Source of the DNA: Eledone cirrhosa
Taxonomy: Eukaryota
Assembly (NCBI GenBank): GCA_964016885.1
Contig: OZ024745.1
Location: 43,586,001-43,650,000 of the forward strand
Direction of reading: 5' to 3'
DNA: 64,000 nt
Positions 1 to 64,000 of this stretch are shown one piece after another. The stretch's first letter is position 1, and every line of letters begins with the position of its first letter. The notes under the pieces are model-generated. The model worked only from the letters and a program-made list of their open reading frames with translations. It made no database searches and was not told the origin of the DNA. A program made the translations under genes and the position numbers.

Positions 1-1122
1 TTTTCTATATACATAGTGTATCTAGAGCTGTATCATCTATTGTGTACCTCTTTTTTAAAACAATAGGTCTGATTTGAGGAATATCTAGCTACTATTTGTA
101 ACAGGTAAATTAACCAAGTAGTGTCTCTCTTATGGGCTTACAATTTTGGTAATTATATTTTTTGATGCTATATAAGTATTTCAGTGGATTGAGTCATTTC
201 TTTATTAGACTCAATGCAAGTATTTTAATAAGTTCGGATTATTGTAGTGTTTTTTATGTAAATGCCAGAACAAATACTAGAATGGCAGGTCTATGAGCCT
301 TTTCAGTCTCCCTGCCATGGTTGAAGGAAAGAGGGAAATCTATCTTTAGACCATAGACATGGTCTAAATGATTGCAACAGAATGTATTCCCCTAGAGACA
401 CCCCTCAGCCAATTGGTAATGTTAAACTCAGCAACAGATTAAGTTTACCAATCCAGATTAGGAATGTTTCATCTAAAAGGCATCCATATAGTTTCTGTCT
501 ACTAAATTTCTCTTACAAAGATTTAGTCAACATGAGTATTTAATAGAAAACACTTGCCCAAGATACCATGCAGTGGGATTGAACCCCAAACCACTGCATA
601 TCATATTAGGTAATTCTCAATGTAACTCAAGGTAACTTTCTAGTTGAAATTACTTCTATTTTTAATTATTTGTGAAAAACACTTTAAAACCACAAAATGT
701 TGCTTTTTTTCATAAGCATAAAGAATGCTCTGGGTAGATGGAACTCATCAGCCTAGGAGGGCAGTCCATCTAAGAGAAGGCAAACTCTGATTTTAAACCT
801 CAGCCTTTTGGCTATACCCAATAGGGAGCAATCTGTATTGACTTAATCTTTCCTTAGTCAATTTTAGTTTTCAGTGAGACGTTTCTTCATTCATTTGTGG
901 TCCTGTATAAACTTAGCAATGTAAAAATTGAGCCAGGCTGGTTCATCTTTGTTATTTGGGGATAACCTGAGCAAAATATTTCTTGAAGTACATAGTAAAT
1001 ACAGGGATTTGTATGAAATTAATAAAGTAAGTAAAAGCTCAAAAGCTGGATCAAAACTAGTTTGTCTTCGTATTAGAAACTATCATCCAACAAACAACAC
1101 TGACCTCTTATGATGATTTCAG

Positions 1123-1234
1123 GCTGATCAAGCACACAGAACGTTTACTGGAGGAGAAGGAAGAGAGATTATGTATCAAGGTACTCCAAACTTTAAAAAA
1201 AATGATGACTGTTGATATCGATTATGGAGAAAAG
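1123..1234 (+). CDS. ITPR: IP3 receptor exon ([37 protein letters not shown]), immediately upstream of the S2/SII site
   Basis: ttcAG acceptor and AAG|GTAAAA donor; matches vertebrate ITPR1 [29 protein letters not shown]...GYGEK. Confidence 0.95.
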
Positions 1235-2979
1235 GTAAAAATAAGTATATTTCATATTATTTATCCATTCTATTTAGTCAGGCAATATCTCTGAATGTTA
1301 TTGAATTCTTGAATTTTTTAAAATATATGTAACAATGTATTTATTAAGTATTCAATACTTTATGACATACATAACACCACAATTGATGGACTGTTGCATT
1401 TCATATGATATTATCATAGGTGTTTCCATCAACATACTCCCTGCTAAAGCAATGAATATAATTCTTCAACTGTATCAAATAGTCTATGTCTGAAAAATAA
1501 TTACCTTACTAACATTTATACTATTTGTCCAAAACTTGTATAGTCTTTCATTTTGTATAGACTCTAATAACTACTAATTTTTCACCACTTTCTTCTTCAT
1601 TTAGGGATTAAGGTATGTTATATACATTGTTAAAGTTCTATTATTATTTTCTCTGATCACAGTTTACTCAAAAGTATACATTTAACCAATCATTACTCTA
1701 CTTTTACCATTTTCTCTCATTGGGTTATCTTACCTCAATTTCATTTTTTATTAGATGAATGACCAATATCTTTTTAGAAATCAAAGTCATATTTTCAACT
1801 ATATTGATGATGATGATGATTGATATCAGATATAAATTCAATCATCTTCAAGTATATCAACTGGACACAACATTATCTAATGTTCCTTTGAAAATAGAGT
1901 GAAGCAATTTGAGCCCCAGGCTAAGCTGGCTCCAGCTAACAGTACCTGAAATGAGGCCCTATCCAGGTTTATGTCTGACATTAAAATGTTGGGTTAGGTT
2001 TCAGCCTGTGAAGGATGGTGTATAGGACTAGTAACCTTACCTCCATTAATCAAAATTGTTACAGAAATGATAAGCAGATACCTGACCTACGAGGCTTGCA
2101 ACCATGCAGAATGGAGATTTCTCATTGCCCAATGCTCCTTGAGGAGCAAGAGGAACTAAAGACGAAGATATCACCTGTTGACAATAAACTTAGAAATAGA
2201 AATTGCAAAAGTTTTTACTGTCATTGTCATTGTAGGATTATACAAGTTTCAATATATCTGATTATTTATTCATTTTATTTGATATCAGTTATGGGGTAAT
2301 GTGGAGAAGGGATTGGATCTGCCAGTTTTAAAGTGCCCAAGACATGCCCAAGACACCCCTATGACTTCATCGGGAGTTATGGGTTCAAACATAAAAATAT
2401 AGGGTAATGGGGAATGTTAGAAAACTCTGCTTAACGATGGTGTTTCAAATAATAGTGTACATAAAGTTGTTAACCTGAATATTCTGAATATATAACTTGA
2501 TTGACCATTAAATAACAAATACAGTTTTGTTATGTTATTTAACCCTAGGTTAACGATAATTGGATACAACTATGTACAAAGACATTCCAGTTATGACATG
2601 ATCATCTCCCATATTATTCAGACTGTATCTAATGTGTCCCACCTTTTTTTAAAGGCAATAGGGTGTAACTTGAAGATTTTTCTGTTATTTTTAGAAGTTT
2701 GGGCAACCATAACAAGTATAGTTATAAGTATATGATGAATTATTTTATTTTTGTTGTAATTTGCAACATAATTAAGGGTTGTGTCTAATAACATTATACA
2801 TATCACCATAGAAAGTATTTGTCCAAGAATGACCCCTTTACTCATTTTAACTCTACTCCAATCACTTTTATTTAAATACATACTGTTTCATTCTGTATTG
2901 CTTCTCTTCAGAGATGATAGCCTCTCTTACAATTTCAACATACTTAAACATATACACGAGATAAACTTTGTCAAATATT

Positions 2980-3110
2980 CAGGCGGTTCACTGGAAGTAG
3001 TAGAAAGCTTTTGTTAAAAAAGAGATCTCATTAGTAGTGGAGGTGAATGTAGTGAAACTGTTATAACCAGAAAGGGGACAGTGTGGAAGAAATTCAGAGC
3101 TGTTATTGGC
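2980..3110 (+). mobile_element. Old degenerate RTE fragment
   Basis: GGSLEVVESF / ISSGGECSE / WKKFR match the RTE ORF. Confidence 0.6.
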
Positions 3111-3469
3111 AGAAATTGAAGCCACAAATACTGCACCTTATCAATAATGTCTAGTGTGCTGGAAAATCACAGGCAAACTGTTGCTCCAAAACTTCCAGAG
3201 ATGCAATGTATTATGTCAACAAAGTAGTGCTGGACCAGCCTTACTACCAAATTGTACTTAAATAATTTAATTAATTCTAAAAGTAAGCTTTTCTTTCCAT
3301 TTTTAGATAATGTGATAAACATCAAATATATATATATTATTTTATAGTGAAAACAAAAATGAATATTGATAGATTAGTTTAAAATTTAAATGAATATGTG
3401 ATTCCAAGACTGCTAAGTCAAGGGGTGATAGTGAAGATAAGCTCTCACTGCTTAAAAAATGCTCCTTGT

Positions 3470-3870
3470 AGCATGTGCCTCAAATAGCAACCTGGCAACC
3501 AAACAACTCCTGGCCTTCTCATGGGGCTTAACATGCAAGCCCGATGGAACTGTCCCTACTGACAGAAAAAGTAGCATAGGTAGGTTCTGGCACCTTCAAA
3601 CCAGTGCCCCAGGTAGATGGAACTCATCAGCCTAGAGGTCAGTCCATCTAAGAGAAGGCAAACTCTGATTTTAAACCTCAGCTGCCTTGTGGCATACTCA
3701 CTAGGGAGTAAACCCGGAGGATAAATCTTGAGTCGGAGTCCCTAAAGCAGTTTGATGTTAGATCCAGCCGGGTTCTGGAAACTCCAATGGCCCCACTGGT
3801 GCCAAGTTGTATTGGCCCATGCCCTTCCCTTGGATAACACTGGTGGTAAGGAAAGGGGAGACGTGTCCAT
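3470..3870 (+). mobile_element. Dispersed repeat, possibly an RTE-type 5' UTR; partial second copy at ~730-830
   Basis: GGTAGATGGAACTCATCAGCCTAG...AGAGAAGGCAAACTCTGATTTTAAACCTCAGC occurs twice; relatively GC-rich. Confidence 0.45.
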
Positions 3871-4248
3871 GAAGACTGTTTCCCCTTTTGTCCCTAGTCT
3901 TTCCAAGCCTGTCTTTTTGCTTTTATGGCTCTATATACCCTACCATTCCACCACCACATCACTTTCCATCTTGCTGGGACCTTGTTCAAATCATATAATC
4001 CATGGCTTTCAGAATCTCAGAGGAATTCCCAATTCCTTTCTTTATACTCTAGGTCTCCATCTTTTCTTACTGTAAGAAGACATCAAGTAGGATTTCTCTG
4101 AATTTGTTCCAGAGAAAAGGTTCTTTCATGTTCTTTCCATGAAGAAACTTAAAATGTTCAATGGATCATGGAGCACTTTTGTTTTCTTTTCATAATGATT
4201 TATAAAATCCCTGTGACTTTTTTATACTTTAAATTTGTTTATTGAATG

Positions 4249-4540
4249 TGAAGGCATGTGGCTTACCGGTTAGGGTATTTGGCTCACAATCATAAGGTCG
4301 TAAGTTCTATTTCCATTACTTCACATCGCTCCAGTCCTCTCAGCTGGCAAAAATGAGTTGTACCTGTAATTCAAAGGACTAGCCTTGTCACATTCTGTGT
4401 TGTTCTTAATCTCTCTGAGAACTAAGTTAAGTGTACTCATGTCTGTGGAATGCTCAGCCACTTATACATTAATTTCATAAGCAGGCTGCTCCATTCAGCA
4501 TATCAACTGGAACACTCGTTGTAACTGACGGAGTGCCAGT
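4249..4540 (+). mobile_element. Older tRNA-derived SINE (related body at ~6100-6410)
   Basis: GAAGGCATGTGGCTTACCGGTTAG head, degenerate B box. Confidence 0.65.
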
Positions 4541-6584
4541 AGATTTTGTTTATTGAATCCATTGGTTATTTATTAATCAGTGAATTAAATTATTACAATA
4601 GAAAATCATTTATTTGTTATATAATGCTAAGTTTCTTCTTTTTTCTTAAGCATCCAATCTACCATGTAAGGTGGTGGTGATGCAGTCATAGCAAAAAACA
4701 CACTGTCCACTCTGTAAATGGGTAGTGTTGGTGTCATGATAAAATGCTCCCAGTATATGCTGAGAGGTGGTTGGCATTAGGAAGGGCATCTAGCTGTAAT
4801 ATGCCAAGCCAAAAACTGAATGCATTAACAAAACAGGGCTCCCTAACTGCTCTGGCTTCAGAATGTGACAACCCAGAAAATAGATATTAGCTGTAATGAT
4901 GACGATGAAAATTGTTCATCTATTTGTATTTTCAGTTTCAATAGCTGAATTTTGACACTTCATTTTGTATCACTGAATAAAATATTTCTTTGAATTATAT
5001 CCACCTTTGTTTACTCTGAATTTTAGCAAGTAATGCTTACTGTGTCAGAGTACAAACTTCAAATTAATGTGTTTCCAATACTCTATAAGTGGCAAATTGA
5101 CAGAATCATTAGAATATCAGATAGAAGGCTTTGTGGTATCCATTGTAGCTCTCTGCACTCTGAGTGCAAATTCCTCTAAAGCCAACTTTGCCTTTCATCC
5201 TTTAAAGATCAATAAAAAAAGTACCAGTCCAGTATTAGTGTCATTCCTTCTTTGTGACTCTTTCACAGTTCCTCTCTCTCACTCTCTCTCCTTCTCAGGA
5301 AGAAATTGGCTGTGTTCAGACATGGAGAAGGATGGACTCCATCAGGAGTCACAGTTCCATAAATACATACACACTCTATATCAAACTAACATTTTAATAT
5401 TTTATTTCAGTGAAATGTCAATAGAATTTCCTCATCTTTAGTATCTATTGCATGACTGTTATACATCAATTAGCCACTGCTCATTATTAATCTTAAATTT
5501 ATTATTTAAAACAGTATATTTCAAATTCTCTTGACATATATCAGAGCTGCTTGATTCATACCTATCTAGTTTAATATATTAGAATAGCATGACATATCTA
5601 GATTAATATATATTGCATGGTATATGACAATGATTTACTATATATAAAGCTGACTTGACATATATTCATTTACAAAATAGCTTAGAGCTATATCTATAAA
5701 ATAGAAATCTGTATAATTTTACAATGATTGTGTAACATTTATTAGAATTAGAAAGATAATATTTTATACTATTAGACCTATCTTTAGTGTTTGTATTTAC
5801 TACACCAGAGTACACTTTGTAAAGTGGTTGGTGGAGAGCATTCAGTCATATAAAACCTGCTAAGGGAAGACTCTTCAGGTGTGTCAAAGACATGATAACC
5901 TCCCCAGTGCCGGTGTCACAATAAAATACACTCAGTAGCATACATGATTGTGTGTCAGATGCAGGCCTCCAGCCTATCTGAGATGTCAGTATAGGTCTAT
6001 TGACAACCCATCCAACTCTTTCTACCAGGGAAAGTGAACAGTAAATTATGATGATGACTATGTTTCGATCAGTTCAATCACCAATCATCAAATACATAGT
6101 TACAGCATTGCTAAATGATAAAGAAGTTTGCTTCATAATCATTAGGTCCCAAGTTAAATCCCACAGCGTGAGCTTCATGGACAAATTTCATTTACTATTG
6201 CTTTGGGTCTAATCATACCTTGTGAAAGAAATTAAGTTAACAGAAAATATGTGGTAGCCCATCAGATGGACTGTGCCTGTAATTTAAACAGGCAGCCTTG
6301 TCACACAATATGTCATGCTGAATCTCCCTGGGAATTATGTTAAAAGTACACATGTCTATGAAATGCTCAGCTACGTACGCATTAGTTTCATGAGCAAGCT
6401 GTTCCATAATGCAATACTTTTCTTTTCCTTTATGGATTTCATTTGTTTGACCAATGCTTTAAAAACTATTTGCCATTCTGAGAAATTAAGTGTTATTAAA
6501 AACAAATGAATATTTGTGTGTGTGTGTGCATATATATATATACAAACAAACATTCATAATTCATATATATATGTGTGTGTGGTG

Positions 6585-6782
6585 TGAGTATAGAAATCCT
6601 ATACAGATAGCTTATAAAATAGGGTGAAGACCCTTAAAAGATGGAAAAAGAAGTTGCCATCAGCTGCTATCTGGAAGATTTGGGGTTCAATTCCACATAG
6701 TGGCCAATAGCAACTTCTTTTTCTGTCTCTTAAGGGTGCTCACCCTATTTTATAAGCTATCTTTATAGCATTTTTGCACTTG
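6585..6782. repeat. Degenerate palindromic MITE-like element
   Basis: AGATAGCTTATAAAATAGGGTGA / TCACCCTATTTTATAAGCTATCT within ~85-bp arms. Confidence 0.75.
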
Positions 6783-8239
6783 AGCACTTTCATTATATTT
6801 ATATATATATATATATATACATATATTCTCAGTGCTACAAAAAGCCAAAAATGTGGCTTCATACATTATATATCATCATCATCATCATCATCATCATTTT
6901 ATGTCTGCTTTTCCCTGCTTACAAGGGTGGGACGGGAACTGCTTCTGGCTTGATTTCTACAGCTGGATGCCCTTCCTGACACCAACCTCATTTCCAGTGA
7001 GTGCTGGGTGCTTTTTTGGCGTGGCACCTCCACGACCACTTTACAGTGGAATGATATGGACCCCAGTCCCTACCATCTCATTTCTACAGCTGAGTAAACT
7101 GGAGCAATGTGAAATAAAGTGTCTTGCTCAAGGAAACAACACATCACCTGGTCTGAGAATTGAACTCACAACCTTTCGATAGGCCAATGCTCTAACCACT
7201 AAGCCACGTGCCTCCATATATATATGTGTGTGTGTGTGTGTGTGCAGAAATAACTGTAACAATAGTTGATATTTATAAGTAGTAGCTTAAAAAATTGGAT
7301 ATTTTACTCGATTTTCTAAGTTATTATTTATAGTGATCAATTGTTGGTACAATTATTTTCTGCATTTGGAATTCATACATTTTCAAATTTCAAATACATT
7401 TATATATGTCAGCCTTATCATTTTACATCAATTTTTCCATGCTTGCATGTGTTGAATAGGTCCTCTCCAGTACAGCCAGTCTCCACTTATTTTCTTTTGT
7501 CATCTCCTTTGTGCGGTTTAGCCTTTTGTGTTTTTATCGGTCTGCTTCTACTGCAGATTCCTTCCATTGGCATTTCCTGGCACTTCTTCATCCATAACCA
7601 TCTCACTCACATACACAAACCATGTCTATCATGCACAATCTCCTATCTTACACACTACAGTTTCTCTCTTAGTTCATTCAACTGAATCTTGACCACTTCT
7701 CTTCAGCCTCTACATATTCTCTAGATTTTCTGACCATGTCTCACAGCCATCACCATGGTACTTCTCACACCAGAATCATACATGTGTATAATGTCCTGTA
7801 TAAAAGTATATTTATACAATTAAAGCATATATTGTAACTATGATGTGAAATGAAACTCCCAGAATAGTTTCAAACTCATTAAGTTTTTGTTGTTTTTGTT
7901 TATTTATGTCAAGAAAATAATGACAAATAGCTATATAGAATACATGTCTTACCTTATGGTTGGATGAGATAGCTTGCATATTGTTCTTAGTTTCGTTAGC
8001 ATTAAGAAATTACTAACACAGCATGAAAATTATAACTCTCTATATATATCAAGATATAATAATTTGTTTAAAATATATGTAGTTTTGCTATGGGATGAAA
8101 CTCAAAGTATTTTCATGCTGTATCAATGTATTTATTGTGTATTTATACATACACACACATACACCTACGTGCACACTCATACACACACACAGTTATACAC
8201 CCATGTTTATACATGCACACACATATGCCCCCCCCCCCC

Positions 8240-8286
<47 letters not shown>

Positions 8287-9051
8287 GGAGAGGTGTATAC
8301 ACATACTGTTTTTCAATAATTTTCAATTTTTGGAAGACCAGTTGTCTTTATAGTTAGATCTTTCTGTGCTAACCAGAGATGGTCAGCTCTTTTTGGGGGG
8401 CTGTTTTTTTTTTCTTTTTTTTTTCTTTTTGTCTGACAAACTGAGACAAGGAAAGCAATGTTCCTTACTCAAGTGTACTGCATAATGGCTCCAGTAATAT
8501 TTGAATTTATGATTATGTAATCAGTAATCCCATACATCGACCTTACAGCCATTGTACCTTTGTAAAATGTATGATTAAAAATGTATGTATGTGCATAAAA
8601 ATATTTTTTACCAACAATTAGTGATGCACAGATTTTCTAAATTTCTCTAATGAGGTGACTGGGAAAGGATTGTAATGCTTGGGGAATCTTGGAACTCCTT
8701 AACAAACCATTGTATATCATCCCATGTAAATTTATGGAAGTTTCTGTGTGTATATATATTTTATGAGTGAATGTGTGTGCTAGATTCATATGTATGATTC
8801 AAATTGTTTCCATGAATGAAGGAACCAATGTGACTGTTCTCGTGCAACTACTAACTGCTTCAGTAAAAAGTGTTGTTTTTCATAAGCTATTTCATTTTTC
8901 CAGTGCCACGCATGTGGAAAGGTTTCTTTCATGAAAACACTCTGTTGAACTATTGTATAAGTGTCCCTTTTCTTCCTAACCTCGTCATTACCTATCCTAT
9001 CCTTCAAACTAATAAACTGTTATACACCTTTCCTTTGCTGCCCATCGTAAG

Positions 9052-9099
9052 GTGGACCTGAAGGCACTTAATAAGACAGAGCTTGATGACCACAGACGG
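9052..9099 (+). CDS. ITPR: Putative 48-nt alternative cassette exon VDLKALNKTELDDHRR (SIIC-like)
   Basis: Pyrimidine tract plus AAG acceptor, strong CGG|GTAAGC donor, phase 0/0 matching both flanking exons; 16 aa ending LDDHRR versus vertebrate SIIC ending LEDHKR. Confidence 0.8.
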
Positions 9100-12000
9100 G
9101 TAAGCTATTGTTGTGTGTTAGCCTTCTTTTGGATGCATGCTATAAACCCTCCTCCCCATATGTTATTTTGTTGTTTATGTTTTTTTTTCCCATTTATAAT
9201 CTTCTATGTTAATCTATTGCTGCATCTTTCCAAACTACCCCATGCTTATTTATGATCATTTACACACCTGACTCCATCTGTCCATTTGATAATTATCTGA
9301 ATAGAAACAACATTTGTTAATTTCACATGATGAATTTTCTACATCTCATCCCATCCTCGATATAAATCCATAATATATACTGTCTAATATATAAATTCAT
9401 AATATATACCATTTAATCTCTCTATTTCAGTATCTTTAAAGGGAAGATAGCCCTTGACATTTCTTAGTGAAAATGAATATATTGTGTAATTGTTTGTTCA
9501 GTATTTAGGATTATTTCTTTACAATCTGAAATATCCCTTTGCATTCCTCTCCTCTGGATTTGATAAGTTCAGTAATATACATGGTCAGTTTGATCAACCA
9601 TATTCTATTCCTTGTGAAAATTGGCTTCAAACATTAATCTTTTCAACAATGTTTTCTATTGAATAAAACCCCATATAATACTGCAATATATGTCTATTAT
9701 AAAGAAAGCCAAAAGGAATAAGAAGTATGTAAAAATGTTGTTAATATTTTAATGAAAACCTTTTTACTTTCTAAGAAACCCTTCTCTAATAAATATAGTC
9801 TGTTAGGATTTTGAATATAATCATCATGAAGTATGTAACTATATTTACCAGATGGAGTCTAGTGGTAACATTTGACATATGCACTTAATGTTGTCTGAGG
9901 TATCTTTAACCAAGGGATATACATGGGGTATTATATAAGTTTGACTCTTTTATTTGAAGTCTTCAATGCCTCATAGTTTTATTTTCACGCATTTTTTTTA
10001 TTTTTTATTAATTAATAAAAATGATGAAATATCTTAGTTTTAGTAAACATTTTTGGGTGTGAACTTTTGTTTTGTGTATATATCTTAATAATTCCCATTT
10101 ACAACTTAAATTCTGGACTGATATATATATTTTTTTTTTTTCTAAAACCATATTTGTTAATGCTACAAAAAAAGTCTTCTGCAGTTATATTTCGATCTGT
10201 TCTTCAGATGGCTTCATGAATTTAATTGATCAGTACTCTATTAAAGTTCAGTTAATTACTGCAAGTGAATATTTCTGTCTATATGTCAGAAAATATTACA
10301 TGCAGCTGCTTCAAGTATATTCTGAATCTAGTTCCCAGATCTGTGTTTTGGAGTTTCAGTGTATCTGTAGTTGGTTATAACATAATGTTGTATTAATTTT
10401 GTGTTTAAGTTTTTCAAAGAAATTGGATTTTTTTTTTTATCAAGCTTCTGTTCTGTGTTTCTTTGAAGCCATAGGTTTTATTATAAAATACACATTTTGA
10501 ATGATGTTTGTTATTTTACTATTTTATTTTATTTGTTTGCTACTAACTTAGAATTTCTGCTCACAATGAAAAATGTGCATTCTAAATATGTAGTTTTACA
10601 TTTTCACCTACATAGAAAAAAATTTATAAAAATAAGAATTTAGTTATTTGCAAATAGAACTTGTGTTTTCTTTAAAATTTAATTTGGAAATGGATGAAAC
10701 TTTTTTTTTTTCAATTTTCATCTATTCCACTTGTTTTTATTTGTTATTAACATTTGATATCGGTAGTTATTACTGAAAGAGCTTGATATTTATTATAATA
10801 CTTTTCACTTATTTTATAGATTTCAATATCTTTTTGGTGTGTTTTTGTTTTGTTTTATGCAGAAAACAATATCTATTGTATGCTGGTTTAATATACATAT
10901 TATCTTCAGAATTTTGCAGGCACAAATTGCTATTAACGGCAATAAAATGTTTGTTATTTATTTTGTATGTAGTATCCAAAGTTTGTTTTTTTTCTTTGGA
11001 TTTTAGAGGTTTCTATACTGGTTCTTTCTCTCTTATATCATAGTTTTATAGTTCGAGATGAAACCAATACATTCTAACAATGGAAGAACTATTAACACTA
11101 AGATTAAGTAATAATTGTTTCTACTTTTGGCACAAGGCCAGCAATTACCCCAGTGTATTACTGGTACTTTATTTTATCGACCCCCGTAAGGATGAAAGGC
11201 AAAGTTAACCTCAAGTTAACTCTTTGCTGCAAAGCATGGCGTCCGACCCTCTTAGTTTAAGCAAACGTTTCTATGTTGTTGCAGCTTGACAAGAAATTTG
11301 ACTTGAAATTGTGTGTTGGAACTAAATTACGTGTCATAATTTATGTCCTATTATTTATTTAAAATACACTTTTATATTTACTTCTTTTTCTCCCCAATAG
11401 TGTATATATTAAGTATCAAAGTTTTTTTTATTGTAAATGTATTATTTACCATCGATACTTCATGATATAGTATCTCCAAAATATTCTATTTAAGTGTTAT
11501 TTACTATTCATTTTTAATCAACAAAATTGAAAAAAAACACTTCATTTCACATTGCTGCTGTATACTCAGCTGAAAATGAGAACCAGCAATAGCTGGGGGT
11601 TTAATTCTGTGTGGGGAGTCTTGTACTCTCAGTTGCTTAACACCATGGAAACCAGGATAAGCACTGGTTTGATGAGCTTCAGGGTTCCAGATAGACTTTA
11701 AACGTTTAGAATCAACAAAATAACTTATCTTTCTTGTTTTCCATGGGTGTATCAACATTAATTTAATAATTGCTTGTCGACTCTAAGATTTCTTTTGTTT
11801 GTTAAATTTACATTATATACAAAATATATAATATAGAAATTTCATTTCAACCTAATTTTAATAAATTATTTACTTCTATTGCTTATGTCAATGTTATATT
11901 GGTTGTTGCTGCTTACAATAGCTCCACACAAAATAACATTTATATTTCAATAAAAATGCTAACCCTTTCATTACCATATTTCTAATGAAATAGCCAACCT

Positions 12001-15000
12001 ATGTGTTTCAATTAAATTTGAAAATAACAAAAGATTTAGAGAAGGTAATAAAATAACTAAGTTTTTCATTATGGAGCTGATATTTAGAATGTATCTTAAG
12101 AAAAATTGAAATAAAATTTAAAAATTAGTCTCCAGGCTTAAGACAGACCTTAGACTTTAAGAATCAATTAAATACCTTATCTTTCTTGTTTTCCATAGGT
12201 GCATCAAAATTAATTTAATAATTGTTCACGCTTGTCTACTCTAAGATTTCTTTTGTTTAAGTTTGCATTATATACAAAATATATAATATAGAAAATAAAT
12301 CCAGGCCAGTTTCAAGTGGTTTAGTATCAAAAGAGTTAAATAATACTGCAGATACTAAATAATACTATTATTACTGTTATTGTTTCTACTTTTGGCACAA
12401 GGCCAGCAATTACCCAGTACATTACTGGTACTTTATTTTATCAACCCCGTAAGGATGAAAGGCAAAGTTAACCTCGGCGGGATTTGAAGTCAGAATGGCA
12501 AGGGCCGTAACTCTATGCGTCAAAGCATGGCGTCCGACCCTTTACTGATACTGCCAATTCACTGCCCGTTATTATTTAGTCAGAGAAAAATGAATGGGGA
12601 TTCAAGCATCTGCATGTTGTGCAAGACTGATGAAGTCAATCCAGTCGATGTTGAATTTGAACTTCAAGTAGGAAGGAAAGACTAGAGGTGGGGGTTTCTA
12701 TTTTGAGGAAGAAGAATTACACTAACTTATAGAAGCACTGCATATGTATATTTTGCTGTTACATAAAATATAATTGATGAGAAAAGAGAAGCAGCTTTTT
12801 GGGGCCACAAAAACAAAAATTGCAAACACAGCTCCAGATAAATAATTGATAAATCAATTCAAACTAAACTGACTTCATATATATATATAGTAATTTATAA
12901 AATCTTATAACCTTTATTAGTAAAATGTGATCCTCTGACCTTACTAGTCTCAGAACATGATGATCTAGCCAACTTGTCTTATGCTAGCATGGAGAGCAGA
13001 CATATATAATGGTGATGATGAATTTGTTAGAGCTTATGATATGTAACATAAATAATCTATTTTTCACTTGAACTCTAGTTGGTTGTTAGGTTATTTGTAG
13101 TAAGATGTAAACCTGACATTGCTTATCTCTTCTGCTAACAATATCTCAGACAGGTACTGTTTATTTGGTAATAAGTTATTCATCCAGTTTTGTGTTCTTC
13201 TGTTGTTAACTACAAATAATTATTCAGGCTTTAGATGTAAAGAAAAGCCATTTTGAGTTGAAGCTTAGGTTATCTGCAAGTAAATTTCTTTTTTTTTTCA
13301 TTTTTCTGATATTAAAAAAATTAGGACAGTGAGTAAGTGTAAACAGCAGAATGATGGAGTGAATGCCATACAATAATTTAGCTTTATCCCCCTTCATTCT
13401 GAGTTTGAATCTATGCAATGCTTAATTTGGCTTTTGAACTATTTTGGATCACTAAAATAAGCATTAAAATATACAAGTATCAATTCCATCCTAGAAAATG
13501 CAGCGTTGTGCTCAGTCAAAAGAAAACAATATATCCTAATGTGATATACTAAAATTGATTTGCAAACTATAATTTAACCTATAGGAATATTTCAGTAAAC
13601 TAAAGATTAAATTATACTTCTTGGTGGATTAAACATTTCTTCTCAGACTAACAAGACTATATTTGTGACTTACTATAGATGAATAAGTAATGTTCTGTGT
13701 TGATCTAATAAGAAATATTTAAAATGTTATTAGTTGCATTGTAATATTTTGAACTATTCAATCAATATTTCCTTTCAAAATATAAAATACTGCAATTCTT
13801 GTTACCTTCAAAACCAATATTTCTTCCTAAAAATCGTTTGTATGTGATACTCATTGAGACAAACCAGTTTTGGATGCTCACACATAGCATGGTTATCGTA
13901 GCAAAGTGTCATATATTAGAAACGAATGTTTATCTTTATCAAATATGCATGAAAGAGGTTCCATATTCTTTTAAGCAAAGTCTACAGCTATTGAATCACC
14001 ACCCTGTTTTCTGGAGAAAAAACATTTCCTTATTTTTTTAATGTGTGACCAATTTTATTATTTGTATAAGGTGACTCTTCAAATATTTCATTCAAATTCA
14101 ATATCTTTATGTAGTTGCTGACTGCATCATGCATGTTAATGTTAAGTTGTGTATTGTCAAAGTGTTTGTTTACAATGCATTTCACATGTATCATGCATTA
14201 TATTCAACTCAGTATAGTCCTACACTATAACCATAATTTCACTGTACAAGGGTAATGTAGCAAATATACTCCTTTCTGCTCTAATGTCCTGATTATTTAA
14301 TTGGTTCTACATTTGTTTTAAACTTTTCATAAAATAGAATAGTAGATAAATTTGTTTGTTTGTTTGTGGCACAAAATATTGTTCATTGTCTTAATAATCT
14401 GGTTTATAACTTGAAGTCAAGTTATTCTGCTCATTGCTTAGTCAAATGTTGTTCCTAAGAGGACTGTTCTTCAAACTTTTCATTTTTTTTCAGAGAAATG
14501 TGAAGAATTATATGTAGTTTATCTGCAGTGGAATGATCTCATTTGTGTTAAACTGTTAATAAAGCTAACTTTGTCTTAAGCTAATTATTTGCTATTTTCA
14601 TGATTTCTCTCAGATTTTAACTTCTATACAAACTGTGTGAGTTTAAAAATGAACCAGTACAAGCTAATTTCAATCAGGCAGTGTGCTTCCTAATCTTGCT
14701 TGATAGACTATTAAAAGGAATACCCTAACATGCCAGATAAAAACTATACTTAATGGTGCTAATTATATGATCACCATATATATAAAACATGTTAGATGGT
14801 TATATTGGTGCCACAATAAAAAGCATCTAGTCCACACTGTAATGTGGTTGGTGTTAGGAATGGCAACTCGCTGTAAAAAACCAAACCAGAAACAGTTCCG
14901 TATGAGCAAGACACATTCACCTGACCAGACTTGTCTCAAAATGTGACAACCCACCTAACCCATGCAAGTATGGAAAGTAGACATTAAACAATGATGTTGA

Positions 15001-15119
15001 TGATGATGGTGTATGTGTATATATAATATATTATTTAGTCCACTTCATGCCTATTGGCACTTGGGATGATTTCAAGAGATGTCCACCTAACCTTATTCTC
15101 TGCCATTTTGAGGGCAGAG

Positions 15120-15500
15120 ACAGGGCAATGAGATGTGAGCCTTGAGTGAAGAAGATTTGTGGTGGCTAAAAACAAATAAGACATGCTTGCTTTGTTGGAT
15201 GTGTAATGTTAGTATGCCTCAACAACAGAGCACAAGTGAACTGAGAGAAAAGTTGAGCATAAAACAAATTGAATGCACATGCAAGAGAGATTATTGTGTT
15301 GATATGGTCGTGAGATGTGTAAGGAAAGAGTGAAAGTTGTCTAAAAAGTGCTTCAAATGGATGGAACCTGTGGAAGAGGGAGATCTAGGAAGACATTGAA
15401 TAAAGTTGTAAAAGATGAAGGAGATGACACAGGACTAAGCTGATTGGCAATATGCTATAATACAAAAGACCCATCTAGTAGTACAAGCACTTAGACAGTA
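15120..15500 (+). mobile_element. Old degenerate RTE fragment
   Basis: LSEEDL..L..CWMCNVS....STSELREKL aligns with the RTE ORF C-terminus. Confidence 0.7.
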
Positions 15501-15648
15501 AAAGTAAATGTAAACATGAGAGACTGAAGGCTTGAGAGTTGGTGTTTGAACAGAGATAATATAGGGTTTGAGAAGACTCTTCAGTCTGGTCAAGCATGAG
15601 ACAACCTCTCTTGTACTGATGCCATGATAAAATGCACCCAGTTCATAT

Positions 15649-15684
<36 letters not shown>

Positions 15685-16019
15685 GACAGTCGATTGACTT
15701 TCGTCAAATCGAACCGAGGAAACAATGTTTCCATTGGTCTTTCCAATTGCTAATACTATCTATCGGTTGCAACTCCAGGTAGAAGGAGCAACGTGAAATA
15801 AAGTGTCTTGCCCAAGGACATAACGCATCGCCTGGTCCAGGAATCGAACTCACAACCTGACGATTGAGAGTTCAATTCTCTTACCACTCAGCCACGCGCC
15901 TTCACTTTAGAATATATATATATGTAAAATATGTAAATGGTAAACAGAAATAACAACACAATCGGTACAGTATATGGAAGGTATATATTAGGTTAACGCT
16001 TGATATAGCAGGAAGAAGG

Positions 16020-16055
16020 TCTTAATGTTTCGGACGCTAGTCCTTCATCAGAAGA
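16020..16055 (-). ncRNA. Ultra-minimal hammerhead-like motif in a Penelope-type remnant (~15925-16135)
   Basis: tctt-CTGATGA-a-GGAC tagc GTCC-GAAA-ca-TT-aaga. Confidence 0.55.
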
Positions 16056-18425
16056 AAGAATGAGAAATAAAGATAGATTGAGGGGACGGGTGGGATGGAA
16101 TTGGAAAGAATGTCTTTAGATAAAAATAACAGGTCCATTCATGTATGTGTGTTTGTACATATATATATATATACACACATACAGTGCTCTGTATATCCCA
16201 GTTTTTAGAATAAGCATACGGTATCCATGCATGTCGTAAGATGCAACTAAATGCGTTGGAATTAAGAAGAGCATCTAGCTGTAAAAAAGTTTCAAAACAA
16301 CACACCCAACCATAGATAAGTGGACATAAAAATGATGACATTGATGATACACATATACACACAGTGTGGAGAGTATCATATATACGCTCGTTTTTTTTCC
16401 CCCATTCATATAAATGATGCTCTAACTTGTCTGGGTAACTAAATACTCACATATGCACACATTTTTGTAACCAAATAGACTGGCCTTACACACAAAATAT
16501 TGGGTTGTGTTTAAGTGAAAATTTCTTCTGCTTAAGCTTCTTAAAATGTTGCTCTCTTATTTCTCTTATACCAAATATTTTCCAACGACTCTGTTTTGCT
16601 TTCTTTCTTTCCACTCCCATTTAGAATGGAATGTTTTGTAATCCTTTACTCTTGGTCTGCATGACACACATTTCAATTTTACATTTTCTATTCTTAAAAA
16701 TTATTTTTTTCAGTCTTTCAAAAGAAGACATATTAGTTAATCCAAAGAAGGAACAGAATATTGTTTTCAACATTAAACCTTAAGCTGCTGTTGGATGCTT
16801 TTTTTTTTCTCAACCTCCTCTCCAACCCTAATCTAAATAATTGACCTTGAAGTATTCTATTGAACCTCCTCAATGTTTGGCTTGTTTCTTCTATCATCTA
16901 TCTGCTGCAGAAGTATTATCTTCTATATTTAGTTCCTTTTTCTTTATAATGCATTTAAATTGAGAATAATAAACCTTTTCATTAGATAGGTAACCTTATG
17001 ACGGGATAGTTGTAGAAAATGGATTTTGTTTTCTGCTTTTTCTGCTTGTCATGGCATGTCTGATTATATCTGCAACATGTTTCTGTTCATTTCGGCTTTC
17101 TTTTATTTCCTGTATTATATTATTTCATTAAATATAATATATTGTGTATTTTTTATTTGATTACTTTATGTTGAGTTCAGTGATATTTTATTTTTGTTGC
17201 ATTTCCATCACTATTGTTGATTTAGCTTTTCTTTTCTTTTTTTTTCCAAACATGAGGGTAAGCAAGACATCATTCATATTCCAAGCTATTAAAATTCTAA
17301 AAGTTATATTTTGTCACTTATATGCAATCATATTTTTTTCATCTTCATAAAAATATGAATTCTAAATTAAATCTTTTTTTTCTCTATAAATGACTAAAAA
17401 TAATCTTTGTATGAAAAGCTTTTACTGGATGAGATTCCCATCTTTAATTGAAATCAGCTTGAATATCAAATTAGAGTATTGCAATAGCAAGGATATTAGT
17501 AAATAATTTGATACTATAGTAACTTTGTTCAAGCTCCTATTTTGACTATATCTGTTTAATTAAGTGCAAAAGGAAATTATAAAAATATTTATTTGTATTT
17601 GTTCTTCTTGATTTTTAAAGTTATTCTTGATTAGATATATTCTAGATAGTATCTATTCTATGATGTTCTTTTACTGATAACCTGTCTTGATGTGATATTT
17701 ACAATAGTTACTTTTATTTAGTTTTAATGAAGTAACTCTGTCCAAGTACGTTATAATATACTTTTGTTTGGTAATGAAATAATGCGTTGTTTAACTCTTT
17801 AGCATCTAAAATGATTGTATCCAGCCAGAATTCTCTCACCCCTTTCTGTTCAAACCAGCCATAATTGATCTTGCATACTGCTAAAAAAAAAAAAACATCA
17901 AAATCTAATATATTCGATATACCATAGTATATATAGAGTAATGTAAATGTTAAAGGGTTAATTATGAAAACAGCAGAAAATATAACACTTTTAGGTGAGA
18001 ATTCATCTCATGTACTCAGTTACCAGCCCCTATATATAAAAACATTAATATCACTCTCACTATTTGTAAGTAAGTATACATTAGTATAATGTATCCTGTA
18101 GCATCATCTAATGTATAATTATGTTGCTTATTTGGATTTGGGGATTGCCTAAATTATATTTTTATTTCTCAGCAACATTACAAGATCATGCTATTTATTT
18201 AAAGGTATACTTGGATTGTTCCAATTTCCAATTGGCTGAGAACAATGAAATGTTCATTGCAGAATGGTTTATTTAATTATTTTTTATGTTGTAGTCTTAT
18301 TCTTAATTTTTATTGATTTTCTTTTTATTTGTGTTTGTTTAAATTTTGTTTCTTAAATGTCAATTTCATTGTAAATTGTTTCAGTTACATTTTTTATTGA
18401 ATGTTTCTGTAGCTGAATAATTGTA

Positions 18426-18499
<74 letters not shown>

Positions 18500-18506
<7 letters not shown>

Positions 18507-18987
18507 GAATATAAAATGAAAGTGCTTTTATAAAGGAATTTATTAGGTATTGACATATGTTTCTGTAACAGACGGAATACCTATGTATCGCTGCTTGCGT
18601 AATCATATAATATTAGCACGTAATCGATAGCAAATGTATAATCAGTTGTCACTTTTTCAGAGATATTGGATCAATTCAATTTGCTGGCAAATCAATTTGC
18701 TGGTAAACAGTGTTTACCAGCAAATTGAATTGCCACCTGTCATATACTTTCCCCTCTCCTCTTCATTTCTTACGACTAATATAAATACTTTGATTTTTCT
18801 GATTTTTTCCAATTTATCCAATATCTCTGAAGAAGTGACAACTGATTATACATTTGCTATCGATTACGTGCTAATATTATATGAGTACGCAAGCAGCGAT
18901 ACATAGGTATTCCGTCTGTTACAGAAACATATGTCAATACCTAATAAATTCCTTTATAAAAGCACTTTCATTTTATATTCATCTTTT
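18500..18987. repeat. Foldback inverted repeat with 172-bp arms and a nested hairpin in the spacer
   Basis: 18500-18671 versus 18816-18987 differ at about 2 positions; arms contain CTGAAGA...GAAACATATGTC. Confidence 0.92.
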
Positions 18988-19097
18988 CTACATTTTCTCC
19001 GGAATATAATTTATACTCGTTGAGCAAACCTACACGTACGCTGTTCATCTCTAATGTGATGATATATTATCACTACATTATTGATAACTTGAAATTT

Positions 19098-19140
<43 letters not shown>

Positions 19141-19162
19141 AGTGAAAAAAAAATCATGTTAT

Positions 19163-19207
19163 ATAAGGAAAATGATAATTTTAAAAAAGGGTTTGCAAAA
19201 CACACCT

Positions 19208-19255
<48 letters not shown>

Positions 19256-19467
19256 ATCATTATAAGTACATGTATAAAAAACTGATGTTAGCAAAGCCTG
19301 ATTTCTCCGTTTTTCATTGAAAATACTGCCTGCTGATTTCCGACCACATTTAACCTAATAAAAAATGTTTTGAAGATTCAAAACATGGAAAGCAAGCTTT
19401 ACTAACATGAATTTTCTTATATATATATACCAAGGGTGTTTTGAACACCCTTTTTTATTACCAATTT

Positions 19468-19472
<5 letters not shown>
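19163..19472. mobile_element. Degenerate MITE-like element with inverted ends; related fragment at ~60224-60310
   Basis: TAAGGAAAATGATAAT..AAAAGGG..CAAAACAC / GTGTTTTGA..CCCTTTTTT..TTTCCTTA. Confidence 0.55.
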
Positions 19473-19527
<55 letters not shown>

Positions 19528-19583
19528 AGCTTCTACAGGACTAGTACTGTTTCATTCAGATGAAATCTTCAGGAAGCTTCAAG

Positions 19584-19634
19584 AGCTTCCTGAAGATTTC
19601 ATCTGAATGAAACAGTACTAGTCCTGTAGAAGCT
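19584..19634 (+). ncRNA. Hammerhead motif in a perfect foldback (mirror copy 19528-19578 on -)
   Basis: AGCTTC-CTGAAGA-tTTCatctGAAt-GAAA-CAG tactagtc CTG-TA-GAAGCT. Confidence 0.7.
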
Positions 19635-19720
19635 TCTTCTATAAAATAAAAAAATTTTACTCTGCCATGTATTGAGTACCTTACTTACTGTGGTTATCCC
19701 CGACTCAACCCGGGACCTAC

Positions 19721-19756
<36 letters not shown>

Positions 19757-19797
19757 ATGATATTAATAAATGGCAACAATATTTATTAAACCATATT

Positions 19798-19858
19798 TAT
19801 TCTATTATATATATTTCAAGGGTACCAAAACTTTGGCACGCTCTCATCAGATAAAATA
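19798..19858 (-). ncRNA. Type I minimal hammerhead motif
   Basis: tattttat-CTGATGA-GAGCGTGCCAAA gt TTTGGTACCCTT-GAAA-tATATa-TA-atagaata. Confidence 0.78.
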
Positions 19859-20053
19859 CAAAGTTTGTTTTATGAATATTGACATATCCAGGAACGAGAC
19901 CTTCATAGTTCAAGTTTTACCTGGATAGGTAAAACTTGAACCATGTTTAAAATATATATATATTTATTTTGTTCCTTTACCAGTTTCGCAGTTCTTCTGC
20001 TTTTCAAAAGTAGAGTTGAGATGGAGGGTCTGTGGTTTTTCTCATATGTATAT

Positions 20054-20115
<62 letters not shown>

Positions 20116-20128
20116 GTATATATATGTA

Positions 20129-20259
<131 letters not shown>

Positions 20260-20260
20260 G

Positions 20261-20349
<89 letters not shown>

Positions 20350-20456
20350 GTATGTATATATATATATATGTATGTATATATATGTATATATATATGTATA
20401 TATGTATATATATGTATATATATATATATGTATATATATATGTATGTATGTATGTA

Positions 20457-21313
20457 TCATCATCATCATCATCAGGTTTAGCATCCGTGTTCCACGCTTG
20501 CATGGGTTTGGACGGGGGTTTTCCCACTTGAGGCAAGAGTGGTTGTCTTGCTCGCATAGGACTGTCTGGCGGGTTTTCTACAGTTGGATGCCCTTCCTAA
20601 CACCAACCACATTTACAGTGTGGGGCTGGGAGGTTTTTACCGTGTTGCCTACACGGCCACATTACAGCGTGGACTGTCTGGCGGGTTTTCTACAGCTGGA
20701 TGCCCTTCCTAACACCAACCACATTTACAGTGTGGGGCTGGGAGGTTTTTACCGTGTTGCCTACACGGCCACATTTACAGCGTGGACTGTGTGTTTTTTA
20801 TCGTGACACCTACACGATCTCATTTGTTTCGGCCTGGATGTTGTGGGACCAACATAACTTTACATTGAAAGGGGCGGTGTGGGTGGGGTGGAGGTGGTGG
20901 GACGGGGGTGTGTTTTGATAGAGGTGCCTACTGACTGTAGTAGGTTTTTACTTTGTATTTAGGTAAGGCGGGTCTTCTCTATTACTGAGTACCGCCAAAG
21001 GTCTCGGTCCAGTGACATTGTCTTGGAGAGGTGTAAGCGTGTGAGGTCGGAATTTATCAGCTCGTCCCATGTTTTTCTGGGTCTGCCTACTCCGTGGCTA
21101 CCGTCTATCTTTATTGCCCTGCACTTTGTTATACAGCTGTCGTCTTTCATGCGCATCACGTGACCGTACCAACGTAGCCTTCTCTCGAGTAAACAACATC
21201 TGATCCCTCTTATTTCTAATTTTTTCCTTAGTTCGTTTATGCTTTGCCGTTCACGTATATTACTATTGCACATCCAGCGGAGCATGCAAGCTTCGTTCCT
21301 CTGCAAGCTTCGT
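20457..21313 (-). mobile_element. RTE LINE 3' fragment with ~112-bp tandem duplication in the 3' UTR
   Basis: ORF 20959..21306; block 20559-20670 repeated at 20671-20783; (CAT)n tail. Confidence 0.93.
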
Positions 21314-21362
21314 TTGTATATATATATATGTATGTATGTATGTATGTATATATATATGTATA

Positions 21363-21398
<36 letters not shown>

Positions 21399-21634
21399 TG
21401 TATGTATGTATATATATATGTATGTATATATATATGTATATATATATATATGTATGTATATATATATGTATATATATATATATGTATGTATATATATATG
21501 TATATATATATATGTATATATATATATGTATGTATATATATATGTATATATATATATATGTATGTATATATATATGTATATATATATATATGCATATATG
21601 TATATGTATATATATATATATGTATGTATATGTG

Positions 21635-21671
<37 letters not shown>

Positions 21672-21721
21672 AATAAAGTTAAATAAAAGTCAAATGATTA
21701 AAATTTAGCTTTGTTTATTAC

Positions 21722-21772
21722 TGCTATATATATTTCAGTGACAGCCATCTTTGGCTGTGACCTCTTCAGGCA
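21722..21772 (-). ncRNA. Type I minimal hammerhead motif
   Basis: tgc-CTGAAGA-GGTCACAGCCA aaga TGGCTGTCACT-GAAA-tATATa-TA-gca. Confidence 0.72.
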
Positions 21773-21957
21773 CTTTGAATTAGTATGGTATATACAAGTA
21801 CATATGTTGTTGAGGTGTATAATATTGTCAATACTCTGATATGCCCAGTTCCTTGTTGGGTTATTATTTCACTGAGGAACCCCCCACTCTCCTGAGCATG
21901 AAATTAATAAACATTTATTGTACTGCCTCTCTGTTTTGTCCCTGTTCAAATTTTTTC

Positions 21958-21995
<38 letters not shown>

Positions 21996-22014
21996 GTATA
22001 TATATATGTATATA

Positions 22015-22117
<103 letters not shown>

Positions 22118-22136
22118 GTATATATATATATACATG

Positions 22137-22194
<58 letters not shown>

Positions 22195-22196
22195 TG

Positions 22197-22245
<49 letters not shown>

Positions 22246-22251
22246 GTATAT

Positions 22252-22369
22252 ATAGGAACGAGTAAGACCCCGGCGGCTGAGCTCAAGCCGTTTTGACAGC
22301 TAATTCTGGACTCAGAATTAGCCGTCGAAACGGCTTGAGCTCAGCCGCCGGGGTCTTACTCGTTCCTAT
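22252..22369. repeat. GC-rich foldback hairpin (~57-bp arms, 4-nt loop) followed by a Penelope-type flank to ~22450
   Basis: Near-perfect palindrome; an inverted piece of the flank recurs at 23110-23146. Confidence 0.9.
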
Positions 22370-22628
22370 TACCCACTCTACTAGCCTAAGTATTGAGTAC
22401 TTTGGTGTGTTATGGTCCATCTGGTTCCTTACCACATTTCCTTCGGTTTATGTATATATATGTATATGTATATATATGTATATGTATATATATGCATATA
22501 TATGTATATGTATATATATGTATATATATGTATATGTATGTGTATGTATATATATGTATATGTACGTATATGTATATATATGTATATGTATGTATATATA
22601 TGTATATGTATATGTATATATGTATATG

Positions 22629-22659
<31 letters not shown>

Positions 22660-22690
22660 CTATATGTATATATATATATGTATATATATG

Positions 22691-22721
<31 letters not shown>

Positions 22722-22962
22722 GTATATATATGTATATGTATATATATATAGGTATATATATGTATATATATATATGTGTATATATATATATATGTATATA
22801 TATATGTGTATATATATATATGTATATATATATATGTATATATATATATATGTATATATATATATGTATATATAAATATATGTATATATATGTATGTATA
22901 TATATATATATGTGTGTATATATGTATATATATATATGTGTGTATATATGTATATATATATG

Positions 22963-23025
<63 letters not shown>

Positions 23026-23158
23026 GTATATATGTATATATATATGTATATATATATATGTATATATTTTTTTATATTTATGTATATATATATATATATA
23101 TGTATATATAACGAAGGAAATGTGGTAAGGAACCAGGTGGACCAAAAAAAATATATAC

Positions 23159-23268
<110 letters not shown>

Positions 23269-23285
23269 GTATATATTTTTTTATA

Positions 23286-23346
<61 letters not shown>

Positions 23347-23369
23347 GTATATATTTTTTTATATTTATG

Positions 23370-23400
<31 letters not shown>

Positions 23401-23415
23401 GTATATATATATATG

Positions 23416-23469
<54 letters not shown>

Positions 23470-23565
23470 TGTATGTATATATATACATAAATATATATAT
23501 ACATATATATATATACATAAATATATATATACATATATATATACATAAATATATATATATATATA

Positions 23566-24840
23566 TCATCATCATCATCAACGTTTAACGTCCATGTTCC
23601 ACGCTTGCATGGGTTTGGACGGGGGTAGTCCCACTTGAGGCAAGAGTGATTGTCTTGCTCGCATAGGACTGTCTGGCAGGTTTTCTACAGTTGGATGCCC
23701 TTCCTAACACCAACCACATTTACAGTGTGGGTCTGGGAGGTTTTTACCGTGTTGCCTACGCGGCCACATTACAGCGTGGACTGTGTGTTTTTTTTGTCGT
23801 GACACCTACACAATCTCATTTGTTTCGGCCTGGATGGCGCGGCACCAACATAACTTTACATAGAACGGGGGTGGTGTGGATGGGGTGGGGGTGGTGGTGG
23901 TGGGACGGGGTGTATTTTGTTAGAGATGCCTACTGGCTGGAGTAGGTTTTACTATATATTTAGGTAAGGCGGGTCTTCTCTGTTACTGAGTACCGCCAAA
24001 GGTCTCGGTCCAGTGACATTGTCTTGGAGAGGTGTAAGTGTGTGATGTCGGAGTTTATCAGCTCGTCCCAGGTTTTTCTAGGTCTGCCTATTCCGTGACT
24101 ACCGTCTAGCTTTATTGCCCTGCACTTTGTTATACAGCTATCGACTTTCATGAGCATCACGTGTCCATACCAACGTAGCCTTCTCTCGAGTAAACAACAT
24201 CTGATCCCTCTTATCTCTAATTTTTTCCTTAGTTCGTTTATGCTTTGCCGTTCACATATATTACTGTTACACATCCAGCGGAGCATGCAAGCTTCGTTCC
24301 TCTCTAGTCTGCATATATCCTCTGCACACAATGCCCAGGTCTCACTGCCATGCAACATTGCTGTTCGTATGCAGGCATCGTACAACCTGCCTTTCATTTT
24401 TAGGGAAAACCCTTTAGCAGCTAATAGTGGTATAAGCTCTCTGAACTTTTTCCAACCAGTTCTGACTCTAGCTACAGTACTTTCAGAGCACCCTCCCCCA
24501 CTGCTGATTTTATCGCCCAGGTAACGGAAGCTGTCCACTATTTCTATAGAACCCTCTGCGCAATTGAAAGAGCTAGTATTTTGTGGGCACTTGCTGCTAC
24601 TTATTGCACCAGAACACTGGCCACATGTAAAATCTATGTTCTTAGTTAGCTTACCTGTGATCCCACTACATCTTTTATGCACCCATACTTTGCATTTAGG
24701 ACATAAAATGGAGTTTCTACCTACGCCTTTCCTACACACCGAGCACGACCATTTCCCAGAAGGGACTGCCGCCTTGTTTTCTTTCCTACAAACTAGAACT
24801 TTGGTCTTAGCCAGGTTAATTTTAAGTCCTTTTGACTCTA
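23566..24840 (-). mobile_element. RTE LINE 3' fragment, same family as 42210
   Basis: ORF 23960..24874 nearly identical to 42450..43670; (CAT)n tail at 23566. Confidence 0.95.
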
Positions 24841-24850
24841 TATATATATA

Positions 24851-25336
24851 CTGATAAATTCCGACCTCACACACTTACACCTCACCAAGACAATGTCACT
24901 GGACCGAGACCTTTGGCGGTACTCAGTAATAGAGAAGACACGCCTTACCTAAATACAAAGTAAAACCTACTACAGCCAGTAGGCATCTCTAACAAAATAC
25001 ACCCCCATCCCACCACCCCCACCCTATCCACACCGCCCCTTTCAATGTAAAGTTATGTTGGTGCCACAACATCCAGGCCGAAACAAATGAGATCGTGTAG
25101 GTGTCACGTCAAAAAACACACAGTTCACGCTGTAATGTGCCCGTGTAGGCAACACGGTAAAAACCTCCCAGCCCCACACTGTAAATGTGGTTGGTGTTAG
25201 GAAGGGCATCCAGCTGTAGAAAACCCGCCAGATAGTCCTATGCGAGCAAGATAACCACTCTTGCCTCAAGTGGGAAAACCCCCGTCCAAACCCATGCAAG
25301 CGTGGAACACGGACGTTAAATGATGATGATGATGAT
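24851..25336 (+). mobile_element. RTE LINE 3' end, head-to-head with the 23566..24840 copy
   Basis: Matches 43569-44060; (GAT)n tail. Confidence 0.93.
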
Positions 25337-25384
25337 ACATATATATATACATATATATATATACACATATATATATATATATAC

Positions 25385-25438
<54 letters not shown>

Positions 25439-25460
25439 GTATATACATATATATATACAC

Positions 25461-25493
<33 letters not shown>

Positions 25494-25574
25494 CATATAT
25501 ATATACATATATATATACACATATATATATATGTATATATACATATATATATACACATATATATATACACATAT

Positions 25575-25922
25575 TACATCCCGTCCCACCACCACCACCC
25601 CATCCACACCACCCCGTTCTATGTAAAGTTATGTTGGTGCCGCGCCATCCAGGCTGAAACAAATGAGATCGTGTAGGTGTCACGACAAAAAAACACACAG
25701 TCCACGCTGTAATGTGGCCGTGTAGGCAACACGGTAAAAACCTCCCAGACCCACACTGTAAATGTGGTTGGTGTTAGGAAGGGCATCCAACTGTAGAAAA
25801 CCTGCCAGACAGTCCTATGCGAGCAAGACAATCACTCTTGCCTCAAGTGGGACTACCCCCGTCCAAACCCATGCAAGCGTGGAACACGGACGTTAAACGT
25901 TGATGATGATGATGATGATGAT
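25575..25922 (+). mobile_element. RTE LINE 3' UTR fragment
   Basis: Matches the family 3' UTR; (GAT)n tail. Confidence 0.9.
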
Positions 25923-26068
25923 ATATACATATATATATATATACATATATATACATATATATACATATATATATATATACATATATATTCATATACATAT
26001 ATATATATACATATATATATATATACATATATATTCATATACATATATATATATACATATATATATAC

Positions 26069-26099
<31 letters not shown>

Positions 26100-26120
26100 C
26101 ATATATATATATACATATAC

Positions 26121-26151
<31 letters not shown>

Positions 26152-26186
26152 CATATATATATACATATATATATATATATACATAC

Positions 26187-26241
<55 letters not shown>

Positions 26242-26955
26242 CATATATATATGTACATATATATATGTACATATATATATATATACATATATATATATAC
26301 ATATATATATATGTACATATATATATCTACATATATATATATATACATATATATATATACATATATATATATATACATATATATATATACATATACATAT
26401 ATACAAATTAATATATGATAAACATTAATACAAGTGTTTGTATTGCAAATGACCAAGTTAGCTAGATTGAAAAATACTAATTAAATTAATACAGTTTGCC
26501 TGTCTCGATTTAAAATAATAAATCAATAAAAACAAACCCATATTGGCAATAGCCGTGATACCTGGACAAATTTAAATTTCAAAACTCAAATCTGTTTCAC
26601 AACAATAAGTGAAAATTCCATTTCTGTGCTCAGCTGCAGGTATCCAGAAATTGGTATGTTTCACTTCAAAATACTTAGGAAGACTAAGAGAAAATGTGTT
26701 GTTGAACGCACATGGTGTCCCAGTGTCTAGCCAGTCCTATACTCGTGCCGCTAGAAATAACAGCCGTTTTTATGGGACTAAAAAATTATTCCACGGCTCG
26801 GAAATATCTCTTTCTTTGAGCTATTTAATTGTAAAAGACTGTTTGAGTTTATAACTCTATATATAGTATACATATATATATATATACATATATATATATA
26901 CATATATATATATACATATATATATATACATATATATATATATACATCTTTATAC

Positions 26956-26988
<33 letters not shown>

Positions 26989-27085
26989 CATATATATACA
27001 TATATATATATATACATATATATATATATGCATCTTTATATATATACATGTATATATACATATATATATATACATATATATATAC

Positions 27086-27118
<33 letters not shown>

Positions 27119-27380
27119 CATGTATATGTATATGTATATATATATGCATGTATATATGTATATATATATGCATGTGTATATGTACATATATATGCATGTG
27201 TATATATATATGCATGTATATATGTATATATATATATGCATGTGTATATATATATGCATGCGTATATGTATATATATATGCATGTATATATGTATATATA
27301 TATGCATGTATATATATATGCATGTGTATATGTATATATATATGCATGTATGTATATATGTATATATATATATGCATGTG

Positions 27381-27597
27381 AATGCGTGTGGCTGAGTGGT
27401 TAGAGAATTGGATTCGCAATCGTAAGGTTGTGAGTTCGATTCCTGGACCAGGCGATGCGTTATGTCCTTGAGCAAGACACTTTATTTCACGTTGCTCCTT
27501 CTACCTGGAGTTGCAACCGATAGATAGTATTAGCAATTGGAAAGACCAACGGAAACATTGTTCCCTCGGTCCGATTTGACGAAAGTCGATCGTTCCT
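27381..27597 (+). mobile_element. tRNA-derived SINE; near-identical copy on - at 15686-15905, partial copies ~7062-7216 and ~60085-60198
   Basis: A box TGGCTGAGTGG, B box GTTCGATTCC, central GTCCTTGAGCAAGACACTT. Confidence 0.88.
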
Positions 27598-28141
27598 TTT
27601 ATATATGCATGTATATATGTATATATATATGCATGTATATATGTATATATATATGTATTTATATATGTATATATATATGCATGTATATATGTATATATAT
27701 ATGCATGTATATATGCATATATATATATATGCATGTGTATATGTATATATGTATATGTATATGTGTATATGTATATATGCATGTATATATGGATATGTAT
27801 ATATGCATGTATATATATATGCATGTGTATATATATATGCATGTATATATGTGTATATATATATGCATGTATATATGTATATGGATGTATATATGTATAT
27901 ATATATGCATTTATATATATATATGCATGTATATGTATATATATATATGTATATGTATCTATGTATGTATATATATATGTATATGTATCTATGTATGTAT
28001 ATATATATATATGTATGTATATATATGTATATATGTGTATATGTGTATATGTATGTATATGTATGTATATATATATATATGTATGTATGTATATATATAT
28101 GTATGTATGTATATATGTATGTATGTATATATATATGTATG

Positions 28142-28174
<33 letters not shown>

Positions 28175-28217
28175 GTATATATATGTATGTATGTATATAT
28201 ATGTATGTATGTATATG

Positions 28218-28252
<35 letters not shown>

Positions 28253-29029
28253 TATGTATATGTATATATATGTATGTATATGTATATATATGTATGTATG
28301 TATATATACATATGTATGTATATGTATATATATATATATGTATGTATGTATATGTATATATATATGTATGTATATGTATATATATATATATGTATGTATG
28401 TATGTATGTGTATATATATATGTATGTATGTATGTATATATATATGTATGTATGTATGTATATATATATGTATATGTATGTCTATGTATATATATATATG
28501 TATGTATATATATATATGTATATGTATGTCTATGTATATATATGTATGTATATATATATGTATATGTATGTATATGTATGTATATATGGATATGTATATA
28601 TATGTATATATATGTATATGTATATATATATGTATGTATATGTATATATATATGTATATGTATATATATGTATATATATGTATATGTATATATATGTATA
28701 TGTATATATATGTATATGTATATATATATGTATATGTATATATATGTATATATATGTATATATATGTATATGTATATATATGTATATATATGTATATATA
28801 TGTATATGTATATATATGTATATATATGTATATATATGTATATATATGTATATGTATATATATGTATATATATGTATATGTATATATATGTATATGTATA
28901 TATATGTGTATATATATGTATATATATGTATATGTATATATATGTATATGTATGTATATGTATATATATGTATGTATATATATATATATATATATGTATG
29001 TGTATATATATATATATATATATGTATGT

Positions 29030-29061
<32 letters not shown>

Positions 29062-29134
29062 ATATATATATGTATATATATGTATGTGTATGTGTATATA
29101 TGTATGTATATATGTATGTATATATATATATGTT

Positions 29135-29512
29135 TAATTCTAGGAGAAAGAAAACTCTGATATAACACCTGCAACCCTGATGGTATCCAATGATGTTGAC
29201 TTGTTCTTCTTTTTGGTAAATATCATCGTGGTTAAGAGAGTGGGACTGGCTTTGTGCAGTGCCTTTGCTCACTATAAAAGCTTCACGGCACAGGCATTGC
29301 TTTATATCTGGAGATCTCTCTGCACTTGTCGTCACATGGTACCATGGGCCCAGCACTATGTGTCAATAATTGTCACAAGTGTAGTGTTTGTACCAGAGTT
29401 TTCAAGTCGCTGCCTGGACTAAAAAGTCTCACTCGTTCAGCGCATAGGTAGGGGTTCTCCTACATGGATATAAAGTAGTGGCCGTACTCGAAAACGAGTT
29501 GGCAGCCACCAT
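29135..29512 (+). mobile_element. 3' end of a second LINE family (RTE-like C-terminal zinc finger)
   Basis: Reads [25 protein letters not shown] then a short UTR; embedded in (TA/TATG)n. Confidence 0.6.
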
Positions 29513-29579
29513 ATATGTATGTGTATATATATGTATGTATATGTATGTATATATATATGTATGTATATGTATATGTATG

Positions 29580-29631
<52 letters not shown>

Positions 29632-29647
29632 TATATATATGTATATG

Positions 29648-29679
<32 letters not shown>

Positions 29680-31087
29680 TATATGTATGTATATATATAT
29701 ATATGTATGTATATATGTATGTATATATGTATATGCATATATGTATGTATATGTGTATGTATATATGTATGTATATATGTATGTATATATATATATATAT
29801 GTATATATATATGTATATGTATATATATATGTATATATGTATATGTATATATATATGTATATGTATATATATATGTATATATATATGTATATATATATAT
29901 GTATATATATATGTATATGTATATATGTGTATATATATATACATATACATATAATGTACATATCTATATATAGATATATGTATATATACATATATGTATA
30001 TATACATGTGTTGTATTCATGGCTATGACACTTAGTTGTAAATAGTTACCATGCAAAAACTATTCTCCTCTGTATGAAGATTATTTTGTTAGTTTCCAAT
30101 ACTGAGCTTAAATTCTCTACTGGATAAACCTACAATATTCTGGCATTCTGTTCTAAGTAAAAGTGACTCTCAGTCATTATGAAATCTGCTATAATCTCTA
30201 ACACACTGGAATAGATTCTTGTAATGACTGGATAGTAAGAAAACATGAAACAGAATGATAATCTGATTCCAATTAAGAATATTCTAGACCTAATTGAAAC
30301 ATAAACTAGAATGGTAGAAGAGTCTGTGAAAAAATTGAAATTTTTCTGAGATATCATAAGCACCTATTAAAACTTGAATAGTCACTAAAATTAAATATCA
30401 AATATGTCCAGATTCTTTACTGAATTAACAAGATTCTATCAAATCTAGTAAAATAGAAAATATTATGGAACTGTAATGAGTATGTAAGACATATATTAAG
30501 AATATATGTTTATAATAATATGTGTAAATTATATAATACATTATGATAGAAGCTTAAAGAGATGTATAGGCATCAATCAGATCCTTTAAAGTGTGTTTAA
30601 AAGATCATTAGTATAGTTTGGTATTCTGTTGTGATTTGTTTCTTTTTATTGTGGGTCATTTTGCTTGGTTTTATTTTTGACTGCAAAATATTTACAAAAC
30701 AGTGTAACAATAAACTTTGACATTATTTCAGGTTATTTTATATATTTTATATATTTGAAATTGATATTTTTAACCAAGATGTCATCTTTGACTTCTTAAC
30801 CCTTCATTAACATATTTCTAATGAAAGACACTACCTATGGTTTTCAAATGATTTTGAAAATAATCAAGAAATTGAAGGCATTTAGTAATATCAGTTTCTT
30901 ATTATTAAGCTGGTATTTGGAGTATAACTTGACATAAAATTATGATGAAAAGTTTTTAGATAACTATACAAACTTTAAAACAAACAGCTTTGTATCATAG
31001 AACCAGGGGCTGTTTAGTAATTAGTTAAGTTTCTTGAAATTTCTGTTGTTTCTTCTTTCTTATCAAAACCTTTTCTGATAAAAAAAA

Positions 31088-31225
31088 AATATTTTGTAAA
31101 ATTGTAGGAATCTCAAATATGGAAATAGCTGTAACACAGCCAGCTGTTATGAGAATCATCATAGTAGCTGGTTGTTTTACAGCCATTTCTGCATTTGAGA
31201 TTCCTACAGTTTTACGAAATGTTTA
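31088..31225. repeat. Degenerate palindrome ~230 bp upstream of exon 31454
   Basis: TGTAGGAATCTCAAAT / ATTTGAGATTCCTACA core; ~65-bp arms. Confidence 0.78.
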
Positions 31226-31453
31226 CATACTCAATGCTCTAAATCATTAAAAAACAAATTCTTAGTTTCTTTTCATCATTTCTATCAAATACAAGCTAAG
31301 AAATATTTCAACTTAATTTTGGGATTAATCTTGCCTAATGTTGATATTTTGAATTAATAATTGATTTCTGTATTCTAAGTCATGTATATATATATACTTA
31401 AGATTGATGAGTGAATATTGTTGTTACATGAGGTTTACCTCATCCAATTGCAG

Positions 31454-31621
31454 GGTGAGGCTCTACGGCAGAGTTTATTGACAAAATATTATGGCAAAGA
31501 TTATTTTCGAACAAGGCGTGAGAGTATTAATGCCAACTCATCGCAGATTAAAGCTACAGGAATTATTGGGCCTGGTTCTGTTATGGTCAGCCGAGCTGAA
31601 ATGACTCTCCATGAAGTTCAA
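31454..31621 (+). CDS. ITPR: IP3R exon GEALRQSLLTKYYG...RRES...EMTLHEVQ
   Basis: tgcAG / CAA|GTAAGT; GEALRQ motif and RRES PKA-site motif. Confidence 0.95.
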
Positions 31622-32840
31622 GTAAGTATTACTGTTTTTTTTTTTTTTTCATATTCTTTTTTATTGGAGGTCACTCCAACAAAGTGGCAAGTATCCAGCA
31701 ATACAGCAGACACGAAGTAACCACCTAATTTGTTGCAAGTTACTAAACAATAGGTAAATAAGAGGAAAATCTTATAACATGCTGCCTTTGAAATGAGAAA
31801 ATGATTGGCAAAAGAGTTAAAAGAATTAAGATTACACCAATTAACCTATGAGTGAAGCAAGAAGAAGGAAGAGAGATCAAAGAGTTAGACATTTGGGGAA
31901 AAAACAATTAGAATAGAAACTTTTCTTACATTGAAAGAATGATCGTTACTGTATTTCTAATGAGATATACTGTTTATGTATTTCAGTTAATTTTTAGAAT
32001 ATCCAAAAAAATTAGGGGAATTTTATAATATAGCTAAATTTTTAATTATCAAGCTGATATTTAAAACATTACTTAACAAAAACTTCTAAAATAGAATTAT
32101 GATGGAAGGTTTTATTATAAGTAAAATCATTTTAAAATGTGCAGTTTAGTATCATAAATCAAGGGCAGTTTTAGGTGGGGTTTTTATCAAAAGGGTTAAG
32201 AGGAAGAACAAGTGAAGAAATTTCAGCAGATCAAGGACCATGAAAATATTTACAAGATAATGATAAAGAAGCAGCATTGAAGTTTGCTGATTGGACTCAG
32301 AAGTGTAACAGTCACACCTGGACACATTTATGAAGAGGTGCAAATTACATCTGACCTATTATGTTTGTAAATTAAGGTGTGGTTGTGTCAAAAATCTCTT
32401 AGTTCCTATGCACTAAGAGCACTTGCTATGCCACTGAAAGTTATGAGTGACTAAAGTATAAAGGTATATCACGTTTCATTATATTTAGTCTCAAGGTGTT
32501 GGATTAGCAAAATCATTAGGTCATCTGACAAAATGCTTTACAACATTTTATTATGGCTAAAAAAAAGCATTCTGAATTCAAATCCTGCCAAGGTCAACTT
32601 TGCCTTTCATCTTTCTGAGGTCAATAAAATAAAGTACCAGTAAAATACTAGGGTTTATATCAACTTCCTCTCCTTACTAATTACTGGCCTTGTGCCAGAA
32701 ATCATTATAACTAGTCTTTTGTCAACTTTTTTGTCATTTCTGATCCTATTTGATCTCCCTTAGCTGAAGCCAAAGATATTAACCAATTTTGCCAATGTTT
32801 ATTAAATATTACATTATGTAATTTGTTTTCAATCTTTTAG

Positions 32841-32972
32841 TGCCATCTAGACAAGGAAGGTGCCTCTGATCTTATCGTGGACCTCATTATCCAGAATGCT
32901 AGTAACCAGATATTCTTACAAACTGTTGAACTAGGAATTGCTCTACTGGAAGGAGGCAACAGTGTTATTCAG
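32841..32972 (+). CDS. ITPR: IP3R exon CHLDKEGASDLIVDLII...ELGIALLEGGNSVIQ
   Basis: tttAG acceptor; non-canonical CAG|GCAAGC donor; conserved CHLDKEGAS and LLEGGN. Confidence 0.95.
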
Positions 32973-33039
32973 GCAAGCCAACACATGCTTTTTTTTTTTT
33001 TCAAATGTTTCTCTATAATCTAGTTTTCATTGTATTTAA

Positions 33040-33304
33040 CCCTTTCATTAGATTATTTCTAATAAAAGCTACTACATAGGATTTTCAAATGATTTTGAAA
33101 TCAATCAGGAATTTGGAGGGAGTTAGTAATAATGAGAAAGTTATAACTAACTTTCTCATTATTACACTGGTGTTTGGAACATAACTTAAATGTTCTTACA
33201 TAAAATGTGAAGGAAGCTTTCTAGATAAATATGAACACTTTAAAATAAATAAGTTTTGTATCGTAGAAGCAGGTGTGATTTCAAGCAGTTTGGTAGCAAA
33301 AGGG
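33040..33304. mobile_element. piggyBac-type MITE family B; other copies 53681-53911, 11963-12335, ~30800-31020, ~31950-32198, partial ~46897-46980
   Basis: TTAA|CCCTTTCATTA...AAAGGG|TTAA; shared TTTTCATTATTAAGCTGGTGTTTGG core. Confidence 0.82.
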
Positions 33305-33317
33305 TTAATGATATATA

Positions 33318-34301
33318 TCTGTATATATATAAAATTAAGTATGTGTGTCTGTGTATTACCTATAGGGGCCTACATCTTACGACCGATTTTCATGAAACTT
33401 TACAGGCTCATAGATTAGTCATTGGGGAGTCTTTCTATATATCAGCGTATCGTTTTTTTTATTCCGGGGTCATTCTGCAGATAAAAATAGATGGGGGGGG
33501 GTACCTTTTTTTAGGTATCGAAAAATAAGATTTTTGTCTCTAGCTCCCACATTTTGCCACCGATTTCGTTCAAATTTTAAAGCAAAATAGAATTTATCAT
33601 TGCACATCCTGTAATGGCTTTATATTTTGCATTTGTTGTTCAGGGACGGCGTGGCAGCCGCTTAAATATTCAAAAATACCACTTTTAGACTCAAATTTCC
33701 ACTCTTTCGGCTCTAGCTCCCACATTAATCAACCTACTTTGTTCAAATTTTACACTACGCTAGATCTGATTATTTCACGTCTTAAAGTGGCTTTACATTT
33801 TGGATTTTTTGTTGAGAAACGGCATGGCAGCTGCTTAAATATTCGAAAATACCACCTTTTCGGCTCCAGCTCCCACATTTTTCAACCGATTTCGTTCAAA
33901 TTCGAAACTTCGGCTCCACCTCACATATAAATCAATTTATTTGGTTCAACTTTTATACTACGATAGAACCTATCATTGCACATCTTATAGATGGTCAAAG
34001 GCAAAACGATGGCCACTGACGTCGTCTGTGCTTTTAGTTGTGTATTTGAGAATTCATCGGTTTCCAATCAAGTAGCGTGAGGAAATTTGGCTTAGTGTTA
34101 GAAGTCATTACCTCCCTCCCCCAGCATGCCCCTTCGTCATTCACCCGCGTTTCTCAGTGATAGAGGTCATCCCCACCCTTCCCCGCATGGCCTGTGTGTG
34201 GCCATAGATGAGTCATCGAGAAGCAGTCGCTAAGATCAACACCTTTTCATCAAAGCAGATATTATTTTACCTACCCAGGCAATGCTGGGTACTGCTGCTA
34301 G
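33318..34301 (+). mobile_element. Non-autonomous Helitron
   Basis: 5' TCTGTATATATATAAAA, subterminal hairpin CCCAGGCAATGCTGGG, 3' CTAG, inserted between A and T; internal tandem repeats. Confidence 0.8.
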
Positions 34302-34410
34302 TATGTATGTATATATAATATATATATATTAAAATAACAGATTAAAGTTTAAGCAAAGAATCGCTGCTTTTACCCTTAACGGGATCTTCTGAAACTTATC
34401 GAGCCCTCTT

Positions 34411-34600
34411 GGATTGGCAGTATCGGTAGAGGGTCAGACGCCATGCTTTGCAACAAAGAGTTACGGCCCTTTATGGTCTGCGTTCAAATCCCGCCGAGGT
34501 TAACTTTGCCCTTCATCCTTACGGGGTCGATAAAATAAAGTACCAGTAATGCACTGGGATAATTGCTGGCTTTGTGCCAAAAGTAAAAATAATTATTACT
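34411..34600 (+). mobile_element. SINE with Deu/Nin-like central domain; copies on - at 12378-12568, ~11114-11250, ~36533-36745 and on + at ~32510-32702, ~5090-5235
   Basis: GTTCAAATCC B box followed by CTTTGCCCTTCATCCTTACGGGGTCGATAAAATAAAGTACCAG. Confidence 0.8.
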
Positions 34601-34968
34601 ACATATATATATATATTAAAATAACAGATTAAAGTTTAAGCAAAGAATCGTTGCTTTCACCCTTAACGGGATCTTCTGAAACTTATCAAGCCCTCTTTGG
34701 ATTTTAGTCTTCATATTTATTATTATTATTACTATATATATATATATTGAGAATAGAGGAGGGATGGAATGCAGGTTAACAACCTCCATTGATCAAAATT
34801 GCTACAGAAATGATGAGTAGATACCTGGCCTGGGTGGAAATCCATGACAGGGCTTGTAACCATGCAGAATAGAGATCTTTCATCACCCAATGTTCCATGG
34901 GGAGCAAAAGGATCTAAAGAAGAAGAGTATCATATAGTAGTTAATCAATAACAATGTTATTCTTTCAG

Positions 34969-35146
34969 AAATCCTTGTATACCAGATTGACTAAAGACAA
35001 AAACTCTGAAATATATGTGAAGGTGTTTTATGACAAAATGCGGGAAGCAGAAGCTGAAATAAAGAACACTATAATGGTGAATACCAGTGATACACTGAGC
35101 TGCAAAAAAATAACGACCAATTCTCCTCAGAAAGAAGGTAGTAAAG
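34969..35146 (+). CDS. ITPR: IP3R exon KSLYTRLTKDKNSE...VNTSD...QKEGSK
   Basis: ttcAG acceptor; phase-1 donor G|GTATGG (alternative G|GTAGTA after 35137); KVFYDKM and VNTSD conserved. Confidence 0.92.
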
Positions 35147-35289
35147 GTATGGAAATATTATTTATTTCTAAGCAAAATGAAAAGACTTCATTTTAGATTA
35201 CAACTGAATTTAGATTAATTTAGTTTTTTTTACTCTTAAAAGTTAAAGAATTAATTTCATGATTTTTCTTAAACATTTATTTTTTACAG

Positions 35290-35525
35290 TTAAAAGTGCT
35301 GATGGTATTTCAATTCTGAGTAGTGATGGAGACAGTTCTTTAAACCGAGGGGTTGGTCATACCGAAGAGATTGGAGCTGGTGATGAGTTTCATTCTAACA
35401 AGACAACAAGCTGGGAGGAAACAATGATACAAGATAAAAACAAAGTGTCTCCCCAGGTTGCTGTTCTCCAACCAATCTTGAGGTTTTTACAGCTTCTTTG
35501 TGAGAATCACAATCGAGACTTACAG
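35290..35525 (+). CDS. ITPR: IP3R exon ...QPILRFLQLLCENHNRDLQ (start of RIH-associated domain)
   Basis: tacAG / CAG|GTAACT; hallmark PILRFLQLLCENHN. Confidence 0.96.
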
Positions 35526-36910
35526 GTAACTAGACAAACTGATTTTATTCTATTCACTTTAGATCTGTGTTTTAGCTTTTTTACCTCCGCATCTCATTCC
35601 CTTTCCTTAACCATGGAATTTCACATTCTGTCCTAACTTTCTCCTTATCTATATATGTAAATAATCCAATAGGACCATCAGATACATAAATACACAAAGT
35701 AATGAACTGAATGTCCTTATACATAAATAATACACTCCAAAAACAAAGCCAATAATAAACAAAACACCTAGTGGATAAGATCATCAAATGCCAAACTAAT
35801 ACACTCATTAAAACATAGCTAATGAGAAACTAAATATCTATACTAGATCCAATTCCTACCTCAAACATCTTCCATATTTCCTGACTCATATTCCATAAAG
35901 CCAACCACTAACTCACTCTAAATGCCAATATGGGGAAGACAGACTTTTTCAAGCTGCAGCCATCATATTACACAATAGTTATTGCTATCTATATATGTTT
36001 CTTCTCTTCTTTTGTCTATATCTGCTTTTTATCCTCTCTCTCTATCTTTAACTATTGTACTGTTACTTCAACATTGTCTACTCTGCTGACCTCACTATCT
36101 TTAAACTAGACCTAACTTTTTCTTCTGTTATCTTATTGTTTCTCACTACCCACACTCACTGACCAATGCTTCTTTCCAAGAACTGCTTCCCTTTCCAACT
36201 CTCTTTCTCCTTGTATTGTTCTTCCACTTTCTAACCTGATGTATTAATCATATCACTCACTAGCCTATATCTCTTAGTGTACATAATTCTCTAGTATTCT
36301 TATTCAAATTCTTGCCTTTGTCTTTCTCTGTGTATATCTATATTATACCTCTCTCATTCTCTCTCTCCCTCTCACCCCCCCTCTCTCTCTCCCTTATATA
36401 ATGTCTATTTATATTTATGTTTAGATGTCTATTTTCATTGCATCTCTGTGGGGTTAATAAAACAAACACCAACAATATACTGGATCAACTCAATCAAATG
36501 TTTTGAAACCTTTATTCAAAAGTAATATTTCTTTTTAACATTGGCACAAGGTCAGCAGTTCTGAAGAAGAGGAAAGTTGATTATATTGACTCCAATACTT
36601 AACTGGTACTTTATTTTATTGACCTTAGAAGGATGAAAAGCAAAGTTGACCTCACTGAAATTTGATCTCAGAACATACAAAGTTGTAATTAGATACTGCA
36701 AAGCAATATGTCCAAAATGCTAATTATATTGCCAATGCACCACCCTTCATCATCATTTAATGTCCATGTTTCATGCTTGCATGGAACTGTTTCTGCTTTG
36801 GTTTCTATGGTTGGATGCCCTTCCTAACACCAACCACATTACATAAATAAATAATTGGTTAGAAAAAGACAAGAAATTTCAGTCTAATTTATTTCTATTT
36901 GTTTCCTCAG

Positions 36911-37111
36911 AATTATTTACGGAATCAAAACAACAAAAACAACTACAACTTAGTTTGTGAGACGCTACAATTTCTTGACTGCATCTGTGGAAGCACTACA
37001 GGTGGTCTAGGTTTGTTGGGTTTGTATATCAACGAACAAAATGTCGATCTCATTAATCAAACATTGACTACACTAACAGAATATTGTCAGGGACCTTGTC
37101 ATGAAAACCAG
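36911..37111 (+). CDS. ITPR: IP3R exon [42 protein letters not shown]...[10 protein letters not shown]
   Basis: ctcAG / CAG|GTAAGA; GGLGLLG (ATPB motif) and [12 protein letters not shown]. Confidence 0.98.
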
Positions 37112-37884
37112 GTAAGATTTCATCGTAAATTTTAAAACTTATTTCATTTTTAGAGTAGGTTGCTTCCACAAATTTGAATCATTATAGCAATTTCAATATT
37201 TGTGTTTGTTTTAATTCCATTTTAGCTTTAATTCCATTTAGATGCTATTCCTACCAGGGCTTGACTGATCACTTTCTTTTTTGCATTGGTCACCATCAAG
37301 GCCTCAGGTGTCATCAGTCCTCAAACTGCTTTTTCCTCCATAAAATCGGAAAGACAGCAGCCCGCCTGACCTGAGGAAGAAGCCCCGTGAGGTAGGGTGG
37401 CTGTTGCAACAGGTGTCACTGACCATTCTCCGTGGCAAGTCCTTTGCTGTTTTGTCCATGGGGTGCAGCTAAAACATTCTGCTCAGACTGGGTTGAAGAA
37501 TTTGTTGCTACCCCTCCCCCTTTCTTTTTTTGCTTAATTGGTATTTCTCTTTTTCCTTCTCTTTCTTTAAGGTTTTTTAATGACATTTATATTGTACAGT
37601 TTTTACCACATTTCTCTTGAGTTTAATAAACTTTGGATTAACATTAAATAAATTCATCATCAGAGTGAAGTGACTGGGAAAGAATGAGTGAGTGAGATAG
37701 AGAGAGATAGAGAACACTATAGGGGGGGGGGTGCTTGCACACACACATTTTCATGTATTCATTTATATATATTTATTAATATATGTAACAAATGTATACA
37801 CCCCAAGTTACATGTCCTGTAACAAGTAACACTCTTGTTATATTTTATCAGATACTTGATATTCTTAACTATGGTTTGTTTCAG

Positions 37885-37995
37885 AATGCAATTGCCATGC
37901 ACGAAAGTAATGGAATTGACATAATCATTGCACTACTACTTAATGATATTAACTCCCTTGGAAAACAGGGAATGGGTTTAGTCCTTCGACTAAAG
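37885..37995 (+). CDS. ITPR: IP3R exon [26 protein letters not shown]...LRLK
   Basis: ttcAG / AAG|GTATTT; HESNGIDII motif. Confidence 0.96.
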
Positions 37996-38481
37996 GTATT
38001 TCCAATTTACACTTTCATTTTACTATTACCAGTTTCTCACCATTTGTTTACAGTGTGAGATTTCCTTTTGCTAGCCAAGCTAAATGTTACATTGTGCTCT
38101 CTTACCACAATGTATGTCTACAATGGAAATAAAGCCACAGATTCCTTGAATCACAATCTTTAATGTCTATAAGTGACACCTAATATTATTTTCTGTGATT
38201 AATTATGAAATATTATAATATTGTCTACAATTAATTATAATGTGCATTTTCATATCACAATATGATTAGATTATAGATGATCAGCTATCTTAATGTCCAA
38301 TAAGGCAATTAATCAGTAATCGGCCAGTTTGCTTATTGGTGCAGCCTTAGTTCTCATGTTTCTTTGGAATAGTATAAATAATTTTAATGAGAATTAATTT
38401 TATCCTTATGGATGGCTATCAAAGACAGAATTTTGTTTTTCTTATGATTCCTTTCAAACATTATACAACTATTCTTTACAG

Positions 38482-38577
38482 GACAATGCTTCTAAATTAC
38501 TCCTGGCAATCATGGAAAGCAGGCATGACAGTGAAAATGCTGAAAGAATTTTGTACAATATGAATCCCAAACAACTT
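38482..38577 (+). CDS. ITPR: IP3R exon [32 protein letters not shown]
   Basis: tacAG / CTT|GTAAGT; near identity to the ITPR1 motif; absent from the ORF track. Confidence 0.97.
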
Positions 38578-40399
38578 GTAAGTATTCCCTTGATGTATTG
38601 ATATCACTAACTCTAGAATAATTCTTATATCTCAGTATATTTTTCTTACTTTAGTAGATATCTCTAGTTATGGACCAGCTCTCTCTATTGAAAGTCAAAG
38701 AAATGTTGATATTAGTATTACTTTTAAATTCTGAGATACACTTAGAGAATGAATTAGAGACCAATTTTTGGACTTTTAGCAGCCTTTAAGTACTCGGTGA
38801 AAGGTTTTAACACTTAATGAAACTGCATTAACAAAACATTCTTAAAAAGTACAAAACAGCTCTACGACAGCATCACATTCAAAATTGAAGTCTTAACTTT
38901 TGTTTACAGCAAATTTTCACAAGGATCTGTCCTTTAGTAAATATACTATAAACATTTGAATTAACAAAACTGTTTTTAAATATTTCTTGCTAAATCATTA
39001 CAGGATGTTAAGAGTTAATTGTATTTAGAGGCAACACATACAATTCAATTTGTTCCAAACTTTGAAAACACATTAGTTTTTATGATTATATTTTCATGAA
39101 ATTATTGACACAGATGATGATAGTGATTTTAGTGGTGGTGGTGGTGGTGGTGGTTGGTAACTGGTGGTGGCAGCTGCGGCATTGATTTTTCAATTAATTT
39201 TTCAGCATATATGAGACTAACTCCCACCCCTCTCCTCCCTCACATCATTCTGTCAACTCCCATCACAATTGTCATACACCCATGATACCATACTTGTCAT
39301 ACATTGGTGACACCATACTTCTCATCCTTTACTCCCACCCCTATCAGCTATCATTTACCCATGACATCATACTTCTCATCCTCCATTCCCACTTCCACCT
39401 CAATATGCCATCATTTACCAATGACATCATACTTATCTTCCTTTTTATCTCTCCCTCATCCCTTCCTGAACATGTTTGACTTAGGTTATCTTTTCCCCCT
39501 TCTACTGGCTCTACCAATTTGTTACTTTAATAATAATAATCTAAGCATAATGTGTTTGAATAGAATAATACTGATTTACATAGTAGATAAATTTCTCATT
39601 TGGTGAGTCAAACAACAGCTGAATTTGCTGCATAATTTTAAAAGGGACATAAAAACTGCCAATGGCAAAATCCTTATAAAATATTTCCCAGGTGTTTTAA
39701 CTTAATTATCCATTCCAGATGTTTCTGAATTGTTTTCATGTTAAAAATGCCTTTAAAAAATGGCAAAAAGTTATATAGTCTTCCATTGATCAAGATTTCT
39801 GAATTGAAACTAAAAAATTTAGGGAAAATATTTCCCAATGCAAGACTTTTTCTCATTAAAAGAGGAGATATTGTATTGCTAATCCAGGTTTATTTCTTTT
39901 TGTTGTATATTTGTAGCCCTTATGCATGATTCCCTCTTCTTCTTAATTCTCTTTCTGTTCATATTTTCCTTTTCACATACATAACTCCCATGAAAATCAC
40001 TACATCTTTGCTTACATCTACTGGCTGCCATATTGAATATTTTTCTTCTGTTTATAAAATAGTCATATCAAATCCATTTTGTTTTTATTTTCCTTTTCTT
40101 CTTCCATTATTGACAAAATTATCTTTTCAATTAAGTTTTACTTTCCTCGTTCATTTTTTTCACTTTTAGTCTATGAATAATTTCCTTGTCTCTCATTCAA
40201 AATTAAAACAAATTATTTGCTTCTTATGATTTCTAAGGATTGTCCCTTAACGTTTATTTTTAATTATTACACTACCATACACATGGTAATTTACATTAGT
40301 TTGTACCATTCATTTGTTTTCACAGTTTGCCTGTGTCTGCCTTCACATCTTCACACTAATTGATGTTTGCTGATGCTTCTCAAAACTGCATTCTTGCAG

Positions 40400-40462
40400 G
40401 TTGCTGCTATTGTTATGGTGTTTAGGCAGGATATCCTGGATGAAAACTCACAAAAACCCGAG
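40400..40462 (+). CDS. Candidate 63-nt alternative exon VAAIVMVFRQDILDENSQKPE
   Basis: Branch-like CACTAAT, UGC-rich tract, ttcttgCAG acceptor; weak GAG|GTGCCA donor; phase 0/0; TGCATG at 40552. Confidence 0.4.
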
Positions 40463-42121
40463 GTGCCACCGCTAAAAGATTCTTGCCTCAAATTTTATTG
40501 TTTGCCAGCTTTTTCATTTTTACTTTCTTTGTATGAGTTATTTGTAAAGATTGCATGTTTCTGCTTAAAGTTGACAACCACATATTGCTGGTTTCCTTTT
40601 CTGCCAGTGTCTCCTTCTTTACTGCCAAGTTTCATATATAATCTGTTACTCATTGCTAAATAGATAACATTTGCTTTTAAACTGAAATCAAAACAATTCA
40701 GAAAAGGTTTAGCAAAATAATTTTGTTTTTCAGCTGATTGTTTTCAACTTTTTCTAGACATTTCTGTGAATTATATTAGAAATTTTGCTGTTTTTTTTGT
40801 TTTTTTTTTACTTTTTGACATTTCTGTGTGTGTGTGTATGTGTGTGTGTATGTTTCAGTAGAATATGTTCTTCAGTTTGTAAAATTTATTTTATTACAAT
40901 TACATTATTGTCAGTGTCCAGTATTAGATATTCTTTAGTAGATCTGCTAATGTAGCTATTCTCATATTTTACTGAAATTCACAGGAATATCTTTGTAGTG
41001 TCAGATCGTAGTTTATTAGATATCTAGTATTATCATTTATTTCATTTTTAATTAAATTTGGATCTAGAGATTTAAATATTTTTTTTAATCCTTTACAAAT
41101 TGCCAGTTTAAAGGATTTGCTTCCATACTGTTATGAAATAATATTTTATACATCATCTTTTATGTTTGCTAAGACTTCTGAAAGATTTATTGGATATATA
41201 TTGGAAGATAATTTCACCATCTATATTTTGGTAAGTCTTAGAAGATTTACTACAGTGATGAAGAAAAAAGTAATGTACCTCCTGTTTATGTCCAGTAAGT
41301 TTTATAGAAGGCTTAAGTTAGGAATGCTGTTAGAATTTTAGTTTTAAGCACGACTCATTTAGATAACTTTTCTTATAACTCTTTTGAAAATAATTAGTAT
41401 GTAATTAATTGTTGCTTACAGGAATGAGCATAGAATTGGCTAGTTGCTTGCTGTCTTGAAAGTTTTAGAAAAATATGTTATGTTTTTAATATTTTGGATT
41501 TTCTTGGTTGAAAAACAAAGGAGACCAAGTTTAAATGAGTACTTGATACATATTAATCATAGTTAATCTGTAGAGAATATATTTTATTATGATTTACATC
41601 TGAATGGTGAATTCGATGACCTTATTTTTTAAAACTAGATTTTTATAATTGTAAGATAATTGGCAAAAAACAGCAATCTCACCAGATGAGGCAAATTAGG
41701 ACATTCTAATTATTACGAAGTCATTAAATAAACCATATATTTTGTATATTTGGATGTGTGTGTATATATATATATGAGTGTGTGTATAACAATTGGATTA
41801 CCATCAGCCTCTAAACCATCCACCAATTGTCAAATGCCAATTGGCCAGCTTCCACTGATACTGCTTAAGTTATCACAGCTATAAAACCCATTTCTCACTC
41901 ACACAGATAATAATTATTTTTTCACTGAATAGGAGAGATGCAGCGACAATAATTTCCAAGCAGTCTGAAGTAATCTATTGCACAACAATTCAGATTTCAT
42001 AGGCGAAAAAATATTGTTGTTATATCGAAACAAGTGTTAGAAAGAATTATTAATAATTGTTAATAAACAAAATATAGAATGTCAATATTTCTGGTCTCAT
42101 GATTTTTCCACATCTATGACC

Positions 42122-42209
<88 letters not shown>

Positions 42210-42211
<2 letters not shown>

Positions 42212-44060
42212 CAAGGGTAAAGGAGACGCCCTAGATAGGAGTAACTATAGAGGCATTAAATTAATCGACCAGGTCATGAAGGTCACGGAAAAAGTAATAG
42301 CGCAACTAATCAGAGAGAGAATTGATCTAGATGAAATGCAGTTCGGGTTTGTGTCAGGCAAAAGTACCACAGACGCTCTTTTCATTGTATGACAACTACA
42401 GGAGAAATACCTAGCTAAAAGTAAACCCCTATACTTAGCTTTCGTCGACTTGGAGAAAGCCTTCGACAGAGTCCCCCGTTCCATTATCTGGTGGGCTCTT
42501 AGAAAACTAGGTGTTGATGAATGGCTTGTGAGAGCTATACAAGCCATGTATAAAGAAACAGTGAGCAAGGTTAGAATTAACAATGAATATAGTGAAGAGT
42601 TTAGCGTAAAAGTTGGTGTTCATCAGGGCTCTGTTCTTAGCCCCCTACTATTTGTTATTGCCCTTCAGGCTATAACAGTGGAGTTCAAGACTGGCTGCCC
42701 ATGGGAAATCCTATACGCAGATGATCTAACGCTCATAGCTGAATCAATGACCGAGCTAGAGAAGAAATTCCAAACATGGAAGCACGGCCTAGAATCAAAA
42801 GGCCTTAAAATTAACCTGGCTAAGACTAAAGTTCTAGTTTGTAGGAAAGAAAATAAGGCGCCGGTCCCTTCCGGGAAATGGCCATGCTCAGTGTGTAGGA
42901 AAGGCGAAGGTAGAAACTCCATTTTATGTCCCAAATGCAAACTATGGGTGCATAAAAGATGTAGTGGGATCACAGGTAATCTAACTAAGAACATAGATTT
43001 TACATGTGGCCGGTGCTCTGGTGCAATAAGTAGCAGCAAGTGCACACAAAATACTAGCTCTTTCAATTGCGCAGAGGGTTCTATAGAAATAGTGGACAGC
43101 TTCCGTTACCTGGGTGACAAAATCAGCAGTGGGGGAGGGAGCTCTGAAAGTACAGTAGCTAGAGTCAGAACTGGATGGAAAAAGTTCAGAGAGCTTATAC
43201 CACTATTAGCCGCTAAAGGGTTCTCCCTAAAAATGAAAGGCAGGCTGTATGATGCCTGCATACGAACAGCAATGTTGCATGGCAGTGAGACCTGGGCATT
43301 GTGTGCAGAGGATATACGCAGACTAGAGAGGAACGAAGCTTGCATGCTCCGCTGGATGTGTAATAGTAATATACGCGAACGGCAAAGCATAAACGAACTA
43401 AGGGAAAAATTAGAAATAAGAGGGATCAGATGTTGTTTACTCGAGAGAAGGCTACGTTGGTATGGACACGTGATGCGCATGAAAGACGACAGCTGTATAG
43501 CAAAGTGCAGGTCAATAAAGATAGACGGTAGCCACGGAGTAGGCAGACCCAGAAAAACCTGGGACGACCTGATAAATTCCGACCTCACACACTTACACCT
43601 CTCCAAGACAATGTCACTGGACCGAGATCTTTGGCGGCACTCAGTAATAGAGAAGACCCGCCTTACCTAAATACAAAGTAAAACCTACTACAGTCAGTAG
43701 GCATCTCTAACAAAATACACCCCCGTCCCACCACCCCCACCCATCCACACCACCCTTTTCAATGTAAAGTTATGTTGGTGCCACAACATCCAGGCTGAAA
43801 CAAATGAGATCGTGTAGGTGTCACGACAAAAAAACACACAGTCCACGCTGTAATGTGGCCGCGTAGGCAACACGGTAAAAACCTCCCCGTCCCACACTGT
43901 AAATGTGGTTGGTGTTAGGAAGGGCATCCAGCTGTAGAAAACCCGCCAGACAGTCCTATGCGAGCAAGACAACCACTCTTGCCTCAAGTGGGAAAACTCC
44001 CGTCCAAACCCATGCAAGCGCGGAACATGGACGTTAAACGATGATGATGATGATGATGAT
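42210..44060 (+). mobile_element. Young 5'-truncated RTE-clade LINE (RT, PHD-like finger, 3' UTR, (GAT)n tail)
   Basis: NYRGI, QFGF, DLEKAFD, GVHQGSVLSP, YADD; RRLRWYGHV and RPRKTW C-terminus; one TGA near 42390; flanked by CA/TA microsatellites. Confidence 0.95.
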
Positions 44061-44107
44061 ACATACACACACAGAGACACATGCAAAAAAACACACACAC
44101 ATACACA

Positions 44108-44163
<56 letters not shown>

Positions 44164-45817
44164 CTAGAAAGGGATATATATTAGAAAGCTAAGACAATGC
44201 AAAATCGATGGTAAAATGAAGGCAACAAAAAAGTTAATTACCTGGTATTTATTATTATTATCACTATCTTTTTTTTTCTGTTGTCCTAATATTTCAGGAC
44301 TTAAAATTTCCTACATTTTACTGTTCACTTTGCATTGTTTTAGCTTTCTTATATATATATATATATATCATTTTCTACATTATATACTATAGGCAATGCT
44401 TCAAGCAAACTTCAACATTCTATTATTTATATATATATATGTGTGTGAGTGTGAATTATCTGATAATCTAATGTTTCTTTTTAATGATTTTAATGTCCTA
44501 ATTTGCCTTATCTGAAAAGGTTGTCTGTTTTTTGCCAATTACAAAAATCTGGTTTTAAGATAGAAGCCAAGTCCTGATTATCTTTAAATGAGAGTGAAAC
44601 AAAGAATTTGTTACTGAGCTGTAAATCCTAATAAAATTGTGTTTTACTATCAATCTATTATAAATTAAACTAAATATTACATTAAATCTTAATAGTTTCT
44701 CTGCAAAAAGAAAGTCATTTCAGCAGAGACAAATATCAATCTATTCTGTAGAACAAATATCCTTGTCAGTTGAAAATTGATAAAGAATTATTGACACATT
44801 GTTAGATCATCTCAAAATTTAATTTAGTTTTAACCAATTTTTTTTTTTTTTTTCTATTTAATATATTATAAAAAACCCATCAATATTACATTTATTACTG
44901 TAAACTATAACAACTGTACTCTAGTAATAAAAAGAAATTCAGATAGTATGGTCTGATCACTTTAGAAAAATAGAGACATGTATGTTGGGTGAGTCTGTGT
45001 TGGTTGGTTTGCAGGAGCAGAAGCTGTGGTAGCATGTCTAGGTGGGGCAGAGTAAGCGAGCGAGAGAGAGGGAACAGTAGATGTTGAACTAAAGTTTGAA
45101 ACCTGTTTGTGTGGAAATCATTGCCAATAAGCCAGATGTTCTTCTTGGTTATAGCAAATGAATCTTATTGTGAATAATGACTTACGGTTAGCTATAGAAA
45201 TGTGTATGTAATATAAGTAATTTGGTGTTTTGTAAAATGAATAAATGTTTTATGAGTATCTTAATAATTTAGAGTGATCCAGTATTAGTTTCTTCAATTT
45301 AGTATAAGTGGTTTTAGTTAATATACTAATCACTTTCATTTGTTAATCCCAGAAGGATGACAAACAGATTACAGCAGCAGATTAGTTTGACAAATTTAAT
45401 ACAATATTTGTATTAATAGTTTAACATGTGTAGTTTGTATATATATGTGTGTGTGTGTGTGTGTCAACAGATGCCATAGATATGAGCAGCTTGTACTATC
45501 ATTACCCCAATGATACAAGCCCAGACAGTGTGGGAAAACACTCTCTAGCATGCACAATCACAGACAGAATGAATAAAACATTGCTCCAGATGATAGCAAG
45601 AGAGAAGCATTGAAATAACCATTCTAACTCAATCATAGTCTCTGTCCTGCAGGTTGCTGCCAACTCCACCCCAATAGAGTGAGTAGAGAGGTGGTACAGG
45701 GACCAGGATTGCTAGAAGTCTCTACTGCTACATGTTTAGTGACAAACAATTTAACTACGGTTCATTTACATGATCTTTAATTTGTATGTTCAGATTCTTT
45801 AGGATACTGTATTGAGT

Positions 45818-46891
45818 ACACAAGTATGTCTGTCTAGACAAAGGTATGTCTGTGTAGACACAGGTATGTCTGTGTAGACACAGGTATGTGTGTCTAGACA
45901 CAGGTATGTGTGTCTAGACACAGGTATGTGTGTCTAGACACAGGTATGTCCGTCTAGACACAGGTATGTATGTGTCTAGACACAGGTATGTGTTTCTAGA
46001 CACAGGTATGTGTGTAGACACAGGTATGTCTGTGTAGACACAGGTATATGTGTCTAGACACAGGTATGTGTGTCTAGACACAGGTATGTCTGTCTAGACA
46101 CAGGTATGTCTGTGTAGACACAGGTATATGTGTCTAGACACAGGTATGTGTGTCTAGACACAGGTATGTCTGTGTAGACACAGGTATGTCTGTGTAGACA
46201 CAGGTATGTGTGTCTAGACACAGGCATGTGTGTCTAGACACAGGTATGTGTGTCTAGACACAGGTATGTCTGTGTAGACACAGGTATGTGTGTCTAGACA
46301 CAGGTATATGTGTCTAGACACAGGTATATGTGTCTAGACACAGGTATATGTGTCTAGACACAGGTATGTGTCTAGACACAGGTATGTGTGTAGACACAGG
46401 TATGTCTGTGTAGACACAGGTATGTGTGTCTAGACATGGGTATATGTGTCTAGACACAGGTATGTGTGTCTAGACAGGTATATGTGTCTAGACACAGGTA
46501 TGTGTGTAGACACAGGTATGTCTGTGTAGACACAGGTATGTCTGTGTAGACACAGGTATGTGTGTCTAGACACAGGTATGTGTGTCTAGACACAGGTATG
46601 TCTGTGTAGACACAGGTATGTCTGTCTAGACACAGGTATGTGTGTAGACACAGGTATGTCTGTGTAGACACAGGTATGTCTGTGTAGACACAGGTATGTG
46701 TGTCTAGACACAGGTATGTGTGTAGACACAGGTATGTCTGTGTAGACACAGGTATGTGTGTCTAGACACAGGTATGTGTGTAGACACAGGTATGTCTGTG
46801 TAGACACAGGCATGTCTGTGTAGACACAGGTATGTGTGTCTAGACACAGGTATGTGTGTAGACACAGGTATGTCTGTGTAGACACAGGCAT
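45818..46891. repeat. Minisatellite, 18-20-bp unit ACACAGGTATGT(G/C)TGT(C/G)TAG, roughly 50-55 copies
   Basis: Directly visible tandem array. Confidence 0.97.
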
Positions 46892-47996
46892 GCCAGTGTC
46901 TAACTTTTTCATTATTAAACTGGTGTTTGGAACATAACTTTTAGATAAATATAAACAATTCAAAATAAACAGGAAAGGGTATAGCTTTCCCAACATTAAT
47001 CAATAGCTTTGAATGTATTTGATCCCTTGAAAATCAAGTTTATATTATAAATAGAACAAAATCAAGATCTGAAGAAGCTTAGCATTAAAAATGTCATCAC
47101 TGTTGATAATGAAGAAGTGATAAACATTTTCAAACACAAGGTCAACAGGAGAATGCTATTTTGATTTATTAAAATATGATAGCTTCCTTATTCTTTAGTG
47201 TCTCTGTCATCGTAGATGATTAAGGATATACATTTTACTTTTGAATTTTCCATTGTTGCTACTCCATAATGAGAGTTCCAATTGGTCTACTCATTAAATT
47301 AAGGTGTAAGTGAATGAGCATTCCATCGATATGTGAGATTCAGCATGACATAGTATGTAACAGGGCTGAATTTCAGCTACAATCCATATAATGAACTTCA
47401 AAACAGTTTCCTTCACAAGACTCAGATGGATGAAAGGCTATGGAGGAAGACACCCAAGATGCTGTGCTGTGAGATTGAACCCAGAACCTCATGATTCTTA
47501 AGAGATCTTCTTAACCCTTTAGTATTTAAACCAGCCACATCTGGCCAGAATTCTATCACCTCTTTCTGTTCAAACCAGTTGTAACCAGCTACTCATACCG
47601 ACGTTAAGTATTGTTCTCAAAATAAATATCAAAATTTCATAGATTCAATATTATGTGAGAGAATTATGTGAGATGAAGCCTTTTCTGGGAAAATACAATA
47701 GTAGATGTAGAATAATATGAAAGCTAAAGGGTTAAACACTCAGCTATGCTGCATCTAACCAGCATATTATATAACTTGCAATATATATCTATAAATCTCT
47801 AATTCAGAGTTTCATGTTATACCAGATTCAAATGTATATACAACTAAATACTTTTATATGATGTGCAAGATATAAGTTAATACAAATAAAAATGAATAAT
47901 AATTGTAAATAAACTCCAATATTTCCCTATCTTCATATCTTGTGAAAATCTTACAATAGAAATTATTTTATTTAATTAGCTTTATATATATACATG

Positions 47997-48067
<71 letters not shown>

Positions 48068-48923
48068 TTCATTTTATTATGTGATAAACAGGCAAAACTC
48101 TAGAGTAACAAAACTCACTATTTAGCCTTAATAAAATATTTAAACTCTACTTCGGTATTGAGTACTCTTTTCTCTCAACTGTCAACCACATATGTATGTA
48201 TATATATATATATATCCTATGTGGGATTGTGGATTTTGTTTTTTTTAATGTTAGGGGTGTGCATTTTTTCAACTGAACGCTGCCCTTTTGAAGGTCTGTG
48301 CACATCACTGCTTATATATATGTATATATATATAACTAACCATGCTAATTTGTGTTGTTTTTTTATGAGCTTTAATAATGAGTGCTAATAAAGTGTTATT
48401 TTAGTGGTGAAAATGTGGTGCTGAACCTTTATCGAATTTCTGTTTTAATCCATCTGCTTCTTATATTTGGAAAAAGAGAAAATACTACATACTCTTGATG
48501 TTAAGCATACTTTCTATCTTGCAGGTGTAATGATTTAGATGCTCTGTGTACTGTGTTCATCTTACTAATTTTCTCTTAATAAATTGATTGATTTCTTCAT
48601 TATTTTTAGCTGTTTCCTTATCTATATATATATTATGTTCTATGAGTTTTCCTGTCTATTAACTTTGCCTTCTGACTTTCTATCTATACCATGTGTTAGG
48701 CATCTGTAAAAATGATAGCTCTAACAATCCCTATCTAGATGCAGTTCTTAACCAAACCATTATTTTCTCTTACCTGGTGGATTATCTGACCACTAATTAA
48801 ATATACATCACATCTTTCTACCACACTTTTATGTATTCATTTAATAAATGGCACTCAATTTATATGCATTGAATATAGTTGAAGTCATAAATAATCTGTG
48901 AACAAACAATACATTTTGCACAG

Positions 48924-48941
48924 GATCAGAAAAAGAAGCAG
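48924..48941 (+). CDS. Candidate 18-nt microexon DQKKKQ
   Basis: ttttgcaCAG acceptor, purine-rich body, CAG|GTTGTG donor, frame-preserving. Confidence 0.3.
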
Positions 48942-51204
48942 GTTGTGTTATCAGTCCTGTTATTTTGTAGCCTTTTCAAATGGAGAGCTATGTACGAAAG
49001 GCATGCATTATCAACTACACTCTTTACCCCGACCCACCATCAGCTCCACCATCGCATATCTACTGCACCCTCTGCGGAAACCATGTAGTGGGATGTGACA
49101 GGAGTAATTCTCATCATTCCCCTCATCACTCTTTATTACTGTTTCATCATCTTTGTGCCCCTTCACTTTCTCAGTCATTAATCCTCCCATTTCCCTCACA
49201 TCACTCAGTTTCACCCTCACCACTCACCTCACCAACCCAAAACTTCTGGAACAAGTCTTCCCTCCCTTTCTCCCTCTAGTGTCAGTCACAATATAAAATG
49301 CACATGGTACTTTCAATGTAATGGTTGGCATTCAACTAGTTTCATCATAGGGAAAGGAGGGCTCTTCAGTCAAATCAATGACCTGGCACCCTCCCTAGTG
49401 CTGGTGCCATAACAAGATGTACTTATTAGATTCTGAAATGCACCAAAAACAGTTGTGAGAACTTTTCAATTATGTCAAGGACAAACGCTCTAATTTTTAA
49501 AGTCAGCTAACCAGCTGCAACTCCACAATTTCAATACTAGTTCGTTATTCTTGATGCTAAACAAACTTCATCTTTGACTCATCCAAGATGAATGTATGGA
49601 TGACACTTCACATCACATCTTTCACTCAAGCCTCAACCTACAAATAGTTCACTCATGGCTATGTTGCAACATTAAAAGTATAAAATACTGCCTACATCAC
49701 TCACCATCACAAACTGAGCAACATTTATTCACTAGTAAAAGACATGCATGGTGACCTTTTAGAAATCAAAGGATTCTTTTGTTCACTATACACTCTGCAA
49801 GCTCACACTTCTCAAATTATAGCCATAAACATAAGAGATATGACAATATAAACAATGGGGAAATTGTAACCTATATTCTTTTGTCAATACCAAAACTCAG
49901 TTAGTACAAATATCAAGGAAACTGTCTTGAACTACACCTTCCCTACATGTGAACAATGCATAGTTAATGCTCTCAAAATCATTAGACTTCACAATGTAAC
50001 TTCATAGCATCCTGATTTCATATATATGTAGGTGGCTCCAGCCTAGATGTCATATTGCTGCTTCAAACAAATATTTAAAACCATACACACAGAGCTATTT
50101 GGTTGATTAGCAAAGATTCATTCACTAACTTTATACTTCAATTACTCCTGGTCTATATATGGATTGCTTCCTCTCCATGTGTCTCTTTTATCCACATTAC
50201 AAACGCTCTAGTTCTCTGAACTATTTAGCTGCATACCACCTAATATATTTCTCTCTTCTCATCATCCAAATCCTACACTAACACTTTCTAGAGGCATCCA
50301 TCTCCAGAGCTGCAGTCCCATTCAATCATTTCATACATTCCTCACAAGTTCCTGTAAATATCATAAGCATTGTCTCTCTTTTTTGACTAATAACAAAATG
50401 TGCCATTAAATAGTCCCATCCCTCTTGGTTATAATTTAAGATCCTAAAAGAATCAATTTTTTTTCTTTTTTACCTACTACAATTAATAAGATATACCAGT
50501 AATGTGTAGGGACCAATCCAATTGTCTATATTTCTCTCCTGTAAAATGTGTGGGCTTTGCTTTGTTGAAAATGTTTATTTTACTGAAAAACTAAATCGTT
50601 TCTTAACTTTGTTTTATTTGATTTGATTTTATTAACATATTGATAAAAATTCTAAATATATTTTGTGATAAATATGCCACATTACCTTTTGTTTGTTGTA
50701 TAAAATAGTTATTAAAAAAATAATAATAATAATGAATTATTTCAACATGAATTTTATATCTTCAGGCTTTCAGTTTATACATCTTTTACCAATGTCATTA
50801 TTTAATATATTCTGGTAATATCCTTCAATTTTTAATGATGCTTTAGATTTTGGGCCTTAACAATAACTTGCTTCTCATTCTGTATGCTGTCTTGCTTGGT
50901 GAAATTCATACTGCAAATATGTCAAAATAAATCTAAAATATTGTTTTGATATGTTTTATGACATTTTATTATTCCAGATATGGATTTTATCTCTAAATGT
51001 CTCAAAAATGTTATTAAATATTTTTTTTTTAAATAAACAATTGCTTATTTATTCTTATGTTAACATTTCAACTGATTTATTTTTTCAGTTCTCTTCAAGT
51101 ATATGTAACTCAGTTGCACTTATTAAGGGCTACATTTTCAGACATTATAAGTGTGAAACATCTTAATGTGCAAGCTGAATTCCTTAGTTATCCTTGTGGT
51201 TTAA

Positions 51205-51425
51205 CCCTTTGGCATTTAAACCGGTCATATCCGGCCAGTATTCTCTCATCTCTTTCTGTTCAAACCAGCTGTAACTGGTCACTCATACTGATGTTAAGGT
51301 ATTGTTCTCAAAATAAATAATATCAAAATCACATAGATTCAATATTATGTGAGATAATTATGTGAAGTAAAACCTTTACTGTGAAAATATAGTAGTAAAT
51401 ATAGAGTAATGTAAATGCTAAAGGG
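51205..51425. mobile_element. piggyBac-type MITE family A; other copies 17795-17957, 47515-47731, 55293-55500
   Basis: TTAA|CCCTTT(A/G)GCATTTA...TAAATGCTAAAGGG|TTAA; shared internal sequence. Confidence 0.85.
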
Positions 51426-52114
51426 TTAAGATGTTTTACACTCATAATTAGTTTGCAATAGCGCATCTAGCAGATACACTAGGAAAACACCAGTGATAAA
51501 CTCCTTGTGTTAATGATAAAATTATACAAATGAATACAAAGAGAAATAGCTTTAAAATAGTTGATATCTTATTACCTAGTCTTTGTTGAGTTTTTTTGTT
51601 TGAAAAATTTTATATTTCATTTTTTTTTTCCAGAAAATATATTATATGAAGCAAAGTAGAAAATGTTTCAGTTCTTCTCTTTTATACATAGTTCATAAAT
51701 TTAAAGAAGCACATAAGCAACAAAGTGACTGCGTTCTAAACTAATTGATGTAGTGTCCCCAAAGCATGACAGTCAGACAATTATACAGTACAAAATATTT
51801 AATTAAAAATTTATTTAATATAATGTATTTAATTAAGCACTAATCCGTGAAAGTGCTCGATTATTAGATCATGCTTGCAGGACACAGACACTAGTATTCT
51901 TCTTATTTAGTAAGATGCATTAATAAACTTCGTTATGACAACTTTGCTGAAAATCTGTACCACTTTCATATAGTATCACAAACAAAGAAAATTGAGTTTC
52001 ATGTCAGACTTTTGACTAAGGAAACATGATTTTGTGTTTTATCACTATTGTAATATCTAAGGTAAGGCAGAGAAATGTTCCCACAGCAAAACAGGTAAAA
52101 TACAGACCTAATAC

Positions 52115-52497
52115 AACTGCTAGGGGTACAACTGCAAACCTGTCAGAGAGTGACCGATATTTGAGGAGTTTAGCCTCCTCAGCCGGACATGCAGCGGAAC
52201 CCGGGTTAATCTCAGACTGCACCAGATTGCGACTGCAGAAAGTGTCGGTGCAAGTGGCATCCCAGACGAGGGGTTTGCCACCGCGGAACGGGAAGATGGT
52301 CATGCCATCTGGCCTTTTGCCGTCCCCTCGGTCCAGCCCAACCGGCTCGAGCTGGGAAGGGAAGCCTGCAGCATCCAAGCTATGCTTTGTGACCTCGTTG
52401 AGGGCAGCATGGCATGGAAGGCAGCCGACACTGTGGCGACAGGAAAGCGACTGGAGGCCGAAAGGGTCCACGGTGGATCCGCAGCGACTGGAGCAGT
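52115..52497 (-). mobile_element. Non-LTR retrotransposon fragment with restriction-like endonuclease (CRE-like)
   Basis: C..CG...SC, HAALN, LEP.GL.R.DGKRPDG, WDATC, EEAKLLKY; GC-rich island. Confidence 0.85.
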
Positions 52498-53369
52498 GAA
52501 CAAAGAGGAAATTGATGAGCAATTTAATGGTTGACAGTCCTGAGATGAAATCTTTTCATGTAACAGCGAAGGAATTAATTTGATGCATAAAAACAGAAAA
52601 ATCACGTGGTTGTGTTTATCTATAAATCACCTCCATCAAATCATTCTGCAACTGTTTGAATATGAAAAAGTCAAGATCAATCTTATAAGGTACAGGTCCC
52701 AATTGGATGTTTCATGTATATTGCAATGTGTTGTTGCATGTACTCAGTGAGATGAAATTAAATTACTTTAGCACAAAGTCCAATCATGAGCTGTTGAAAC
52801 AATTTGCTCAAGTCTGACCTCATGAAACTATTCAATACACATGCAGAAAACAGTTTCTTTAATGAGAGAGAACTTAAAATATCCAATATAGTGGGGTCAA
52901 GTTAACGCTTTAGAAAAGAGGAGACAGAAAGAAGTGGCCAACAACCACTACAGAGAAATAAACTCTGTCTCTAAAGGTATTTTACCCTATTTTCTAAAGC
53001 TATTATTGTTTCTGCATTTGGATTCCAACATCCCAAATCATCCAAGCTCCTCGATAAATAATAAGATACAGTTTTTTTACTATCTAGTTTAGTACCCCAT
53101 TTGTTCTGAACTGAAATACTATGAATGTCTTCTCTAACATTTATTTCCAAAGAGTCAATGAAATGGGTACCAGTAATATATTAAGGTTGATTGAATCAAT
53201 TATTCTACTCTTGAACAGGCATTGGCCTTGGTTCTGAGCCAAAGGTATCAATATTAAATATAAAAGAACTATGACCATTTTATAAGGTTCATTCAGCTTC
53301 TTTTCTATGATCAAGATCCCACGATCATACTGGAACTGCTTAAAATAATGTCTATTCTGTTACTCATAG

Positions 53370-53501
53370 GTAAAAGTTGCCAAAGAAACATTTCATTCAG
53401 AAGATGTTATTGACTGTGATGCCGATGATGAGGAAGAACATGCAGATGGACAAGCTTCCCCAAAGGCTGTTGGACACAATATATTCATATTAGCACATCA
53501 G
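53370..53501 (+). CDS. ITPR: IP3R exon VKVAKETF...ASPKAVGHNIFILAHQ
   Basis: catAG / CAG|GTTGTT; SPxxVGHNI(F/Y)ILAHQ motif. Confidence 0.96.
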
Positions 53502-53520
53502 GTTGTTTTATATTTATATG

Positions 53521-53587
<67 letters not shown>

Positions 53588-54016
53588 CTTGTGTTTATAT
53601 CAATATACTTCTACCAGTTTACTTATTTTCTTCATCATCATCATCACTCTATCCATTCTCTGGAAAAGTTTAGAGTTTAACCCTTTCATTACTTTATTTC
53701 TAATGAAAAACACTGCTGTCTGCAATTTTCAAATAATTTTGAAAATAATCAAGATTTTGAAGGGATTTAGTAATGTAAGTAAGTTTTTCATTATTAAGCT
53801 GGTGTTTGGAGCATAATTTCTTACATACAATTATGATGGAAGGTTTTTAGCTAAATATAAACACTTTAAAACTAATAGCAGGACGTTTCAGACTGTTGCA
53901 TAATGAAGGGGTTAAATTTCTTAGGCAAAAAGAAGATTCTTGGTAAGCTATCTTTTTCTCAGGAAGTAGATACCTGGTGTTGAGATATTAAATAAAGAAT
54001 AACATTTTTTTTTTAG

Positions 54017-54124
54017 CTTTCCCAACATAACAAAGAGCTGGCAAGTCTGCTAAAACCAACTGGTAAAGATATCTATGGAGATCAAGCACTGGATTTTTAT
54101 GCTAAACACACTGCACAAATTGAG
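54017..54124 (+). CDS. ITPR: IP3R exon LSQHNKEL...[13 protein letters not shown]
   Basis: tttAG / GAG|GTTAGT; ends in the conserved Ca2+-sensor glutamate of HTAQIE. Confidence 0.97.
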
Positions 54125-54658
54125 GTTAGTAGACTTGTAAATTATATATGTTGTTGTCTAGTTTTTTAACATGTTTTAAATACTTACCTAAACTTGAAAC
54201 TTGAACAGATGTGTATTTAGAAAAGTATTTCTCCTCTCATCCATGCTCTCAGATATTAACTTTAAAAGTTCATGCACATACCCAAATTTTTCAACACCAT
54301 CTCAATCGATTTACATAAAAAACATGTAAAATTATGTTTTAAAAGTGCAGTCTGTTAAAAGCAAAGCTGTGGTAGTTATTAGATTGTTACATATAGACCT
54401 CTTTACTATTTCTATTTATTTCATGTACTATTTTATACTTTATGCACTATTTATATAAACGTAGTATATTGTCATTTGAATATAAATGATTACTTTTATA
54501 GAAAGATGTACAAATATATACTGTTGTAATGTCCATTACTTTCTATCAAGTCATATATTACACTGTAAGATGGGTTATACGATGCAGTAAAATGAGACCT
54601 TTATTTCTGTTGTTCAAAATAATCACTACCATATGTTTTCTTTTCATTTTTATTACAG

Positions 54659-54851
54659 ATTGTGCGAAATGACAGGACCCTAGAAAGAATAGTTTTTCCA
54701 ATCCCAGAGATCTGTGAATATTTAACAGATGAAACTAAAAATAAAGTCTATTATACTGCGGAAAGAGATGATCAAGGGAGCAAAGTAGCTGATTTCTTTG
54801 AGCGACATGAAGATATGTTTGCTGAAATGAAGTGGCAGAAACAACTTCGCG
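54659..54851 (+). CDS. ITPR: IP3R exon [22 protein letters not shown]...EMKWQKQLR
   Basis: tacAG / G|GTATGA; ERDDQGSK and EMxWQ conserved. Confidence 0.97.
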
Positions 54852-56186
54852 GTATGATCTTTATCTATTCTTGTTTTTTTTGTATTTTTTTCTTTATTCA
54901 AATTACAACAACAGACATATCATCACCATCATCATCATACATCTGCTTTCCATGCTAGCATAGGTTTGATGGGTTATCATGGTCAGAGACTAGATGGATC
55001 TAAGCAACCTCATCTTGCTCATATATTCTATATCTGATATAGTTTCTATAGCTAGATACCCTCCCTAACACCAACTACCTTACAGGGTATACTAGGTACA
55101 TTTTTCTTGTAGTACCACCACTACCACTTTACAGAGTGTAGTGGATACTGTTTATCATGGCACCAACACTAGAGAGCTTGTTTCAGATTCACCCAAACTG
55201 AAAATTTCTCTAAAACCATATATTGTCTCCATTCAATTGCCAACACTGTAATCTCCAACCTCTCACCATGTTTATTTTTACATTTAGTTTAACCTTTTAG
55301 CATTTAAACCGGCCATATCCGGACAGAATTCTCTCGGCTCTTTCTGTTCAAACTGACTGTAACCAGCCACTCATACCTACATTAAGGTATTGTTTTCAAA
55401 ATAAATACTATCTAAATCTCATAGATTCAATATTATGTGAGATAAAGCCTTTACTGTGAAAATACAATAGTAAATATAGAATAACGTAAATACTAAAGGG
55501 TTAACAGAGTTAATTTTAAAATAATTAATACCATAAATTGAAATACTTACTATCATCAATTGAAATATAATTGTACATAAATTAAGAGTCAGGATGATGT
55601 CAATTTATACTAAATTATTTATTGATAAATAGTTGATGTTGGGCTGTTGTTAAGTTGTTTATGAAAAGGTAGAGGATATATCCCTGTTGAAATTAAATTT
55701 AATTGAATTAAAGGTGTCTTGAAAACTTGTACTTGTCTTTTATGAGTTGTAAGAAATGTGATGGTGTATGATAATAAAACATTGGGCAATTAATATTAAG
55801 AAGGATATACAGTGAGTGTAGCAGAATAAATTTACAGTTGTCTGTTGGATATGCAATGTTAACTTTAGAGAAATTTTAATGAGGATGGAGTTAAGGAAAT
55901 GAGTGTGCATGAAAAACTTTGAATTATGAAACAATAATATGACTGAAGGACACATGTTTGATAAAGTGCTAAGAGGGACTCATAGAATGGGCTGTATTTT
56001 TGATGTGCAAGTGTTGTCTGAATAAAAGGACAGGTATTAAGTTGATATTGGTGGTGAGTTGATATGAAATTAAATTGTCATTAAATTGTTCATTATTGAT
56101 ATGCATTTCATATTGTATTTATACATATTTTAACATTGCATTTACTCATGTATATATTTTAAAACTTATTTTCATATATATTTCAG

Positions 56187-56309
56187 CCAATTCTTTACTA
56201 TTCTGGTTTAGTAGTCATATGCTACTTTGGGGCAATATTTCATTCAATCTGGCTGTTCTCATGAATTTATTAGTTGCCTTTTTCTATCCTTTTGGACAGT
56301 CCACGAAAG
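56187..56309 (+). CDS. ITPR: IP3R exon, first transmembrane segment ([19 protein letters not shown])
   Basis: ttcAG / G|GTATGT; phase 1/1. Confidence 0.96.
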
Positions 56310-56789
56310 GTATGTTTGTGAACTTCTAACATTTTCATTGTTCTACTAAGGTCATTCTCAAATAGAAATATATAAGATACTTGAAATATGTGGTGAATTT
56401 TACACATGAATGTTTATGTCTATTGATTAATTTACCTGTATCATATAAGCTTAACCTTCTGGAGGCTGAATTGCTTCCCTTGATACTCTATTATGAATTA
56501 AGGGGAGATTAATCTATTGGTGCCTTCAGTCACCTGCAGTGCCAAGGGGATAAAGCAGTTTTCAAATATGTTAAGCAAAATTAAGAAATCTAAAAGTCAG
56601 GTAAAAGCCTGATCATCTATTCAACTGTTACTATAAAACCAATTAAAGGCATGTCATGTATGTACAGAAAGTTAAAGGGTGAAGCAAGAAAGTTTCTTCT
56701 CATAAAAGGTAGAAAGAATCTAAACATTATTGATAAATAGTTGCATCTGTTATACGCTTTTTTTAATTGGAAAGTCTTTTCTGTTCCAG

Positions 56790-56962
56790 AATTGGATTCC
56801 CGCCTCTCAGGATTGGTGTGGGCAGCCATGTTTGCGTCCTTAGTCATTGTCATTATGGTTCCTCGACCAGCAGGCATTCGAACTCTGATTGTTTCAACAA
56901 TATTACGACTTATTTACTCTGTTGGTTTGGCACCAACACTCTGGCTTTTAGGGGCCTTAAAT
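56790..56962 (+). CDS. ITPR: IP3R exon, membrane region ([14 protein letters not shown]...TLWLLGALN)
   Basis: tccAG / AAT|GTAATA; SGLxW, GIR and ILRLI motifs. Confidence 0.95.
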
Positions 56963-59310
56963 GTAATAATTCATTTATTTCATTTATTTTTAAAAGAAAT
57001 TACTAACTTGAATTCTATTAATCTTTCATTAATAGAATTAATAGAATTAATTAACTAGCTTAAATATTATAGATAAGGATACTGGTAAAACAATATCTTC
57101 TTCCTCTTCACCCACGTATTCCTGGGATGTCGTGGAAGCACACCTTCCAGTGGGTCCTGTCAGAAGCAACTATCTCCAATTTATCCAGCTGAAAATCATC
57201 ATCCTTGTTGTTTTATGTTCATTTTCCATGCTGGCATGAGTTGTACAGGTTGTCATGGCTGGAAAGATATATCTAATTCATTATGTTCCATATTTTTCGG
57301 GGTTTCTATAGCTGGGTATCCTTCCTAATGCCAACCACCTAACAGGATGTACTTGAGTACATTTCTTTGTGACACCAGAACTAGAGAGGTTTCCGTGTCG
57401 TGTTATACGTATTATGTCCTCAGTACTTTAAGATAATTAATGGATTAGACAGGATCAAAGACATGGAAAAAACAGTAGATATCAAAATAGATACTTTGGT
57501 CTAATCAGTCTATGAAGTACATGAACCCTTTCTTTTGTTCTTGACTAAACCATTAAAAAGTTGAGATTGCCACTGATTGTATTTAAATCCTAGCAAAAAT
57601 CATATTTCCTACCACTCCAATGTTTATAGCCTTTGATCCTTGCCATTACCTTCAACTAAAATTGTCACATAATTTATTCCTTTTTGACATACAAATATTG
57701 TATCATTTGTCTCTGAGTCATCCTTGTTATGTTAGCCACATTCTGTATTCAAATACTTTATGAAATATTGTATCTGCACTATTGTACCATCCACTCTCTT
57801 GACCACCTATAGCTCTCATATGATTAGGATCAACATGTTTCAGTTACTCTGACTATGTTTCCTCTCTTCCATTTCTCTTGGGTCATACTACTCTCTAAAC
57901 TTCTTAAAATACTAACAGTTGTTCAACTAGCAAGTGCACTGCATTGAAGACAACTATCTCAGCTCAGCTCATTTCTCTGTATGATGTCATTATTTTAGAT
58001 GACTTCAATGTATATAACTCCTCTTTATGCTTACACTCATACACAGGCACTGATGAGACAAAAGCTATATCTTGAATTGTCTACACCAGTTAAGATCATC
58101 ATAGACCTGTATTCCTGATTGGAACACTCCTGACATATTCAGGACAGCTATGTGTGGGATTGATACCATCTTGTAGATGTCTTTCTTCTAACCTTACACA
58201 ACCCAAGCCCATAATCTCCAAACCACCAAGTGTTATGGCTATAGAAAAAATGAAAAACCTGTCTACAATACAAAATGGCCACCTACCATCAGAAGCTGGA
58301 CAACGTGTATTTACAACCACAACAACTACAGGAAAGCACCACTATTCTGGTGCTGTTTCTTCTACAGCTATTATAACAATTTTTGCTAGTCTGAATATCA
58401 AGTTAACTACAACCTCTGTCAAATACCACATAATATATACACATCTCTTTGTTTTGTCATTACTAAATACTTTGACCAATTATTCCTCCTTAAAAGTGTA
58501 ACTCCCTGAAAATCCCTACTTTTCTATGTTTTTACTACAAGCATTAATCATTAATCTGGGAAGACCTACAAAGATCATGTGTGTAACCTTTCTTTCTTTT
58601 CCAGCTAAATAATTCTAAAAAGAAACATTCCATCTTACCACACTGCTACTACATCTAATATCACTACTACACTACACACAAAGCTATTATATTCAATGAT
58701 ATCACATAATATTAATACTGTATAAAATATCATATCACCCACTTTAAGACTACCACTTGGTCTTTGGGTGCTTTGAGCAGAGTCTACTCTCTAGCAAGCA
58801 TTCCAACCACATCTCTGAACTGAAGACAATTCAATATCTTGAGTCATTACTTCATATTGTATCAACCCTTCAGTTGTGCTCTTTCTTACCTTTTCCCCAA
58901 CCAATCTCAGAGATCCTGCAAAAATGTTCATGGGTGCTTTCCTTTTTCTGACCAAGCCATAAAACAAAGCTACAAAACAACAATAGTGCCACTACATCAT
59001 TTACACTACTTCATATACATCACTAGTACTATACCTTCTTATACAATGACAATATATCATGTGCACATAGCTATATACAACACTACCACTATGCTACATA
59101 CACAACAACTGTAACTATATACAGACTATATGCAGTATTACTGTTACTAATACTTCCATGATGCTATATATACAACTTCTATATTCAATATACCATTGTT
59201 ACATATACCCACTACTTGACTACTATAACCAATTTTATCACCATATTATATATGTCCTATTATTATACCCAACACTATCACTACATGCCATTATTTGTTT
59301 TCTTTTACAG

Positions 59311-59475
59311 GTGTTGAACAAAGGTATATTCATTATCAGCTTAATGGGAAACAGGGGCAGTTTCACACGCTCCTTTAAACACCTGTTGATGGACTTTGAA
59401 CTTGTTTACCATATTATCTATTTGTTGCTCTGTGTGTTGGGCCTCTGTGTTCATGAGTTTTTTTACAGTCTTCTT
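59311..59475 (+). CDS. ITPR: IP3R exon, membrane region (VLNKGIF...GNRGSF...VHEFFYSLL)
   Basis: tacAG / CTT|GTAAGT; HEFFYSLL motif. Confidence 0.97.
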
Positions 59476-59694
59476 GTAAGTGTTCTCTCTCTCTATATAT
59501 ATATGTGTGTGTGTGTGTGTCAGGTTCCTTATATCTAAGTTGCTTGAGATTTTATAAATCTCCAGATTACAATATTTTCTCGACCAATTAGTGATATGTA
59601 TAAGGTGTTCTATATATATATAGTTATGTAATAAACAACATAAGATAATTATTTCATTTACCAGTGGTTTCTTGAAGGGGGATGTTGTATCTTT

Positions 59695-59728
<34 letters not shown>

Positions 59729-60194
59729 CTTCGATTTTGTATTTGTTTTGCAAGATTTTTTATCTGAAAACATGTGTTAAACAGATATTGTTATCCTTTG
59801 CGAGGGTCATGCTGCCAATAAAAAACAAACGTACCTGTTGGATTTCACTCCATCATCATCATCTTTGTTTAACGTCCATCTTCCACGCTAGCATGGGTTA
59901 CAGTTTATTATTATTTCTCAGCTGGTTAGTCTACTAACAGAATTATCATCAAAGCTCTTTTGTCACACATTCTGTGACCTCCTCAGAGACTACTTTTGTT
60001 GTTACTTTGTGTCTCAGAATGTGTGGTGAAAGAGTTTTGATGACATTCAACAACTAAATCGGCCACAAATCCAGATAAAAAGAGCAACATAAAATAAAGT
60101 GTCTTGCTCAAAGACATAACGCATCACCTGGTCCGGGAATCAAACTGACAACCTGCCGACCTCATGATTGGGAATCCAATTCTCTAACCACTCA

Positions 60195-60229
<35 letters not shown>

Positions 60230-60445
60230 AAAATGATAATAAAAAAAAAGATCTTTATAACATGTATAAAAAAATTGATGTTATCAAAGTCTGCTTTCTC
60301 CATTTATATTTTATCAATATGGCTAATAACTCTATGCCATGAAGCAATGTGTCAAATGCATATGGCTAATAATAAAATGATTTTCGTTGTATATAAAAAT
60401 TTTTTTTAAATCATTAATATTATGTATTTTTGTTTATTTTGCCAG

Positions 60446-60632
60446 CTTCTCGATGTTGTCTACAGAGAAGAAACCCTACTTAATGTGATAAAGTCTGTTA
60501 CAAGAAATGGACGCTCAATCATCCTGACAACGGTTCTTGCCGTTATTTTAATCTACCTCTTCTCTATCATTGGTTACGTCTTCTTCCGAGATGATTTTAT
60601 GATGGAAGTGGAGCATTTGGCGGAAATTCCAA
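60446..60632 (+). CDS. ITPR: IP3R exon, S4-S5 linker and TM5 ([28 protein letters not shown]...DDFMMEVE)
   Basis: gccAG / A|GTAAGG; hallmark [19 protein letters not shown]. Confidence 0.98.
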
Positions 60633-61402
60633 GTAAGGCTTCAGTTCATTCCCAAACAGAATATTTCCTATTTTATTTTATATTTTCTTTAATCTCTATT
60701 CATTTTTATAATACATTCCATACATTATTAATTTTTCTCTAAAACAGTTTCTTTTGCTAAGGGAAGCCATTTTTCATACTAACTAGTGGCAAACTTGTTC
60801 TCGTCAGATCAGTAATCTTATCATATTTATTAGTTTCTGTATACCATTAGTTTTTGTATTTCATAAATTTATGTCAAATCTTTTTTAAACTTCAATCATG
60901 AAGATTTTCATGTGTCTGTACCCCCAAACTAAGATTTGTACTATATTTTGCATCAATATAAAAACTAATATAATACAGTACATATGAAACTTGAAGGGGC
61001 CCAGAATACATAATTTAATTGAATATGTATAACTGAGCTACATGAAAAATATTGAAGCTGTCAGACTGTCGTCATACTTCCTACTGTTATGCAACTTTCA
61101 GAGTAACCTTGTTGCACTTCCTGGTTGCTGTATGATCTTTTCATAACATCTGGTTACTATCTAGCTTCTTTATAGCAACTGGTTGTCAAATGGTCTCTTC
61201 TTTTGCACTGACTGGTTTCTGTGATCTATTTCTAGTGTCTGTTACTTCTTCACATTAGTTACTATCTAATCTCATCTTCCTGCTTCTCTCTCTTCACCTA
61301 AACCAGAGGTTCTCAAAGTGGGGACTACCACCCCCCGGGGGTATTGAGAAGGTCCTGAGAGGGGCAGTAGAGATGATATAATAGTATATTAAATATCAAA
61401 TG

Positions 61403-61449
<47 letters not shown>

Positions 61450-61562
61450 AGGTGAGTTTTATTGTAGCACAATAAAGCAATGCAAATATCGGATAAGTAG
61501 CACTCAACAGTTTATAGGACTGGAGTATAAATAATATAAAAGATGGTTAAAAGAGTTCCATG

Positions 61563-61633
61563 TATTTTATTATGCACATTTCAAAAACAAATATCATCAT
61601 GGAATGATATTTGCGTTCTCATCAGATAAAATA
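61563..61633 (-). ncRNA. Type I minimal hammerhead ribozyme motif (inverted partner)
   Basis: Reverse complement tattttat-CTGATGA-stem II-GAAA-tgtgca-TA-ataaaata. Confidence 0.8.
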
Positions 61634-61644
61634 TCATGTCTCCC

Positions 61645-61715
61645 TATTTTATCTGATGAGAAAGCAAATATCATCCCAAGATGATATTTGTTTTTGAAAT
61701 GAGCATAATAAAATA
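61645..61715 (+). ncRNA. Type I minimal hammerhead ribozyme motif (sense to ITPR)
   Basis: Stem I TATTTTAT/ATAAAATA, CTGATGA, 16-bp stem II, GAAA, stem III T-GAGC-A, AUA triplet (cut after 61707). Confidence 0.8.
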
Positions 61716-61809
61716 CATGGAACTCTTTTAACCATCTTTTGATTTTATATTATATATATATATATATATATAGAAAGATTTGAATGGATACAGTTTAGTT
61801 GAAAGGAAT

Positions 61810-61930
61810 TTATTGACACGTGTTTCTATAACAGTTACATAACCTGAAAACAGCTGCTATCTACAAAGTATTGGTTATGCAGACATTCAATATTTCAATG
61901 TTATTATTTACTGTCATTTCATCAGAATAA
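61810..61930 (-). ncRNA. Hammerhead motif with extended stem-loop II
   Basis: ttatt-CTGATGA-a-ATGACAGT...ACTGTTAT-a-GAAA-cACGTg-TC-aataa. Confidence 0.7.
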
Positions 61931-62492
61931 TATTACTGAGGACCTATTTGGTTTTTATAGAGAATATTAGGAGGGAGGCGTGAAGTTGTTAGAAGAATAG
62001 TTGAGGGAGTGGTTTTTTGATAGCAGTGAGAATTTTTGGTGGCAGTGAGTAATTAGATTCCCATCTGTTGTTTTGACATTTTTATAGAATATATTATTGG
62101 TTATTTTTCTAAATCTATAGAAGGATTAGAGATAGTAAAGATATGCGTGGTTGGTTTTGTGTTTGCACTTAATTAACATTCAGACTTAAATTTTTCTTTC
62201 AAGTGTACGGATCCTTTCACCCACGCATTCACACACAAATATATTTGCACACCTCTACAAAATACATATACTCACATTCACATATTCATACTTACATACA
62301 TATACACATGCATACATATATATATACACACATGTATTCATGTACATACATACGCGTTCATGTGTATACATTTTCATACTCAACTTATCTTTATATACAC
62401 ACGTATAGACACACACATATATACATACATACTCTAGTCTATGTGTACACATATACATATACATACACATCTATATATATATATATATATAT

Positions 62493-62531
<39 letters not shown>

Positions 62532-62612
62532 CACTTTAATACATGAATACACTTACATCTAACTATACACATCAAACATATATATATATTTACTTATTTA
62601 TATACATTTTCA

Positions 62613-63052
62613 CATCATCATCATCATCATCATCATCAACGTTTAACGTCCGTGTTCCACGCTTGCATGGGTTTGGACGGGGGTAGTCCCACTTGAGGCA
62701 AGAGTGATTGTCTTGCTCGCATAGGACTGTCTGGCAGGTTTTCTACAGTTGGATGCCCTTCCTAACACCAACCACATTTACAGTGTGGGTCTGGGAGGTT
62801 TTTACCGTGTTGCCTACACGGCCACATTACAACGTGGACTGTGTGTTTTTTTGTCGTGACACCTACACGATCTCATTTGTTTCGGCCTATGGCGCGGCAC
62901 CAACATAACTTTACATAGAACGGGGTGGTGTGGATGGGGTGGGGTGGTGGGGGTGGGACGGGGTGTATTTTGTTAGAGATGCCTACTGGTTGGAGTAGGT
63001 TTTACTATATATTTAGGTAAGGCGGGTCTTCTCTGTTACTGAGTACCGCCAA
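62613..63052 (-). mobile_element. RTE LINE 3' fragment nested in a Penelope remnant within a hAT element
   Basis: Near identity to 23566-24000. Confidence 0.92.
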
Positions 63053-63261
63053 CATATATATACATATTTATGGACGTTTTTAGACACATTCATTATCGCA
63101 TATTTGCACCTATTCTCATCAGCATATCTTTCCATTATTAGTGTGGTAATTTAAGGTTATTAATATATGTTGAGAAGAGATTGTTTTTATATTTTTCTAA
63201 CTAGATTGAGGTTTATATAGTTGGGGGGATGTCCCTCTTTTATGTAATATTCGGCTTGTAG

Positions 63262-63479
63262 TGGGAAAAAAGGGTTTTAATTCTGTGACGGCAGAATAAT
63301 GTTCGTTCAATTCTGTTATTCAGCAGTTTCTTCTTGTGTGTGATTATGTAATAAATCTCAAGATTACACAATTTGCAGAAATTTTGGCTCCTGGAAAAGC
63401 TTTGGGTTTTAGCTAATTTCTCCCATTTTAGGGTAAACTTTTGATCGCTATCCCTGAGCGTCCAAGCTTTTTCTGCTAT
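63262..63479 (-). mobile_element. Penelope-like element, C-terminus of GIY-YIG endonuclease region
   Basis: IAEKAWTLRD...LKWEKL...FCKLCNLEIYYI...LLNNRIE...CRHR; downstream on the same strand lies the hammerhead at 61810-61930. Confidence 0.8.
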
Positions 63480-63784
63480 ATATAGTAAAATAAAAAATAT
63501 ATAATATTTATTTATACATAGTATATATTATATATATTTATCATATAAATTAATGATTTAATTTATTTTATATTATTTACAATTTGCGTGTAGGCAGGTC
63601 TCTCTGGAAATAGGGTTGGGAGGGGGGGCCGTTTTTTTGTATTACTTGGCAGTGAGGGGGTGCAGTGACCCAAAAAGTTTGAGAACCTCTGACCTAAACA
63701 AACTGGCTGCTATCTCCATAACAACTGGCTACTATCTTTAAAGCCACTGGTTTATATCTGATCTCTTCATAGTAACTACTACTA

Positions 63785-64000
63785 TGATCTCACTATAACA
63801 TATATGTTCTATCTGATCTCTTTATAACATATATGTTCTATCTGATCTCTCTATAACATATATGTTCTATCTGATCTCTTTATAACATATATGTTCTATC
63901 TGATCTCTCTATAACATATATGTTCTATCTGATCTCTCTATAACATATATGTTCTGTCTAATCTCTCTATAACATATATGTTCTATCTGATCTCTCTATA
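63785..64000. repeat. 29-bp tandem repeat TCTGATCTCTCTATAACATATATGTTCTA running off the window end
   Basis: Period 29 (63841, 63870, ...). Confidence 0.95.

Follow-up and report, generated by a model that had tools for sequence, protein, structure and literature searches.

An optional 48-nt exon in a cephalopod IP3 receptor gene, probably orthologous to the SIIC segment of vertebrate IP3R1

Splicing of the S2 (SII) segment is usually regarded as a trait of the vertebrate type-1 IP3 receptor. In mammalian IP3R1 it is a classic neuronal trait and alters regulation by PKA (PMC5471599). S2 comprises the 40 residues 1693-1732 of IP3R1, is removed in non-neuronal IP3R1, and abuts the PKA site S1755; the effect of PKA requires S1755 alone in S2+ receptors, whereas both S1589 and S1755 are required in S2- receptors (PMC5471599). 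For mouse, three neural Itpr1 exons are listed, with lengths of 33, 36, and 48 nt; the 48-nt exon also has a 3-nt alternative acceptor (PMC8797185 Table S2). These exons sum to 40 codons, and the 48-nt exon (MmuEX0024736) is therefore taken as SIIC; we infer that the 33-, 36-, and 48(+3)-nt exons together are SII.

Other neural exons provide useful comparisons. The 3′ signature described for neural eMIC exons consists of a long AG-free zone, a CUAAY motif, and UGC near the AG (PMC8797185). The "Neural" group of that study contains exons that are not eMIC-regulated, among them the three mouse Itpr1 exons, and four exon positions are given there as shared between fly and mouse, none in Itpr (PMC8797185). 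In a recent survey, the exons of APBB1/2/3 and MADD are the only ones given as neural and bilaterian-ancestral, and ITPR is absent from its main text (bioRxiv 10.64898/2026.09.05.749416). Two insect reviews refer to one splice site shared between insects and mammals, which lies elsewhere than SII, near Tribolium residues 922-929 (PMC8301844). In the literature searched, which covered few subscription papers, no report of an invertebrate SII or SIIC homologue was found.

The window analyzed here, a stretch of 64,000 nt from Eledone cirrhosa, contains on its + strand the 3′ half of an ITPR (IP3 receptor) gene. Its identity is given by 16-17 exon matches that are collinear and 80-100% identical to Octopus IP3R proteins, by further matches to Argonauta proteins, and by matches to rat IP3R1. 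A constitutive exon at 1123..1234 (+), which ends ...DYGEK and has the phase-0 donor GTAAAA, aligns to rat IP3R1 1655-1692 (E 2.8e-11) and is covered by contigs in three of four runs. The downstream constitutive exon at 31454..31621 (+) starts GEALRQ, aligns to rat IP3R1 1733-1796, and contains an RRES PKA-type motif at 31514-31525 (+) that is equivalent to rat S1755. The flanking exons thus align up to rat residue 1692 and from residue 1733, with phase 0 on both sides, which places the 30.2-kb intron between them (1235-31453) at the vertebrate S2/SII junction.

Within this intron is the cassette exon VDLKALNKTELDDHRR (9052..9099, +; 48 nt, phase 0-0), a probable SIIC orthologue. Its 3′ splice-site region (8962..9051, +) includes an 88-nt AG-exclusion zone, branch-point-like motifs (CTAAC at 8976 and CTAAT at 9009), TGCTGC at 9036-9041, and a weak AAG acceptor at 9049-9051. 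The donor GTAAGC at 9100 opens a conserved stretch of downstream intron (9100..9145, +) with TGCATG at 9134-9139, 35 nt from the cassette. The original prediction had placed the exon, its acceptor and donor, and the TGC and TGCATG motifs at the same positions and had assigned the cassette to the S2/SII junction, and it was correct in both respects; the AG-exclusion zone and the branch-point-like motifs are additional to it. The stretch 8990-9200 has a single match in the genome.

Three other features of the window can be recorded. The same gene has a second cassette at 40400-40462 (+), a 63-nt exon VAAIVMVFRQDILDENSQKPE with a CAG acceptor and several TGC motifs upstream; the identical peptide is present in 10 of 15 listed Octopus proteins and absent in five. 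A 425-codon open frame in an intron (42393-43670, +) resembles a LINE reverse-transcriptase fragment, with the family judged by eye. Approximately 10 kb of the SII intron (20044-30004) is rich in long degenerate TA microsatellite arrays.

Splicing of the cassette was examined in contigs and in public gene models. Twenty-four runs were listed, none on record as RNA, 18 of them guessed to be RNA and all without tissue labels. Contigs of four runs, representing four other organisms, were compared over positions 1000-9400, a stretch upstream of the second constitutive exon that takes in, of the junctions 1234/9052, 9099/31454, and 1234/31454, the first. Run X16 contains a 5941-nt contig (depth 219) in which 1234 is followed directly by 9052, with GT..AG ends; the final 52 letters fall on the cassette, where the contig ends. 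The 1234/9052 junction expected under the original prediction is therefore present in a related species. In runs X1 and X8, a contig of 5220 nt breaks off at 1234/1235, which is expected at a splice fork, where two paths part. Unspliced contigs that align from 8964 are found in X1 and X3, and position 9134-9139 is unchanged in both, among the differences listed. Over 8964-9145, the X3 contig has four differences from the window in 182 nt. For the constitutive exon, the contigs of the other three runs show 8-9 differences in ~110 nt, which is a rough comparison only, made across different organisms.

Gene models of Octopus supply both splice forms. Among the 15 listed members of a cluster of 23, the identical 16-residue peptide is carried by 11 proteins (O. 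sinensis, O. vulgaris, and O. bimaculoides); three of the other four have no insert and one has only a different 15-residue cassette. Both cassettes occur in six of the 11 proteins, with the 15-mer preceding the 16-mer. No copy of the 15-residue cassette of O. sinensis was found in the window intron, where the best match has 5/6 residues and none has splice sites. The cassette had been called hidden and possibly missed by gene models, a claim that fails, since models of all three Octopus species carry the peptide at 16/16 residues. Because the exon is already in public gene models, its novelty lies in its homology and age rather than in its annotation. With an inclusion junction in a contig and with included and skipped forms in the models, 9052-9099 is almost certainly a real alternative exon.

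The similarity of the cassette to SIIC was assessed against the remainder of the intron. An ungapped alignment with the commonest end of 120 amniote inserts has 6/16 identities; these inserts come from a homologue search with bird ITPR1 that returned amniotes only, and fish, lamprey, ITPR2, and ITPR3 lie outside its survey. When all 15,019 stop-free 16-codon windows of the intron were ranked by similarity to bird SIIC, the cassette was first, with a score of 26 against 20 for the runner-up (shuffle p ~5e-4). It was also first among 1254 in-frame AG..GT candidates by a splice-site score, which is crude and has weights set by hand. The cassette thus exceeds chance on two independent counts. The candidate ranked second by splice-site score (4651-4665) was rejected because it sits at the edge of a dispersed repeat with very high contig depth. 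A phmmer search of PDB sequences with the cassette and the 12 codons before it gave 0 matches, with a query that is too short.

C-like inserts are widely distributed. A broad search of 119 proteins, in which the insert-class profile includes its own members, yielded 25 with a C-like insert, 57 with none, 32 with another insert, and five that were unparsed. C-like inserts are present in nemerteans, the brachiopod Lingula, gastropods, bivalves, a chiton, spiders, Limulus, mites, and damselflies, and among deuterostomes in hemichordates, starfish, urchins, and amphioxus. Across these phyla, the optional matching segment at the SII junction spans 15-19 residues. Both forms occur in the models of 14 groups, a tally of gene models that draws on no more than 15 listed members of each cluster; the groups include Octopus, pulmonates, Haliotis, Mercenaria, Babylonia, Lineus, and Liolophura, and likewise amphioxus, spiders, Limulus, damselflies, urchin, Patiria, and Ptychodera. 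C-like inserts were not seen in the models of holometabolous insects or Macrostomum, nor in those of Littorina (0/5), Patella (0/4), the single Argonauta, or two siboglinid annelids, where missing from a model does not mean missing from a genome.

A profile built from 18 protostome inserts chosen by eye was used to score deuterostomes independently. Ambulacrarians score 23-26, amphioxus 22, and four vertebrate SIIC ends 19-29, all with shuffle p <= 3e-4; two SIIA pieces reach -4 and -1. When every 12-mer of a whole chain (~2,600-2,700) is ranked with this protostome-only profile, the SIIC end comes first in each of the two vertebrate proteins tested. Invertebrate deuterostomes and vertebrates also share a Q where most protostomes carry an E. 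The cassette agrees with SIIC in position, phase, length (48 nt, 16 residues), and place as the last SII cassette, and its similarity exceeds chance and is bridged by intermediates; models of Octopus, Mercenaria, and amphioxus have the order A then C. By these comparisons, the cassette is very probably orthologous to vertebrate SIIC. The exon likely dates to the protostome-deuterostome ancestor, from which molluscs, spiders, starfish, and humans all descend, and it may predate Nephrozoa.

Two further observations concern inserts at this site. Hymenopteran inserts of 36-39 residues have profile scores of at most 11; five of these (P0329, P0334, P0345, P0350, and P0367; 37-39 residues) end M-T-Q-x-x-R, possibly a decayed trace of the C core, and the four that were scored gave 5-11. 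The SII intron (1235-31453 in the window) is also a hot spot of lineage-specific extra cassettes in Octopus, bivalves, amphioxus, urchins, snails, wasps, and ants. These cassettes (in proteins P0304, P0452, P0496, P0524, P0537, P0323, and P0293) are unrelated to each other and to vertebrate SIIA.

Genomic copies extend the comparison beyond gene models. Among eight metagenome loci, four contain the exon (L003, L004, L005, and L007), two are too short upstream (L002 and L006), and two (L008/L009, one divergent gene) are without it. The divergent IP3R gene (L008:1375-1865, L009:2266-2756) has an intron of 179 nt at the same position, with an AAG acceptor and no cassette; it cannot serve as an outgroup. 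The four other genomic copies differ from the window mostly at third codon positions.

Splice-site architecture is shared among the five genomic copies, the window included: 48 nt, an AAG acceptor, and a GTAAG donor are present in 5/5. By comparison, every constitutive acceptor examined in this gene of the window (10 of 10) is either CAG or TAG, which makes the AAG unusual. The AG-exclusion zones of the five copies span 25-122 nt, and TGC lies within 25 nt of the acceptor in four; L004 is without a nearby TGC. In the window, TGC is located at -16 and -13 and YTRAY at -76 and -43 relative to the acceptor, and of the intron's 1246 AG-to-AG gaps, 33 reach the length of the 88-nt zone. A weak-acceptor, skip-by-default design therefore looks conserved in sequence, whatever the activating factor may be. 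The window copy alone has a perfect donor-like GTAAG at 9047-9051 that overlaps the acceptor AG and may act as a decoy; the other four copies are without it.

The original prediction had read the UGC motifs as a mark of SRRM3/4-type neural microexons and TGCATG as an RBFOX enhancer. The window carries the cis signature of eMIC exons, with UGC near a weak 3′ splice site, a long AG-exclusion zone, and a CUAAY branch point. This much fits SRRM3/4-type control, which is only suggestive, and the reading is weakened because the mouse 48-nt exon is listed as neural yet not eMIC-regulated. A search of the species' own genome for PF15230 gave no match and was uninformative, since controls likewise gave none. 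TGC occurs in the intron at 11 per kb and TGCATG in 33 copies, 22 of them in a microsatellite tract beyond 27,000; because both are common, TGC plus TGCATG alone is weak evidence. The TGCATG of the window, a candidate RBFOX site, is kept in two related organisms. Of the five copies, one has this motif less than 100 nt from its donor: it is found at +35 in the window and at +109 and +470 in two loci, and is absent within 500 nt in two others. By these sequence comparisons, the putative RBFOX site does not appear to be conserved in position.

Several other origins for the cassette can be weighed against ancient orthology. With 1254 short open AG..GT units in the intron, an in-frame stretch that is never spliced might arise by chance. 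This explanation has a negligible probability and is refuted by the junction contig and the identical peptide in models of three Octopus species; the conserved copies at four other loci, with mostly third-position changes, also argue against it. A more serious alternative is that an old intron gained short cassettes repeatedly, which came to resemble one another because selection favored a helix N-cap ahead of GEALRQ. Position alone is little proof of homology, because the SII intron hosts many unrelated cassettes (32/119 proteins). Convergence could also accommodate identities to vertebrate SIIC of only 5-6 of 16 and the variation in length from 15 to 19 residues in invertebrate deuterostomes. 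Selection for the same helix cap, however, would have to explain why 25 unrelated inserts at the same site score only -15 to +11 with the profile, whereas SIIC-like inserts score 19-39. It would also have to account for sequences that grade along the tree via hemichordates, echinoderms, and amphioxus, and for the 16 codons common to mouse, lophotrochozoan, and spider versions. Convergence is thus improbable, and of the two origins that the original prediction had left side by side, ancestral or convergent, the profile scores, cross-phylum inserts, and genomic copies strongly favor ancestry.

Even if the exon is ancient and orthologous to SIIC, its inclusion in invertebrates could be broad or non-neural, so that neural restriction would be a vertebrate novelty. 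Most listed models contain the exon (full-length Haliotis 13/14, Ptychodera 8/10), but model counts are not tissue levels. A 20-species survey inferred 270 vertebrate gains and traced only two neural exons back to the bilaterian ancestor (bioRxiv 10.64898/2026.09.05.749416). That survey demanded an insect exon, however, and most insects sampled here are without a C-like insert. We infer neural inclusion in invertebrates solely from orthology and the 3′ splice-site signature; this signature matches that described for neural eMIC exons (PMC8797185), which argues against broad inclusion. We consider broad or non-neural use unlikely, though a more credible competitor than convergence, and enrichment of the cassette in cephalopod neural tissue is somewhat more probable than its absence.

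AlphaFold2 predictions for both splice forms of the O. sinensis region suggest how the insert might act, at a confidence that is low to moderate (pTM 0.43 and 0.55, with and without the cassette). When the cassette is present, a helix is predicted from cassette residue 8 into GEALRQ, through GEALRQSLLTKYY (H138-159, pLDDT 62-70), and it starts directly after the conserved T/S/N position of the cassette. In the skip form, the predicted helix starts at E-K (H129-143, pLDDT 49-54). The models fit a cassette that provides an N-cap and about two added turns for the next helix. Structure comparison matched IP3R chains (Z 10-12) and gives no residue-level view of the cassette. A basic-basic-x-S/T motif is located within 30 residues downstream in nine of 10 proteins sampled. 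A helix and PKA mechanism for the cassette is tentative, at somewhat less than even chances.

The explanation we prefer, and judge fairly probable as a whole, is that 9052-9099 is an optional cephalopod IP3R exon of common ancestry with SIIC, likely mainly neuronal, that is predicted to lengthen a helix just upstream of a PKA-type site. The weak AAG acceptor would lead to skipping by default, and a neural factor, for which eMIC/Srrm234 is one candidate, would promote inclusion through the AG-free zone, branch points, and UGC motifs. The conserved core [LM]-[TSN]-x-x-[EQ]-x-[ED]-D-x-x-R could then supply the helix N-cap and approximately two extra turns on the GEALRQ helix. Inclusion might reposition or order the loop with the PKA-type site, like the functional effect of mammalian S2, and by analogy with S2+ IP3R1 might change the choice of PKA sites controlling gating. 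A longer helix upstream of this site would thereby tune cAMP control of calcium release.

A broader proposal, which we hold with even confidence, is that SIIC is among the oldest neural splice switches. It would have been neural since the protostome-deuterostome ancestor, would have kept its AAG acceptor and helix cap, would set PKA control of calcium release, and would be a third bilaterian-ancestral neural exon beside those of APBB and MADD. How old the exon is bears on the age of neural splicing programs; most of the insects sampled seem to have lost it or to carry a strongly altered form. Should part C be ancestral, the last 10-12 residues of the 40-residue insert, and not the disordered A part, would be its conserved functional core and a precise target for mutagenesis; invertebrate C-only isoforms would offer a minimal natural comparison.

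Like the cassette, the Drosophila Itpr 27-nt eMIC exon (DmeEX0004837) is an invertebrate IP3R cassette and is neural in fly, but it occupies a different site, which we take to be the Tribolium 922-929 site. The APBB1/2/3 (6 nt) and MADD (9 nt) exons are, like the cassette, optional, in-frame, present in protostomes and deuterostomes, and located in signaling proteins. The cassette is much longer, has a recognizable peptide, and was not detected in the holometabolous insect proteins sampled; moreover, the APBB and MADD exons are neural in the survey, whereas neural inclusion of the cassette outside vertebrates is a prediction. With eMIC (Srrm234 / SRRM3/4) neural microexons, the cassette shares the weak 3′ splice site, long AG-exclusion zone, CUAAY, UGC near the acceptor, and highly conserved flanks. 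It differs in its length (48 nt versus a 31-nt fly median), strong donor, very long flanking introns, and a mouse counterpart that is classed as non-eMIC.

Compared with vertebrate SII, the cassette is without an SIIA homologue, and the 15-residue cassette of O. sinensis is unrelated to SIIA. The skip form reads D-Y-G-E-K-G, and D/E-Y-G-[ED]-K-G is found in eight invertebrates sampled, where skipping in vertebrates gives G-Y-G-E-K-G. The latter sequence in S2- IP3R1 is presumably the ATP-binding motif, which therefore would not form on skipping in the cephalopod. Neuron-specific inclusion has been shown for vertebrate SIIC only. As in vertebrate SII, an unrelated A-type cassette may precede the C cassette in Octopus, bivalves, and amphioxus. 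Vertebrate SIIC and the cassette both have 16 codons in phase 0, are optional, and end in L-[DE]-D-H-[RK]-R, followed by an RRES PKA-type motif.
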